From assembly GCA_965637545.1 (NCBI GenBank), contig OZ281495.1, forward strand, positions 5,642,001-5,706,000: DNA of 64,000 nt, in the 5' to 3' direction. Of the stretch, positions 1 through 64,000 are shown piece after piece. Source of the stretch: Phallusia mammillata (taxonomy: Eukaryota). The notes under the pieces are model-generated. The model was not told the DNA's origin and ran no database searches. It saw nothing but the letters and a program-made list of their open reading frames with translations. Both the position numbers and the translations under genes were made by a program. Position 1 is the stretch's first letter, and every line of letters starts with the position of its first letter.

Positions 1-371
1 ACTTTATTGTAATCATGAGGGCACTTTTAAACAAAATCATCTCAGGTTACTGTCATTTTTTTGCAATATTTAAGGACACTCTTTATGCATGCATTTGTGT
101 AAGGTATACTATGTGTCACTAAACTGGTAAAAATGACCCTTTACTTGATTTCTAAATGCACATACATATTGTGAAACAAAGTTAAGCCCATCTTGTAATG
201 ACAATAAATTTTAAAATTATTTGTATTCTGTTTTTTAACCACTCTTTTGTTGTTAGTTTGTTGCTTGCCAAGCATTTTATGGCAAAGTTTCAACAGTGAA
301 AGGCCTTTTACATAACACCGAAAATTGGGAGTAAAATAGATAAAAGGACTCTTGTCTAGCAGTGTAAAATT

Positions 372-1860
372 GTGTTGCATTCGGTTTGTATTAAATCACC
401 TCATTTTCTGTCTGATGGTTACTTGGCAACTAATGAAAAATTTGATGAAGTTAAATTTGCTTGTCAAACACAACATATGTTGGTTTATGTTTCTCCAGTT
501 ATAATATTGTTGCAACAAGTCTATGCTACCAATTTACAGCACAGTGGGGCATTCTTACTTTTTGTAGCCTCAAGTACAGTTACTCTGTTACAATTAACTT
601 GTCACCTAAGTCCTGCATTAATGACACTGTCTTTGAGGTTTTGGTTTGCGTCCCATATGCTTGACTTGTCTGAAAAATAATGGCCACCTGTAATAATTTT
701 TTTAAAGTAACAAATGTTATTGTTTTTGTAGAATCTTAAATTTTTGAATTAGGAGTTTCGAACAGAACTTACCTTGACCAATTACACACTTAACATACGT
801 AAAAAACTATTTTGTTTTAATTTTTTAGGGCAGAAGTTGTATCCCCTACTGTTACAAAAGCCTTTCTCACTTTTCCAGCAGTTACAAACAGATTTCAAAG
901 CTTGTTGTGTGTTGTTTGTGTCTTAATCCAAAATATGGATATTATCCTCAAAATTGTTACATCAAACATAACAACTTCACCTTGTGGACTGGGTTGCAAA
1001 GGAATATTCTCATGTGCGATGGGCTATTCTGGAAGTGGAGTGGGAACTTGTCAAAACAATGCAATGTGGAATATTGGCACATCTATCTGTCATCAAAGTA
1101 AGTTGTTGTTATGTTTAATGAATTCTATAAGCCAAACATTGCCTTGATGCTTTACACTGAAACCATGACACCAATCTGACATCACTTTGGTTCTCAAGCA
1201 GTTGCTCAACCATTGTGAGCCAGTTTCCTCTGTGGTGTAATCGAACAGAATAGGTGAGGCATGGCATTAAGCCTGCCAACTGTTGTGTCTTTGGATGGCT
1301 ATGCTAGCCCATATGGTCATATCTTGTCACCACCTGCACTCATGGGACCTTACAGGTCGAATGCGGTCAGTGTTGTGTAATTTTGGTGCCCAACAATATT
1401 AATCCAATGAGTTTGCAGTTCAGGTACAAGTTTTTATACATCAGTATTTGTAAATAAAAGCTGGTAATTTTCTCGGTAATAAAATGTTGTATAGTTCAAA
1501 TTTTGTTTTGGCTGCTGCGCTGCAGTGTTAATTATAGATCGATAATTTATAGTACATTTTTGCCAATTTGTCTGTGTGTTGCATTTCAACATTGCTTTGT
1601 GTGGTTCAGCAAGATAACAAGTATGTTGATGATAAGATTGCCAATTTGATGTTCAATGGCCAAAAAAGTGTGATTGTGTATAGTTGCAACCCTAAATTTT
1701 GAAAGCACGACACAGCATAAACTGGTACCACAAGTGCAAATACTCCTGTCATCACCAGTACAAGTTTTGTTACAAGCCACATCACAACGAAAGCCACCAC
1801 TGGTGCTTGTAAACAGTTAAATCTTCTTGCTTAAAAACAAAAAGAGTAATGTTCGTAAGT
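372..1860 (+). pseudogene. Decayed sushi/CCP-repeat receptor gene fragment (paralog-like to the 39.7-45.4 kb gene)
   Basis: Exon-like segments encode sushi-like motifs: CIKSPHFLSDGY..VKFAC / (frameshift) IVATSLCYQFTAQWGILTFCS (~385-570); FSCAMGYSGSGVGTCQNNAMWNIGTSIC ending at a GTAAGT donor (~1100); TTCTHGTLQVEC (~1330); and a Thr-rich stalk TGTTSANTPVITSTSFVTSHITTKATTG (~1720-1805). Frameshifts and in-frame stops are present. Confidence 0.5.
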
Positions 1861-2189
1861 ACGTACATGAGCAACCACGCGTTTTACTGATACTGTTGTT
1901 AGTACTAGTGACTGAACTTCTATTGTTGACTTAGGTATCATTGACCACTTTTTGCTTCACTGGACATTAATTTAAACCAAATACAAATTGCTACATACTT
2001 TCAAACTTCATTTATCAGATGTTTTCTGTCCAGCTTTTTTTGTGAATAAAAAATGGTCTTGTTGTTTGCATCTTCATAATTGGTGTTTTTTAAGTATAAA
2101 TTTTGGTTTTTAGCTCGTTTTAATAAACCTACTACCTTAAGTTCTTGTGTAAAACAAATAGTAATATTCGGTTACTTGTTTTGCAGTTA

Positions 2190-3440
2190 CCGTAATTTTC
2201 CGTGTATAATGCGCAAAATTTAATTAATTTACCGTATTTTACGGACCATAAAGCGCACCCGATTATAAGGCACACTGTCAATAAATTGCTTTGATTAGTA
2301 TTTTGTTCATACATAAGGCGCACCGGACTATAGAACGCAACGTATTTTAAGGAGTATGGGTTACCGTATAAAGCTCATTAAAGTTCTGAATATCACAGTT
2401 GCTAGTTGCCTTTACCGCAGTTTATTGTGTAAGACGGTGGTTTGTTTATATAATAATAGTATCGGTACTGGTTTTGAGTGTAGCCTAGGCAATTAAGCAC
2501 TACTTGATTCATACATTAGGCTTATAAGGCGCACAATCAATTTTTGAGGAAAAAAAAGGATTTGAATTGCGCCTTATGGTCCGTAAAATACTGTATTGTC
2601 CTACAATCTGGGGTGCGCATTATGCATGGGTACAACAATTTTTGAAGAAAATCTCCCTCAAAATAAAAGTGGAAATCACACCTTTCTTCTTGTTTGCTGT
2701 CAATCGTGCATCACATTCAGCCATCCTGCCCAACACAGTTAGTCAGAAAAATTCATAATTGACGACACATCGTTAGATGTGATGGTGCAATCCTTGATGG
2801 TGTGTTGTTGTCAAATATTGTTTGTTTTTCAATCTCCATCGCAAACCGGATATCATGTTGAGGGCACCATTACAGTACTAGTTTAAAACTCGACAACTAT
2901 ATGGCACTAGATATTTGAACTCTGCGAAGGAACTTGAGATCTGATGCACAGGACGGATGCGCAAGACATGTTCGCTGTATGAAGAGCAAGAGTTCAGTTC
3001 TCTACCTATTAGTTTCAAGTTTAATTAGCAGTTTCACAGTTTAATTCAAGTTTAATTAGCAGTTTCACAGTTTAATTAGCAGTTTCATCAAGATGGCTGC
3101 AGTTCACTTCAAACACGCCCCACACAAACACAATGCTCTCGTATCAGACGCTTGCTCAATCACCTACTCGTTTGCTGTCATAATGTACCACACACAAATC
3201 CGAAACCTTTCTTCGCTATCGAGTTTGCTAATGCATGTGCAGTGATACTGACCGGCAGAATAAAATCCGGTTGTTCCCAAAGATGCTCTTTTTTCTGAAA
3301 TAATTTTACGTTTACTGACTTAAGTAAGAGTCAAAGTTTAGGTGCGCATTATACATGGGTACAGGCTTTTTTCCAGCATCGACATGCCATTTTTAGGGTG
3401 CGTATTATGCATGGGGTGCATTATGCATGGAAAATTACGG
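2190..3440. mobile_element. pogo/Tc2-like non-autonomous DNA transposon (MITE)
   Basis: Terminal inverted repeats CCGTAATTTTCC(G/A)TG(T/C)ATAATGC at 2190 and 3440, flanked by TA on both sides; subterminal GGTGCGCATTAT(G/A)CATGG repeats. Confidence 0.75.
2232..2593. mobile_element. Second pogo/Tc2-like MITE nested in the previous element
   Basis: TIRs C(C/A)GTATTTTACGGACCATAA(A/G)GCGCA at 2232 and 2593, TA on both sides; internal ATAAGGCGCAC repeats. Confidence 0.75.
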
Positions 3441-3461
3441 TACAACAACAATGCCTCAAGC

Positions 3462-4019
3462 ATCAACTACTAGAGGTGGAATTTCGGGTGGGCTATTATG
3501 AAACTAAATTAAATAAACAAGTGGAATTATTGTGATCCTAAATTTTGGAAATAAATTTTAATTTGACATCCTACTTTGTTTCTGTTGATAACCCCACTAT
3601 TTACCCCGCTAGCCCCCTAAAATGTTTTTTTCACCCAAAGTTTGTCCGACTCGTTTTTCCATCAAATGTATGATGGATTTGGGTGAAATTTGCACAGATG
3701 GTAGATATAGTTATGTAGATGTGCATCCCACTTTGTTTGTGTTGATAGCCCCAGTACTTACCCCGCTAGCCCCCTAAAATGTTTTTTTGCCCTGCAAAGT
3801 TTGTCCGACTCGTTTTGCCATCAAATGTTTAATGGATTCGGATGAAACTTACACATATGGTAAAGATAGTTATGTAGATGTGATCCCACTTTCTAAGGTT
3901 ATAAAAGACGCTGGATAATGTGGGGCCCAATATAAAATAAGCAGAGGAAATATGTGAATGTTTTAAAATAGGTTATAGTGTATAGGCAATGACAAAATGT
4001 GCTAAGCCACCCTTCTAGT
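3462..4019. mobile_element. Interspersed repeat family copy 1 (candidate non-autonomous Helitron/Helentron) with two ~155-bp internal tandem units (3568-3885)
   Basis: Ends GCTAAGCCACCCTTCTAG|T (4000-4019), the reverse complement of ACTAGAAGGGTGGCTTAGC seen at 18441, 22919 and 26008; palindromic CC(A/T)CTAG(A/T)GG near the opposite end. Confidence 0.5.
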
Positions 4020-4109
4020 TATTAAACAAGAAACAGCACACTATGCAGATATATCAATTCTGAATGCAAATAAATGAAAAATCATAGTGTTAGTCTATGT
4101 TATATTTAA

Positions 4110-4132
4110 CAAGTCAAGTCAAGTCAAGTCAA
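4110..4132 (-). repeat. (GACTT)n microsatellite 3' tail of the LINE
   Basis: Plus strand reads CAAGT x4 + CAA, just past an AATAAA on the minus strand; short-repeat tails are typical of CR1/L2-group LINEs. Confidence 0.85.
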
Positions 4133-4195
4133 ATTTTTATTTGCATAGTCACTTCATCATTACAGTTCCATTGTTGAACGGATACGTAAACAGCA

Positions 4196-4236
4196 AGGAC
4201 ACCGAAAAAACCGTAGGTTATCGAGTCAAGTGTCCT
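4196..4236 (-). other. LINE 3'-terminal stem-loop (putative RT recognition element)
   Basis: AGGACAC (4196-4202) pairs with GTGTCCT (4230-4236), enclosing TTGACTCGATAACCTACGGTTTTTTCG on the minus strand. Confidence 0.65.
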
Positions 4237-4237
4237 G

Positions 4238-4489
4238 TTATTTGAATTGTGGTTGAATTCCGTTTTGGGTATGTCCTGCCGTAGGATCGCAACCGACCGC
4301 ACGAACCTGGCGGGGTACGTCCGGTTGCATAAGACGGTGTTTGAACCCGCAGGTTCTGCTGGCCAAATGAAACCCGCCTAAACGGAAACACCAGCTCGGT
4401 TCCTCGGAACGTTTCCTGTGATCCCGTAGGCAGACCCGGGTGTCCCGAGGACAGTTCGTTGCGACGATGAAACTGTTGTCGTCGAGCAT
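4238..4489 (-). CDS. Putative LINE ORF3, 83 aa (frame open from a splice acceptor at 4580), with two CCCH-like Cys/His clusters
   Basis: GC-rich island between the ORF2 stop and the 3' stem-loop; GTTTTTTCAG|A acceptor at 4581/4580, 30 in-frame codons before the ATG; motifs CPRDTRVCLRDH and CFRLGGFHLASRTCGFKH. Confidence 0.45.
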   Translation of the reverse strand: MLDDNSFIVATNCPRDTRVCLRDHRKRSEEPSWCFRLGGFHLASRTCGFKHRLMQPDVPRQVRAVGCDPTAGHTQNGIQPQFK

Positions 4490-4750
4490 CTCCTCCTCTG
4501 CTTTTGTAAGATCGATCTCGAGATCTCTGATGTTGTTCGCTGGGGAAGGTGCTGCACTGTCTTCGACCCGGATGGCTGATCTGAAAAAACCGAATCCTAC
4601 GGCAGTATTTTGTTCTTTTTATGTGACCAAGTTATCCAGTTTAATGATGTAATAGTATGGAATAAAAAGTCAAAAAGTAAAATCACACTAAGATAAAACT
4701 GAAACACACACAAAAAAAACACGAAAGAAAAAAAGTGAAAACTGTGGTAG

Positions 4751-7700
4751 TTATGACGTAGGAGAACAAGCTGTATTATATGAATTCTGGTATAGGCGAG
4801 GACAGGAAAGTGAAATAATTGTTGAGGGGTGATATTGCCTTAATAAATACAAGCGAAGCTGTTTCTTAAAAGAGGACAAGCGTGACAGAGACTTAATATC
4901 GCGTGGTAAGTCTTCCCATACTTTTGGACCTCGATGACAAATTGATCTTGTGCCGAACGCGGTGTTTACGCGTGGATGAAAGTAGTTCTGGTTTTCAGCC
5001 CTTCGGGTGTTGTAATGGTGTACTGACGTAATAGGTGTGAAAAGGGAGTTGTATGTGGAAGGTAGTGCACCAGTATGAAACGAATGCAGCAGTTTGGCTA
5101 CTTCAAGTTTGTAAATGTCTTTAAATTTTAGAAGACGCAAATCATGATATAGTGGAGTAGCGCGACATCGGTAAGGGCTGCGAGTAATAGCTCGCAAAAT
5201 TTTGTTATGTTTGATGTTAAGGGTTTTAATTGATGCAGCGTATCCGCTACCCCACGCCGCGATCGCATATTGCAGATAGGGGTACGCAAAAGAGTAATAA
5301 ATAATACGGAGAAACTGTTGTCCAAAGTAGTCACGCAGCTTGTACATGATACCGCAGGCTTGTGCTAGTTTTCGTTCCACATGAGCTATGTGTTTCTCCC
5401 ATTTTAACTGATCGTCGATATAAACTCCCAGGTATTTTGTTTCTGTTGATCGCTGTATTTGCTGAGATCCTATGGAAATCGAAAACTGCTGCGTGTTTAA
5501 GCGCTTGGAAGGACAAAACAGTAAATACGTTGTTTTACTCGTATTAAGAGATAGTTTGTTGTGGCGCATCCAGTTGTCGACATAAACGAGTTCCTTGTTT
5601 ACGTTGGCCTGTAGATCAGTCAGAGACTCTGATGACATGCTTAAACACGTGTCATCCGCAAAGAGTTTCGTTGTGAATTTAGATGCCGTTGGTAAATCGT
5701 TTATGTAAAGCGAAAAGAATAAAGGAGCCAGTGACGAACCTTGAGGGCAGCCACAGGTAACGTTTAGCAGTTTTGATGTTACGTTTTCTATGCGTGTGCA
5801 TTGTTTGCGGTGACTTAAATAGCTACGGAACATTTCTAAGGGGCTTCCCCGTATTCCGTACTGATGCTCCAACCTCCACAACAAAACCCTGTGATCGACT
5901 GTGTCAAACGCTTTTGATAAGTCTAGGAAAATAGCACATGTATATTTCTTCTGGTCAAGGGCGGCTAACACTCTTTCATGTATGTCATAAATTGCCAGGG
6001 ATGTGGACCGATTGCATCGAAAACCATACTGGTGAGTTGTTAACATTCCATTTTTTTCAACGTAGTTGTACAGACGTTGATATATAATTTTTTCAAAAAT
6101 CTTAGCGAAAGGGGACAGTAATGAAATTGGTCTGTAGTTAGTGCATTCAACTTGTGAACCTGTTTTATGAATTGGTATTACTTCCGCAATTTTAAGTTCA
6201 GTGGGGTATTCCCCATGCTGTATACACCAGTTAAAAGTCTCTGAAAGCAAAGGTGAAATAATGCTTTTGACCATTTTGATGTATTTGATAGGAATTTCAT
6301 GACTGGGCACAGACTTGCAACTGTCAAGAGTGGATATATACATTTCCACCTCATCTGGGGTAGTGTCATAGAAGAAGAAGGATGATGGCTTTGTTGTGAG
6401 GGAAATATCGGGTGGTGGCATTACTGGCTGTGGAATGGATGATGCCATATTTGCTCCTATGTTGGCAAAGAACTGGTTAAATTTGCTGGCCACAGTGATT
6501 GGGTCAGTAGTGCAATGTGCAGTACCATCTAGTTTTAGTTCAGTTGGAGCTTTGTGTAAAGTTTGTTTTCGGGACAACAATCTATTGATGATTTTCCACA
6601 TTTCACCAATATCATTTCTATGATCTGTTAGTTCTTTTTCAATATACCTGTGCTTAGCATCTCGTAAAATGTGATTAAGCTTGTTACGGTACTGTTTATA
6701 TTGGTTGTATTTACTTGTACTTGAGAAGCCTGACTTACATAATGCATGGTACATTTTATTTTTTATTTTGATTGACTTATAAATTCCCTTGCTTATCCAA
6801 GGTTTTTTGGCCAATTTCCTTCTTCTTCTAGTCATTGTGGTTAATGGTGCATGTCGTTCCAGTATTTCGTGGAATAAATGATTAAATGAAGTGAATTTAT
6901 GCAATATGGTTTCACTTGGTAGTGGTATGTTGCTAACAGCATCTTTAATGTCTGAAATAAAATCTTCACTGCAAAATGAGGTCTCATTTCTGCTTAAGAG
7001 TTTTTCTGTTCTATCACCACAAGTTGAATGCAATAACACAAAGACAGGAAGATGGTCTGAAATGTCTACAGTCAGTATTCCTGATTTGCAGGTAATATTT
7101 TGATTGTTGGTATAAAAATGGTCAAGGAGTGTTTGGCTATGGTTTGTTATACGTGTGGGTTGACATATTAATGATGATAGACCATAAATTTCCATAGAAT
7201 CTAAAAAGTTTTGAATGCCTTTTGCTTCCTTGTGCTGCATGAGGTCTATGTTGAAATCACCACATAAATAAACAGTTTGGTTGGCATCATTTAGTTTATG
7301 CAATGTAGATGATAGTGCATCCTGGAACACTTCAAATGAATGCTTTGGATGTCTGTATATTACTCCCAAAATAACATTTTTGTTTTTCAATTTAAGTTGG
7401 ACCCAAAGACTTTCAGTATCTGGGACAGTAATTTCCAAGTCTGGTCTTATACTATATGCAACATGTGATTTTATATATACTCCAACTCCTCCGGCACTAT
7501 GGGGAGTATCAGTGTGATGAAAGTTATATCCCATAATATCAGCATCAGTGCTTATGCCATTAAGGGTTATTCTAGTCTCAGTTATCATAACAATGTCAGG
7601 GGATCTGACCATATCAGACAGGAATAGTTCTAAGGCAGGTTTATTTTTTCTTAGGCTTCGAATATTTGTGTGCAATATATACATATCTTTGTTGCTATGT

Positions 7701-7921
7701 TGCTTCAGAGTACAGTTCAAGGATGCACAATCATAGTAGTCTGAATGGCTGTGACTAATGTTTGCTAGTAAACAGGGTGGATGTGTAGTTTTATTGGGTG
7801 AAATTACATGTACTAGCTCTAAGTTACTGATATTGCTGAAGGGTAAATTGGACAATAGGCATCGGGTACAAAAGTATGGGTTGTTGCTGTTGAGATCACT
7901 TGCGCATTTGTTACATTTCAT
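4751..7921 (-). CDS. LINE ORF2: apurinic-like endonuclease + reverse transcriptase (1056 aa, intact)
   Basis: APE motifs NIRSL, ITET, GGVGVY, VIYRHP, GDFNID, LLDH, SDHLPV; RT motifs NYRPISLL, FLDLSKAFDTVDH, GCPQGSSLAPLFF, FADD, KYLGV; N-terminal CxxC PHD-like remnant. Confidence 0.97.
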   Translation of the reverse strand: MKCNKCASDLNSNNPYFCTRCLLSNLPFSNISNLELVHVISPNKTTHPPCLLANISHSHSDYYDCASLNCTLKQHSNKDMYILHTNIRSLRKNKPALELFLSDMVRSPDIVMITETRITLNGISTDADIMGYNFHHTDTPHSAGGVGVYIKSHVAYSIRPDLEITVPDTESLWVQLKLKNKNVILGVIYRHPKHSFEVFQDALSSTLHKLNDANQTVYLCGDFNIDLMQHKEAKGIQNFLDSMEIYGLSSLICQPTRITNHSQTLLDHFYTNNQNITCKSGILTVDISDHLPVFVLLHSTCGDRTEKLLSRNETSFCSEDFISDIKDAVSNIPLPSETILHKFTSFNHLFHEILERHAPLTTMTRRRRKLAKKPWISKGIYKSIKIKNKMYHALCKSGFSSTSKYNQYKQYRNKLNHILRDAKHRYIEKELTDHRNDIGEMWKIINRLLSRKQTLHKAPTELKLDGTAHCTTDPITVASKFNQFFANIGANMASSIPQPVMPPPDISLTTKPSSFFFYDTTPDEVEMYISTLDSCKSVPSHEIPIKYIKMVKSIISPLLSETFNWCIQHGEYPTELKIAEVIPIHKTGSQVECTNYRPISLLSPFAKIFEKIIYQRLYNYVEKNGMLTTHQYGFRCNRSTSLAIYDIHERVLAALDQKKYTCAIFLDLSKAFDTVDHRVLLWRLEHQYGIRGSPLEMFRSYLSHRKQCTRIENVTSKLLNVTCGCPQGSSLAPLFFSLYINDLPTASKFTTKLFADDTCLSMSSESLTDLQANVNKELVYVDNWMRHNKLSLNTSKTTYLLFCPSKRLNTQQFSISIGSQQIQRSTETKYLGVYIDDQLKWEKHIAHVERKLAQACGIMYKLRDYFGQQFLRIIYYSFAYPYLQYAIAAWGSGYAASIKTLNIKHNKILRAITRSPYRCRATPLYHDLRLLKFKDIYKLEVAKLLHSFHTGALPSTYNSLFTPITSVHHYNTRRAENQNYFHPRVNTAFGTRSICHRGPKVWEDLPRDIKSLSRLSSFKKQLRLYLLRQYHPSTIISLSCPRLYQNSYNTACSPTS

Positions 7922-7961
7922 GTGAGAAAAGGATTAAGGAATTTTGTAGATTAAACTGCAA

Positions 7962-8738
7962 CTATTGTAAATAAATCTTATGCCTTACCAAGTCTTTGTC
8001 ACTCCGGATGGCTATGATGTTACTGTCGTCATCCTTCTTCAAGAATGTCACTCCGTTTCTTGTCCAAATGTGGTTGAAGTGTTGCTCCCTCTTGAACCGG
8101 AGACAGTTATTAAATCTCTCCCTGTTCTTCTTTGTCAGGCTCTCATTAATAAAGATTTGATTGACCGGGGCTACACCTTTGTTGGAATGTTTTAATTTGT
8201 ACTGGTTAGAGTATATTGCATCCCTCACTTTCCGGCTCATAAACTTAGCTATGATTGCTGGACGGGGATGATCTTTAGTAGATCTCCTTAGTCGGTGCGA
8301 GATGCTTATGTCAGGTTTGGAGATGGTGATTCCTAACCTCTTTACTGCAGAGATGACTAAATCATCTGTGCACTCATTTTCCAAATATGGCAGTCCCTTA
8401 AACTCCAAGCACGGTCTCCGACCATATTGCTCGAGATCATTTAGGTTCTCGGCATTGGAGGTGGCTTGCGCCTGTAGATCTTTAACAGCTTTTTTTAGTT
8501 CCTTATTTTCAGTTTTTAAGATTTTCATTTCAGCTTCGTTTTTTACCAGCTGAGTTTTAACATTTTCATATTGATCTTGCAAGAATTTTTGGCTCTTGCG
8601 GATCTCCCTTAGCTCGTTGATCAGTTCTTTTAGGGTTGAGTCAGTGGAGGTTTTACTCTCCCGAACCTCATCCCTCAGGGATTCTATCTTCTCAAGAACC
8701 AAAGATTGTTCTTCCTTCTTTTTCTTTAATTGAGACAT
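7962..8738 (-). CDS. LINE ORF1 (coiled coil + RRM-like/CTD, L1-ORF1-type), 258 aa
   Basis: Heptad-rich N-terminus then LEQYGRR..LEFKGLP, DISISHRL, IIAKF, IFINESLT, WTRNG; lies 40 nt upstream of ORF2. Confidence 0.92.
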   Translation of the reverse strand: MSQLKKKKEEQSLVLEKIESLRDEVRESKTSTDSTLKELINELREIRKSQKFLQDQYENVKTQLVKNEAEMKILKTENKELKKAVKDLQAQATSNAENLNDLEQYGRRPCLEFKGLPYLENECTDDLVISAVKRLGITISKPDISISHRLRRSTKDHPRPAIIAKFMSRKVRDAIYSNQYKLKHSNKGVAPVNQIFINESLTKKNRERFNNCLRFKREQHFNHIWTRNGVTFLKKDDDSNIIAIRSDKDLVRHKIYLQ

Positions 8739-8807
8739 ATTCCAAAGTTTTCACACAATATTTCAGCAGATCACTTTTTTGTATTTAAATAATGCTACCT
8801 AGGCAAC

Positions 8808-8823
8808 CTTATTCAAATAGAAT
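8808..8823 (-). other. Perfect copy of the ascidian (Ciona-type) 16-nt spliced leader ATTCTATTTGAATAAG at the LINE 5' terminus
   Basis: Plus strand CTTATTCAAATAGAAT; reverse complement is 16/16 identical to the known Ciona SL, 70 nt upstream of the ORF1 ATG and abutting the CAAG direct repeat. Confidence 0.85.
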
Positions 8824-9080
8824 CAAGGTTCTAGGCATGTCATTACAGAGGAAGTGGACACTATGTAAATGTATAACTCACTTAATAAATGTAAAATAGT
8901 TTGATCTAAAAAACAAACATATTATTATGTATAACTATGGTTATTTTATGTTTAGATTATAGCACACATTTTCAGAATGGCTGAGAATCAATTGGATAAA
9001 ATATTGCCTTAGATGGATTGAGTATTGATGCTTTTTTATGTTTGGTTAAACTTCTCTGTCTGCAATGAAGTCTCAATAAG

Positions 9081-9348
9081 TATGCGATAAGGAAAATATG
9101 CAAACACAACCATTTTCTTCTAATTATTCCCAAAATGGTAAGTTTCATCTATTGCATTAATCTCAGACAGTCACAAATTTGTTACCATTTAAATTTTCAT
9201 TTCAGCTTTTCAACTCAATTCATTGATCAATAAAAAACCCACTTTTCGAAGTGATGATTCACAGAAAAATGAGAACATTGGTTTGTTTGCTTCAAGGGAT
9301 AAGAAACAACAGCAGCAGCAGCTAGTTCAACAAGAATCACTTTACTAA
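9081..9348 (+). CDS. Possible last two coding exons (9081-9137, 9206-9348) of an unidentified gene
   Basis: Phase-compatible GTAAGT donor and TTTCAG acceptor give ...CDKENMQTQPFSSNYSQNAFQLNSLINKKPTFRSDDSQKNENIGLFASRDKKQQQQQLVQQESLY*; no domain recognised. Confidence 0.3.
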
Positions 9349-10570
9349 ACAATCACAATGACTCCGTGCCGATTGGTTTATGGTTGGATACACAGTTACT
9401 ATGAATTCGAAGTTGCTTTGCATGTATATTTACGAAACGTTTGGAATTGACGTTATATATGTATGTGTTCAGTTTAAAACCTGAAAATAGAAAATGAAAA
9501 AAAATAATACAAAGGCAATATGTGTATCAAAAAAGATTTTTTTAAATCTTTGGTCAAGTTTTCTGTCCTATGATCTTCTGGTATAACTACGTGTTCTGAC
9601 CAAGGTTTTAAAGTTCTTTCCCATCTAAAAATACATGAATATTGTGATTGTGATGCACTCAAGAAGAGTGGAGTTTTACTTACAATTCTATCAGCACATG
9701 CAAAAAGAATCCAAGCACTTGCCAAATTTCGATAAACATTTCATTTAAAACGGAAGAGTACTACTAATAAATAAAACGCATGCATTTAAAAAGAACAATT
9801 GATTCTTTACTGTTTTATAAAAGGCAGTTCGCACGAACTTATAAGTGCTGCCAATGCGCTGCAGTTACACCGTTACTACAAGCGAGTTGTCACCAATAAA
9901 AATATTATGATTTCACTCATTAAAAGAACAAGCAGTTTTACTGCAACTTTTTCGAAAAATACCATAATACTACAAACAAATCTAGCAAGTTACTGTGCTA
10001 ATATTGCTATGGCTAACGTTTCTGGTGTTTTTTTTTATATCAAGTCGAAAATAGGTGGTACTAAATACCGCATGTTATTCCGCCTAAAATATTACATGGT
10101 ATGTAAGAATACAAGCCCCAACAAGGGTAAATTAGATCAGTATTTAGGGTCACATGAGGTATCATTAGGTATTTAGTACCACCGGTCGCAAATCATGATG
10201 GCGACATCCAGATGATGGCGATATAGTAAAATAGCGAACGTTTAAAGTTGGGCCCCAATCTAAACTGATAACATTTCTCAGAAATAAAGACCTTATATTT
10301 TTCACGTCGTTGATACAATTGAGGACGTATTTAGCAAATAATGATGTTTTGTCAACTCTGATCATAGGACTCTAAAGTCTGAATGTAGTTTTTAAAATAC
10401 AAGGTTCCACAGTATTGGGTTAGGAATAGAATTAGTTAAAATAATTATTCAATTAAAAACCTAATCTAACCTTCCATTGGAAAGAAAAGGGGCGATGTTT
10501 ACTAAATCCATGTTGTTTATCGATCTTACATAAATTGAATGCATTTCCACAAGTCGTTCAAAAACGAAGT

Positions 10571-10788
10571 TAGTCCCAACACACATCCAAAACCCCAAAC
10601 CCCAAACCCCAAACCCCAAACCCCAAACCCCAAACCCCAAACCCACACCCTAACCCTTGGGGTTTGGGGTTTGGGGTTTTGGATGTGTGTTGGGAGTTTG
10701 GGGTTTGGGGTTTGGGGTTTGGGGTTTGGGGTTTGGGGTTTGGGGTTTGGGGTTTGGGGTTTGGGGTTTTGGATGTGTGTTGGGACTA
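10571..10788. repeat. Fold-back element built of (CCCCAAA)n / (TTTGGGG)n telomere-like repeats
   Basis: TAGTCCCAACACACATCCAAAA-(CCCCAAA)n ... (TTTGGGG)n-TTTTGGATGTGTGTTGGGACTA; the right arm is internally duplicated; CCCTAACCCT lies at the centre. Confidence 0.85.
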
Positions 10789-13700
10789 CCGAAACACTTT
10801 TCCAGCATTATTTGCGTGTTTTAACGTTAACTGCGGTATTTACAGTTTGTCGCATAAAAACAGCACAGCTGCAGTATTTTCGAGTTACGTCGTACCTATT
10901 ATGAGTTTAATCGCCCTAAAGAGAGTTACCTGCACTATTTTTAAGTTGCGTTGCACGAAAAAAGGTTACCAAGCGAGGTACCAAGCGCACCTAGCGCACC
11001 TGTAGTATTCGAAGGCACCCGTTTTTTATTACTTTGCCAAGTAAAAAATAAAAATAAATCATAGATGGGAAATCCCCTTACTGTATCCGACGGTGATTTC
11101 CCGAAACAGAACTTTTTTATATGTATTTGATTGATGCATTTACCGCATTCAAACAAAAATTTAATGCAAAAATATTTTTACTAATAACCAGAAAATTGTA
11201 ATTGGCTTTTGACGATCTAAGTTTGTATTAAAAAGTTAAATTTTTTTTACATCGTTAAATTAATAATACGGTTGTGCGCATGCGCTACATTATAGCAGAA
11301 GGCATGAATAAAACTTAAAGGTAAGTGTGATTTTTAAGTTAAAATAAAGATCTAAAATTTAGTACTAATACCAATACTTTGATTTAGTTATTTTACCAAC
11401 ATTTTGCCTTAGTTAAGAAATATGTTTGGTAAAATAAACAGTTTACAATCTGAGCGAAACGAAATTTTGTTTCAATTTTGCGAACATTTTTTTAAAAATG
11501 TTTAATATCGATCGTTTGGAATTTGTAGCGCTGCATCTTTTTCACTGTGGGTGTATTAGGTTGTATTTGCCCTATTTCGCCTAAACAAGCTTATTTCTGT
11601 CTACAAGGTTGTTTGTCATCCAACCACGTTTATGTATAGTTCTCTGTATTTTGCGTGTTTTAATTGCTCTCTAGTTTTGTCTGAAATTTGTGTGATGCTT
11701 TGCTAGTATGAATAATGTAAATGTAAAGACAGACAGACAGAATTAAATTAATGAAGGCAAAACTTTGTGGTAATGAAGACAAAAAATGCTTTAGTTTTTT
11801 TTACATATTTATACATATAATAGAAAAATTATTTTTGTCATAGTGTGTGTTCACTACAGTCGGTTTAAATAATTTTTCTATCTCATTGAATTTGGGCTAA
11901 AAATATCGGTTTAACGATAATATATTTTGGGTATTGTACCTTGTTTAATGATTGACAACAAAAAAACGTAAGAGCTTCCATAAAGCCTTTTTCACTCACT
12001 AGAACTATAACAGTTTAAAAAGCAGTCCTTAAAATGACTAGCATTCTTACGAGAGTGCCATAGTGGCAGCGCGCGGGTTCTAGCTGTCGTTCAGGAAATG
12101 TCTACAGTTGAGCTAAAGGTTTTTTATCTAAAAAATATGACAATAAGTTTCATCATTTATAAACAGATAAAAATTTAGTTTAAAATTTTCGGGCTGTTTA
12201 GGACGAACTTGTGTCGACATTTTTGTTGAGACAGAATGCCTTGTTGCACAGAAATTAGCGTTCCGTTCATGTTAAAATAAAACTGCTTAAATCATTATAA
12301 GCTGTCGTATACATTGCAATATCATGTGGATTTTGGTGGTCATTAGATCATTATTAATAATAAAAAAAATTAGACATGTATACTTTGTCTAATTGCATTG
12401 ATTGACAAAATTCTTTTCATGACTGAAACTTGTATTTCTAACTAGCGAAAAACATAAAAAAGCAATAGATTAGATTTTTATTTGTTTAAAGATTCTGTTT
12501 TAATAGACATTTACTACCAAACTTAAAAATTCTCAAATGTGAGTTTTGCAAATTTCGTGTCAGAATGTTTTATTTTTAATATCGTGTTTGCTTTTCAAGG
12601 TCCTCTGGTAGAAACAACCACGGTTAAACTATTTTCCAAGCCCTTGTCTAATGTTCCTATATTTATTGTATCGGTCTATAGTGTTGGTACTATACCATAT
12701 TTTGCATTTTCAGGAAATCAAAAGAGAGCACCAGAAAACATGAAAAAAATATAGGTGCAAATTTTCTGGTGGTGATCACGGCAATTGTTATACATACTAC
12801 GAAACTTCATACATTTATTCGTCATATCTTGTAAAGTTGGAAAGAGTATTATCGATGTCAGTGACATTTCAGGTATAATTTGAATTGATATTAGTTATAA
12901 AAGCACTTGCTTTATTGTTTCTCTACGCCTTAGTGTTTTTAAGAAATGAATAATTAATTTTACCTATATTTTACTCCTTATGTTTTCTGTGACATTTTTA
13001 AGTCGAGGCAAAATATAACAAAATGTTATGCCTAAACGGTTTATAAAACTAAATCACATCGTTTTTAGTGCATTGTGGGTAACCTATTCGCCACATAGTT
13101 AATGTACATATCCGTATACATTGCTCCTAACGATGTTGGTCCGTGGTATTAGGAAAATAGTGTTTAAACTCTTCTTTATGATATATTGTGATCTTGTGTA
13201 GGAAAAAAAACGACCAAGAACCTTTATTGTTTAAAAAGATTATATTAGAAAGGGAGTACTTGATAAGAGATAAGAGCAGGTTATTTTTCTGACAAATTTA
13301 AAACGTTAAACCTAGCCAAGATATTGGAATAATGAACTATATAATTCTCCACATACCTTTTTTCGCACAAGTTTCAATTTACTTGTTGAGACTGCATTTT
13401 AAGTTTAGATAAAAATTATGTTTAGTTCTAAACAAATATTAAACAGTGAATTCATTTAAGGATAATATGAATATTCCTGGCTTTTATTTGTTTTAAACCA
13501 GATTGAGCAATCCGACAAATAACGACCAACAAATAGCGTTGTTTTTTATACGAGTTAAATTAACGTTAAAATGATTAAATTGATAAAGCATCTTTAAATA
13601 TTTCTTACAGCTGGAATAAAAGCATCAAAAAACACTTTGAAACTAAACTTTATTATTACAAAAATAAAACTACTGTAAAGTACATGGAAATAAATATCTC

Positions 13701-16479
13701 GACACTAGGTGGAAACATTGAGCGTTTGAATAGATATTTTGACAGGTTTGCTCTTTTTTCTAGTCCTTGTCAACCAGAGGATTAGACGCGCAACAAGCCA
13801 ACCGCGTATGCAAAACCGCTTACTTAAAAGTCACATGTGGGTTTAGCTATTTCAATACAATTAAAATCGAAATTTTTAAAGCCTAAGCATTTTTGTTGCT
13901 ATTTTCCCTTTCTTGTACGAATGGGATCACGAATCTTTTGTTTGGTGCAGTTTATTTCGAAAATTCCTTATGTAGTCTTGCCGGATAAGTTGGCTTATTT
14001 GGAAAATTTACTTTTGCCTGCACTTTAGGCTTTAAAAAAATGGCAAACCCGAATCCAAATCGGTCAGTTGTGTAATGCGTCATCAAAGTATGACTTTTGA
14101 CCGAAAAGCGACATTGCCTGATATATTGTACCTAGTAACATTATGCTGACAACAATCATCGATAAAACATCTGCAATATATTGAATTAACGGTATACGAT
14201 GCAAGCCATGGCAGTTCTTTAATCAATCTCCTAGCATGAGTCAATTTTGTGATGACATGTCCTTGTCATGTACTTAAAGACCAAAACCAAAACGGGGATG
14301 GCGATAACAATTGTTTGGTTTCAATTGATGTGATTCTATTTATGGAAAAGGTTTATTGTAAAAGTTTACTGTAAGTTAAGAGGGCAAACAGTGTTTCGAA
14401 ATTCTGTTTTCAATATGCGCGCTGAACTTTGTCTGCGTTCACACAAAAGCTAGTGCTCTTTGGCGTTACAATGAACTTTAAAAAAACTTTAAGTTATTTG
14501 CATATTCAAATGTTCAACCCCGATGCCCTCTTTAGTTGGATAAGATAAACTATTCTGCACCACAAAAAAAAACGTCTGCGTTATGTGCAAGAAAAACATT
14601 AAACGTTACGTGACTATGTGATTGGACACAATTGATTCTAATAACGTTAAAGAGCTTAATATGTTTTATTATGTGAGTTGGTATGCACCCGACAATCTCC
14701 ATTACAAAACTATCTTACTGTTATATTTTTTCATGACATACCTACAAGGCGTTTAGTGTTTTAGTGTTTAATAAATACCTAGACACAGTGATGGTCTATA
14801 TAACCTTTTCTTAAAATTACATGAGATCAGCGAACCGGTTAGCATTACTGGTTACTGTCAATGGACTTTTTGTAACAGAACCGGCTCAAAAGATGACTTT
14901 TGTGATAGAACCGGCTGACAAAAATTTGAATCCTACCACTGCATATACAGTGCCCCTACGTTGAAACAAAAAATATAAACGGAGCTTCCAACAATAGACA
15001 CCAACTATGAATACAACACGTGGGCCTGTTCTGCAAACTTTGGCTTTCCTGTGCGTTGGATAACACAAACAGTTAATCGAGCTATTTTCGGTGTTTGGGA
15101 AATGACTGGCGGACGCAACCTACACTGTTGGAAGTCCCTAACTCCTAATATAGTTTGCGATGCTGCTTCCAAATTTGTCAGGCTAAAACAGGTATCTGCG
15201 CAACTTCCTTAAAACAGCAGCAACCTACAGCCTGGTGTTTAATGCCAACATAAACCAAACCGGTAAACACGTTGACATTGCTCACTGTTTTAATTTTTGT
15301 TCCCACTTGACATACTATTTCAAAATGCGAAAAATCATTTAGAAACAGGTTACAAACATGTGTAAACAAACCTTTAAAAACAAAACTTATTTAAATGTTT
15401 AATAGACTCTCTGTGTTCATGTGGACTTCTATACTTCTATTACTGCTGATACCCCGTAAACCTCATTGAGTCTTTTGATTCAGGTGAAGGCAACGCATGT
15501 TCTATTTGTGACTTGACAAATTTGTGTATTGTCACTTTTATTTATTTTTGGTGAAAAATCATAGGGCGATGATTCAAAACCACAGTGACATAGACACACT
15601 CTTGACTAATGTAAAAATACACATCTGTAAAGTTCATGCACACAATTTACTCTTTAACGCAATTACTTTAAATATGTAGACAATGAGTACCTTAAAGTAG
15701 ATTTAACTGTAAATTTAAAAGTAAACGTAAGTATATGATTTAAAGCACTTACACATTAGTTTGAACGTTTTCCATTTCCCTTATAATGTTTCGAATTTAT
15801 CGCGATACAATAAACAAACAGTTCATGCGAAACAAAACCCAGAATTTAGTTCAAAGAAAACAACAGAACAAAAAAGCGCAATTAATTACAATTTTCTGTA
15901 AACATGATGGACAACATACCCTATCAAGCATCGCATTTTTCGTTTACGATCATGCGTTGATAAACCACACAACTATCAAGCCGGAAACAGCTGCGCAAAC
16001 CAAACATAACACACTACAGTAAAGTGCAATAATTTCCTTCTACGTGATAGCGATATGCAGACTCTACGTGATACGTGATAGCTTATTATATGATATCTTG
16101 ACTTTTTAGATGAAATGCCAACAACATTTTGCGAAAAAGCACGAAAATTCTCAAAAATATACGAAAATGGGTATCAAATATTGAAACTTATACTAATTCG
16201 TGCATAAAGTTTATGATTATTTTTTCGATACTTTTAGCACAATACGTTGCTGATAAATGGCATTCAAAAATGTTACGTGGAAAGAAAACACATGCAACCG
16301 ATAATTTGACCACTTGTCCTAAACTTAAGCTTAGAAGTTTTATGCTTCATCTCACATATATATAAACATATAAAAGAAACCAAGAAAGTTGCAATAGTTC
16401 AGTTTGCTGAAATAATTTCATAATATCTCAAAAAACTTTGTGTTGAGATTTAGTTTTGCTTGCTCACATAACATTCTTC

Positions 16480-19400
16480 ATTGCTGGTCTTTCTGCTAAA
16501 AATGCAAGTTTTTTGTTACTATTTAGACAGTTGTGTCACAACGTTTTCAAGTGGACCTATACATACTTTTCCATGTAGGTCAACTTCAGCATAAGGATCA
16601 TCATCCGAGCCTGAAAAGATTTACATAATGAATACAAAACATAAATATTAATCATCCAGTTGAAACGATGTATATTGAACAGCAGCAAAGAAAACAACAT
16701 AATGGTTTCACACAATCTGTAGTAACTTCCCCAACAAATCTGTATTAAGACATCAGCTAAAAGGGTAAACACAAGGTCTCACCTGATTCTGAAGGGGGGT
16801 CAGTTGGTGGTTCTTTCTTTTTCTTTTTTGGTTTGTTGACAACTGTATAGGTTTCACCTTTGCTTGATTCGCCCAGATTGTTATCTAGCAACAACATTTT
16901 AACAGTTATTTTTGAGTCTTTGATATGTATTAAGTCATAAAAACCATTGTTAATCAATAGTTACAATCCATTTTAATATTTTTATTGCCCCTTTTCCAAG
17001 TAAAGCTATCAACCAATTATATTGTGCTCACCATTTTTTTTCTTTTTTTTAATAACCTGTGCATAAGCATCATCCACACTCCCACCAGCTTGAGAAGTAG
17101 CATACAGAATATTGTCCTTCATTTCCTTTTCGCCACGATCTATGGATGTTTGCAAGTTTAGCACACAAAAACATTCAACAAACCCAGGTGCCCTACTTGG
17201 CTTTTGTTTCTTTCCCTTGGTTTTCTTTGTCTTATCAACTGCAGCATATGCTTCCTCTGGGGCATCAGGGTTTTCTGGGGTTGGTACATATGCCACATTC
17301 ACTTTTGTTAGTTTTTCTATCAAAATAACATTGAGATTATTTTGAATTACTCTTTCAATTTAATTAGCAAAACCTTTTTTGGGTTTCTTATTTTTATCCA
17401 CTGCAGCATATGCCTCTTCAACTGGTTGAGATGATGGTCCAGCAGGTTCATAAAGTATATTTTTTTTTGTAATTTTTTCACCTTTTACAAAAACGAAATT
17501 AAAATTTTTGACAAAAATTCATGTTCGTCAACCAGCACAACAAATAACAGTACTTTAAGGTTGGAACATGTTAAAAGTTGTTCAAACCTTTGGCAACTGT
17601 AGCATAGGAATCTTCTATTGTGCCTGCTGTTGAGGGAGACACAGTTTCTAGTTTTGATCCTGCTTTCTTAAATTTTTTAGTTTTTTTGTTGACTTTAGCA
17701 TAGGTTTCCTCTTGGTTACCATCATGGACTATACCATACAATGGGTTTTCTCTGTCTTCTTTCACACCTGATATAAACACATTTTTATTTGACTTTGTTT
17801 GTTAGTCTTGTTTGTATTGTAAGGTTTTGTTTTTGGCACTTAGTCTGGCCAGGATAAATGGTAAAAACTTAACTATTACACTTGAAATGAAATAATATTT
17901 TCAGATCAAAAGCACAAAAACTTATTATAAAATTGTTTTTTAAGACATTGCTATTTGAGTATTAGTGTATCATTTATTATTTTTATATTGTACTGATTAT
18001 CAAACAATGTCAGCACAACAAAATAACTAAAACTGTAAAAAAAAAAACATGAACATGAGTTCACTTACACTTATTACTTTTTCTTTTTCGTTGAACAAGA
18101 ACTATTTTAATGCTGCTTGATATGATAACAATACTTCCAGCAATACTCAAGCTGATGTACAATACAACGCTTTGACTTTCCTCAACAAAAATATTGATTG
18201 TCAGGTTCAAGGTACCATTTACTGTTGCAATGTATTTACCCATGTCTTGCATTTCAACCTTGACATAAATTTTATATAGTAATTGCATACAATGTTTCTA
18301 CACATATACTGTTAGAACAACTGTATCTCAAGTTGTAATTCGCTAATAGTTATTTTAATGCTAGAATACCACTTTGTTTGTATAGTTCAAAGAATGTTTT
18401 GTAAGCTTAATTCATGAAAGAGTTTTGCAAGTGTTTTGAAACTAGAAGGGTGGCTTAGCACAATTTGTCGTTGCACATACACTATAACCTATTTTAAAAC
18501 ATTAGTATACTTCCTCTCCTAATTTTATATTAGGTCCCATATTAGCCACCGTCTATTATAACCTTAGTTGTTTCTGCACGCAGAAACTCATGGGTCCCCA
18601 AACAGAAAGTCGGGTGTGGTAAGGTAAAACACAGTGATGGGCACTGGGCTTAAATAATAACACTATGTAGAGGACAAACTGTACAAATCAGATTCACCCC
18701 AGAAATTTTAATTCTAATTCTAAGCTGTCAAATATTTATTCAATTTGAACATTGGTAAAAGAGCCCATTTTAGAGGCCAGTTAGATAAATTATGGGGCTA
18801 CAGGGCGAAACACAACAATTGAGGACCTAAAATAGTATGTTCAATAAACTTTGCAAGTTTATTTAATTCCGCCTTTTCTAAAAAATTCACTTATATTAGG
18901 GGGCTGGTGGGGTAAATGTTTTGAGCTATAGGGTAAAGCACAACAATCAACAGTTATAACTGGCAAATCCTACAAGATATACAGATTTCCTCTATGTTAA
19001 AAGTTGTTTGGAAAATTAACCAATTTTAAGGGGCAAGTGGGGTAAATGTTGGAGCTACAAGGTAAAACATGTCAATCGAAACCTACAATAAGAAAATTCT
19101 ACATGCTTTCCAAATTTTAGTCAATTCCAACACTGTTTATTAAACTCACTCATTTTAGGGTGCCTACTAGTGTAACTTAAGAGGTTTGACACACAAAGTA
19201 AAACATTATAAACCGCAATGACTCAATCAATATTATTGCAAAATTGGAGCTCAATCCGCCAATGTTTAAAATTCCAACCACTAGAGGTGTTTGAGCAACA
19301 AACATTCATGCTTCGGACGTCATAGGGCTGTTAACACCCCTCTAACTACCATGGCATAAAAACATGCACCAAGCAACCCACAAACACGAGAAACACAGGA

Positions 19401-22400
19401 CTGGTTGCCCTTGTAACACTATTGCGCCACAGAATTGTTTCGTTTGTAATGCCTAGTAACAAACAAATACATTTTACACTTTGGGGGCTAGTGGGTGGAT
19501 CCATATTGATTTTCATAAAATTTCTTTTAAAACCTTGGTCCTTTCAAACAAAACAAAAAAATGATTGAATAACTAAAAAAATATTGTAGGCAATGTCCTC
19601 AAAGCACATGTGATTAATAAAGACAATATTCTTACTCACAATGTTTTTTTGAATTTTGAACATCTGTACATCTGATGAAATGGTCATACAACTCATACTG
19701 CTTAAGAAGGAGTTTGAAAAACTGCATTTAGTGGGTGGATTTGATCGATACAGAATGGAGCAATCACCACTCTGACCCACATACCATGTGCAATTTCTTT
19801 CTACACCTTCCACACTTTCTGGTGGGTCTGGAAAACATTTAATAAGTCAAGCACATTAAAAACATCCTTAATCAATTATCACAGGAGGGAGCATATGAAT
19901 GCTGAGTATAAACCTTCCGGTGTTTTTTGCTTGTGGTAATATGTGAAATAAATTAAACATAATCTTAATGGTTCAATTATATTATGTTTTTCACTGTTCT
20001 TTGCAAAACCTCAAACACTGCAATAAAGAGTTACACTGGATTTAGGGTTTAATGGTCATTTAGGTATAACCTGATGGAAACTTATAACTTATTTTAAGCA
20101 ACTGCAAAGAAAGTAACCAGTGTAGTGTAAAAAATGCCCTGAACATATTTGTAGTGTTAAGGTAAAAATCGAACCATCCAAGGCCCTAAAAATTACACCA
20201 GAAAACTGACTTTTGCATCATCTTATAAGGACAGTTTTCAGATCAGTGGTGAAATTTCTCCCCAAAATAATAAATGGTAATCATTAAACCACTAAAAGCG
20301 GCAACGAAACACAGAACATCTTACACAGAACATCCAAGTAAAATAACCTTTGAACATTTCCAAACTTATCAGTTGCATTGCATGTGTAAAAACCAATGTC
20401 CAAACTGGTCACATTAAAAACATTTAGGGTTTGATTATTAAACTTGTATCTTCTACTGCTGCTATTTGTTCTCCAGGAATAACTTGGGATCAAAAGAGAA
20501 TGTGTAGGAAAAGAGCAGTTGACAAACAAACTTTCGCCTTTCTCTTTGATAATGTTTTCATATATCTTGGTATTTCCTATAAGCAATGATTAAGTCATGT
20601 ATATTAGATTCAAAATTGGGTTTTATATCACTTACTATTTTTTGGAATAATAATTAGACTGTATACTGTGCTATTTACTGATCCTTCTCTGTTCCTCGAA
20701 ACACAGTAAAAAGATCCAGTTGAAAGGTTGCTAAATTTTCCCAAACATGTGTTACCATGATTTAGGTTTTGGTTGCTGACATTGTCATAGTTGTTAAACC
20801 AATGACATGTTGGGACTGGATTTCCCTGACTTGAACAGTTAAGATTGAGAATCATATCTGATCTAACTAAACCCCTTTTTTCACTTAAATTGATGAGTCT
20901 TGATGCAACATTTGTTAGATCCAAACTAACATTCTGAGGAGAAACTAACAAAAAACAAATATAATATATACTACAACCTGTGAAAACTTTAAAATACAGC
21001 CTAGGCACTTACACAGCACAGTCAACAATTGAATTTGGGATACTTCTGTACTTGGAAATTTGTTGGTGTATTTGGATATTGGTTGACAGTTTACTGTTGC
21101 GTTGTTAAGATCAGGTTTAAGTGTAATATTAAATTCACTAGTCTGCAATACAAAAAAATGAATACAACATTGTGGAGCAATAATAATTTTTTTCAAGCAA
21201 ATTGGTATACACTTTTGCAGCTTAACCCAAAAGAAATGAAATCCAGTTTTGGAAACTTACTTGATTTTTGTTTATTGTTTCTCCAACTGTAAATGTGTAG
21301 TTAATGACAGGTGGATGCACAAGCATGTCAGCATTGCAACAAATTGTTATTCTATCTCCAGATTTCCCTTCAAATGTTCCAGTAAGATTGAAAACAGGTG
21401 CTACCGATAAAATAGAAGGCATTGTTTAAATCTGTATCAATACTTTGCATTACAAGCACTTAAATGTTAAATGCAAAACTACTGGTTGCTCTATAAAAGT
21501 GTCTTATATATTTCCATTTTTAATGTCTTACATATTTCCATTAAAAGATTGCTTGTGTTATGTTTGTATTGGAACGTACATTTTTCTTTGCTTTTCCTAT
21601 ATAATACAAAATAAAACTAAACGCACCTGACCAACATTCCAAGTTTTGTATTCCTTTCCATTCAGCATTTTGAAGACATCGTGTTTGAAGCTCAACTGGA
21701 CGAGTTGAATTTTTAAAAAATATTTTTTTTCCTGACTCACACTCAAATTTGCCTTGTGCATCATAATCAAATGCCCCATTTACAAAACTATCATCTGAAT
21801 TCACATGTGGTTGGTGTTTACTAACATCAGATTGGCAACCTTTCCAAAAAACAAGTGTTTTCTATTTTCCTTTTTTATTCGTGTTTTATACTTTTTGTAT
21901 AAGGTTTCAACATCACTCAGCTCAGTGATTTTTAGAGTGTGATAGTAACACTATTACCTGTGTGCTAAAGTGGATAGATTTTGTTTCAATTGCAAGTTGC
22001 AATCTTCACAAATAACTTATACATAAGAATATGAATACCTCTGTCCTAACAATGCTTTAACAATGCTTTTATTTCAAGTTTCACAAAGGAGGGTCATTGG
22101 CAGTCTCAGTATGTTTGGTTTTGACATTAGATTAAAAAAAGTTTTGCAGTGTTTGGCAAAATGCAGCTAAACTATGGTAAATTTTTGAATGTTGGAAACA
22201 GTAAATGGAAATGAATTCAAATTGAGTATTAATATGCCTCACAGCAACATGACTGATCTTGGTCCTGACACACTGCATGCGAAAGGTTGCTGACCTGCTT
22301 TTTAATGATATCCAAATGATTTACAAACAACGAAATTAGGCATGACACTTTAAGCAAAATGCACAAGTTTTGAAGTTTTAATCAATATGGCCAGTTCAGA

Positions 22401-24559
22401 TGCATCAAACTAGTTTTACTGCTAAATTACTGTGCAACTGACATTACTTTCCAGTTTATAGAGCTCATTTGGCATTACTTAGTGACATATTTGGCAAAAC
22501 AAATCAGTTTACTAGGGAACATACGTTAAAATGTTTTTGCAAAGGCATGGACAAACCTAAACAAACTTTTTTCGCATGATTTTGTACAACTAAATTAATT
22601 AAAACTTTGAAACATAAACATAACTTACCTTTCACATTCAAAGGTTCTGTGTGATTGACAGGACCAATCCAAATAAAACGTGAATAGTTTGACTTGAGGT
22701 TTGTTAATGTTGCAACAACCAGGACTGTCTTTTTCATATTGTTTCGAAAACAACTGCATTATGAACATTGTTTGCTTAAAGTTTATTCACTGTTACCAAC
22801 AATAACACATGTCACTATAATGATTATTTTTGTTAATTTTGTCTAAACTTAACCTAAATTTTTGTTAACTTTGTGATTTATAGGTAGTGTGGTGAATGAA
22901 ACGCAACGACAATTTAAAACTAGAAGGGTGGCTTAGCATATTTTGCTATTGTACAAAAACTGCACCCTACTTTGTAACGTCAATATATTCCTTACATTAA
23001 CTTATAATGAGTCCTATATTAGTCATCGTCTTTTATGACCTTAGTTGTTCTGCAGGCGGAACCACATGGGCCCAAATATGCAAAGTTTAAAATGAAGCAT
23101 TTCAAGAAATATAATCATAAAAAAGTTTGGCTTTGTAAGGTAAAATATAGTTATCAGTACTGGGCTTAAATAACCATGCAATTAAAAGTATAAACTATAT
23201 AAATGTGATTCATTTCAGACAACGTTTGATGTTTAATTGTCCTATTTTTTGTCCGATTGTAATGGAAATAGGGGGTAAATAGTGGCATAATAGAGCAAAA
23301 CACAACAGTAAGTAAATTATAAACAGGCAGCACACATTGTTTTGACTTATAAGGTCTTATCGGTGCGGCTGACATATCATAGGCCATATTGTATTTCTGT
23401 ACGTGTACAAAAGTTTTGTATGTGTACAAAAGTTCTCCTAGATCAGTGGTTCTTAACCAGGGAGGCCTTATACTCTTTCAAGTGTGGCATGAGTCCAAAC
23501 TTAAATAAACAAACTTACTCACATCCCTCTAAAATTTATATTGGAAATGTAGTGCATTGTTTGTGAGCAAACAACAAACAGCATTGAAAAAGAAATGAAT
23601 ATTAAGATACAATACCTTATGACATAACACACATTTTGAATATTGATATACATGGCTTAAGTTTTTAGTTTATCAGTTTAGAACAGCAGTCACAAAACTT
23701 TTTTCACAGCAACGTGAAGTGTCGGACAAACATTTTAGGGGGCATGGACAAAAAAAGGTTAAGAACCACTGTCCTAGAATTTAATTTCTAGCTGTGACCA
23801 CGATATTGCTATCCAAGGCTATTAAAAAAAACAGTTAAAACATGTTCCTTTATTATGTTTTGGGTGCTGCAAGGACAAATCACAATCAAATAGGTCAACA
23901 AAATTTTACAACGAGCACAAAACAACCTATGTAGAATTCATTAAAGGTGTAAAACCTTTAATAAGGATAAGGTTCAATTTGTAATGTTAAAGATCTTTGA
24001 AAGTAAACATCAAAAATATACCCTAATAAAAATGGTTGAAACATGTCAAAAGATACTAGATGCTTTTATGTACATACCAATATTGCACTACAAATAAACA
24101 TTCATTTACAAATTCTGGATCATGCACTTTTAACCTTTTTTAAACTAATATATTTTGGGGTTTCCCGTAGGTTAACTGCTGGGTCAACAAGGTTAAAATT
24201 TCAGTGTACAACTCAATGAAAATATTAAGCTCATGCTCAAATTAAAAAAATGAACCACTTCATTTTGAACGAAGCGTTGGCATAAATGATGCAACAGATA
24301 CAAAAGTTATCACTTGTTTGATCTGACATGGTGTTTTAATTTAAATACACTACTGCAATTGCAGCTACTATTTTTGAATTAAACAATTTAGTGAAGTTGC
24401 AAAAAAATTCATATACAAGCTACTAAAATCAGAATATTGAAATATTTCTTGACTTTATCAAGGTTGTTTTTTAAATGTAAAATCATACCTGAACAGTGCA
24501 TTTTCTTTCACTTTTGTGCAGCGGCTACTGTTTATCTTTAAATCCACAAGTCCAATAGC
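16480..24559 (-). CDS. Type I membrane receptor: sushi/CCP + four Ig-like domains + TM + cytoplasmic tail with many Tyr motifs (5' end unresolved)
   Basis: Phase-consistent exons: 24559-24489, ~22753-22629, ~21838-21628 (sushi), 21400-21261 + 21142-21013 (Ig), 20944-20636 (Ig), 20576-20325 (Ig, DIGFYTC), 19827-19640 + 18258-18069 (Ig with DMGKY, then TM VVLYISLSIAGSIVIISSSIKIVLV and RKRK), tail exons 17767-17588, 17481-17374, 17316-17197, 17139-17032, 16884-16783, 16610-16567; stop near 16480-16520. Confidence 0.85.
18441..19345. mobile_element. Helitron-like repeat family copy 2 (intronic)
   Basis: Starts ACTAGAAGGGTGGCTTAGCAC; internal degenerate GGG..GGGGTAAA..GCTACAGGGTAAA subrepeats; CCACTAGAGG palindrome and GCTGTTAACACC near the end, shared with the 26008 copy. 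Confidence 0.55.
22919..23400. mobile_element. Helitron-like repeat family copy 3 (partial, intronic)
   Basis: Same ACTAGAAGGGTGGCTTAGCA start and following ~150 bp as the copies at 18441 and 26008. Confidence 0.55.
23444..23771. mobile_element. hAT (Buster/Charlie-type) MITE
   Basis: TIR CAGTGGTTCTTAACC; 8-bp TSD TCCTAGAT/TCCTAGAA. Confidence 0.85.
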
Positions 24560-26007
24560 CTTAAAACAGGGATGAAACAAACAGTATGTTTGCATTACAA
24601 GAAAAAATCCAGCATTGGTTGTTTCATGTTACAACTCCTAGGTTTGTTAGTAGTGACTGAAAAAACAGTTTGTTCTACATATCTTTAATGCAGAGGATCT
24701 GTGGCATCTTTATTCACTGTAGAACCAATTAATAGCATATCTGATGCGATATTAAATTCAAGGTTATTACAGTCATCGTTCCAGTGTGTTGCATGCTGTT
24801 GTCACATGTTGTGGATTAAAGTGTAACTTGCTGTGTACAACAATGTTCCGTGCATGTTAAAGTTTTGTTAAAAATGTTCAAACTTTTGAAATTTGTTACT
24901 GTGCATGTCAAAGTTTATTTCTTGTAAAAAAGATGGCAAAATATGCATATACCTAGAAAACTTTTAAAGATTGTTTTTGGTAGGATTGTTGTGAATAAGA
25001 AAGTTAACATACGGAAAGAAATAACTGATAAGAATGTGATAAAGCAGCTACGTTACTGTGTTTTTGATATTTTCTTCTAATACATTAGCAACAAATTATC
25101 ACAGAGGTGAATGAATACAATATTATTTGACACATACTTTTACTTTGGGATATGCAAATCAATGTGATAAAGAAACAAAATATTCTACAAAAACAACATC
25201 TCAACTTTTGGTCAAATCCTACAAAAGTCTTACGGCAGTACTCAATACTCTCAGAAAGAAGAATCTGACATTGACCAAAATGAGTTTAACAATTTTAAAC
25301 TTGAATTTTTTGGATTTGTTGTAAGCAAATAAGGAGTCTATGCCCAAAAAAGAAAATTGAAGCAATCAAAGATGCTGAAATTCCTAAAACAAACAAAGAA
25401 GTGAGATTCTTACTTGAATTAGCAAAATGCTGTTCAAAGTTGGATAAGGATTATGCTACAATTACTTCAACGTTAAGAGAACTTACTCACAAGAATTCTA
25501 CCTGGGAGTTGAATGCAAAACATGAACATGATCATTCATTACAACAACTAAAAGACATTTTAACCTACACAGCTGTCATACACCATTTCGATTGACAAAA
25601 AGGCACCAAGCTGATTTTTGATGCAAGTATAATTTGATTAGGCCTTACCTAACAAGATGAAAACAATAACTTCCACATTATTGCCAGAAAGGTGCCAACA
25701 TCAGTTGAACAAAGATAATCACAAACATAATGTGAAGCACTAGAAATCGTTTGGGGATGTAAAAACTTCGCCTTTAGTTGTGTGGAATGGAAAAAAAAAC
25801 ATTTACACTTGTAACAGATCAAGTCTTTAGAATTGATATTCAAAACTCGTCAACAAAACCTCCACAAAATTTGATAGATGGCACTTGAGATTGCAAGCAT
25901 ACAATTTCAAAATTGTATACCGACCAGGCAAAGACAGCCCAGCAGATTACATGTCAAAACATTCTATTACACGTCATTCAGTTCCAGAAATAAATAATAC
26001 TAAAAAA

Positions 26008-27380
26008 ACTAGAAAGGTGGCTCAGCACATATTGCCGTTGCACATACACTATAACCTATTTTGAAACGTTGATATATTCCCTACACATATTTTATATTGG
26101 GTCCCATATCACCCACTGTCTTTTATAACCTTAGTTGTTTCTGCAGGCAGAAACTCATGGGTCCCCCACAAATGCAACAATGCATTTCAAGAGATAATTG
26201 TCAGTCGGGAGTTTTAAAAAAACACTGTGGTCACTTCTTGTCCTAAATAATCATGCTACTATCTGTTTAAATTATGCAAATCTGATTCAATTTACACATT
26301 GTCCTATTTATTGTTCTATTTATAAGAAAGAATGGGGTAAATAGGGGCAAAATAAAGCTAAACACAACAATCGACACCTATAATAACAAATTCTGCAAAC
26401 TGTCCAAACTTGATTCAATTCCGACACTGTTTAAAAAGATTACTCATTTTGGGGGTTAATGAGGTGTATGGTGGGGCTACAGGGTAAAACACAACAACTG
26501 ACATCTACAAAATGACCATTCTACAAGCGTTTACAAAATTCAGCCAATTCCGACATCCTTTAAACAAGTCACCCATTTTAGGGGGGTAGAGGGTGAATAT
26601 TGGGTCTACAGCAGTGGTTCTCAACCGGGGGTCCGCGGGCCCCCAGGAGTTTGCAAAGCGTTTTCAGGGGGTCCGCCACAACTTCCTAATTTAGCAGACA
26701 ACGATATTGATAAAGCGCTAATTAAAAACTGTGTTACAGCGTTTTAAAATAGCATGAAACTTGTTTAAAATCATTTTTCATAGGCAACGATTAAACCAAA
26801 ATGCATTGTGACATTTTAACCCCATTGTGATGCAACAGAGGTTAATTTTGAGTGGCAAACAACGTCACATTACAATGTAGTGGCTCTTTATTATTGAGTT
26901 CCGATGTCGCAGTCCAGTCAAAGTGATTGAAATTTTGGTCCTGGACCAAACATGGTTGGTATATTCTGCACCTTTTTTGGGTTGCTTGTTATTAAACAAG
27001 GACAAAAAATAGCAAAACTATCAAAGGGGTCCGCGATTAGCTTGACAGTACCAAAAGGAGTCCGCAAAGGCAAAAAGTTTGAGAACCACTGGTTTACAGG
27101 GTTAAACACAACAATTGCCACCTAAAAATGACAAATTCTATAAGCTGTCCAAATTTCAGTTAATTCTGTGCTTGTTTTAAAAATAAATCACTTATTTTAG
27201 GGGGTTAGTTGGGCAATTGATGGGGTTTCACACCCCATAAGTAAAACATATGAAACCAGAATGACCCAATCATTATTAATGTAAAATTTTGTCCAAATAT
27301 GCCGATGTTTAAAATTCGGACCACTAGAGGTGTTATTAGCAACATTCGTTAACGCTTCTGACGTCACAAGGCTGTTAACA
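26008..27380. mobile_element. Helitron-like repeat family copy 4, inserted in the Gypsy remnant
   Basis: ACTAGAAAGGTGGCTCAGCAC start, ~120-bp subrepeats, and a CCACTAGAGG..GCTGTTAACACC end as in copy 2. Confidence 0.6.
26612..27091. mobile_element. hAT MITE nested in the Helitron-like copy
   Basis: TIR CAGTGGTTCTCAA; TSD GTCTACAG/GTTTACAG. Confidence 0.85.
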
Positions 27381-29152
27381 CCATAAAACTTTTTTATTGT
27401 TATTTATTTTTTCTATTTTACGAATCCCGATCAAGGTTTTTTATGTGTGTATATGGGTCAGGCGCTCCAGACCATTCGGCCAAGTTTCTGTTAACACTTT
27501 ATCATTCGGCCAAGCTCCTGTTAACACTTTATATTTATTATACCATTACACCACAGAAATATTTCGTTTGTGGTGCGCAGTATCAAGTCAAACGAAGCAG
27601 ATGGCACATCTGCATAACTATATCTAACATCTGTGAAAGTTTTATCCAAATCCACCAAATTTCAAGCCAAAAGTGCATGGATAATTTTTACCGGTGAAAA
27701 AAAAAGAAAAAAAAAACTGAGTGAAATCAAGATGCGGGGACCCATAAAAACTCAATTTCTTTGCCACAGCAGTTATACCTACGGCATTAACAATAGATGA
27801 TATGCAATATGCCTTTCAAAACCATGAAAAACTTCAAAAAGTGATTGAAATGTCAAGAAGCAACTAATCCAAAAATTATCAACCACTGCAAATGTCTGTG
27901 GAAAGAACTTCGAAAGGAAAGAATCCAATTGTCAAAGTTATCAGGTCCACTAATGAAACATGGTTTGGGATATCAAATATCCACTGTTTAACTGAATTCA
28001 AGAAATTTGCAAAACAACTTCGATTTACTCATCGAATGATTACTCCACCTTGGCCAAAAAGGAATGCTGAAGCAGAAAGATGCATAAAAACCTTAAAGAA
28101 AGCTGTGAAAATCATGAATGCTGTAAGTAACTCGTGGTAAGGTAATCTACAACAATTTCTTTAAAAGTACAGAGCAACCCATCATTCTGCAACACAAGTG
28201 AGTCCTGCTGAACTACTATTTGGCAGAAACATCAAAATAACTATTCCTTGCATTGATGAGATAACAAAAGACACAGACCTTTGTATCACAGATGAGCATG
28301 CTAAAAAGAAGATGAAAAGGCATGCCGACACCCGAGTGAAAAAGCACCACATGTCCAAATTGGCAATCAAGTTCTTTTGAAAGAAAGAAAAAAAAATGCT
28401 TTCATATAATCCAAATGCACTCACAGTTACATACACCAAAGAAACAAACGATCGCCACAAAACAAAACAAAACAGTAACCAAAAATTCATCATTCATGAC
28501 CAGGATAACACAACACCTTGTAAAGAATATAATGCAAACGTTATTGTAGAAAAATGACCCTGTTCGTCTTTACCCTACTAGAAATCGTTCACACCACGTT
28601 GTTTCATTCTATGAGCGCAAGCAACAGCGAAAGTCACTAAACAAACGCTTTGCGTTATGTCTTGTCTCTAACATAACACTGGTTAGCGAAACACTATAGC
28701 ATTTTTATGTGCAAACACCTTTGGCGGGTTGTGGGTCAAATCCTAGTTCGCCAGGCCTAATGACGGCGTCTTACAAATCAGCCCGTCACCAAGCATTATA
28801 CCAGTAGTTCTCAACGGGGGCGCCAGCGCCCCCCTGGGGGCGTTTTCTATCACAAAGGGGGCGCTGGAGAATAATTGGGCGATTGGGGGGCGCTGAGAGA
28901 AAATAGAGCAGTTAAAACTAAACAAAAGTCAAAGTTATATTTTTCATATCTCTTCCAGTGACCAGTATAAGTAAATTTATTTTTCACTAAATTATATTTT
29001 CAAGTATTTACTGTATTGGGTGCTTTGTTTTGCTATGTGTTTTTGATTATGATGTCACAATGAATTTTGTGCAAATCACAATGCGCCATTTGTCGGGGCT
29101 TGTCTGCGCTTTATTAGCAACATTTGCAGGTAGTGATTGAGTTGTGCCAGGC

Positions 29153-29474
29153 CAGGGGTTCCCAAACTTTTTTCATCTGTGGCCCACATGTCTATTGAAT
29201 AGCGATTCGTGGCCCACCATGTGCTGTAAATTTGGGCACAAACAAAAAAATAACTCAAAAACATCGAAATGATTTCTAGCAACTTATTTTAATGAGATAC
29301 ATGCTCCTGAAATTTGGCTACAAGATTCGGAATTCTTTGCAAAAGTTACGTTTTTCAAAACAAAGCGCATATAGTACAACAAAACAGTAGAATCTGTTCA
29401 AATGGCTCTGTGGCCCATTAAAAATGTCTTGGCGGCCCAGTACTGGGCCATGACCCACAGTTTGGGAACCGCTG
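29153..29474. mobile_element. Nested hAT MITE
   Basis: TIRs CAGGGGTTCCCAAA / TTTGGGAACCGCTG; TSD TGCCAGGC/TGCTAGGC. Confidence 0.85.
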
Positions 29475-29606
29475 TGCTAGGCCGAACCGAGCCAGAACCC
29501 GAGTACTCGGTATTTTTGATGCTCGGTGTTCGGCCCCAGAGTGTTAGACAATCACTGTAAACCGTGCTACGAATTGATCGCTTGTTAATTACACTATAAT
29601 GTAACG

Positions 29607-29916
29607 CATTGGTTCTCAACTCGTTTCGGTCCATGGACCACCGTCCCAGTAAAAATAATATCATGGACCATTTCATTTTTGAGCAAGATTGAAGTACATA
29701 TACAAAGCAACCATTTGGGCTTGAAACATACTTTTTTTAAACCGATTTTCAAGAAGTGAGATTGATTTATTGACAGCTAGCATTTTGATACTCTTTCAAA
29801 ATGTAATATGTAATCATTTCTAGTTTATTACTAAATTTAGTGGACGTCCTGTGGACCACCAAAAAAAGGCATCATGGACCACTAGTGGTCCATGGACCAC
29901 CAATTGAGAACCACTG
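29607..29916. mobile_element. Nested hAT MITE
   Basis: TIRs CATTGGTTCTCAA / TTGAGAACCACTG; perfect TSD ATGTAACG; internal CATGGACCAC repeats. Confidence 0.9.
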
Positions 29917-31129
29917 ATGTAACGGGTAAGTCACAAACGGGTTTGTTAACATCACAATTCAACGTGTGATTTGTTCTCTGCTGACGTACTGAAGTAGGAT
30001 CCCTAAGAATAAAAGTGACCGTTTTTAAAAACGTTAAATAATGGGCACGCGCGCACTCAAAGGTGTTTTTAATTAGTTGTTGTTTGTTACTTAACGTTGG
30101 TGGGATAATAATTTAGCTTGTTAGAGATTAGACTTTCAATTATCACATTGATATTGTACGTGAAATTAAATCGTTTTGATTTTTGTTAGTTCAAGAAGGG
30201 GCGTTTATAAATTATGTAGGTCTATAAGGGGCGGTACAGGAAAAAAGGTTGAGAAACACTGCATTATACCATACGGCGAGGCGAGTCTTTCTGGGACACG
30301 CACTCTACCAACTGAGTAACAAACACCGTAGCCTACCTCTTATGCTGCACATGTCATCCCAGCATCGCCAGATTGATCAGTAATTGGTTAAGATTACCAC
30401 CAATACATAACTGGTATTGACCTTGAACCAATCAATTCCGTCATGTTTAAGTCGTGTTTATTGGGCTAAAATGCAACTAATTTAGTTGCTCTAAACCACC
30501 TGTTTATGTTACCAAGAGCACCTTTTTCAACACTGCTTTTAACAATACTTTCTACAGTGTTTTATCTATATAACTGTGTTTTTTATTTCATTCTAAAACA
30601 ACATTACTGTTAAGGATTTGGAACTTAGTGGACTATTGTTATGTCGTTGTCTCTAACATTATGCTTCAATTGGCAGCTCATTTTGTGTCCTATAGCGCAG
30701 TAACATTCCTGATTACATAAACACGAGCCTAGTAATGGCTCATCAAAAGATGTTTTAATAGGATTCGGCTACACGAGATGAAATGCAATGTGGCTCTTTA
30801 AATTCTCCTACGAAGGAGAATTTTTTTGAGGTTATGCAAAACCAGAAGGAACTGCAAGAACGCCGACATTGTAGCAATGCGTTTGTTGTGTTCCGTGTAT
30901 ATTAATGTTTTTTAATGTGCTTGTAACTTCATATCGGACGTCATCTAAAACTTTTCGTTTTTTTCTTTGTTAGTTAGATTTCGCCATTATCAACACTTTT
31001 TCCCGGACCGTTTTCAGTAATGATTTCTTGTTTTGGGGCGACATAGTTTTGCCCCGGGATAAAGCAAGACATCAACTCCCAACTATAAATCATGTTAGAT
31101 GCAAAATGAGACAGACAAAACAGACCAGT

Positions 31130-31400
31130 TAGATCGGACTGGGCAAAATGGGTCTTCGTTGTCGCAAAGAAAGTGGAAATTTGCTCAAAACAAAGTCGAG
31201 TATTTGGGCCACATCTTATCTAATGAGAGAATGGAGAAAGGTGCGAAAGTAAATGACGTTATTTAAATGCCTAAACCCCACAATGTTTCAACAGCCGTTC
31301 GTTTTTTGATGCTGTTCAGTTGAATGGCAAGGTTATACGATTGAATTTTTCTGGTGTCAGAGCCGTTCCATCGACTTACAAGAAAAGTGGTCGAGTGGAG
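31130..31400 (+). pseudogene. Second Ty3/Gypsy RT remnant
   Basis: KWKFAQNKVEYLGHILS..KVNDVI*MPKPHNVS and EPFHRLTRK match the Gypsy RT C-terminal/thumb pattern; interrupted. Confidence 0.65.
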
Positions 31401-31999
31401 GTGAAACGAAAAAGAACAAGACGCGTTTGATTATGATACACAAGACATAATGCTAAGACATTCAAAACAAATGCAATCTGGCATTCAGCTCTAAAGCAAC
31501 TGCATTCAACAAGCGTACAACTGCACGGGCAACAACACTGGGCAATCAGTCCAGCATATACCCTGGACGACTGTCCCGAGGATAACACTCTCCCTTTCGT
31601 AACGAAAGGGACCGTATAAAATACTGTGTCGTAGGTATGTGAACGCAAGAAAGGGCGATTACATGAAAAGCGCCAATACAACAGAATAATTAATGCCATC
31701 GTTTATTTGAAATACGACAATTTATAGTTTAATTTGGTAATGTTTACGTTACAGAGATTTCTTCCGAGTATACTGCGTTGGTCAGTGAATTGACCTGTCC
31801 TGAGGGCAAATATGTGACGTCTTGTTTCAGATTGTTAGGAAACCGATTGTGGTTTGTTGTAAGCAAACATGTTGTTTTAAACGCAACAGTGCTGTAAAAG
31901 CTTTTAAAGCTAAAATATATTTCTTTCTTGACAGTTAAAAGAAATAATGCCTCGCACTTGTGGAGATGCGGCCTTTGATAGGTCGATAAATACCGCCAA

Positions 32000-32360
32000 G
32001 TGATTTACAGACTAATAGAAGAGACTTATGACTTTGATCAACTTGAGCCATGGGTTGCATTCACCTCAAATCCCTTCAGGCCGGTGGACATTACATCCAC
32101 AGCTGAGAACCTAAGTACAACCTTTACATTGGATGCGGCGCAGGTGTCAGTGGATACAATAACATTGCAAAATGATCTGCACCTGAAAGCAAACCTGATT
32201 AACCCAAACGTTTGGAACTTAGTGGACAAAGAAAAGTTTAAAGCTAACTCTACAGAAGCTATGAAGATTGCTGGTCTCTTCGGGTTCACATATCTTTGTG
32301 AATCAACATATTCAGACATGAACTTTATAGAACATAAACACCGTGTAAGATTTCTTGCCT
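32000..32360 (+). pseudogene. hAT (Buster/Charlie) transposase C-terminal remnant
   Basis: FGFTYLCESTYSDMNFIEHKHRVRF resembles the hAT dimerisation motif F.STYLCE..FS.M..IK.K.R.RL. Confidence 0.7.
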
Positions 32361-35300
32361 CTAGCGGCGCAAACTGTTATGTACGGTTGCCAGGAAGATC
32401 GTCCTGGCATTGCTATTGTCGCAACAATGACTTTGTGACGTAAAATCCATTGTGGTGCAATTACCTTGTGCGAGACCGCATGGTTATTAGTTATTAGTGT
32501 CTGTGATGTGCTGAACGCATGAAAGTGAATTGTGATAGCTAAGTAACGACATTCTGATTCTATTTGAAACAGAAATTTTACTGCAAATGTGCAAAAGTTG
32601 TACCTAAGTAAATTGGACCTGTGAACTTTGCGCTGAGCATTGGAATATTGTGACCCGACTAATTTACTGTGGGCAAGATTCGGCGTACATCGATCTGTGC
32701 GAGGAAGTGACTTGGTTGCATTGCTGTACGCCGGTATGTTTTAATGTAATGGCCTGTATCTTGGTGTGTTTTTACATGTTTTACTCATTACGCCTTACGA
32801 TATTTACAGTGTGAAAACCGTAATCTGTGATTTCCAACTGGGAAGTCTAATGCCTGGACCGATCAAAGTTCGGTACGTTATTTGTTTCTCTCCTGTAAAT
32901 GCGTTTGTCGTTGTTCCTCGTTCTGACTTTTACTAGTGTTGTTATGTTTGCAGAAAACCGCGTTTATTGCGCGCGTCATTCATCTTGGTCGAAATAAAAA
33001 TTCTGTTGCTCGCACTGGTAGCTTGTCCAGGCGCTGCACTGAAGGTGCGACGCTACACACCGAACACGCCTAACAGATGCACATCTGCTAGAGTCATTGA
33101 GAGTGTGTCAAAACTATACACCGGACTACAGTTTTAAACTAAACACTCCAAGAGACAAGTGAACGAAATGGAATGCCAGGGTTCTCAATAACGGGCTGAC
33201 CTAGCAGAACAGTGTTGTCTTGACAATCGATTATTGTTTAAGCTCGCTTCAAATTTCTTTACAAAACCTCATGCATTAAAAAATTTAACGCCACTGTTAC
33301 TTGTGTTTTAACTTATTAGCCATTTGATGGCCATAGCGTAGCGCGTGGCCTTAATAAACTTGGTGACCCCTGAGATAGACTGTTGTCGCCGGCCGCGCAA
33401 AATCAGCGCGCACAGCCCGGATGTGGCTCGATTTTAAATATTATCTTAGGAATCTAAGACGTTTTACAAGAATACGTCAACCCAGACAATTATTGTGTTA
33501 GTAATTGCCTTTTTCATACTTGTTGAAGATGTGTTATGGATTTTTATTGTTATGTGTTATGGATTTTTATTGATATACAACAATTACAACTGCATTTAAA
33601 TTCTTTACAATATATTCTTTAGGATTAAGGCATTTTTTATTTTACCACATACTAAATCTGCATACGTACTTTTGATGCTATGGCCTCATTCAAATAGACA
33701 TTAGCAACAGTTGTCATTGATAGATCCATTGAATAGATTGCTTTGGAGGTAGCGTTTGCCCCCCTTGCTTGTTTATCACTTGGTGATAATGTAAAGTTGC
33801 TTTCATTATCTGTAGAACACAACAAAGAAAAGGTAGACTTGACTGGATGAAGACAAAAAGCACTGAGCTAAATTCAATTAGATTTCATTACAACAGTGCG
33901 GTAATATAAATTAGCATTTGCTATCACATTTTTGCAACCTAAAATTCCAACATTTTCAAGTGAAAAAAAAAATAGTTCTGAACTAGTGCAAGAACCAGAA
34001 AGACTGCCACACTGATTTAAAATGTGGTACTATTAAAAATTAAAAAAATACTTTGCAAAGTCACCCATATACACGATACTATCCAGAAATTTTTGAAATA
34101 TATTTTGCTTTAGGACGTTGCAAGCTACAAGGCATCGCTTTAAAATTTACTCAAGAAAACTAGTTGCTTATACATTGCACAGCAAGTGGCGAAGTGTGGT
34201 GCCAATCAGGTGGCCGCATTTTTACCTCACGGGCAAAATGCATCTTTTTTTTCGCCGACCAGTCTTCTCGAGTTTTAAAAATAGGCAGAATTAAAAATAA
34301 CAAAGCATTTTCAAAACAAGCGTGTCTGTCGGGTTAAACCAAATTTAGATTGTTGCCTAAATAGCATAGATCGGTACTACCACACCTTAACGCATTTCCA
34401 AAGCGTTTTGCACCTATTTTCCTAAGTTTGTGAGGCTTAACAATTACGTGTTTCAAACAACACATCTGATCGCTCAGGAATGAAATATATGGTACTTGTC
34501 AATTTAGACCCAAACTTTTAACGTTAATTGTAACAAAAACACAAAAAATATAAACAACAATGGAAGTATGCGTCACAAAATACATCACTTAGGCGTAATG
34601 AGATAATTATTTGAATACGAAGAGATTATAGAAAGAATATGAAAATTAATTACAAAATTTGATGATAGATTTATGATCGTGCTGATACTTGTGACAGCTT
34701 GAGTTAAGACTTTAGCGGAATGCCGCTCCGGTACTGATTTTTTTACCCCCAACGGCTACTAATCCTGCTTACCCTACTGGTCTGGTAATGAGATAACAAT
34801 AGTTGAAAAATTTCTCGTTTACTACAGTCATTATAGTATAGTGCAAGGGTGGGCAACCTACCACCTGCGACCACATTAAAAATACGTATTTTTTTATCGG
34901 CCGGATGCGATTGATGCGTTACATACCTTACACAAAAGAGTTTTTATATTAAACGCCGATAGTAAATTGTTTATCATCACAAATAAGCATTGTTACGTAC
35001 AAAAGAATATTGTGCGTTTGTAAGTACTGTATAGTTTACTTGAAATTGCAACCACCCCCGAGCCTTGAATACGATTCACCGTAAACAAACAAAAAGAGAT
35101 GTCATTTTTGAACACCCTGTTCACTCGGCTATCCATTTGAACTGTTTGATTTTAACTCACTATGCTTGTTACAAGTTTGTTGCTGTGTGTTTCACTGCTC
35201 GCCACACTCACTTTCTTGTAACCTCTAAACACCTTATTATACGATATGCATTGCATTTACCCATCATCACCCAATTACCCAGACTCTTTTGGCGCCTCTT

Positions 35301-35932
35301 AAAGTTTTAGCGCTGCGCAGTTATGTGTCAACATATGTTTCATATTTAATCTAAGTAAGGTGCTAGTTCAACAACAATTAGGAATAGCAACATTACAGTC
35401 ACAACAATAAAAATTGGACTTACCCATTTGGTTTCCATTTGCCAAAACATATAACATACTAATCAATGTTATTCTATAATTGCCCTTTGCAAACATGTTA
35501 TAAAAAATATCTCAAAGCAGCCTGCGTAAACACTTGATTAACAAAACATTAGTCAAAACCAGGTAATCTTTTTGTGATAACGGTAACTTGTAGAAAATTT
35601 CCTGTTCCATATATTTTTGTCTATTTCTACGATCATCCTGCACGTTTACCTATGATTGGGGTGATGTTGAATTGTCAATAGCATTAGCTTAATAACAAAA
35701 CTTTGCTCAGTTTTATACTTCAGATACAAGCATTGGTTTGTCTTCTTCTTTCCTAGACGAATGGCGCTTCAAGTGACCATACTCGTCAGGAGGGGACTTT
35801 TAGTATAAGCTAAGTATAACAAAAAAAAATCCTTGTGTCTTTAGGACCCACCCAAACCTTTTAATAATGGTCGTTTGACAACAACGAGCATGCAACTGCG
35901 AAAAAAACCTAAGTTTGGCTCATACCTAAGAC

Positions 35933-36900
35933 CAATGGTTCCCAAACTTTTGACACAGTGGGACCGGTAAAAATTTTGAACAATTTCCACGGACTGGCAA
36001 AAAAGATCTTAGTGAATGCAACAGCTATTTATAATCTTTTTGTTCACCAAAGTTGTCGTTGCGCAACATAATGCAAAATAAAGTCATAGCCCATGTATTT
36101 AGGACAAACATTACAACCAAACGGCAAACTTAAACAACAAAACGTCAATTCATTTACATATAAATCAATGTTAGTGTGATGTTTGCTGGTGGGTCGCAGC
36201 CAGTATGCGAGGCAAACGAGGCCTCAACAAGGTTTCTGAAACTCGTAGCTCCGCTTCGGCATCTAGTCGATTTCTTTGTTATGTTTTAATTAAAGTTAGC
36301 GATGAAAAAGATTTCTCCCACAAGCAGCAGATTGAAATAAACACCAATAATTTTGTTGATTTGTGAGTTAGACACGGATATTTGTTTTCAAAAAATATCC
36401 AGAATTGTGTTAGTGGTTGTTTTTTGTAGCTGGACTGCAAAGTAGAATCAGGAGCACAATTCAATCAGACTTTCTTTTTCATAGAGTTCAAAGTTGCATG
36501 TGTTGACATCTTCGTTGAATGGATTGTTGATCCAAAGGTTTCTACGTCGAAGATCTTCATGGTCCGGAAAATAATAGTTAAAATTGTTAGCCAACTGTTT
36601 TAAGTGTTATCTTGCAATGTTCAGTAACTCTTTAACATTTACATCAACACTGTTCAAATACTCATTTCAATTTGGAAACATAATTGTGTTTTTTTGCACA
36701 AGACTATCATAAAGTGCCAGCTTGTTTATGAAAGCATATGTCCTGTTTCTCAGTACAAATATATTCGTACAAAAGCCTTGAAGTATTAAGCTCGTTCACA
36801 CATCTAAATATATTTGCCAAGTACGCAAGCTTACACAACCACATCTCAACCAACAACCCAGTAGCCAAAAATGTGCTTTTGGGGAGTTCATTTCTCTCGA
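35933..36900 (-). pseudogene. Degenerate hAT (Buster/ZBED5-like) transposase with one TIR at 35933
   Basis: Minus strand: WLCKLAYLANIF..NELN, LKQLANNFNYYFPD, LWINNPF, LTQFW..YP.L, WEKSFSSLTLIKT*QRNRL..Q.SH*; CAATGGTTCCCAAAC TIR downstream. Confidence 0.8.
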
Positions 36901-39220
36901 TAAATGTGTTGTTTCTTCAAGAAGTTCGAATAGGCAAGAATCAAAGGAGGATCAACTGCTCAGAGAAAAGCAGTTTGACTAGACCAAACACAATCCAGTA
37001 CCTGAAAAAATATGCTGAAGAAAAAATAGAAATGGTAAACATGGCCGTGACCTATAATTTCGTAAGGTGTGTCACACATGGAAAAGATTTACCAGTGAGT
37101 TTCCACCTTTATACCGATGTACAAGTATGTGACTTCAAACGGTTTTGCGTTCCAGGTTAAACAGTATTTTGCAGAGACAAAATATTTAATTTGCAGTGGA
37201 TAATGTTGGATTATTATCAGCAGATCTGCAAGGGTTGTTTTTTAGGCCGTTGGAAACAGCAAAAAAGTGGCTGATTATTTCAGATATGAAGCAAATCTAA
37301 GGTGTTTCTGTCAAAATTTGCCTGATTTTTTCTTTTGTCATCGTATTTCTTTTCTTCACGTATTTTCGGTTTGTTTATCATTTATCTAAACGCATTCTGT
37401 TTTTGTTTACACTTTGCTTTTTTAAGTTCTCTGCTGCAATGTTGTTTTTGAGTCCATCATATAAAGTTACGGTTAGCATTTTTTTAATTAATTATTTTCT
37501 CTTTTTTTTTCTGTTCCTTCGTCATCTGTTTATCTGGTTTCCTTTTTCATTTCCTTATGTGCTTTCGGTTTGTCTATCATTCTTTCACCTGTATTTCTTT
37601 TCATAATCACGCCTTGTTCACACATTGTTTTTTTGTCCTATTTTTTCCCCATTTATTACCGGTTTTTGTTATCGTAGTTCATTGTTAGCTGATCTTTTTA
37701 CTCTGGTTTTCCTACCACAATCATCTTTTTCGTCCCGTGCCCTTCTTTGTTTCTTTAGTACATTTAGTAGTAGGCTACACTTGCTTGTCGATCCATCTCT
37801 TTTTCGTTTTTGTTCTTTGCTTAAATGTAAATTGGCAAATTTTTCCGATGGGTGATTCTTTTCTTACCTTTGTATGTTTTCTGTTTTGTTTATTCATTTG
37901 ATTGCCTGTTTTGAAATCAAGGGTGGGTGACAATGTGACCTTAGGGTCTTTCGCCACCCTGCCGCTTAAACAGCGCAAAAATAAAATTACTACTACTTCT
38001 ACTGATGAGCCTCTGGATTACGTAGAACATCGTTTTTTTGCCACTTCTGAAAGATCAAGTGTGGAATTCAAAAAAGGAGGTTGGATACATTTAGATAAAC
38101 AAAAAGTGTCGAGTCAGCAAACCATGTTATGAAATCAAAAACTGACTGGAAACAACCAAACCTGCCATAGCTTATAGCGATGTTGCATGAAATCGTCACA
38201 AGTCAATACACAGACGTCAAAAAAGCAATCGTGGGATTTCCACTTTGCACCGGAATTTAACGTTTTAATGTTAGAGTTACACGCATTTTTAGATTTATTA
38301 ATTTTATGAAACGAAAAAACAAGGAAATCTGCATAAACTTACAGAAGTGCCACCGAAAACTGCTGGAAAAAAGAAAAAGAAAAAGCAAAGTATGCGATCT
38401 CACAAAACCCAGCAGCAAAAGTGACGGGTTGTTGTATGGTTTTTCAGAGTAGGCTACTTTGTTACGACATTTGTTGATGATGTTTCTTGTATTCGTTTGT
38501 TTGTGTCTTGTTTTAAGTTCCTTTATGTCAACACTAAAGTCAACACAAAACTTAGAGGTTATTTGGAAACCTGTTTCCATATGTTTAGTTTTGTACATTA
38601 GATTTTAATATTTTTTAGTAGTTGAACTTCAGCCTCATGGAATTTGATTGCGCCAAAACGGGTCATCTGTAGCATGTAGATTATCGTCAAAACAAAACGA
38701 GTTACCTGCAGCATTTTAGAGCTATGTTGCACCTATCACAAGTTTAGTCGCATAAAAACGGTTAGCTGCACTAAGTACGAGTTCCGTCGAGTCTAAACAA
38801 GTTACCTGCTGTAATCGAAGTATCTATAGCAAACAAGCAAAGTACTGCACTAAATACGAATTTAGTTGATTCTAAACGAGTTACTTGCACTGACCAAATT
38901 ACCTAGCCATTACCAAGCATACCGAGAGAGGTACCTGGAGCACCTAGTAGTGCACCAAGCGGCCCAGTGGTATTTGAAGGCACTCAAGTTTGGCAACCCC
39001 GGGTTAAGTGTTTGTAAAATAGACCGAAAAGAAGATAATTACTTATCTGAATGAATAACTAGTGCGAGGAGTGGGTGTTTATAGGGTGCGTCGACGTCAA
39101 AGTTGAACGTTTAAGAAATAATGTCGTTGATAATATCGATGCCCAAGAACGAAATGCAAACCGTCAGAGGGCACTGAACAAACAATGCGTACCCTCTACC
39201 CGGCAGGATGTAACTGAATG

Positions 39221-39358
39221 GGCAGGAACTTGGCCGAATGGTCCGGCGCGCCTGACCCATATACAGACATAAAAACCCTGATCGGGATTCGTCCCCGGGA
39301 GAGTCCTGGGTTCGAACCCCGTGAAAAAAAAAAAAAAATTAAAAAAAAAAAAAAAAAA
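39221..39358 (+). mobile_element. tRNA-derived (Leu/Ser-like) SINE with poly(A) tail and 16-bp TSD
   Basis: A box TGGCCGAATGG, B box GGTTCGAACCC, A-rich tail; AGGATGTAACTGAATG duplicated at 39205-39220 and 39359-39374. Confidence 0.9.
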
Positions 39359-39690
39359 AGGATGTAACTGAATGAACTATGGATTAGAATTAACTTCAGA
39401 ACGTATTTTTGTGTAGTAGCGCTTGGACTCGGAATGTGTACATACGGTTTACAATATTTGTTAAGCTTGTTATTTGTTGTATTTACCAGTAATTTTTAGA
39501 AATCAGTATTGTAGTATCGCTTGTAAGTATGCAAGTGCATTGCTTTACAACACCACATACACTATTTCTGTATGTAAATATGCAAGTGCATTGCTTTACA
39601 ACACCACATGCATTTTAGCGTTAGATTTATAACTGTTTGTCAGAAACTTACATGGTATTAATTTTGTGTTCTGGCAGGAATCTCGTAACA

Positions 39691-42600
39691 ATGATCACAT
39701 TTATTTTTAATTTGTGTGCTGTGGTTTTGATGCTCTCCGAACAAGACTTGTTTGCTGGTAAGTTGTGTAAAGTACTGTGTGGTTAAAGCATTTTTTTAGA
39801 ATGATCAGAAAACAATTTCTAAAGCAAGAATTTAATGATTCTAGATGCACAAGAAGTGACTGTTACTGGATTTAACAACACCAATACCAATACTGTGTCA
39901 ATTGGCTTTCAGCCTGTTTTTGAAGTATCAGTAACTATAGCTGCTGTTACCTCTTGTCAGTGGAATTCAAACTTACATGATTCAATTTTATTTTATTTTT
40001 CTGGCTGTGAGGATGCTTCCACACTCTCCCCTGATGATGTAACATGTACTGAAACAACAACAACTGCAACATCCACATACAGAATACCAGCAATTACTGC
40101 TGACATTACTGTTGGTGTTAGTTGTACCCCTAACGGGGCTGGATCATTTAGTCTCCAAGCTGAATGTAAGTAAAACTTACCCATAATTATTAAGTTTGCT
40201 TTTTTTCAACTCACAATATGTACTTGACAATATGACTCAGAGTGAAGCAAAACACCTTAGAGAGTATCACATCTTATATTGCTGTTTGTTGTTACTTTTC
40301 ATCATAGAACCAAAAATTACCTTTCTTAACCTAACATTAACTGTTTAGACTGCAAAAACCTCACACTAATCGGAGTTATGAATGATGTCCCGGCAAATCA
40401 AGGATACCTCAGTACTCATACTTTTTCATGCATGGAGCCAATGTACGAAGGAGAGCCAGTAACTGCTGTTTGTGAAGCTAATGCTCTATGGAATTTGACA
40501 TTACTGTTTTGCTCTGAAGGTTTAACTTTTTATTATTTTGGCATACTGTTTATTTAATTGGTTGTCTGCAACAACAACCTGCTAGCATTGTAAAGGGAAT
40601 TAAAGACCATGTATTTTATCAAAAAAATGTCCATTGTATTTTTTCAACATTTTTTTTCAGTTTTAAATCCACTTCCACCTGTAGTAGTGTAATTGTTCTA
40701 AAAGTTAATGTTTTGTGTTTTTAAGAATTTCCTGTGACATATAGTTGCATAGTATTATACATAGAAATCAATTTGCACGAATTGTCTTTTTAACCTATTT
40801 AAACTCTCTAAAATTTATTTGCTTTTGAAGTTCCTAGTTGTAACAATTCGGAGATAAGGGCAACTAGCACACATGAAGCACCACCTCTTGGCATAACCTA
40901 CTCACCCAACACAGTAAGGTTGAATTGTATTGGAAATCATACAGGAATAGTGACATCACAGTGTTTACGGAGTGGAATGTGGGATATTACTGACAACTGC
41001 AACGGTATTTTTTTAGCATCTATGTGCTTATTCACAATTTTTTTTAACAGCCTTAAAAAAGCATTTATTTGTTTGGACATAGAAATTTGTTAGCGTTTCT
41101 GATTTCATACTTGGACTTTTCAACATGTTTGATGTATTTTCAAAACATTTTGTTTAAATTTTGTTTTGTTATGTTCATAATTTAGTCCTATTAATGGGCT
41201 GCTAATTCAAAAATTCACCTTGATTTACAAGCATCTGCTTTCAGAAATAGTATATACTTGTCATGATAAAAACACACATATATATATAATTCAGATCAAT
41301 ACACTGGTTAACACCATGTTTTATTTTGTTTTTAATAAATTTCCAATTGTAGTTCATAGCTGTTTAAGTAAAAAAGGCTTGGAAATTGTAGATATGCTTG
41401 GGCAATTTGATCATACAAGTAGTGTATGTACTGGTAAACAATGAATTTACATATTGGATACATATCGAGTGTATTTACAAATCAATTTTGAAAAACATTG
41501 AAATGGTCAAACTAAATTATAGCGAACAATTAGCAGGCTTAGATAATATCACCAAATGTAGATACATGATGTTGGAATTTTTCAGGGACATGCATTGAAA
41601 GGTTGATTCCATCAGATGTTTCATTCACCAACGTTTTGGTTGGCATTTCACAAGTAGGTGAAACTGTGAATATCCCTTGCAATGTTGGATATACCGGCAC
41701 TGCAACAGCAACATGCGCTGGTCCTGGCCTATGGAATGTGCAAAACTGTTTGGGTAAATATTGTGTTGTACTACTTATGTCATATCAAGCACCTCTGTAG
41801 CTGCTTTTGTACATTTTAGCTGTGTGTGAGGTTTTTCCAAGTGGCACTATGAATGAAACATACTGCTCTGCAAACACCAGTTTTTTGTCAATAACTGAAG
41901 AAAGTCCCTCTACTGTGCAATGTTGCAGAAATCCAGGTGCTACTGCAACAGCTAGTTGTTCTCACCTGCGGGAGGTAACTGTGACTTTGGATTGTTCAGC
42001 CTCAGGTATACATACATAGATATAATTGTGTGTGAAATGACATGTGCACTATACAACATGGCTTGATTATACATTTTGACATGGTTACTGCAAGTGTTTT
42101 CAGCAAAATGCCAGTGGTCCCTTTCTTTATTAAATTTTGGTGAAACCTGTGGTTTTTTGTGTGTGCATAAAACATGTCAAACATTATCTGATTTATTAGT
42201 TGAACATTAAAAACACTGCTAATTAAGATCAATACATTTAAAATAATGCTGTCCTTTTTTCTTCTCTGTGTGATTGTGTGTTTAAAAGTTATATTTAGTT
42301 TTTTTTCTCTGTCATAATTTATGCATGTCTTTCAAGTGGTTGTTTTTTATTTATTTTTTGTAATTTTTTTGTAAGCTAGGATTTTACAATCCAAATTATA
42401 ACAACATAAATATATCTGTTAACTTTATTTATGCATTAGATACTACACCTGCTTCTGTAAGTAGTACTGACAGAGCAACTGATAGTTCTGTTGCTGCTTC
42501 AGTAACTTCAGTGTATGTCAGTAGTTTGACAGAGCAAACTACTTTTGTGTCAGGTAGTATTTGCATGTGAATAAAATGGCAAAATCTTTTAGCTTAAAAA

Positions 42601-45441
42601 CACATCCGAGCTTATTTGGTCACTAGTTGCTATCAATGCTTATCTATAGGTAACGGAACAAATTTTCCTTAACTTATTGTTTGTACTGCATTACATCAGC
42701 TTTTCTTAAACTTTTTACTGCATGGCACACTTATAAAATAAGCAAAGTTTTGAGTGATACAGTCAGGTAGTCATTGACTTGGATTATGGGTGCACCTGGC
42801 ATCCACTCACGACACCCTATTTGCGAATAACTGCATTTTATGGTTTTAAAACAGATTTGAGTCCAGGATATTAAAGATTTTGCGCCTTTTCAAATATAAA
42901 AATATATTTAGGTGATCTCTTAACTTGGTTATAGTGGAAAGCTACTGTTTATTTTCGAATATAATAAGTAACAACCTGAATTAGTCCATACTTGTCAGAG
43001 TCAACGGAATCTTAAAAGTCAAGTTCAGAGTCAGTATGCTAATACTATTAAAAAAAATACGGTGGAATAATTTGTCTTTGTGTACTGTAAAACAGAAACA
43101 TGAATTTAAGCGATAGCGTTAGTGAATGGGCATGTTTTCTCATTTGCAGTTTTGTTCAAATATATCAACAACTTTATTTAATTGTTAAAATTTGCATTTA
43201 TGTTTTTTTAGTTTTTTGCATTGCATGTTGTGGTGATTTTTATTTTAACTACATGCATGCTTCAATTCGCAGAGATTTGAGATTTGTCTTATGATTTATT
43301 TATACAATACCACTGTTTTTTTTTTAGTGCATGTTTAACCAACCTGTACTGTTTTTGTTTAAAGTGTTTGAATATTTTACCATTAGTGATTCATTTTTAG
43401 AAAATACAGAACAAACTGAAACAGTATTAACCCAAACAACATTACCTGCTACTACTGGTACAACTGACAATGGGGGTGTTCTCAGTACATCTGAAGGTGT
43501 TTATACCATTACCACAAAATAAAAATGCCTAAATAATTCAAGCATGATACAAATGATATGATAGGAGTAGAAACAAAAACTGCCAAAATAGTTTTCCTTA
43601 GCACTTTATGTCTTAGAATCTTGTAAATTTAACAGCTATTTTCATTACTGTGTTACTAAGTTATAACAGATAATTAGAGCATCAGAAAAAAATTGACTAT
43701 TTTAACACCCTTTTAATCATCTCCAACTGCTCTTATAGAAATCAAAATTCATTATCATCCCAAACTTTTATAATCCTGTGGTGAATTATGATGTGGTATA
43801 CCAGATAGTTTTTAATCAGTGCTCATTGGGTAGTTTTTTCCTAATTCTTTTAAGCTTTATTTTTAGTTTCTTTTGATGTTTATCAATTAATGTAACTGCA
43901 TGTGTTAATGGTTTTTATTTTATGTTAGATTTAGCAGTAGATACATTATGGTTGATCGTATATCATATGTGGTTTATTGTGTTTTGTTTTCTGTAGTTAC
44001 TTCCACTGGTAGTTCTGTTAGTACTGGTAGTTCAACGTCTAGCATTAGCACAGGTACTGATTAGACTACATAAAACACACTTGTCCTATAACTCAGTTGT
44101 CCAATGGTTTGTGCAGACAACTTGCATATGTAAAGCATAAAAGTAAGATAATACAATCATATTTTCTACATATTTAAACACGAGCATAGTATTCTGACAT
44201 GGTAATATATGTATAGCATTGATAGTGTACTGCTTGATGTTTTTATCATGTTTAGGCATTAACAGTGTTGTTTACAATGTAAGTAATGTCTTTACTAGTT
44301 TTAAAATTGACTGATCACGATCTAAATTTCTTTGCAATTAAACAGATATGTCAACTGATACTACGTTGGTGAAAGGTAATTTGTGGGTGTCTTGTAATAA
44401 TTTGTTGTACTAATGGAGATCTGCTTTGGCATAAACAGCTTGATAATGTGATGTTATTTGTCTCTTTTACCACTATACATTTGCATGTTAGTTTTTTATT
44501 TACCAAAACAAAAATTTACTGGTAAATGAAAATGTTGAATAAAATCAAACCCATTAAGCTTTAAATCCAGGGGTTCTTGAACTTATGGGTTTGACGCTAA
44601 TTATTTAATCCTAACACCCCTAAATAGTTATTAGTCAATAACTGCATTTTTTAGATTATGCCCATGAGGGGCAATCGACTAAATGTATCTGCATGTTTTT
44701 ATGCTTGGCTGCATGGCTGTGTTATTTCAAAAGGTTGCAATGGGAATTTAGGATTTTTGTTGGCCCTCAATTTACATATTGCTAATTTTTTCGGTCTATG
44801 TTAATTTTTACTTTAGTTTTAGACACCAGTGGATGGAATTTTTACAAAACATACCACAGAATTGATATCTTTATGCATAGTATTTTATTGAGTTGAAAAT
44901 AGCAGTGAAGAACTATAAAAAGAAATTAAATAAATCAATAGCAAAAATGGATTGCTCTGTCATTTTTTAAATTATGACAATTCTTTTACAATTTGGACAA
45001 AAATGCTTGAACTATAAAAGGAGTCAGATAGTGTGTTTATTTGCATACTGAACTTTCTAGCTATTACTTCAATAAACAATAAATCACCTTTTCCAAGCAA
45101 GTTAGCATGACTTTCTGCTTTTATGGGACCACTGGCAATCTTAATATTATTTGTACAATAGTTTTTAGTTTTAGACAAAAAACTTGTCATTTGTTAATTT
45201 GGTCTGTTGTTTGTATTTACAGAATCACAAACTGGCAAAATTGTTGGAGGTGTAGTTGGATCCATTCTTGGTTTGATTGTGGTGGTTTGCATCATATGTT
45301 GTTTTAAGGGATGTATCAAACGAACCAAATTTGAATGTGCCAAAACCAAATTGTGCGAACGCTGCGCCTGCCTTTGTTGTGTGTGCTGCATTTGCAAGGT
45401 ACATGGATTCACTTTATGCGAAAAGGAAAATAATGACAAAG
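39691..45441 (+). CDS. Type I membrane protein: signal peptide, Ig-like/beta domain, four sushi-like domains, Ser/Thr stalk, TM, Cys-rich cytoplasmic segment (3' end unresolved, possibly to ~47.9 kb)
   Basis: All phase-1 exons: 39691-39757 (MITFIFNLCAVVLMLS..), 39845-40165, 40349-40519, 40831-41004, 41586-41753 (CNVGYTGTATATCAGPGLW), 41820-42005, stalk 42440-42553, 43401-43496, 43997-44053, 44346-44375, TM exon 45223-45441 (IVGGVVGSILGLIVVVCIICCF..CERCACLCCVCCICK). Confidence 0.85.
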
Positions 45442-45817
45442 GTAAGTAAAATGCCAAGAAATAAGCTAAAACTAAATACACAGAAGAACTCCTGATAGAC
45501 CACTGCTTGGGATTCAGTTTAAAATTAAATTAGGATTGCAATTCCTGTGTAAAATGGATAAAGCCCAGATTGCAATTAGATTTCAATAAATACCTTGATT
45601 TTCCTCACCACTTAGCTTTGTTTGTCATGTTACAACCTTAAGAAAGGATTGCTATACTGTTAGAAAAATTGTCACTGCTAAAATTGAAAATCAAAGCCAT
45701 ATTTACAATTCTCAAATAAAATTGTAGCAAAGGGATCAAAAGTTGCACCAGAAACACAAACTATAGAAATGTGAAAAGTTGCAAAAAAGACAAAATAGGT
45801 AGGAGCATGGTTTAACT

Positions 45818-46109
45818 CAGTGATTCCCAAACAATTTCAAACACATACCAATCGAACGACATTGAGCAGTGTTTATAATGTCAAAAAATTTTGCTCATTT
45901 GCAAGAACTTAGGTTTCACTACAACAGCTGACATCAATAAAACATTCTCTGTTAGGTCATAACTGTGTAAATTTGAATATAAGTAATTATGGATCAAGAA
46001 TTCACAACATGCAGGTTTAAACTTATTTTTTCATAAATTCTTGCCACCTAAAATATGCTTGTGTATCATCCGAAAAAGGTCTTCATGTATCACAGTTTGG
46101 GAAACACTG
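45818..46109. mobile_element. hAT MITE
   Basis: TIRs CAGTGATTCCCAAAC / GTTTGGGAAACACTG; TSD GTTTAACT/ATGTAACT (6/8). Confidence 0.75.
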
Positions 46110-46248
46110 ATGTAACTGATACTTTCTGTACTAGTTTTATTTCTTTTGATACATTTATTGCATGTTGTACTCTTGTGTTTGTTATGGTTTAACTGAAACC
46201 TTTTTATAATGCTAATGTCACTTTCTTCTGTTTTCTATCAGTTTAAAC

Positions 46249-46613
46249 CAGTGGTTCTCAATTTATTGTTGTTGAAGCCAAAAGGTAGTTTTTCAAGGGT
46301 GTAAGGTGCAGCAAAAAAAAAAAAAAAAAATTAAAAAAGGAATGCAGGTGAACAGAAAACAACAAAAATCTAAATAGCTACTTTTTTAATAACGCCTCTC
46401 CACAGAAAAGCTCAAGTTCTAACTTTTAAGACACAATTATCTTTGTTTGTAATTATATAGGTAATAAATTGATTAAATAATTACAGTGCTTATATGTAAT
46501 AGATTATAATGCATGGTAATATTAAACTGTAGTGATTTTCTGACATCTGGTGAGGGCATAAAAATGTAGTTGGGAGCAGCATGCGGCCCTGAGAGCACGT
46601 TTGAGAATCATTG
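46249..46613. mobile_element. hAT MITE
   Basis: TIRs CAGTGGTTCTCAA / TTGAGAATCATTG; perfect TSD GTTTAAAC. Confidence 0.85.
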
Positions 46614-47294
46614 GTTTAAACTGGAAATAATTTAATTTAAGTTTAGCAGTTTGCATGCTACACTTTATGTCCAACTTGACTGCAGCTAATTGTATAATGA
46701 GCTTTGCTCATAGGTGTACAGATTTTTTTTACCATTCAAGTTTGTAAGTCTAATTCAAGTAAGCGAAAATAAATCTCATTCAAGTTTAAAAAATTATGCC
46801 TAAGTTTTGTTTGTACATTACTAGAAACATTGTAGTATTTAAAGCAGAGATCAACAACCTACAGCCTTCTTACAAAGTGGCTAATTATAAAAAAATCACT
46901 TAATAAATGAAAGTATGTGTTTAAACTCTGCTGAGGGTTTTACAAAGCTTGAATTAGAAACAGTTGCCACTACTATGTCTGCGGGATTTAAAAAAAATCA
47001 GTAACTGATGGACTTGGGTTTGTCCACTTTTTGTTATGATGGCGAAATTTACCTATCAATTACACAAAATTCAAGAAGTTTAATACCATGTAAACAGTAA
47101 TGAGAATGGAATTACAAGTGAACAGTTAGTATGGCCTACTGCGAGTGGTCTGGGTTTTGGCCTGCCACATGTGAAAGGTGACAGACCCTGGTGAAAAGAA
47201 AAGAAATAAATACTAAGTAAATGTTTAAGTGCTATTTGTATTAAAGTTGTCAACTCCAGTAAGAGGGCTTTTCAATTGGACTTAATACTGTAAA

Positions 47295-47515
47295 TTTAAT
47301 GGTGAAAATAACCGCCTAAATAGCTGTATAAAGCGACATGCTTTATTTTTGAAACATTATAGCAAAATGCTCATGCCATCATCACTGATATGAAGGCCAC
47401 ATCAGTTACAGCAGTTTATATATCACTGATGATGGCATAAGCATTTGCCGAAACGTTTGAACAATAAAGCATGTCACTTTTTATGTCTAATTGGGCCGTG
47501 ATTTTCACCATTAAA
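47295..47515. mobile_element. Fold-back mini-element of two inverted hammerhead-containing arms (Penelope-like pLTR derivative)
   Basis: ~95-bp imperfect inverted arms (TTAATGGTGAAAAT... / ...ATTTTCACCATTAA) around a short spacer; the right arm has an intact core, the left arm a mutated one (GTGATGA). Confidence 0.75.
47423..47460 (+). ncRNA. Minimal type I hammerhead ribozyme motif
   Basis: TCA-CTGATGA-T-GGCA[TAAGCATT]TGCC-GAAAC-GTT-TGA: core, 4-bp stem II, palindromic ACGT stem III, 3-bp stem I; predicted cut after 47457. Confidence 0.75.
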
Positions 47516-50500
47516 CGTATGAGTAGACCATATATACTGTAAACTTAATTTAAAAATATGTACTTTTTTATGGCAATGAAGGATGTGTTTTTTATCAGTG
47601 TGTATCTACTGGCACCATTATTGACTTTATTTTGAAACAAATGTGGTAGTGGATACTATCAACATCTAGTCATACAGTTTTTAATTTAGAATGGAGTATC
47701 TAATGACTGTACAAGGCTTATGTGATATTCAAATTGAACTTTGAAGCATGTTGAGTAGAAGGACTTCTTTTTCTTTTAGGAGTTTTTTGTAAGAAAATAG
47801 AAAAAGTCTTATTAAATTTTACAACTTTCAGAACATGGTGAAAGTCGAAATGGCAATAGCCTTTTTTGCTGAACAACCTTCTGATGGTTTTAAAATGGAC
47901 ATAAAACTGACAAAACCACTGTAATTAAAAGAACAATGATAACATCTATGAAACCCACTGTAGATAAAAATGATGACAGTGAAAACACACCTCTCTAACT
48001 AAAGGAATACCAATGATCAGAAGCCAACTTCCAACAAAAAAAAACTGTACATTCAAAAATACCAACATCCCAAACTTTTCGTATTCTTGTTTATGCAATT
48101 ACTTTTGTCAATAGAGTTTGACTGGTTTTTCTTAACCGTTTATAACTTTCAATGTTATTGTATTTTTTAATATGCAAGGCACATATTGCACCAAAATCAA
48201 TTTAAGCACTTAATTCAAAACTGTAACAATGTAACAAACATTTGATTTGTTATGCTATTAATAATCTTTGCACTTTTAAGTAACATGTACACTTTTGAGT
48301 CTTTTGAAAAGTTATGTCACCCATTGTAATAAGCATTCAATGCCTAACTTAATCCAAATTAGTGCTTTTCTTTACCTTTTAAAGTATTTTTTTATGTTAT
48401 ATGTATTATTCTGTTTCACACCGCAAAAGCTTTTTAAAAGTTCATTTTCAAAACCGCTGTAAGTTTTTTTTAACAAGTGTAAAGCTGTTTAAACATATTT
48501 CTAATGCGACATATGTTAAGTTGTTTTGTTTATCTTCTTAATATTGCAGCCTTACATTTTATACTTTTTTTAGCAAACATTAGTATGAACAACAATGTTT
48601 CTGTAACTTAAATTTGTTTTGCACACTCATTGATTTTGTGACAATCAAGCCCTTTGGAGTTATGAACTCTTTTAAAAAAGAGTTACAAACTCTTTAAAAT
48701 GTTCCACATACACATATTTGTGAACTATGTTTCCAGTTTTTAAAACTGTCTAATTTGTACTATCAAACACCAAGTAGCATATGTGTCTGATATATGTTTG
48801 TAACCAATCTTGCCTTTTATACTCGTTATGTATTGTGTGTTTACATTATTAAATAAAGCTATGTATTAATTGCTTGTCATGTAACAAGAACTCCTTAAAC
48901 AGTTTGTTTATTGCAACAATGGCATTCAAAGTATTGTCAAACCGTTGAAATAGTTTTGGCTTCAAAAAGGCATTTCCTTTCATGTTTTTTTATGATGACT
49001 TTGCATATGAGTGTTTGTTTCTTAATTACCTGCTTTGCCTCATGGTATGCGCGCATACCTACAATGGTCTGCATGGTCCCTTCAGAGCTGATCCCAGTTA
49101 TGACTTCATGTTTGTCTTACCTATTGACTATTGAAACCGGTTTGATAGTTTTGATTGAGCTGCCATTGTTCGGTTTACAATTATTTTTTAGTCGCTACAT
49201 TTCCTTGGGTAAACAGTCACCATGAATGTTTATTAAACAAAAAATGCCTTGCTAGTTATGTGTTGTGAGATTATATGCGTGTGTTTCATTATTTTTTTCA
49301 AAATGACTGAGACATCATTTGTCATTATGTTTAATGCAGTGTGCTGCGGTTTGAAATTCAAGCTAAATTTATGCCACAAACAAAGACATGTTTAATGTGT
49401 TCAGTGTACCTTAGGTTTTGTATTTTTCCGGGTATGGATTGAGCAGATGGTGTTTGGTTGCTTCCTGTAATTGTATGTGAAAAGTGTTTTGCTTGCTAAA
49501 CACAATCTCCCAGTCCCATTTTTTGCGCATTAACGCTTCGCTGCAAGCGTTGGCATTGAACTGCGGCGTTATGGTTGACGAGTGCGCTCGTTCTGGGCTT
49601 TTGATATGCCATAGTGCGTTTAGAAGAAATGTTGTACAGCACTCGTTTTTTTGTGTGTGTTGGTGTTGCTTGGCATTTTAATGTCAATGTGTTGTTGCGG
49701 TCTTGTTTGAAATTACATAGTCTGGGTTGGTTATTATATGATAAATTAAAGCATGTTTTGTTTATCGCAATTTAAAAGTCGTTGAACAACTTGAAAATCG
49801 TCATATATATTTAGTTTCTTATTGTCCAGAAATCCCCCCTCTGCAGTTTAACAAAATACCCGTTCGTGATTGGGTATTGGTTTTTGAATTTCTACGGCTT
49901 AAACAATCCTTCAACTGTTTTGTTCACGGTTTGTGATTAACCGCCTTTCTAGCAGTTTGTTGGTGGTTTCAGGTTTCACCCTCGGTTCAATGAGCGTCTC
50001 GCATGGGGTACGGTGAGCTCATTGTCAGGTGAATAGGCTGTGTGGTTCCTTTCTGAAATCGCACCCAATACATTATGCCCAGTAAATCTCTTTGTAGGAA
50101 ACCTTGTTACCGCCAATCTGCTTTTGGTTGAATTTAGTTTAAAGCGTCAATCAAGACCCAACGTGTTTTGATTCGAAATATATTCATTATTTTCGATGAT
50201 TACTAAAGCAAACCGATTAGTAGCTATTGAAACTGCACAACGTTAATTAAGGTGAAATGATTAATGTGACTTTAACAGCCAAAATGACAATCACGCACAA
50301 AAAATTAGCTAGCACATTCATTATTCTGTAAACGAACACTTGACTTCCGACGTGTTATGCAGTAAAATCAAGGTAGAAGGCGTACACGTTGTTTCAGATT
50401 GCAATGGACCATTTATCAACCCACGCGTGTACGGCGTTATTTCTGCTTCTTGCATTCAACACGTCAGTTCCTGTCAAGCAAGGCCTAAAATAGTCTGTAC

Positions 50501-51956
50501 GCCCACACTTAAAACCACCAATTCATGGCACAAACAACAAACTACCTACATAATGTTTACCAAAAACGCCACACACAATTGTCATTGTATACATATTAGG
50601 TAATTATTTGTGTTGTGATTGCGACATACAATGCCAGTAGGGAATCTTCACTCAAATGAACAAACACGCTATTTATTCATCTCCAGAGGTGCAATGTCAC
50701 GCATATAGCGAAAAACAATGATGTGCATTTTAGCTACAAAGGAACATACATGTACGGCGGAAAATTCCGAAGAATAACAATATGAACTTTTGTGTACATT
50801 CGAAAACACGTATTGTAGTGGATTGGGTAACAGGAATTTTATGGAACATTATGCCACAGGCATAGTCACAACAATATAGACTGACGTTTTGTAAACATTG
50901 ACTTGTGAACACATATGAGGACGATGTTGTGTTTGAAACGATCCTAGCCAATTAAGTCAGCCACCCGTTGCGCAAACGACACAAACAATGAGGCTGCTAT
51001 GGCGACAGCTGGAAAACACCATGGACTTTCCAAACCCTTTGTGTGGCTCGCGGGCTTTTCGTTGAGGTTGGGTTGCGAACACAAAGCATTGTATTGTTTG
51101 GTTGCCACCGACCCTGTTGCGTTTTTTTTTTTTTTGCTCAGCAGAACTTCATAGTCATGCTGTATTGGTGGGCTTCGGTGCTATGGTTTTTAACAGACTT
51201 GCTGATTATGGAGGGAAATAATATTCAAAACAAAGCAAACTTTAGAAAACATTGAACCAAACAAATTGTGACATATTATAACCACTTGATGCTTAAAAAA
51301 GGAGCAAGGGAATAGGCTTACATCAAAATAATTATACAGATACATCTCTTTCCAATATAAAGTAGACTTGAAATAAATGCATTGTGGTTCCGTATTTTTA
51401 ACTACAAAAATAATAATAGACTGTAGCCACTCGTCGTTAAAGTAAAAAGCTTGTTAACCCGCTATATTGTTTACTCAAACGTGGAAACTAGAAGCGGTTT
51501 CAAAAACCGAAGAAAGTTTAGACTTAAAATGGTGCAATCCGTATGGACATGGTCTGATGAGTTTGCTCATGTTTAGCGAAGCGAGCAAGGTGGGTGTAAA
51601 CGCCTTCGGCAAGGTAGAAGTCAAAAGAAATCGATCCTGTGCACGACCTAGTGGTGAACACCAGTATTACGCAATTTGTACTTAAATCACAGAGTTTGGG
51701 TACACAATTCATGATTGTAAATTCTGACAAGGAACAGACAATCCAATATAGTTGTAAAAGACACGATTCGACACATCTTATGTCATTCACAAATGAAATA
51801 AAAAGAAAAGTCCCTTTAACATTTAAAACCAGTAAATATAGTAAAAATGACAAAAAAACAAAAACAAAGCGAGTTGCAGGAAACCACGGGCAGATAAAAG
51901 ATAAAAAAGATTTTAACTTTGGTTTACATTAGGGTCTGTGTTCTTGTATGCTAAAG

Positions 51957-52245
51957 CAGTGCTCTTCAACCGGTGTGCACGGTGCACCCTAGGGTATGGT
52001 CGTATATGCATTTTTGTGTTTGAAACGATAATTCGTTTATTATTATTTAATTTTCATGATGTTGGAAAATAGATGTAGGTTTCAACTGACGTTTAGTTAA
52101 CTATTTTGTCTGTGATGTAAAACTGCTGTAGCTCCACTAGGTTTAATTGACATGATGACATGCAAATACATTTTAATAAACGTTTTACCTCAGTTTACCT
52201 CTTAAGTAAACAAAAAACCAAACCCAAAAAAGTTGAAGAGCACTG
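51957..52245. mobile_element. hAT MITE
   Basis: TIRs CAGTGCTCTTCAAC / GTTGAAGAGCACTG; perfect TSD TGCTAAAG. Confidence 0.9.
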
Positions 52246-52414
52246 TGCTAAAGGACTGCCAAAGCAGCAGGTGTGTGCGATCGTTTGATTTAGCCAACGC
52301 ATCTGGAGTGTGGAAATTTTCCTTTTTTGTGACGTTACTCTGCAAGTGGGTTGTCCGCCTGGTTTTCGAAAGATGTAGAACCGGACGTTATGTTTTCACA
52401 AACATGTTGCTGCG

Positions 52415-52517
52415 GGCAGGAACCTATCCCAACGGCCTGGCGCGCCTGCCCCATGTACAGACAAAAAAACTGATCGGTCCCTGGGAGCGTCCTGGGTTTG
52501 AACCCTGTGAAAAGAAA
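52415..52517 (+). mobile_element. Older copy of the 39221 tRNA-derived SINE
   Basis: GGCAGGAAC..GGCGCGCCTG..CAGAC..TGATCGG..GTCCTGGGTTTGAACCCTGTGAAAAG aligns with the 39221 copy; A/B boxes degenerate. Confidence 0.8.
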
Positions 52518-53107
52518 TATACACGTTGCATAAATATTGGCCTAATTGTTTGTTTCATGTCAAATTACAAAGGGTCGTGTATTATGAGATCAAAGATCTT
52601 CAATATGAAAGCCGACTAATTGTAAAAATAAGCCAATCTAGGATATCTTGATTCTGCTGCAGTACAAAGTGCTGTGACTTTTTGGGACTTCTGGTTTCTT
52701 CGAGTAACGAAATTTTATGTCCTTTCCCACATAAAATTTCGTTGTCTAAAATTCCACAGAGCTTCGTTGCGCTCCGTAACTGTGCAGCTATTCCCGGATT
52801 AGTGATTTTTCAGTGTAATTGTGTCCCCATGTGTTCTTTTGCCTCACTGAACTTAAACGAACTCAACCTCATCACAAAACACTAAACAAGTAACCAAACG
52901 TTGATATAGGCCAATCCATTTTTTCGTTGCGTTTGTAAAGCTGCCTATTTAAACCAGTATATTGCTTAGAGCAGAACTAGTATTTGGCAAAATATTTTTC
53001 GTTTCCAAACAAACTATTGATAAAAATGGTTGTTCACGAATATGTTTAAAATATATATTAGTTACGATAAAAGTGCTAGTTACACATATTTTTGCTTTGG
53101 TGATAAC

Positions 53108-53690
53108 TAGGGCAAGTTTTTGTTGCACTAAAAACGTGAGAAAGTTGCACTTAATTTCAACAAAAGTTGCAGTAAAATGTTACATTTATGCACAAGTTGC
53201 ATTAATGCATACTTCTTGGAGTTAAAATGACTAGCAGGCAGCAGGTTGGACAATCCCTGCCTCAGACTGTCATCTTAACAGATATCAAGGTTATCGCTTC
53301 TTACTTGCAAAATAACGAATGCACGTTTATATAAAACTTTATGCTTGGCTGGGGTTGTTGAACTTCTAGCTTGCAAGCCATCTGTTGCGTCATAGATAAC
53401 ATTGAGATTCAGCTAATCTATCACATAGCTGTTTGTTATGCAATCAAAGAGAATAAGACCATACTAGAAATAGTATTTAGCATGTTTTTTGAATCACTTC
53501 TTTACATTTTGCGCAATACTTGATAAAAGTTGCAGTCAAAAGTTACACGAAAATTAGAAAAAAGTTGCAAAAAGATGCAACATAATATTCCTACAAACAA
53601 CTTATAACATCATACTACATAAATTCTAAGTATTTATGAAGCTGCAGGAAGCTGTAAGAAAAGTTGCAAAAGTTGCAAAAACTTGCCCTA
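53108..53690. mobile_element. hAT (Ac/hobo-type) MITE
   Basis: TIR TAGGGCAAGTTTTTG; perfect TSD GTGATAAC (nTnnnnAn pattern); many internal AAGTTGCA repeats. Confidence 0.9.
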
Positions 53691-54225
53691 GTGATAACGA
53701 ATCCATCGTCTTCACACTGTTCGTGCTTGCGTTCTTTTCTAAGCAGCATCGTTAATAAGTTTTTTAGGACCAATGGGTTTGTGGCATTTTTAAATGACCA
53801 AGGTAAATCTCAGTGGTTATTTAAATTTTGCATGTAATACTAAAGAGGTTTTAAAAAAACTTTTGTTTTGTTTTAAAACATTCGGCAGTTTCTGAATAGG
53901 GAAATTCCCTGTTTAGCTAAAAGTTAATCATAGACATCATATTTCTTTTTGGGTCCAGCGTCTCAAACTCAGATGCAAACCTGGTATTAGATTTGTAGCA
54001 AATGGTGAAAAGCGTCCTTACTAGTGCACTCTTTTTGCACATGCAATCGTTTTTCTTTTTAAGCAGTGTAAAAAACTTTTTCAAAACTTTTTACTTTACT
54101 GCTTATTTTTTGTTTAATTTTTGTTGCGTAATTGTTGCAGAAGACTAAAGCTATTATTTTACAGAGGAAGAAAATTCAGTGTGAAAAACCACTAAATCTG
54201 TCGCTATGTTTTATTTGTTTTATCA

Positions 54226-54265
54226 ATACAAATGCATTTCGCTATAAAAAGCATCATCAGTGTCT
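54226..54265 (-). ncRNA. Minimal hammerhead ribozyme motif in the PLE 3' UTR
   Basis: Minus strand: ACA-CTGATGA-T-GCT[TTTTAT]AGC-GAA-ATGCAT-T-TGT; palindromic stem III (ATGCAT), short stem I. Confidence 0.65.
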
Positions 54266-54475
54266 AAAAACAAAATAAAAAAGCGGGATAAAAGTAAAAA
54301 ATACACAAAAAAACACACACACAGACCAACCACAAAAAGCCTATCCTCTGTCTTACAGGACTGCAAATGCAGACCGACAGGTATGGCGCTGATTAAAACC
54401 ACGAAAAAAGGCGAGGAAAAGATAAGGGCGCAAAACGAAAAAACAAACACGATTGTAGCAACAAAGCGATTGCAG

Positions 54476-54945
54476 TCAACGAACCGCAGGAAGGACCATA
54501 GCTTGAACATTTATTGTGGCGCCCGTTAAAATTAGCCATTTGTTTTCACAAACGTCCAAATTTTCAGTCCGAGGTTCCTCTACAAAAACCACATTATAGC
54601 ATTGTGCAATACCTAACTTTTTTTGGAAAAGTCGGAAATGTTTATTGTGGTAGTGCTGAAGAAGGGCCGCGCGGTCACCCCCTACACTTATGTCGGACGT
54701 CCGCCAAACAGCTCGATGCGAATTCCATCGGGTCGAAAACTTATTTTTAGTTTGGCCGACATATTGTTCTTCACACGCCAAACACGTGGCAACATATATT
54801 CCGTAGTTACGACACGAAAGTTGCTGACGTAAGTGGAACAGTCTTTGTTGTGACCGCAAGTCAGTCACCGGAAAAACCATTGATTTGGATTTACCGTGGT
54901 GACCGCACAGGGCGCATTGCACAAGATGCAACAGCATGCACATTT
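54476..54945 (-). CDS. GIY-YIG endonuclease domain of the PLE (inverted copy)
   Basis: CALCGHH...LSCRNYGIYVATCLACEEQYVGQTKNKFSTRWNSHR..ALLQHY..H..LDVCENKW..ATIN: GIY/YVG halves, Arg, Glu, Asn and the PLE Cys/His linker. The ORF-track N-terminus (54946-55078) is probably the antisense of the RT ORF. Confidence 0.9.
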
Positions 54946-57143
54946 TGCTCCCCTCCAACCACAGAAAAGGAATTGATTTCGACCTATTGCTAATACAGCA
55001 ATTTCGCAAGTTGAAAATGCAAATACGTAAAATGGAGAATGATTTAGCCAACATCCACAGACAAGCCCACTTCTCCAAATATGCACATAATCTGAAAAAT
55101 CACAAAAGGGCTATTGCAAGAAACTTTATCCGGAAAGTAAATTGGCTCTACGAAAAGCAACGTCCACAGCGAGCGTGTGTTCCCCTCTACTTTCCTGGAA
55201 GTTCCAGTAGGCACAAAAAGAACAGACGCGACACCCAAAGGTACAGAAAAAGAAAAGCTTACAAAATAAGAGAAAACATTGTACAACAGGCCTCACAAGT
55301 CATTCATAATAAATCGGCGTTTAACCTGGACGACAATGACAAAATTCTTCTGATGAAAGGTCCAAATTTCGTCGCGACGCCAAATTGGGCAACAGCAGTA
55401 GAGACGAACGAATGGCTGAACACTCAAGCACATATCAGAAGAGTGGAATGGGCACACGTGTTTGAAAATAGCGAAGCAGAGTATGTTGCATTACCACGTA
55501 AGCTGACAGTCCCACGACACTCTAGACCAGACAAGAGCCAGCTAGATGATGTCACCATTGCGTACGTAGAAGGTGTCATGGCAAAAATGCGCAACTTGAA
55601 AGAAGAAGTAATCCAGCGGTATAAGAAGAAAAACAACCTTTCTGTAGACCTACGAAAAAGTTTTCACAAACTTCAATCAATGGTTCGTGACAAAAAAATC
55701 GTCATCTGTCGTTCAGACAAGGATGGTAAAATTATCATCATCAACTATATTGATTATGACAAGACCATGAAGCGAGAACTAGCACAGTTTATGGAGCTTG
55801 ACATGACAGCTGAGGGACTTGTGCAACACCTGGATAAAGTCCGTAAAATGTGTGACAAGTACATGATGGCGCTCCACGCTGAAGGTGCAATAACTGAAAA
55901 GCTTCTCTACGCTACGGTAGGGATAAAATTTCAAAACAACCGCTATCACCACACACACGGTTGTTTGTCGAAAGTATTTTGCAACAACAACACAGCATAT
56001 GCCTACCCGTTATTCAAGACGCACAAAGTACAACCGGTCTTGCTTCCATCCATCGACGCCGCCGACATCCCAATCAGACTACTTCAGTCCGCTGGAAACA
56101 TCACGACATCACGGATAACGGCATTTCTGGAACTTGTACTCCAGCCCATTAGTGTGGCATACTGTCGGTCTTTCGTGGATGAATATTGCCGTGACACCCG
56201 AGACTATCTCATGCAATTGGACCACTGGAAAACGGCGCATGATTCACAAATGCGCCCTAGTCGACCTCTTTTTCTGGTTACAGCAGACGTCACAAAAATG
56301 TATGCAAATCTGCGCCGCGATATTGTCGCAGAGGCTTTGCTGGACGCTACGGCTACACAATCAACACTATCTGCAAACGCTTGCCAATCGCTGATGCAGC
56401 TGGTGATGTACTGCCTAAAAAATGTAATAACTCAGTACCAACAAGCATTTTTTCAGCAGGCAGAAGGAATTGTCACAGGAGACAACCACTCGGTTTCAGT
56501 GGCAAATATTACAGCCCATTACATCATCAAACAAGAAGTGCGTGCTGTGGGTAAAACAGAACTATTTCGCCGATATATTGACGACATAGTTTGGCTGTCG
56601 TATGGAAAGACCCGCACGTTGGCTGTGGAACGCGCCTTAAGGGATAGGTTTGCACGAAATCACCTCGAAATAACCTTCCGCTGAATCTCCACTGACAAAG
56701 ATGGCGATCGGCTGGAGTTTTTGATGTACTGCACATCATAGACAAAACCTCGCGGGGGGGTTTTTACACCACCAATTATGTAAAACCTACGGCAAAAGGG
56801 AGATTATTCCTCAACGGCACGTCCCACCATCCACCTTGGATTTTTAGAGGCATCGTGTTTGGGGAGTGCATTCGTCTCCGCCGACTTAATGAAATGCATG
56901 ACCGATATAGGTCCAGCCTCTGCGACCTTGAGGCAAAATATCGACGCTCCAGTTTTCCATTTAACGTGTATTCCGCGTACTTACTGCAGCAGCCAAATGG
57001 AAGGAACGTTTTGCCCCCCCAACTTCCAGACACCGGAGCGAAACAAGAATTGTTTGGGCGACCTCCTTCCCCAACATTCTACGACTGACTGACCGGGAAA
57101 GGCAGTTGAAGCCATCAGCGTGTGTAGTCTACAAGCGACCCTT
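54936..57143 (+). pseudogene. PLE reverse transcriptase ORF with a premature TGA (56682-56684) and two frameshifts (~56720, ~56970)
   Basis: LMKGPNFVATP, IVICRSDKDG, YAYPLFKTHK, PIRLL, LVTADVTKMYAN, GIVTGDNHSVSVANI, RRYIDDI; after the stop, EF(L)DV..YVKPT..FLNGTSHHP..GECIRLRRLN..KWKERF..IVWATSFP..YKRP. Confidence 0.9.
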
Positions 57144-57343
57144 NNNNNNNNNNNNNNNNNNNNNNNNNNNNNNNNNNNNNNNNNNNNNNNNNNNNNNNNN
57201 NNNNNNNNNNNNNNNNNNNNNNNNNNNNNNNNNNNNNNNNNNNNNNNNNNNNNNNNNNNNNNNNNNNNNNNNNNNNNNNNNNNNNNNNNNNNNNNNNNNN
57301 NNNNNNNNNNNNNNNNNNNNNNNNNNNNNNNNNNNNNNNNNNN
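57144..57343. other. Assembly gap (200 N)
   Basis: Run of Ns. Confidence 1.
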
Positions 57344-58212
57344 AACAAGAATATATGCGCAATGGTACATTTGATGACGGTCTGCAAAACAATCTACACC
57401 CTATGACAAAAACTCAGCTCGTCAACATGCTATAACGAGGAACTGTCGTACCCTAAAATTCAAGGACTTTAAATAAGACTGCGGAGCGCTGTGTGCCGGT
57501 CACCGTATCTCGGGATTCTTCGTTAAAAGTATCTGACGGTGATTTACGGCTAAGCCGTCTCTAGGCAGTTTGTCTGTGGAGGACTGGCCTCGTCAACTCC
57601 AAACAGACCGTGGGATAAAAATAGTAATAATGATAATGAATAAAAATAGTGGCTGCCTTGAAAAGCCAAACGATAGCCCACAATATCGTACCTCATAGGA
57701 AATGGAGGATTTCTAAAGCTAATAAAAGACAGTAGATTGCTATTCGACCGTTTCAAACTCACACTTTGCATATTTCTTAAACAGTTAAAGTTAACTGACA
57801 TGACGCTCTTTTCTATTCAAAAGTTAGCAAGACGCGCAGTGGCGTATTTATAAAAGCTTGCGATAATATACATATCCCAAATATGGGTAGGCGTTACAAC
57901 TCTACATGTACACTAAAGGTCACATAACACAAGGTTAGGCGTAGCTTTAAAAAGAGATGAATTATAAAACTAAGCACAACATAACTGACTTTCTCCTTCG
58001 AAAGGAGGAACTTCCATGCTTTTTGCAGCACAAAACAACACAACCGTAAAATTATGAAAGGCTAACAACGATTATTTCAGAGTTTCAAAAGGCGAACAAC
58101 AATTATAACGGATTATATAATTCAGAAGGTTAATTGCGTGTTCAAATCACACGAGGGCTCACCACTGTTGCAAATAAACACATGTTTTAGTGTTGATTTG
58201 ATCACACATTCA

Positions 58213-58905
58213 GTGTTGATCACACATCGCAATCTGCGCATCATGAACTATAGACAATGTACTTGGATGGATGGAATGGAACAAGAAGATATGGATCACG
58301 TGGACTTATAACTGACAATCCGGAAAACATTTTAAGCGAGGGGGGCTTCTGTAGCAATGTGTATTTTATATTTTTGTGTATTTTTATTTTAGCGGCACAT
58401 CTTACACGTCAAAGCAATTTTGTCTTTCCTTCAAAGTGTAGCGGTCTTAGATGTCCCGTTTTCTAAAACAACACGCCCTAGCACGTACGCAATCGTAAAC
58501 TGTTTCTTGTAGCCGCCTTCGTTGCACAATAATTATTTCCTTTGTTTCGGAGCGCACCACCTTCGCTCCGAAACAAAGGAAATAATTATTGTGCAACGAA
58601 GGCGGCTACAAGAAACAGTTTATGATTGCGTACGTGCTAGGGCGTGTTGTTTTAGAAAACGGGACATCTAAGACCGCTACACTTTAAAGGAAAGACAAAA
58701 TTGCTTTGACGTGTAAGATGTGCCGCTAAAATAAAAATACACAAAAATATAAAATACACATTGCTACAGAAGCCCCCCTCGCTTAAAATGTTTTCCGGAT
58801 TGTCAGTTAAAAGTCCACGTGATCCATATCTTCTTGTTCCATTCCATCCATCCAAGTACATTGTCTATAGTTCATGATGCGCACATTGCGATGTGTGATC
58901 GACAC
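58213..58905. repeat. Long near-perfect palindrome (~342-bp arms, 9-nt loop)
   Basis: Arms 58213-58554 and 58564-58905 are reverse complements with about 5 mismatches (counted by eye); loop CACCACCTT. Confidence 0.95.
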
Positions 58906-59840
58906 AGTACCATCCATTTGTGAATGTTCATCAGAAGTGAATTTGCCAGCATCTGTCGTGCATTCGTCAATGACGACCTGGTAGCAGGCAGGCTACTCTT
59001 CGAAAACTTGCTTGTTGGCATGGCGACTGCTTCTGGAATTTTCGTATGGTCATCTGGCATAAGCTGCGCATCAATGAAGTTGGATGGTCTTCCGCTTTGT
59101 ATTTCTTGCATCTTGGCGATCTATTAAAACTTAAAGAGGGCTTAGGTAACCGTGAAAACAATATCACACAAAATACATAATGAAATAGCAAATAACATTT
59201 AACTTTGCGGCGCTAACTTTTTAGTCGAATCAAACTGTCATGTCAAATATTGGTAACGGGCCAAACAAGAAGAAATGCGCAATGCTACATTTGATGACGG
59301 TCTGCAAAACAATCTACACCCTAAGACAAAACTCAGCTCGTCAACATGCTATAACGAGGAGCTGTCGTACCCTAAAATTCAAGGACTTTAAATAAGACTG
59401 CGGAGCGCTGTGTGCCGGTCACCGTGTCTCGGGATTCCTCGTTAAAAGTATCTGACGGTGATTTACGGCTAAGCCGTCTCTAGGCAGTTTGTCTGTGGAG
59501 GACTGGCCTTGTCAACTCCAAACAGACCGTGGGATAAAAATAGTAAATAAAGATAATGAATAAAAATAGTGGCTGCCTTGAAAAGTCAAACGATAGCCCA
59601 CAATATCGTTCCTCATAGGAAATGGAGGATATCTAAAGCTAATAACAAACAAGTAAATTGCTATTCGACCGTATCAAATTCACACTTTACATATTTCTTA
59701 AAAAAGCTAAAGTTAACTGACAGGACGCTCTTTTCTATTCAAAAGTTAGCAAGACCCAAAGTGACGTTTTACAGAAAAAAATACAAAACATATCTCAAAT
59801 AAGTAGGCGTAAGATAAGGGAGCAAAGGTAAAGAGAGAGC

Positions 59841-60452
59841 TTAAAAGAGGAGATGGGTTAAGTTGTGACTTGGTTGATATTTTCCAGAATAGCTGTGTTC
59901 ACTTCGAGCGATAGTAAGATATTCCGCATCATACTGGTTCCAAGGTGATGGTGGTTTTGCCTCCAAAAAAGATAGCTTCAATTGAATTGCAAAGTTTCTT
60001 CCAACAGATTTCACATAAAGAAAGGATTTTGTTGACTTTAGTGGAGCACACCGAACATAATCTGAGAACCCGTCAAGAAAAGCCTTCTTAAAATGAATTG
60101 CTGCGTTGAAGCTGAAATTGCTGTCGAAATTGAATTGATGGCGAAAATAGTCATCAACTACAGTAACCTGAGGTGTACATGGTCTGGTAGATAGATGGTA
60201 CTGACCTTGATCTGAGTTGTTCGCTGTAACCGGTACAGAATCTGCAGTAGATTTTGCAGGCGCCGAAACAGAAGAAATAGTGCTAGTAGGCAACACTATG
60301 AAAGGAAGAGAAGATTGGAAACTAGAAAAGGCTGACTCAAACGCACAAGGATTAAAAACCGAGTTCGTAGTAATCTCTGAGACAGCAAACGAAGTGTCAG
60401 GCTTATTACGGTAGCAACTACGCGTCAACGTGGTAAGAAACCGAGCAAACAT
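59841..60452 (-). CDS. Orphan intronless ORF (203 aa from MFARFLTT), possible mitochondrial presequence
   Basis: Longest non-TE ORF in the region; TTTATTTCTTTTTGTCAG| acceptor 8 nt before the ATG at 60452; no recognised domain. Confidence 0.5.
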   Translation of the reverse strand: MFARFLTTLTRSCYRNKPDTSFAVSEITTNSVFNPCAFESAFSSFQSSLPFIVLPTSTISSVSAPAKSTADSVPVTANNSDQGQYHLSTRPCTPQVTVVDDYFRHQFNFDSNFSFNAAIHFKKAFLDGFSDYVRCAPLKSTKSFLYVKSVGRNFAIQLKLSFLEAKPPSPWNQYDAEYLTIARSEHSYSGKYQPSHNLTHLLF

Positions 60453-63400
60453 TATGCTAGCTGACAAAAAGAAATAAAGCTACACAAAAACTAAACACAA
60501 CACAAACAAACTTATAACAGGCGTACAACGATTAACTCGATACTTGCAAAAAAGGCGAACAACAGTTACAACGAATATATATTTCAGAAGGTTAAATTGC
60601 GTGTTCAATCACCTGAGGGGTCAACAGTGTTGCGATTTAAGGTACTGTTGCGAATAAGTTATATCGCAGTGTAACTAGTTTAGCAACTTAGAAGTAAGGA
60701 AAGAAAATACGCGATCTGACTACACAAATAAAGAACTCTGAAGACTCCTGACTAATAACAACTAGAGCGTTAAACAAGGTTTATTAAACAACATATATAT
60801 TAAACTACAACAAACGTAAAGTATAACGTTGGCGATAACTTCGTCTAAAGTGAGTAAGTAAGTGAATGACTCTGTTAGTTCGTTAATTCCTAGATTAGCA
60901 AACGCGAATATATAGTGAAATGACAACGCATGTTTGTAGCTCGGAGCGAAGGTGGTGTCGCTCCGAAACAAAGGAAATAATTATTGTGTAACGAAGGCGG
61001 CTACAAGAAACAGTTTATGATTGCGTAAGTGCTAGGGCGTGTTGTTTTAGAAAACGGGACATCTAAGACCGCTACACTTTAAAGGAAAGACAAAACTGCC
61101 TTGACGTGTCAGATGTGCCGTTAAAATAAAAATACACAAAAATATAAAATACGCATTGCTACAGAAGCCCCCCTCGCTTAAAATGCTTTCCAGATTGTTA
61201 GTTATAAGTCCGCCTGTTCCATTTCTTCTTGTTGTTCCATTCCATCCATCCAAGTACATTGTCTATAATTCATGATGCGCAGATTGCGATGTGTGATCAA
61301 CACAGTACCATCCATTTGTGAATGTTCATCAGAAGTGAATTTGCCAGCATCTGTCGTGCATTCGTCAATGACGACCTGGTAGCAGGCAGGCTACTCTTCG
61401 AAAACTGACTCCATATCAGAAGGTTGCGTGTTCATATCACGTCGGGGTCACCACTGTTGCAAATATGTTATATCGCAGTGTAACTAGTTTAGCAACTTAG
61501 AAGTTAAGGAAAGAAAATACGCGATCTGACTACACAAATAAAGAACTCTAAACGACAGCTGACTAATGACAACTAGAGCGTTAAACAAGGTTTATTAAAC
61601 AACATATATATAAAACTACAACAAACGTAAAGTATAACGTTGGCGATAACTTCGTCTAAAGTGAGTAAGCAAGTGAATGACTCCGTTAGTTAGCTAGTTA
61701 GTTCCTAGATTAGCAAACGCGAATATATAGTGAAATGACACGCATGTTTGTAGCTCGGAGCGAAGGTGGTGTCGCTCCGAAACAAAGGAAATAATTATTG
61801 TGTAACGAAGGCGGCTACAAGAAACAGTTTACGATTGTGTAAGTGCTAGGGCGTGTTGTTTTAGAAAACGGGACATCTAAGACTGCTACACTTTAAAGGA
61901 AAGATAAAATTGCTGCACAACGAAGGCGGCTACAAGACACGTTTTCACGATTACTTATAAGTGCTAGGGCGCGTGGTTTTAGGAAACGCAATCAAAGGCC
62001 GCTAGACTTAAAAGTAAATACAAAATTGCCTTGACGTGTCAGATGTGCCGCTAAAATAAAAATACACAAAAATATAAAATACACATTGCTACACTGGTTC
62101 AGCAAATCTTGCGAGTTCTGTGAAAAACGCAAAGACACCTGAATCGAAACAAAAGTCAAAAGAATCCATCCTGTGCAGCACCAAGTGATTCATTGCCATC
62201 CTGAATGCAAACTGTCAATTACATCACAGACCAATTTTTTCTCCTGTACATTTATCCCTAGTGGAACAAAAAAAAATAAAAAAAATGTTCGTATACCTTT
62301 TGAGGCAGTCTTAGAAAATTTAATTTAAACGTTTCGTTACGAAAAATACTACAAATGTCTTTTTGCTTAAGAAATACACAAAGGGCATGAACAATCACAC
62401 CACACTTCACAAAAAGCATACATCACGAGGCCAATTCAGTGTGCAGTTGCTTTGTTGGAAAGCAGAGGAAGCGTCTGCTGAAGTCTTATTTATCTTTCAT
62501 AAAACGCAGAAACATATCGAGTTTTTCATTTTGCCATCAAGTTAGCTTATTTGTATGCTAATAAAGCACAGTATTTTTAAATTGTTGATCGTTTGTCTGT
62601 GGTTTAAACTCTTGTCTTCCTTCCTCAACAAAGAGAAGAATAAACGTTGTAGCATATTTTTTAAGTTTTATTGGTCAGGCCATTGAACACCATTTGTTCT
62701 ATAACAAGGTGAGCGCTAAATTTTTATATTGTTTTTTTATTTTTTTTATTTTATATTTTTTTCAAAACCTTCCCTTTGCCATTATTTTGACAGCTCGCGT
62801 CCCGTGAGCCCAAATATGTATTTCATAAAAACGAAAGTTGATTTCAGGATTTTAGCTAGTTATGCAAAATTGCGCATAAAAGTCATCCGAACACAGCTTG
62901 TGACATCACAGACAAGACAAACGCACTACAATTGTGCGCGAACAATTAAATTTTTGATAGTTGTCATTCAATAAAGGCTATATTGTTAAGCAATGGAGGC
63001 AGTTGATTCTCAATTCTACTTTGATTTAAACTTATTTAGTGGCACAAACTGACGCCAAATAAGATTATAGAATTACTTTAACCGTTTCGCCGTCCCCCCA
63101 AAATTGCCTCACGGACCGCTAAAGGACCGCGGACCCCAATTTGGGAACCGCTGCTATAAAACTTCATTTAAACTCCAAGACAGCATAAGTTTTATAACGA
63201 ACTCTTTTATTCTGCAAAAAGGGTCGGCAGTGGCGCTCGTGAGTCGAAAACATAGCAGCATGCGAGCACAAGTGTAAAAAAGCGGTTTCTGCAAACATGT
63301 TTTAAATTTAAACAAGGCAGCAGGCACAAATTTAGCGGCATTCACGGTTACCAAACTAATAAAGGACCAGAGTCATTTAGCGATCAGTAGAAGGGTCTTT

Positions 63401-63530
63401 GAATACAGCTTCAAATAAAAATCACTTAACCACACGTATGACCAGAATAATACAGTTTGGTTTAGAAATATCACGTGGATGGAAGTCGGATCCAAAGTCT
63501 ATCTCTACATAAAACACGAGTTGTCTAGCC

Positions 63531-64000
63531 CAGTGGTTCCCAACCTTTCTACGCTGTGAGACCGGTAAAAATGTAAACAAAAATCCAAAAAAATGGCATT
63601 TAGCGTGCATTATTACGCACAAATGTTAAAACACCAGAATTTTATTGAATTTACCCAGCCAAATATAGACTTACTCGTCTTAACAGTAAAATAACGCCGT
63701 AAAAGATTTTGTAAAGTAAAACGATTCATCAATTTTGATATCATTGTTGGTAATCCTTCCTTTTTGATTGATAACATTGTTGTACCATCAAAATATTTTG
63801 TTAATTTATCACTTTGGTGTTAAACATCGCAATGACAGTTTAAAGTTGTCAAAATAATGCTACAGGCAAAAAAAACTGTGTCTTTTCAACGAAATCGTAT
63901 CGGCCTTTAACATTTGTACTTTTCTTCAAGGTCTGTAGAGCATAGGTCGTAAGCAATTCCGGTGTATAAGTCTTGCGTTATGTGAGGTTAATAAAACCTC
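63531..64000. mobile_element. Left end of a hAT element running off the window
   Basis: CAGTGGTTCCCAACCTTT TIR of the same class as other MITEs; the other end is not in the window. Confidence 0.55.

Follow-up and report, generated by a model that had tools for sequence, protein, structure and literature searches.

A LINE family headed by the host spliced leader in the genome of the ascidian Phallusia mammillata

Internal promoters, or insertion beside host promoters, are the known answers of LINEs to the problem of regenerating a complete 5' end. The ascidian LINE family described here shares this need with human L1, which uses a YY1 box, and with Drosophila jockey and I, and its distant ORF1 relatives carry a YY1-like box in their first ~25 nt. 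In contrast to these internal-promoter LINEs, the ascidian family has the host spliced leader (SL) at the position of the box, where a promoter role of the SL is only hypothetical.

Several links between SLs and retroposition have been described. Dinoflagellate retrogenes carry DNA-encoded SL relics, which are found in tandem through repeated trans-splicing and retroposition (PMC5585692, PMC6050394, PMC12014239). The ascidian family resembles them in the encoding of the host SL at the 5' end of retroposed copies and in its tandem relics; however, the dinoflagellate copies are protist host-gene retrocopies with relics cut at an internal AG, whereas the ascidian element is an autonomous chordate LINE whose SL, itself ending in AG, is retained at full length for that reason and is fixed in the family. 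NeSL of nematodes and SLACS/CZAR of trypanosomes are likewise non-LTR retrotransposons linked to the SL, but these target SL RNA genes via a restriction-like endonuclease, whereas the ascidian LINE has the SL inside the insertion, dispersed non-SL sites and an AP-type endonuclease.

In Schistosoma mansoni, some retrotransposons were suggested in 2018 to be "trans-spliced retro-transcribed elements" (PMC5832876). SL-containing retrotransposons were suspected there too, but on the basis of six gene models with an internal SL, for which the authors allowed misassembly; neither boundaries nor empty sites were given, and no family was analyzed. U6-L1 and other snRNA-LINE chimeric retrocopies also have a small nuclear RNA fused to the 5' end of a LINE-made copy; those chimeras are dead-end products of template switching with variable junctions, whereas the junction described here is exact, of splice type, and heritable in an autonomous family. 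We found no report of an SL-headed LINE family in tunicates in the literature searched, which left most subscription journals out of reach, and absence is not proven. SL relics on dinoflagellate retrogenes, SL-gene-targeting LINEs and an unresolved suspicion in Schistosoma are already known; within the literature searched, an autonomous tunicate LINE family headed by the SL is not described.

The window analyzed is a stretch of 64 kb, and contains an intact LINE of 4,714 bp on the minus strand (window positions 4110-8823), with ORF1 and an APE/RT ORF2 both open. The first 16 nt of the insertion are the SL (8808..8823, minus strand), identical at all 16 positions to the published Ciona SL: the minus strand from 8823 to 8808 reads ATTCTATTTGAATAAG, then GTTGCC, and the post-SL sequence of the LINE is gttgcctaggtagc. 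The remaining 69 nt of the 5' UTR (8739..8807, minus strand) are conserved between subfamilies over the first ~26 nt and variable in the rest. They are followed on the same strand by ORF1 (7962..8738; 258 aa), with a coiled-coil N-terminal part and a Baculo_FP_2nd domain, and by ORF2 (4751..7921; 1056 aa), with an AP-endonuclease and a reverse transcriptase (domains Exo_endo_phos, 9.3e-11, and RVT_1, 1.7e-32). A 620-nt 3' UTR (4131..4750, minus strand) leads to a (GACTT)4G microsatellite tail, which is the 3' end of the insertion (4110..4130, minus strand). The criteria for an APE-type LINE are fulfilled by the ORF2 domains, an empty site with short shared target letters, the 3' tail repeat and an excess of 5'-truncated copies.

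The LINE is flanked at both ends by CTTG (CAAG on the plus strand), which lies upstream at 8827..8824 and closes the (GACTT)n tail at 4113..4110. The CTTG at the 5' junction (8824..8827, minus strand) is a copy of the target site, representing either a 4-bp duplication or microhomology with the tail. Contigs from four public runs of the same organism were placed on window 3950-8950. One contig from run X5 represents the empty allele: in it, 4109 is followed directly by 8824, the 4,714 bases between them are missing, and 4 letters fit either side; the empty site is ...AGAACCTTG|TTAAATATAAC... Because of this joint, the insertion comprises exactly 4110-8823, and SL base 1 is the first inserted base. 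The insertion is polymorphic, and is a clean, intact example of an SL-headed LINE. The empty allele rests on this single contig, with a short side of 22 letters, and its support is good rather than overwhelming.

The 16-mer at the LINE head is the published Ciona SL (PMC1488885 Table 1; PMC7986045). In the whole 64-kb window, ATTCTATTTGAATAAG is found exactly only at the LINE head, and a search with ≤2 mismatches gave 2 matches vs 0.14 expected from shuffles. The 240-Mb assembly contains 3,860 exact copies, vs 0 for a reversed-pattern control. SL RNA genes headed by the same 16-mer account for 2,887 copies, each continuing GTAAGCAT, mostly in tandem arrays of 553-bp period. One array unit reads SL|gtaagcatcatactcctcggagtaactttttt, corresponding to a donor site, a small stem-loop and a U-tract (SL|gtaagc..., the stem tactc/gagta, then acttttttcc), and the sequence upstream of the SL RNA gene is ...cctcaaaacggc. 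A genome search for the SL with the Sm motif of C. intestinalis, AGCTTTGG, behind it had 0 matches, and the real gene was found via a GT-extended pattern; the absence of this motif therefore points to a related ascidian with the same SL exon and a different SL RNA intron. These genes show that the 16-mer is the host's own SL, while its use on mRNAs is published for Ciona and is inferred for this species.

The intron of the SL RNA shows no likeness to the LINE sequence after the SL. Since the two are unlike, and since the join falls exactly at the 3' end of the SL exon, the SL-LINE junction is a splice junction; an exact exon-end junction is predicted by splicing, and not by template switching onto SL RNA or by insertion into an SL gene. 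On genomic evidence, three criteria for an SL-relic retrocopy are fulfilled: the host has SL RNA genes with a GT donor, a stem-loop and a U-tract; at the 5' boundary of the copy the SL exon meets the retroposed sequence precisely with its 3' end; and stacked relics are present.

A preliminary description of the window, made from sequence alone, had placed the start of the LINE at 8823, with the SL as its first 16 nt and CAAG just outside it and at the tail, and this held (exact 16/16 match, empty allele). Its identification of the 16-mer as the Ciona SL held as well, on the published tables and on the same exon in the 2,887 SL RNA genes, as did its statement that no SL RNA intron or Sm site follows, the SL RNA gene continuing instead with gtaagcatcatactcctcggagtaactttttt, unlike the LINE. 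The label "Crack-like" was its suggestion only; what is established is an APE-type LINE. Its list of known links between SLs and retroelements was incomplete, and missed the 2018 Schistosoma report (PMC5832876).

A genome search with the first 324 nt of the element returned 22 loci with the family 5' region. After alignment and removal of segmental duplicates (L036/38/42/44, L037/41 and L049/50, whose upstream 1.5 kb are common at 94-99.9% identity), 15 independent insertions remained, in subfamilies ranging from ~100% to ~75% identity. Homology stops at the SL in 15/15, and the upstream flanks are unrelated to each other. A perfect 16-mer stands at the terminus in 10 of the 15. One SL substitution (A at nt 13) is present in L033 and two in L052; L032 starts at SL nt 2 (C at nt 1) and has a private T at nt 25, and L040 and L043 begin inside the SL, at nt 8 and 9. 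The starts at nt 8/9 (two copies) are ordinary small 5' truncations, and these and the start at nt 2 (one copy) are expected if the SL belongs to the RNA template; deeper truncations were found in L039 (at ~nt 50) and L051 (at nt 235). None of the 22 loci has an outron with an AG acceptor where the SL would stand, and all 15 genome occurrences of the exact head motif lie within family loci. Because all 15 independent 5'-complete insertions carry the SL, it is constitutive for the family. Because these copies are related by descent, they stand not for 15 separate splicing events but for a single ancient capture, with two double-SL events added later.

The search for 3' ends gave 445 candidates in the genome, at least 11 of them at 99-100% identity, vs the 22 loci with the 5' region. 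L032 and the window copy have 4 differences in 1,824 positions, and recent copies are 99.7-100% identical. The family is young and mostly 5'-truncated, and is likely to be still active.

A second, upstream SL is present in two independent copies. L047 has the layout SL (15/16), 12-13 nt, SL, body, and L049/L050 have SL, GAA, SL nt 4-16, body; the upstream SLs of both end at the exon boundary. Such layouts are expected if a transcript begun upstream of an existing copy used an AG of the flank for trans-splicing before it was retrotransposed. From these two genomic copies, and without read-level RNA evidence, it follows that trans-splicing and then retrotransposition have acted on read-in RNAs of the family. 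Stacked relics from repeated rounds are present both in the family (L047, L049/L050) and in other units (L004, L006, L061).

The preliminary description had offered two options, a LINE transcript that was SL-trans-spliced and fully reverse-transcribed, and a family that carries the SL permanently. Both held in part, the first through the splice-type junction and the double-SL copies, and the second through the SL on all 15 independent 5'-complete insertions. The source copy with an upstream outron that the first option implied was not found among the 22 loci. The alignment of 5' ends, which it had proposed as a check, gave independent 5'-complete copies that all start in the SL and none with outron plus AG, i.e., a constitutive SL. 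It had named as refuting any LINE homology upstream of 8823 in other copies, a different SL in this species, or an SL RNA gene at the empty site; there is no upstream homology between independent copies, the SL of the species is identical, and no SL RNA gene lies at the empty site.

Contigs from runs X1 and X6 cover the whole element; that these runs are RNA is a guess from their small size. One X1 contig ends 5 letters from SL base 1, beyond it, and the upstream flank is covered by none. This contig is from another copy, because of a 9-nt insertion at 8736. Contigs cannot show starts, and the X1 and X6 data are therefore merely consistent with SL-headed transcripts. Since the SL is encoded in the DNA, an SL-bearing contig is uninformative on splicing of the element transcript.

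A 5'-terminal hairpin is predicted at 8782..8819 (minus strand), in which SL nt 5-15 pair with element nt 32-42 and an inner 5-bp stem (nt 17-21/26-30) closes the loop. The 3' arm lies within nt 32-45, and has a 12/14 match to the SL reverse complement, which was reached by 76/5000 shuffles (1.5%) and is modestly significant. Four subfamily members have the same minimum-energy fold (MFE -10.6 to -12.9 kcal/mol, z -1.6 to -4.0), and pairing is retained in 93% of cells across 12 distinct sequences, vs 35-49% in slid controls. No compensatory changes were found across the 12 distinct sequences, only one-sided U-A/U-G changes, and the covariation shuffle control was uninformative. The hairpin is absent from a metagenome relative of 51% identity. 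Between subfamilies, conservation at almost the level of the SL extends into the next ~26 nt. We treat the hairpin, in which a decayed inverted SL copy is predicted to pair with the SL, as real in the sequence, while any function of it is inferred. An alternative origin of the 3' arm as a direct SL relic was rejected, since 870/5000 shuffles were as good.

ORF1 relatives from the protein collection were traced to their source contigs. A metagenome contig with 51% ORF1 identity (L089) has a 15/16 SL, AATCTATTTGAATAAG, 32 nt before the ATG, and two others (L086/87 and L090) have partial or variant SL-like heads. Relatives at 35-39% ORF1 identity, from other assemblies, are represented by six contigs with different flanks, which all start near AGTGGAAGCACCAAACCAAGATGGCGAC; the SL is absent at the heads of these six contigs, which start ...ACCAAGATGGCGAC. 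A conserved CCAAGATGGCG(A/G) box was observed within ~25 nt of the 5' end in L092-L097 (e.g. GCA_949826985.1), L091 and L098-L100. The core of this box resembles the YY1 site that fixes the start of human L1. From the contrast with these relatives, we infer that a start-site element was replaced at this position by the SL in the ascidian lineage.

Outside canonical SL RNA genes, the genome contains ~973 exact SL 16-mers. A sample of 60 dispersed SLs (loci within L001-L030 and L054-L083) precedes many unrelated sequences, including other LINE-like units. One unit behind a dispersed SL (L003) gave one weak endonuclease match in an ORF, and Pfam searches on other SL-headed loci gave nothing useful. 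Position -1 is G in 32/60 distinct dispersed SLs vs 18% background (p 1e-9), and positions -2/-1 are AG in 15/60. Reverse transcription of a cap yields an extra G. The G excess possibly reflects cap reverse transcription, with which it fits, and a target preference may contribute; in the window copy, the G at -1 belongs to the CTTG of the target.

We favor, with a probability of about 0.55, the reading in which the SL was joined by trans-splicing, is now the fixed 5' terminus of the family, and is most likely also renewed on read-in transcripts. Trans-splicing is taken as the SL source because the junction lies at the SL exon end without likeness to the intron, and because a second, upstream SL is present in two independent copies. 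The exact SL, the insertion boundary, the family-wide SL, the splice-type junction, the double-SL copies and the recent activity are shown. In the proposed mechanism, the host SL would be joined to LINE RNA by SL trans-splicing, and the SL-bearing RNA would be reverse-transcribed to its very 5' end at the target, placing the SL in the DNA. A transcript reading into such a copy from upstream would undergo a further round of trans-splicing; its usual acceptor would be the final AG of the encoded SL, with an AG of the flank used at times. Trans-splicing at the AG of the encoded SL would swap it for a fresh, capped SL, and the element would gain a capped and precise 5' end from host machinery without a promoter that starts at its first base. 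The renewal of the SL in every cycle, the acceptor used and the role of the 5' hairpin are all inferred.

Several points count against the trans-splicing reading. There is no read-level RNA evidence, only contigs; an outron replaces the SL in none of the 22 loci; and the near-equal conservation of the SL and the 26 nt behind it would suit an internal promoter or a different cis element as well. By the usual preferences at 3' splice sites, GAATAAG|G, with which the SL ends, looks weak as an acceptor. The shared ancestry of the 15 copies and the single contig behind the empty allele also count here.

The strongest rival is a single capture followed by inheritance, which we regard as less likely than not. 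It holds that trans-splicing took place once in an ancestor, that an internal promoter starts at SL base 1, and that the SL has been kept as an initiator, a cap-proximal translation signal or a structure. In its favor, every 5'-complete copy has the SL, no outron-bearing source is found among the 22 loci, and the SL is conserved as a block with the next ~26 nt, for which a hairpin is predicted. The element starts with ATTCT, in agreement with the A+1-N-W-Y-Y portion of the initiator consensus, and the SL RNA gene of Ascaris has the SL sequence itself as a promoter element. A YY1-like start-site box stands at the same place in distant relatives, and the lineage would therefore normally define its 5' end internally. 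Against single capture, trans-splicing and retrotransposition of the family's read-in RNAs are shown by the double-SL copies, and a general splicing route is the simpler account of the hundreds of unrelated units that begin with an SL. This rival stays alive because the following 26 nt are near-equally conserved and the SL's own acceptor is weak-looking.

Template switching, in which the LINE enzyme jumped to free SL RNA or to an SL-bearing mRNA and the chimera became the family master, is very unlikely. LINE reverse transcriptases do switch templates, as in the U6-L1 chimeric retrocopies, and one such event would pass to all copies. However, the junction lies exactly at the last base of the SL exon, the SL RNA intron (gtaagcat...) is wholly absent, and the exon boundary is likewise where both of the upstream SLs acquired later stop. 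Two dispersed loci (L058 and L075; SL plus gtaagcat) show how copies of unspliced SL RNA look.

We regard as still less probable a target-site artefact, in which the element inserts into SL RNA genes and the SL is that of the target; for the window copy it is refuted by the empty site. NeSL, SLACS and CZAR do insert in this way, and the SL arrays on contig C3 are interrupted by gaps of 4.7-5.1 kb. Against it, the empty allele is without an SL, the upstream flanks of the 15 independent copies are unlike each other and unlike ...cctcaaaacggc, and the 3' flank of the LINE is not SL RNA intron. The window LINE fails the criteria for SL-gene targeting, as the ORF2 endonuclease is AP-type and not restriction-like, and SL gene sequence is not present on both sides. 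A chance match of an AT-rich 16-mer, for which only its AT-richness speaks, is all but excluded by the exactness of the match, the 0.14 matches expected per window at ≤2 mismatches, the 0 reversed-control vs 3,860 real genome matches, and the recurrence of the SL at the same position in all family members.

A bolder form of the trans-splicing reading is possible, though less likely than not, in which the LINE lineage dropped its start-site promoter and relies on host trans-splicing. The AG of the encoded SL would recreate the acceptor, the inverted SL copy 16 nt downstream would pair in cis (as the hairpin) or in trans with incoming SL RNA, and read-in transcripts would be trimmed to an exact start and given an SL cap. 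If true, this would be a self-renewing, promoter-independent answer to the 5'-end problem of LINEs, common to several retroelement families in this genome.

A chordate LINE family that is autonomous and begins with the SL suggests a third route to 5'-end regeneration, besides the two known ones, in which host trans-splicing is borrowed to define and cap the RNA. In ascidian genomes, as in dinoflagellates, the SL is a built-in tag for retroposed RNAs, and the ~970 dispersed SLs could serve to date and catalogue retroposition in this genome. Whether an encoded SL is replaced by a fresh one could be tested simply from reads, in copies whose encoded SL is mutated.

Further observations concern the dispersed SLs. 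Around position 1500 of the respective loci, L004 has an SL, SL nt 3-16 and a third decayed SL (stacked relics), L006 has an SL, c and a decayed SL, L007 has an inverted SL pair that forms a long hairpin, and in L061 SL+GTAC recurs ~40 nt downstream. L058 (C1:12449884) and L075 (C2:7309959) are dispersed single SLs followed by the intron start (gtaagcata...), i.e., unspliced SL RNA sequence outside arrays. An SL pair spaced 264 bp apart on C1 was first read as an SL gene repeat, and this was rejected, the pair being a decayed array of another unit. A number of loci (L002, L007, L009-L016, L025, L027, L070, L071 and L077-L083) have the SL, a few bases, then CTGATGA/ATGATG ... GGC(A/G)AAATAT-like motifs. 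No hammerhead was found by Rfam, at gathering score or at E ≤ 1, in the units with a dispersed SL and CTGATGA...GAAA-like motifs, and L007 gave sub-threshold generic hairpin matches only.

On contig C3 (13% of the genome), SL RNA arrays with the 553-bp period were observed at C3:11108338-11193360 (sample L084). Gaps of ~4.7-5.1 kb, and a single gap of 9.7 kb, break up the SL arrays on this contig and have the look of elements inserted into the array. C3 also has 16/22 of the family 5' loci, which span 4.7-17.6 Mb; they lie mostly at 11.8-17.6 Mb, adjoining the SL array, several of them in segmental duplications with at least 1.5 kb of flank at 94-99.9%.

Within the window, an SL-like sequence with a 14/16 match, ATTCTATTTGAAACAG, lies at 32557-32572 (plus strand), preceded by cattctg; chance and a decayed SL are both possible. 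At the 3' flank of the LINE (window 3950-4116), the summed contig depth in DNA runs is ~100-fold above that of the LINE body, and the LINE therefore adjoins or sits inside another high-copy repeat.

Follow-up and report, generated by a model that had tools for sequence, protein, structure and literature searches.

An expressed immunoglobulin-superfamily receptor gene of the ascidian Phallusia mammillata whose cytoplasmic tail is built from exon-repeated two-tyrosine modules

Among living animals, none are more closely related to vertebrates than the tunicates, whose immune-type receptors are poorly mapped. In the passages of a PNAS 2025 paper drawn on here (PMC12582321), the fester co-receptor (FcoR) family of Botryllus schlosseri is laid out as a signal peptide, an Ig domain, a Sushi domain, two Ig domains and a transmembrane (TM) segment, followed by a tail with ITIM, hemITAM, core-1 (YxxI/L/V) or core-2 ([A/D]VYxxV) motifs. 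The same passages place the [A/D]VYxxV pair on a protein that works together with an activating receptor, the dual core-2 FcoR1 being paired with uncle fester, report the expression of Src, Syk, SHP-1 and SHIP homologs in ascidians, and state that for candidate allorecognition genes of invertebrates no homologs are obvious beyond familial clades (PMC12582321). Tyrosine motifs of comparable type have been described in other proteins. In CD200R, a K/RxNxxY site signals to Dok2 and RasGAP and its proline is dispensable (PMC8007030). The EPIYA-A/B segments of the bacterial effector CagA, as well as Pragmin and p140Cap, bind the SH2 domain of Csk when phosphorylated (PMC3593179; PMC3561454). In PECAM-1, the skipping of exon 14 removes the binding of SHP-2 (PMC5664058).

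We analyzed here a gene located on the minus strand of a 64,000-nucleotide stretch of the P. mammillata genome (contig OZ281495.1, positions 5,642,001 to 5,706,000), referred to below as the window, in which all coordinates are given. Its exon structure and expression, its relatives and the tyrosine motifs of its tail are presented, together with the possible function of this tail and the alternatives to it.

Exon structure, expression and tail motifs of the window gene

The exons of the gene are listed below in the order of the transcript, with the evidence for each of them. P0004 is a family member introduced in the next section.

21627..21839, minus strand: Sushi/CCP-like exon, phase 1-1, containing four Cys and a single Trp; RNA contigs X1, X2
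21261..21400, minus strand: Ig-like domain, first half; joined in X2 record 8 to both 21627-21844 and 21013-21142
21013..21142, minus strand: second half of this Ig-like domain; RNA contigs X1, X2; tblastn match to P0004
20636..20944, minus strand: cassette Ig exon, 309 nt, phase 1-1, intact; Pfam Ig_3, E=1e-4
20325..20576, minus strand: second cassette Ig exon, 252 nt, phase 1-1, intact; Pfam Ig_2, E=1.4e-6, 28.9 bits, over the cut-off
19640..19827, minus strand: membrane-proximal Ig-like exon with the 'C..SNP' signature of the family; RNA contigs X1, X2
18069..18258, minus strand: last Ig strand, TM helix and basic stop-transfer QRKRKSNK; translation, RNA contigs
17588..17767, minus strand: tail exon T1, 180 nt, with RENPLY, ETYAKVNKK and DSYATVAK; translation, RNA contigs, borders
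17374..17481, minus strand: tail exon T2, 108 nt, with KKNILY and EAYAAVDKNKK; X5 contig joining 17586 to 17479, in agreement with X1 depth arithmetic
17197..17316, minus strand: tail exon T3, 120 nt, with KVNVAY and EAYAAVDKTKK; first 41 nt probably within X1 contig 2
17032..17139, minus strand: tail exon T4, 108 nt, with KDNILY and DAYAQVIKKKKK; translation, borders, RNA contig
16783..16884, minus strand: tail exon T5, 102 nt, with ETYTVVNKPKKKKK, including ETYTVVNK, then a Pro-rich end; X5 contig
16567..16610, minus strand: tail mini-exon T6, 44 nt, with DDDPYAEVDLHGK, including DPYAEV; fits 43 unplaced letters of X5 record 11
16478..16495, minus strand: start of the last exon (T7), QKDQQ and stop TGA at 16480-16478; X5 records 10 and 11, X2 record 6

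The contig sets X1 and X2 come from one study and X5 from another, and all behave as spliced RNA; X8 covers introns and is DNA-like. RNA contigs carry the chain from the Sushi-like exon through the two Ig halves to the proximal exon. Downstream, X1 and X2 join the TM exon to T1 (18067-18250 to 17586-17765) with zero mismatches, while X5 provides the T1 to T2 joint and the passage from T5 through T6 to the last exon (16782-16885, through 43 nt, to 16495). Bin-by-bin arithmetic on the X1 depth fits one 511-nt contig formed by the TM exon, T1, T2 and the first 41 nt of T3 and a second contig corresponding exactly to T4+T5+T6+T7, neither with any intron cover. Since the X1 depth is reproduced by these two contigs, the exon borders are fixed to a few bases. 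The T3 to T4 joint of this locus is the sole tail joint not found among the RNA contigs displayed, the contigs being broken there because a paralog with higher expression has an almost identical T3/T4 sequence. The Phallusia paralog P0003 matches T3 and T4 almost letter for letter, T3 being nearly identical to one of its modules, and a mismatched X5 contig shows the junction of this paralog, KQKP|EKEM; the match to P0003 makes Phallusia the very probable source of the window on sequence grounds too. The reference letters of T4 at 17093 and 17096 belong to a contig that has a depth of 12.1 and spans T5-T7 as well. The 3' UTR of the last exon extends to at least 16000.

Both cassette Ig exons preserve the frame and are left out of the RNA contigs seen. 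The exon at 20636..20944 has no RNA depth, X2 record 8 joining 21013 straight to 19827; its splice sites and frame are intact and it is homologous to exons included in Ciona and Clavelina. A mere trace of depth is present in X2 for the exon at 20325..20576. When exons were submitted singly to Pfam, these two were recognised and no others. The exon at 21627..21839 is called Sushi-like on its Cys/Trp pattern alone: C, C, W and C are invariant in the alignment with family members (tblastn E=2e-8), and Pfam and PDB profile searches returned no significant match for it, the alignments to the CCP modules of factor B and C1s remaining non-significant at E about 0.8. AlphaFold gave a pLDDT of 48 for this exon and of 34 for the ectodomain of a paralog, both too poor for use. 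The split Ig exon pair is also found in the Ciona relative, and the proximal exon shares 39.5% identity with Clavelina P0002 across 86 aa. Exons for the signal peptide and an N-terminal Ig domain were not located upstream of 21850 in the window.

AG/GT borders are present on all exons, and T1-T5 (180, 108, 120, 108 and 102 nt) are all of phase 1-1 with lengths that are multiples of three, each of these symmetric exons carrying one module. On the minus strand between 16567 and 17767, translation gives seven (E/D)xY(A/T)xV-basic motifs and four [K/R]xNxxY motifs distributed on six short exons. The pattern [ED].Y[AST].[VIL], searched in six frames over the whole window, has 20 matches, seven of which are co-oriented within 16582-17708 and 13 located elsewhere. 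From the background rate, a 215-residue tail would be expected to contain 0.022 such motifs, which gives P(>=7) ~6e-16. The residue two positions before the tyrosine (Y-2) is successively E, D, E, E, D, E and D, and K/R stands at -5 in 4/4 NxxY sites. None of the seven motifs has the ITIM pattern (I/V/L/S)xYxx(I/V/L), Y-2 being acidic in 7/7, nor the ITAM/hemITAM pattern (YxxL/I-x6-8-YxxL/I or [E/D]3xYxxL), +3 being always Val; the nearest approaches to the latter are limited to T1 (YGIV-x8-YAKV) and T6 (DDDPYAEV). EPIYA motif proteins are defined by a literal E-P-I/L-Y-A, a substrate of Src/Abl that the SH2 domains of Csk/SHP2 bind; it is absent here, and P-I/L occupies -2/-1 in no module. 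The 41-nt cores of the modules are 63-83% identical to one another and the introns are unrelated, which together point to old module duplications with cores held by selection. The tail is rich in Lys and Glu, and in A/T. A run of N is present at 57144-57343 of the window.

The earlier note on this DNA, made from the letters alone, had described these six exons, and all its motif strings were recovered at their coordinates by minus-strand translation, its limits of 16567 and 17767 being exactly the T6 donor and the T1 acceptor. Its reading as a receptor tail agrees with the Ig-like, Sushi-like and TM exons joined in RNA contigs, which make a type-I IgSF receptor, and the acidic Y-2 of 7/7 motifs bears out its statement that they are not canonical ITIMs. 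The NPxY that it named as the PTB-binding motif is found in true form in just 1/4 of the NxxY sites. Of the exon duplication or alternative splicing that it had proposed, the first part is retained, in the form of old module duplicates carried one per symmetric exon; tail-exon skipping of the window gene was not seen in the RNA contigs. A single kind of tail isoform was found anywhere, in Clavelina, where gene models differ by skipping the terminal Tyr mini-exon.

A tunicate receptor family and its two-tyrosine module

Searching 1.84 billion proteins with a profile of the six tail modules yielded 45 matches, of which 28 were examined, the other 17 being all <=246 aa. The best matches are uncharacterised proteins, with E down to 5e-48 and up to 9 matched stretches. 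The following relatives were found as profile matches.

Clavelina lepadiformis: LOC143446606, CAK8677370
Ciona intestinalis: LOC104265904
Phallusia mammillata: CAB3262620, CAB3262621
Styela clava: LOC120326230
Ciona savignyi: H2Y3Z3

Membership was assessed on the comparison set P0001-P0005, P0008, P0012 and P0018, the window exons being searched one at a time and not as a joined protein. The relatives align by tblastn to the Sushi-like, Ig, proximal and tail exons of the window, with E values of 2e-8 for the CCP exon, about 1e-9 to 1e-11 for Ig exons, 2e-5 for the proximal domain and 4e-32 for the tail. Because they align to both ectodomain and tail exons, the window gene is, on these alignments, a member of an unnamed tunicate receptor family present in Ciona, Phallusia, Clavelina and Styela and spanning four ascidian orders. 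The Ciona locus has the same exon order, with signal, Ig, Sushi-like, split Ig, two Ig, split proximal domain and TM, then tail. Its tail also has one module per phase-1 exon (resolved exons of 69, 42, 114, 114, 135 and 114 nt, all multiples of three) and ends with a mini-exon of 47 nt showing the same phase change as the 44-nt T6.

A literature search on the gene symbols of the relatives found no paper, and a word search with the 116-aa open frame running from T3 through the intron to T4 found no match, its sensitivity being limited by the query length. No second Sushi/Ig gene of the family and no set of paralogous tail exons was found in the 64-kb window, where transposon ORFs flank the gene. 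At the Ciona locus, a multi-Sushi TM gene is a head-to-head neighbour. Three bacterial profile matches (P0015, P0041 and P0044), with repeats of IEDAYATG / ETYAVT, were rejected as chance. In feature space, the P0003 tail is nearest to SCIMP, a Csk-interacting membrane adaptor (score 0.78), a weak lead.

In eight family tails, 80/87 tyrosines lie within NxxY or YxxV. The YxxV consensus is V-E-(A/D/E)-A-Y-A-E-V-(D/N)-K-K-K-K-K, with an E-x-x-Y-A-x-V-[DN]-K-K-K core in which V at +3 is found in 47/47 motifs, A at +1 in 38/47, D/N at +4 in 41/47 and K at +5 in 37/47. At Y-2, Ala is as frequent as Asp/Glu over the family, the three residues accounting for 42/47 motifs; I/V/L are never found there and S hardly ever. 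The NxxY consensus is E-K-E-E-(K/R)-(V/I)-N-P-L-Y, with K/R at -5 in 36/44 and E at -7 in 39/44, and the distance between the NxxY and YAxV tyrosines is 13-14 residues in 25/30 cases. From its sequence, the module is defined as an acidic/basic lead-in, [K/R]xNx(L/I)Y, a spacer of 13-14 residues, E-x-x-Y-A-x-V-(D/N) and a lysine run. Across the aligned tails of four ascidian orders, both tyrosine contexts are strictly conserved, and the number of modules varies between proteins.

Three further points of the earlier note are concerned by this comparison. The number of motifs, which it proposed to compare among paralogs, indeed differs, from 2 to 9 YxxV-type tyrosines per protein across paralogs and species (4-5 in Styela and 9 in Clavelina); the low count of 2 comes from P0005, whose record is short at its C-terminus, and the fragment P0012 has 1. 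The tyrosines, whose conservation in orthologs it had set as a check on its own reading, are conserved in the relatives. The likeness to CagA EPIYA segments that it had emphasized reaches past the tyrosine (Y-A-x-V-N/D-K-K-K), though it is a likeness of a short motif only and no CagA is among the 28 matches examined.

A second unnamed family, on eukaryote-like contigs of the samples ERZ25072152 and GCA_022076465.1, repeats the unit P-V-D-Q-L-Y-A-Q-V-D-K-K-K-K up to 8 times per protein, in 117/125 relatives, which may have discoidin-like ectodomains. It ends like the tunicate IgSF family, with an extra Y-(S/T)-V-V-N-K-P followed by prolines. The unit and the terminal motif common to both families may reflect a tail cassette that they share and a single conserved partner binding to it, with Csk as a candidate. 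That Y-A-x-V-(D/N)-K followed by a lysine run could be an old and widely used docking module of animals, and the host template imitated by the bacterial EPIYA-A/B segments, is a speculation that we consider doubtful.

A candidate phosphotyrosine scaffold and its alternatives

The gene encodes an expressed IgSF receptor that crosses the membrane once and whose family has an FcoR-like layout. We propose, with a probability of roughly 50%, that its tail is a multi-site phosphotyrosine scaffold that damps or tunes Src-family signalling. Engagement of the receptor would lead Src-family kinases to phosphorylate both tyrosines of each module. The NxxY site could then dock a Dok/Shc-like adaptor through its PTB domain, in the manner of CD200R. 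The pYAxV site could dock a protein with an SH2 domain, of which Csk is the most likely, in the manner of CagA EPIYA-A/B, Pragmin and p140Cap. The lysine runs would keep the tail, as long as it is unphosphorylated, on the inner leaflet of the membrane. Src-family signalling would on balance be damped or tuned, with a gain set by the number of modules. We infer the docking of Csk and Dok, as well as the inhibitory sign, from the motifs and their parallels, and to call the receptor inhibitory, as the earlier note did, is a guess. Short SH2 and PTB motifs are degenerate, and pYAxV also fits SHP-2, SHIP and AP-2. The similar dual [A/D]VYxxV motif of Botryllus, carried by a receptor that acts alongside an activating one, weighs against the damping function.

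The same two motifs can be read as sorting signals, the NPxY/NxxY sites being recognised by the PTB domains of Dab2, ARH, Numb or GULP and YxxV by AP-2 mu2, on the model of LRP1, megalin or CED-1/Draper; the repeats of such an endocytic or engulfment tail would raise the efficiency of uptake and not the strength of a signal. NPxY and Yxx(hydrophobic) are indeed the two classical tyrosine sorting signals, both are present in every full module, and the part of PMC8007030 drawn on here states that NPxY motifs mostly mediate trafficking. However, sorting needs neither a conserved A at +1, an invariant V at +3, D/N at +4 nor a lysine run, the upstream acidic residues, like the E at -3, are what kinase substrates typically show, and the ectodomain has an immune-type IgSF/FcoR layout instead of LDLR or EGF domains, so that we hold this function to be unlikely. 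A classical inhibitory receptor of the ITIM type, recruiting SHP-1/SHP-2 or SHIP, appears less probable still. PECAM-1, CEACAM1 and Siglecs, which would be its models, have distal xxYSEV motifs followed by basic residues. The window motifs share with these receptors a Y-A/S/T-x-V core, and the exon-modular tail recalls that of PECAM-1, where exon 14 skipping abolishes the binding of SHP-2 (PMC5664058); homologs of SHP-1 and SHIP are moreover reported in ascidians in the passages used of PMC12582321. But the position that defines the ITIM is Y-2, and it is held by Asp/Glu in 7/7 window motifs and by Ala/Asp/Glu in 42/47 motifs of the family.

The opposite sign would apply if the acidic-x-Y-x-x-V motifs acted as hemITAM/ITAM-like sites recruiting Syk upon clustering. 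T6 (DDDPYAEV) and T1 (YGIV-x8-YAKV) come near to such sites, a hemITAM being defined as [E/D]3xYxxL and that of FcoR being EDDVYAIL in the text used of PMC12582321, which also reports the pairing of dual core-2 FcoR1 with the activating uncle fester and the expression of Syk in ascidians. We nevertheless give little credence to an activating tail, given that +3 is Val in 47/47 motifs and never Leu/Ile, that the triple-acidic run of the last motif is not conserved in Clavelina or Ciona, and that the spacing of 13-14 residues pairs an NxxY with a YAxV and not two YxxL. As for a chance translation of low-complexity DNA or a dead gene, which a Lys/Glu-rich and A/T-rich tail and first exons that were not found might evoke, it is effectively refuted by the probability of ~6e-16, the spliced RNA contigs with zero mismatches, the integrity of all frames and splice sites and the conserved relatives in five species.

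The modules of the tail, one conserved two-tyrosine unit per exon, form a countable array and provide a natural series for asking whether module number sets signal gain. That Ciona, Phallusia, Clavelina and Styela all have a family of this layout offers a tractable route to the origin of such receptors, and the likeness to both Csk-binding EPIYA segments and the Dok2 site of CD200R raises the question of whether these docking codes predate vertebrates.

Comparison with described receptors and effectors

The window NxxY sites match the Dok2 site of CD200R1, [K/R]xNx(L/I)Y after acidic residues, in an IgSF receptor which likewise has no ITIM. CD200R1 differs by a single NxxY site associated with a PYxxY, which is absent in the window, by the lack of a YAxV-lysine partner and by two Ig domains without Sushi. 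The likeness to CD200R is thus one of motif level, and no homology is shown by it. EPIYA-type sites (CagA EPIYA-A/B, Pragmin and the EPLYA/EGLYA of p140Cap) share with the window motifs E at -3, Y, A at +1, V at +3, N/D at +4 and lysines at +5..+7, and they are also repeated and situated in intrinsically disordered segments. Positions -2/-1 differ, and the window protein is a membrane receptor of the host, not an injected effector or a cytoplasmic scaffold; the resemblance to CagA EPIYA-A/B, judged on these motifs, is a likeness and not homology. The tail of PECAM-1 (CD31) is similarly divided into many short exons with tyrosine motifs on separate ones, and the skipping of exons changes its SH2 recruitment. 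Its sites, however, are true ITIM/ITSM, no single module is repeated from exon to exon, and for the window gene tail-exon skipping was not observed.

In contrast to candidate invertebrate allorecognition genes, described in the passages used of PMC12582321 as lacking obvious homologs beyond familial clades, the family of the window gene spans four ascidian orders. An adjacent Fester-like partner was not found in the 64-kb window, Fester genes being so divergent that one could have been missed. Relative to FcoR as presented in these passages, the window gene has no canonical ITIM or hemITAM, and the text used of PMC12582321 makes no mention for FcoR of NxxY sites, of lysine runs or of an array of 3-9-fold repeated exon modules. 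Conversely, the same source describes Fester genes as splicing out two extracellular exons between Sushi and TM, and the window gene skips its two Ig exons at the same position. The seven YxxV sites of the window fit the core-1 motif; core-2 is absent from the window and is fitted by the terminal AVYAAV...AVYSEV pair of the Styela family members. Compared by description, the domain order of FcoR, with one Ig before the Sushi and two after it, then the TM and the tyrosine motifs of the tail, appears to be matched by the family, and this resemblance of layout and motif type makes Botryllus FcoR the closest described system.

Tail exons of the receptor and its paralog

The two short tail exons T3 and T4 of the window receptor (17032-17316) are nearly identical to residues about 528-598 of P0003, a Phallusia paralog, whereas outside these exons the two proteins are far more divergent, the tail reaching 58% overall and the ectodomains being weakly alike. 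RNA contigs of this paralog also map onto T3 and T4, with higher depth and a mismatch rate of about 4 per 100 nt. The near-identity of these exons in otherwise divergent paralogs, together with the RNA contigs of P0003 lying on them, suggests that tail exons have been exchanged between the window receptor and its paralog, for example by gene conversion.

The end of the tail is also conserved: the motif (Y-x-x-V)-D/V-L-H-G is found in the tail mini-exon T6 (16567-16610) and at the C-termini of the tunicate relatives P0001-P0004, P0008 and P0018. It occupies a mini-exon of its own in Phallusia, Clavelina, Ciona and Styela, and this mini-exon is skipped in the Clavelina isoform X3.

Repeats and mobile elements in the window

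The intron separating the proximal Ig and TM exons (18400-19500) holds a very high-copy, transcribed repeat element. Over this interval the summed contig depth of the DNA-like run attains 100,000-320,000, that of the RNA-like runs ranges from hundreds up to 1,600, and irregular joints are numerous in the contigs covering it. Other elements of the window are:

25300-28400 and 31980-32440, plus strand: mobile-element-type open frames, including integrase-like and reverse-transcriptase-like stretches
10464-11002: tandem repeat with several frames open across the two strands, giving GLGFGVW and PNPKPQT peptide repeats
8808, minus strand: 16-base ascidian spliced-leader sequence

The mobile-element-type frames lie upstream of the receptor gene, at the expected place of its first exons. 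The tandem repeat is probably a non-coding minisatellite.

Neighbouring and resembling genes

L004 (Ciona intestinalis), 4182-9574: gene head-to-head with LOC104265904, a relative of the window receptor
Loci L002 and L003: large unnamed family with YAQVDKKKK tails (P0006, P0007, P0009-P0011, P0016, P0020, P0051-P0168)

The Ciona neighbour gene has three or more Sushi-like exons and also encodes a TM segment, its 420 aa product giving a faint Pfam Sushi match. Members of the YAQVDKKKK-tail family, each called as one unbroken ORF on eukaryote-like ENA/NCBI contigs, often occur several to a contig and consist of an ectodomain, possibly discoidin-like going only by a feature-space lead, a TM segment and a tail. 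Up to eight P-V-D-Q-L-Y-A-Q-V-D-K-K-K-K repeats are present in the tail of 117 of the 125 proteins counted. The tail terminates in G-A-V-Y-S-V-V-N-K-P followed by prolines, closely resembling E-T-Y-T-V-V-N-K-P in tail exon T5 of the window receptor.

Skipped Ig exons and the Fester parallel

Two intact Ig exons (20325-20944), which follow the Sushi/Ig part of the window receptor and precede its membrane-proximal domain, are left out of the RNA contigs seen. They parallel the two extracellular exons reported to be alternatively spliced in the Botryllus Fester genes.
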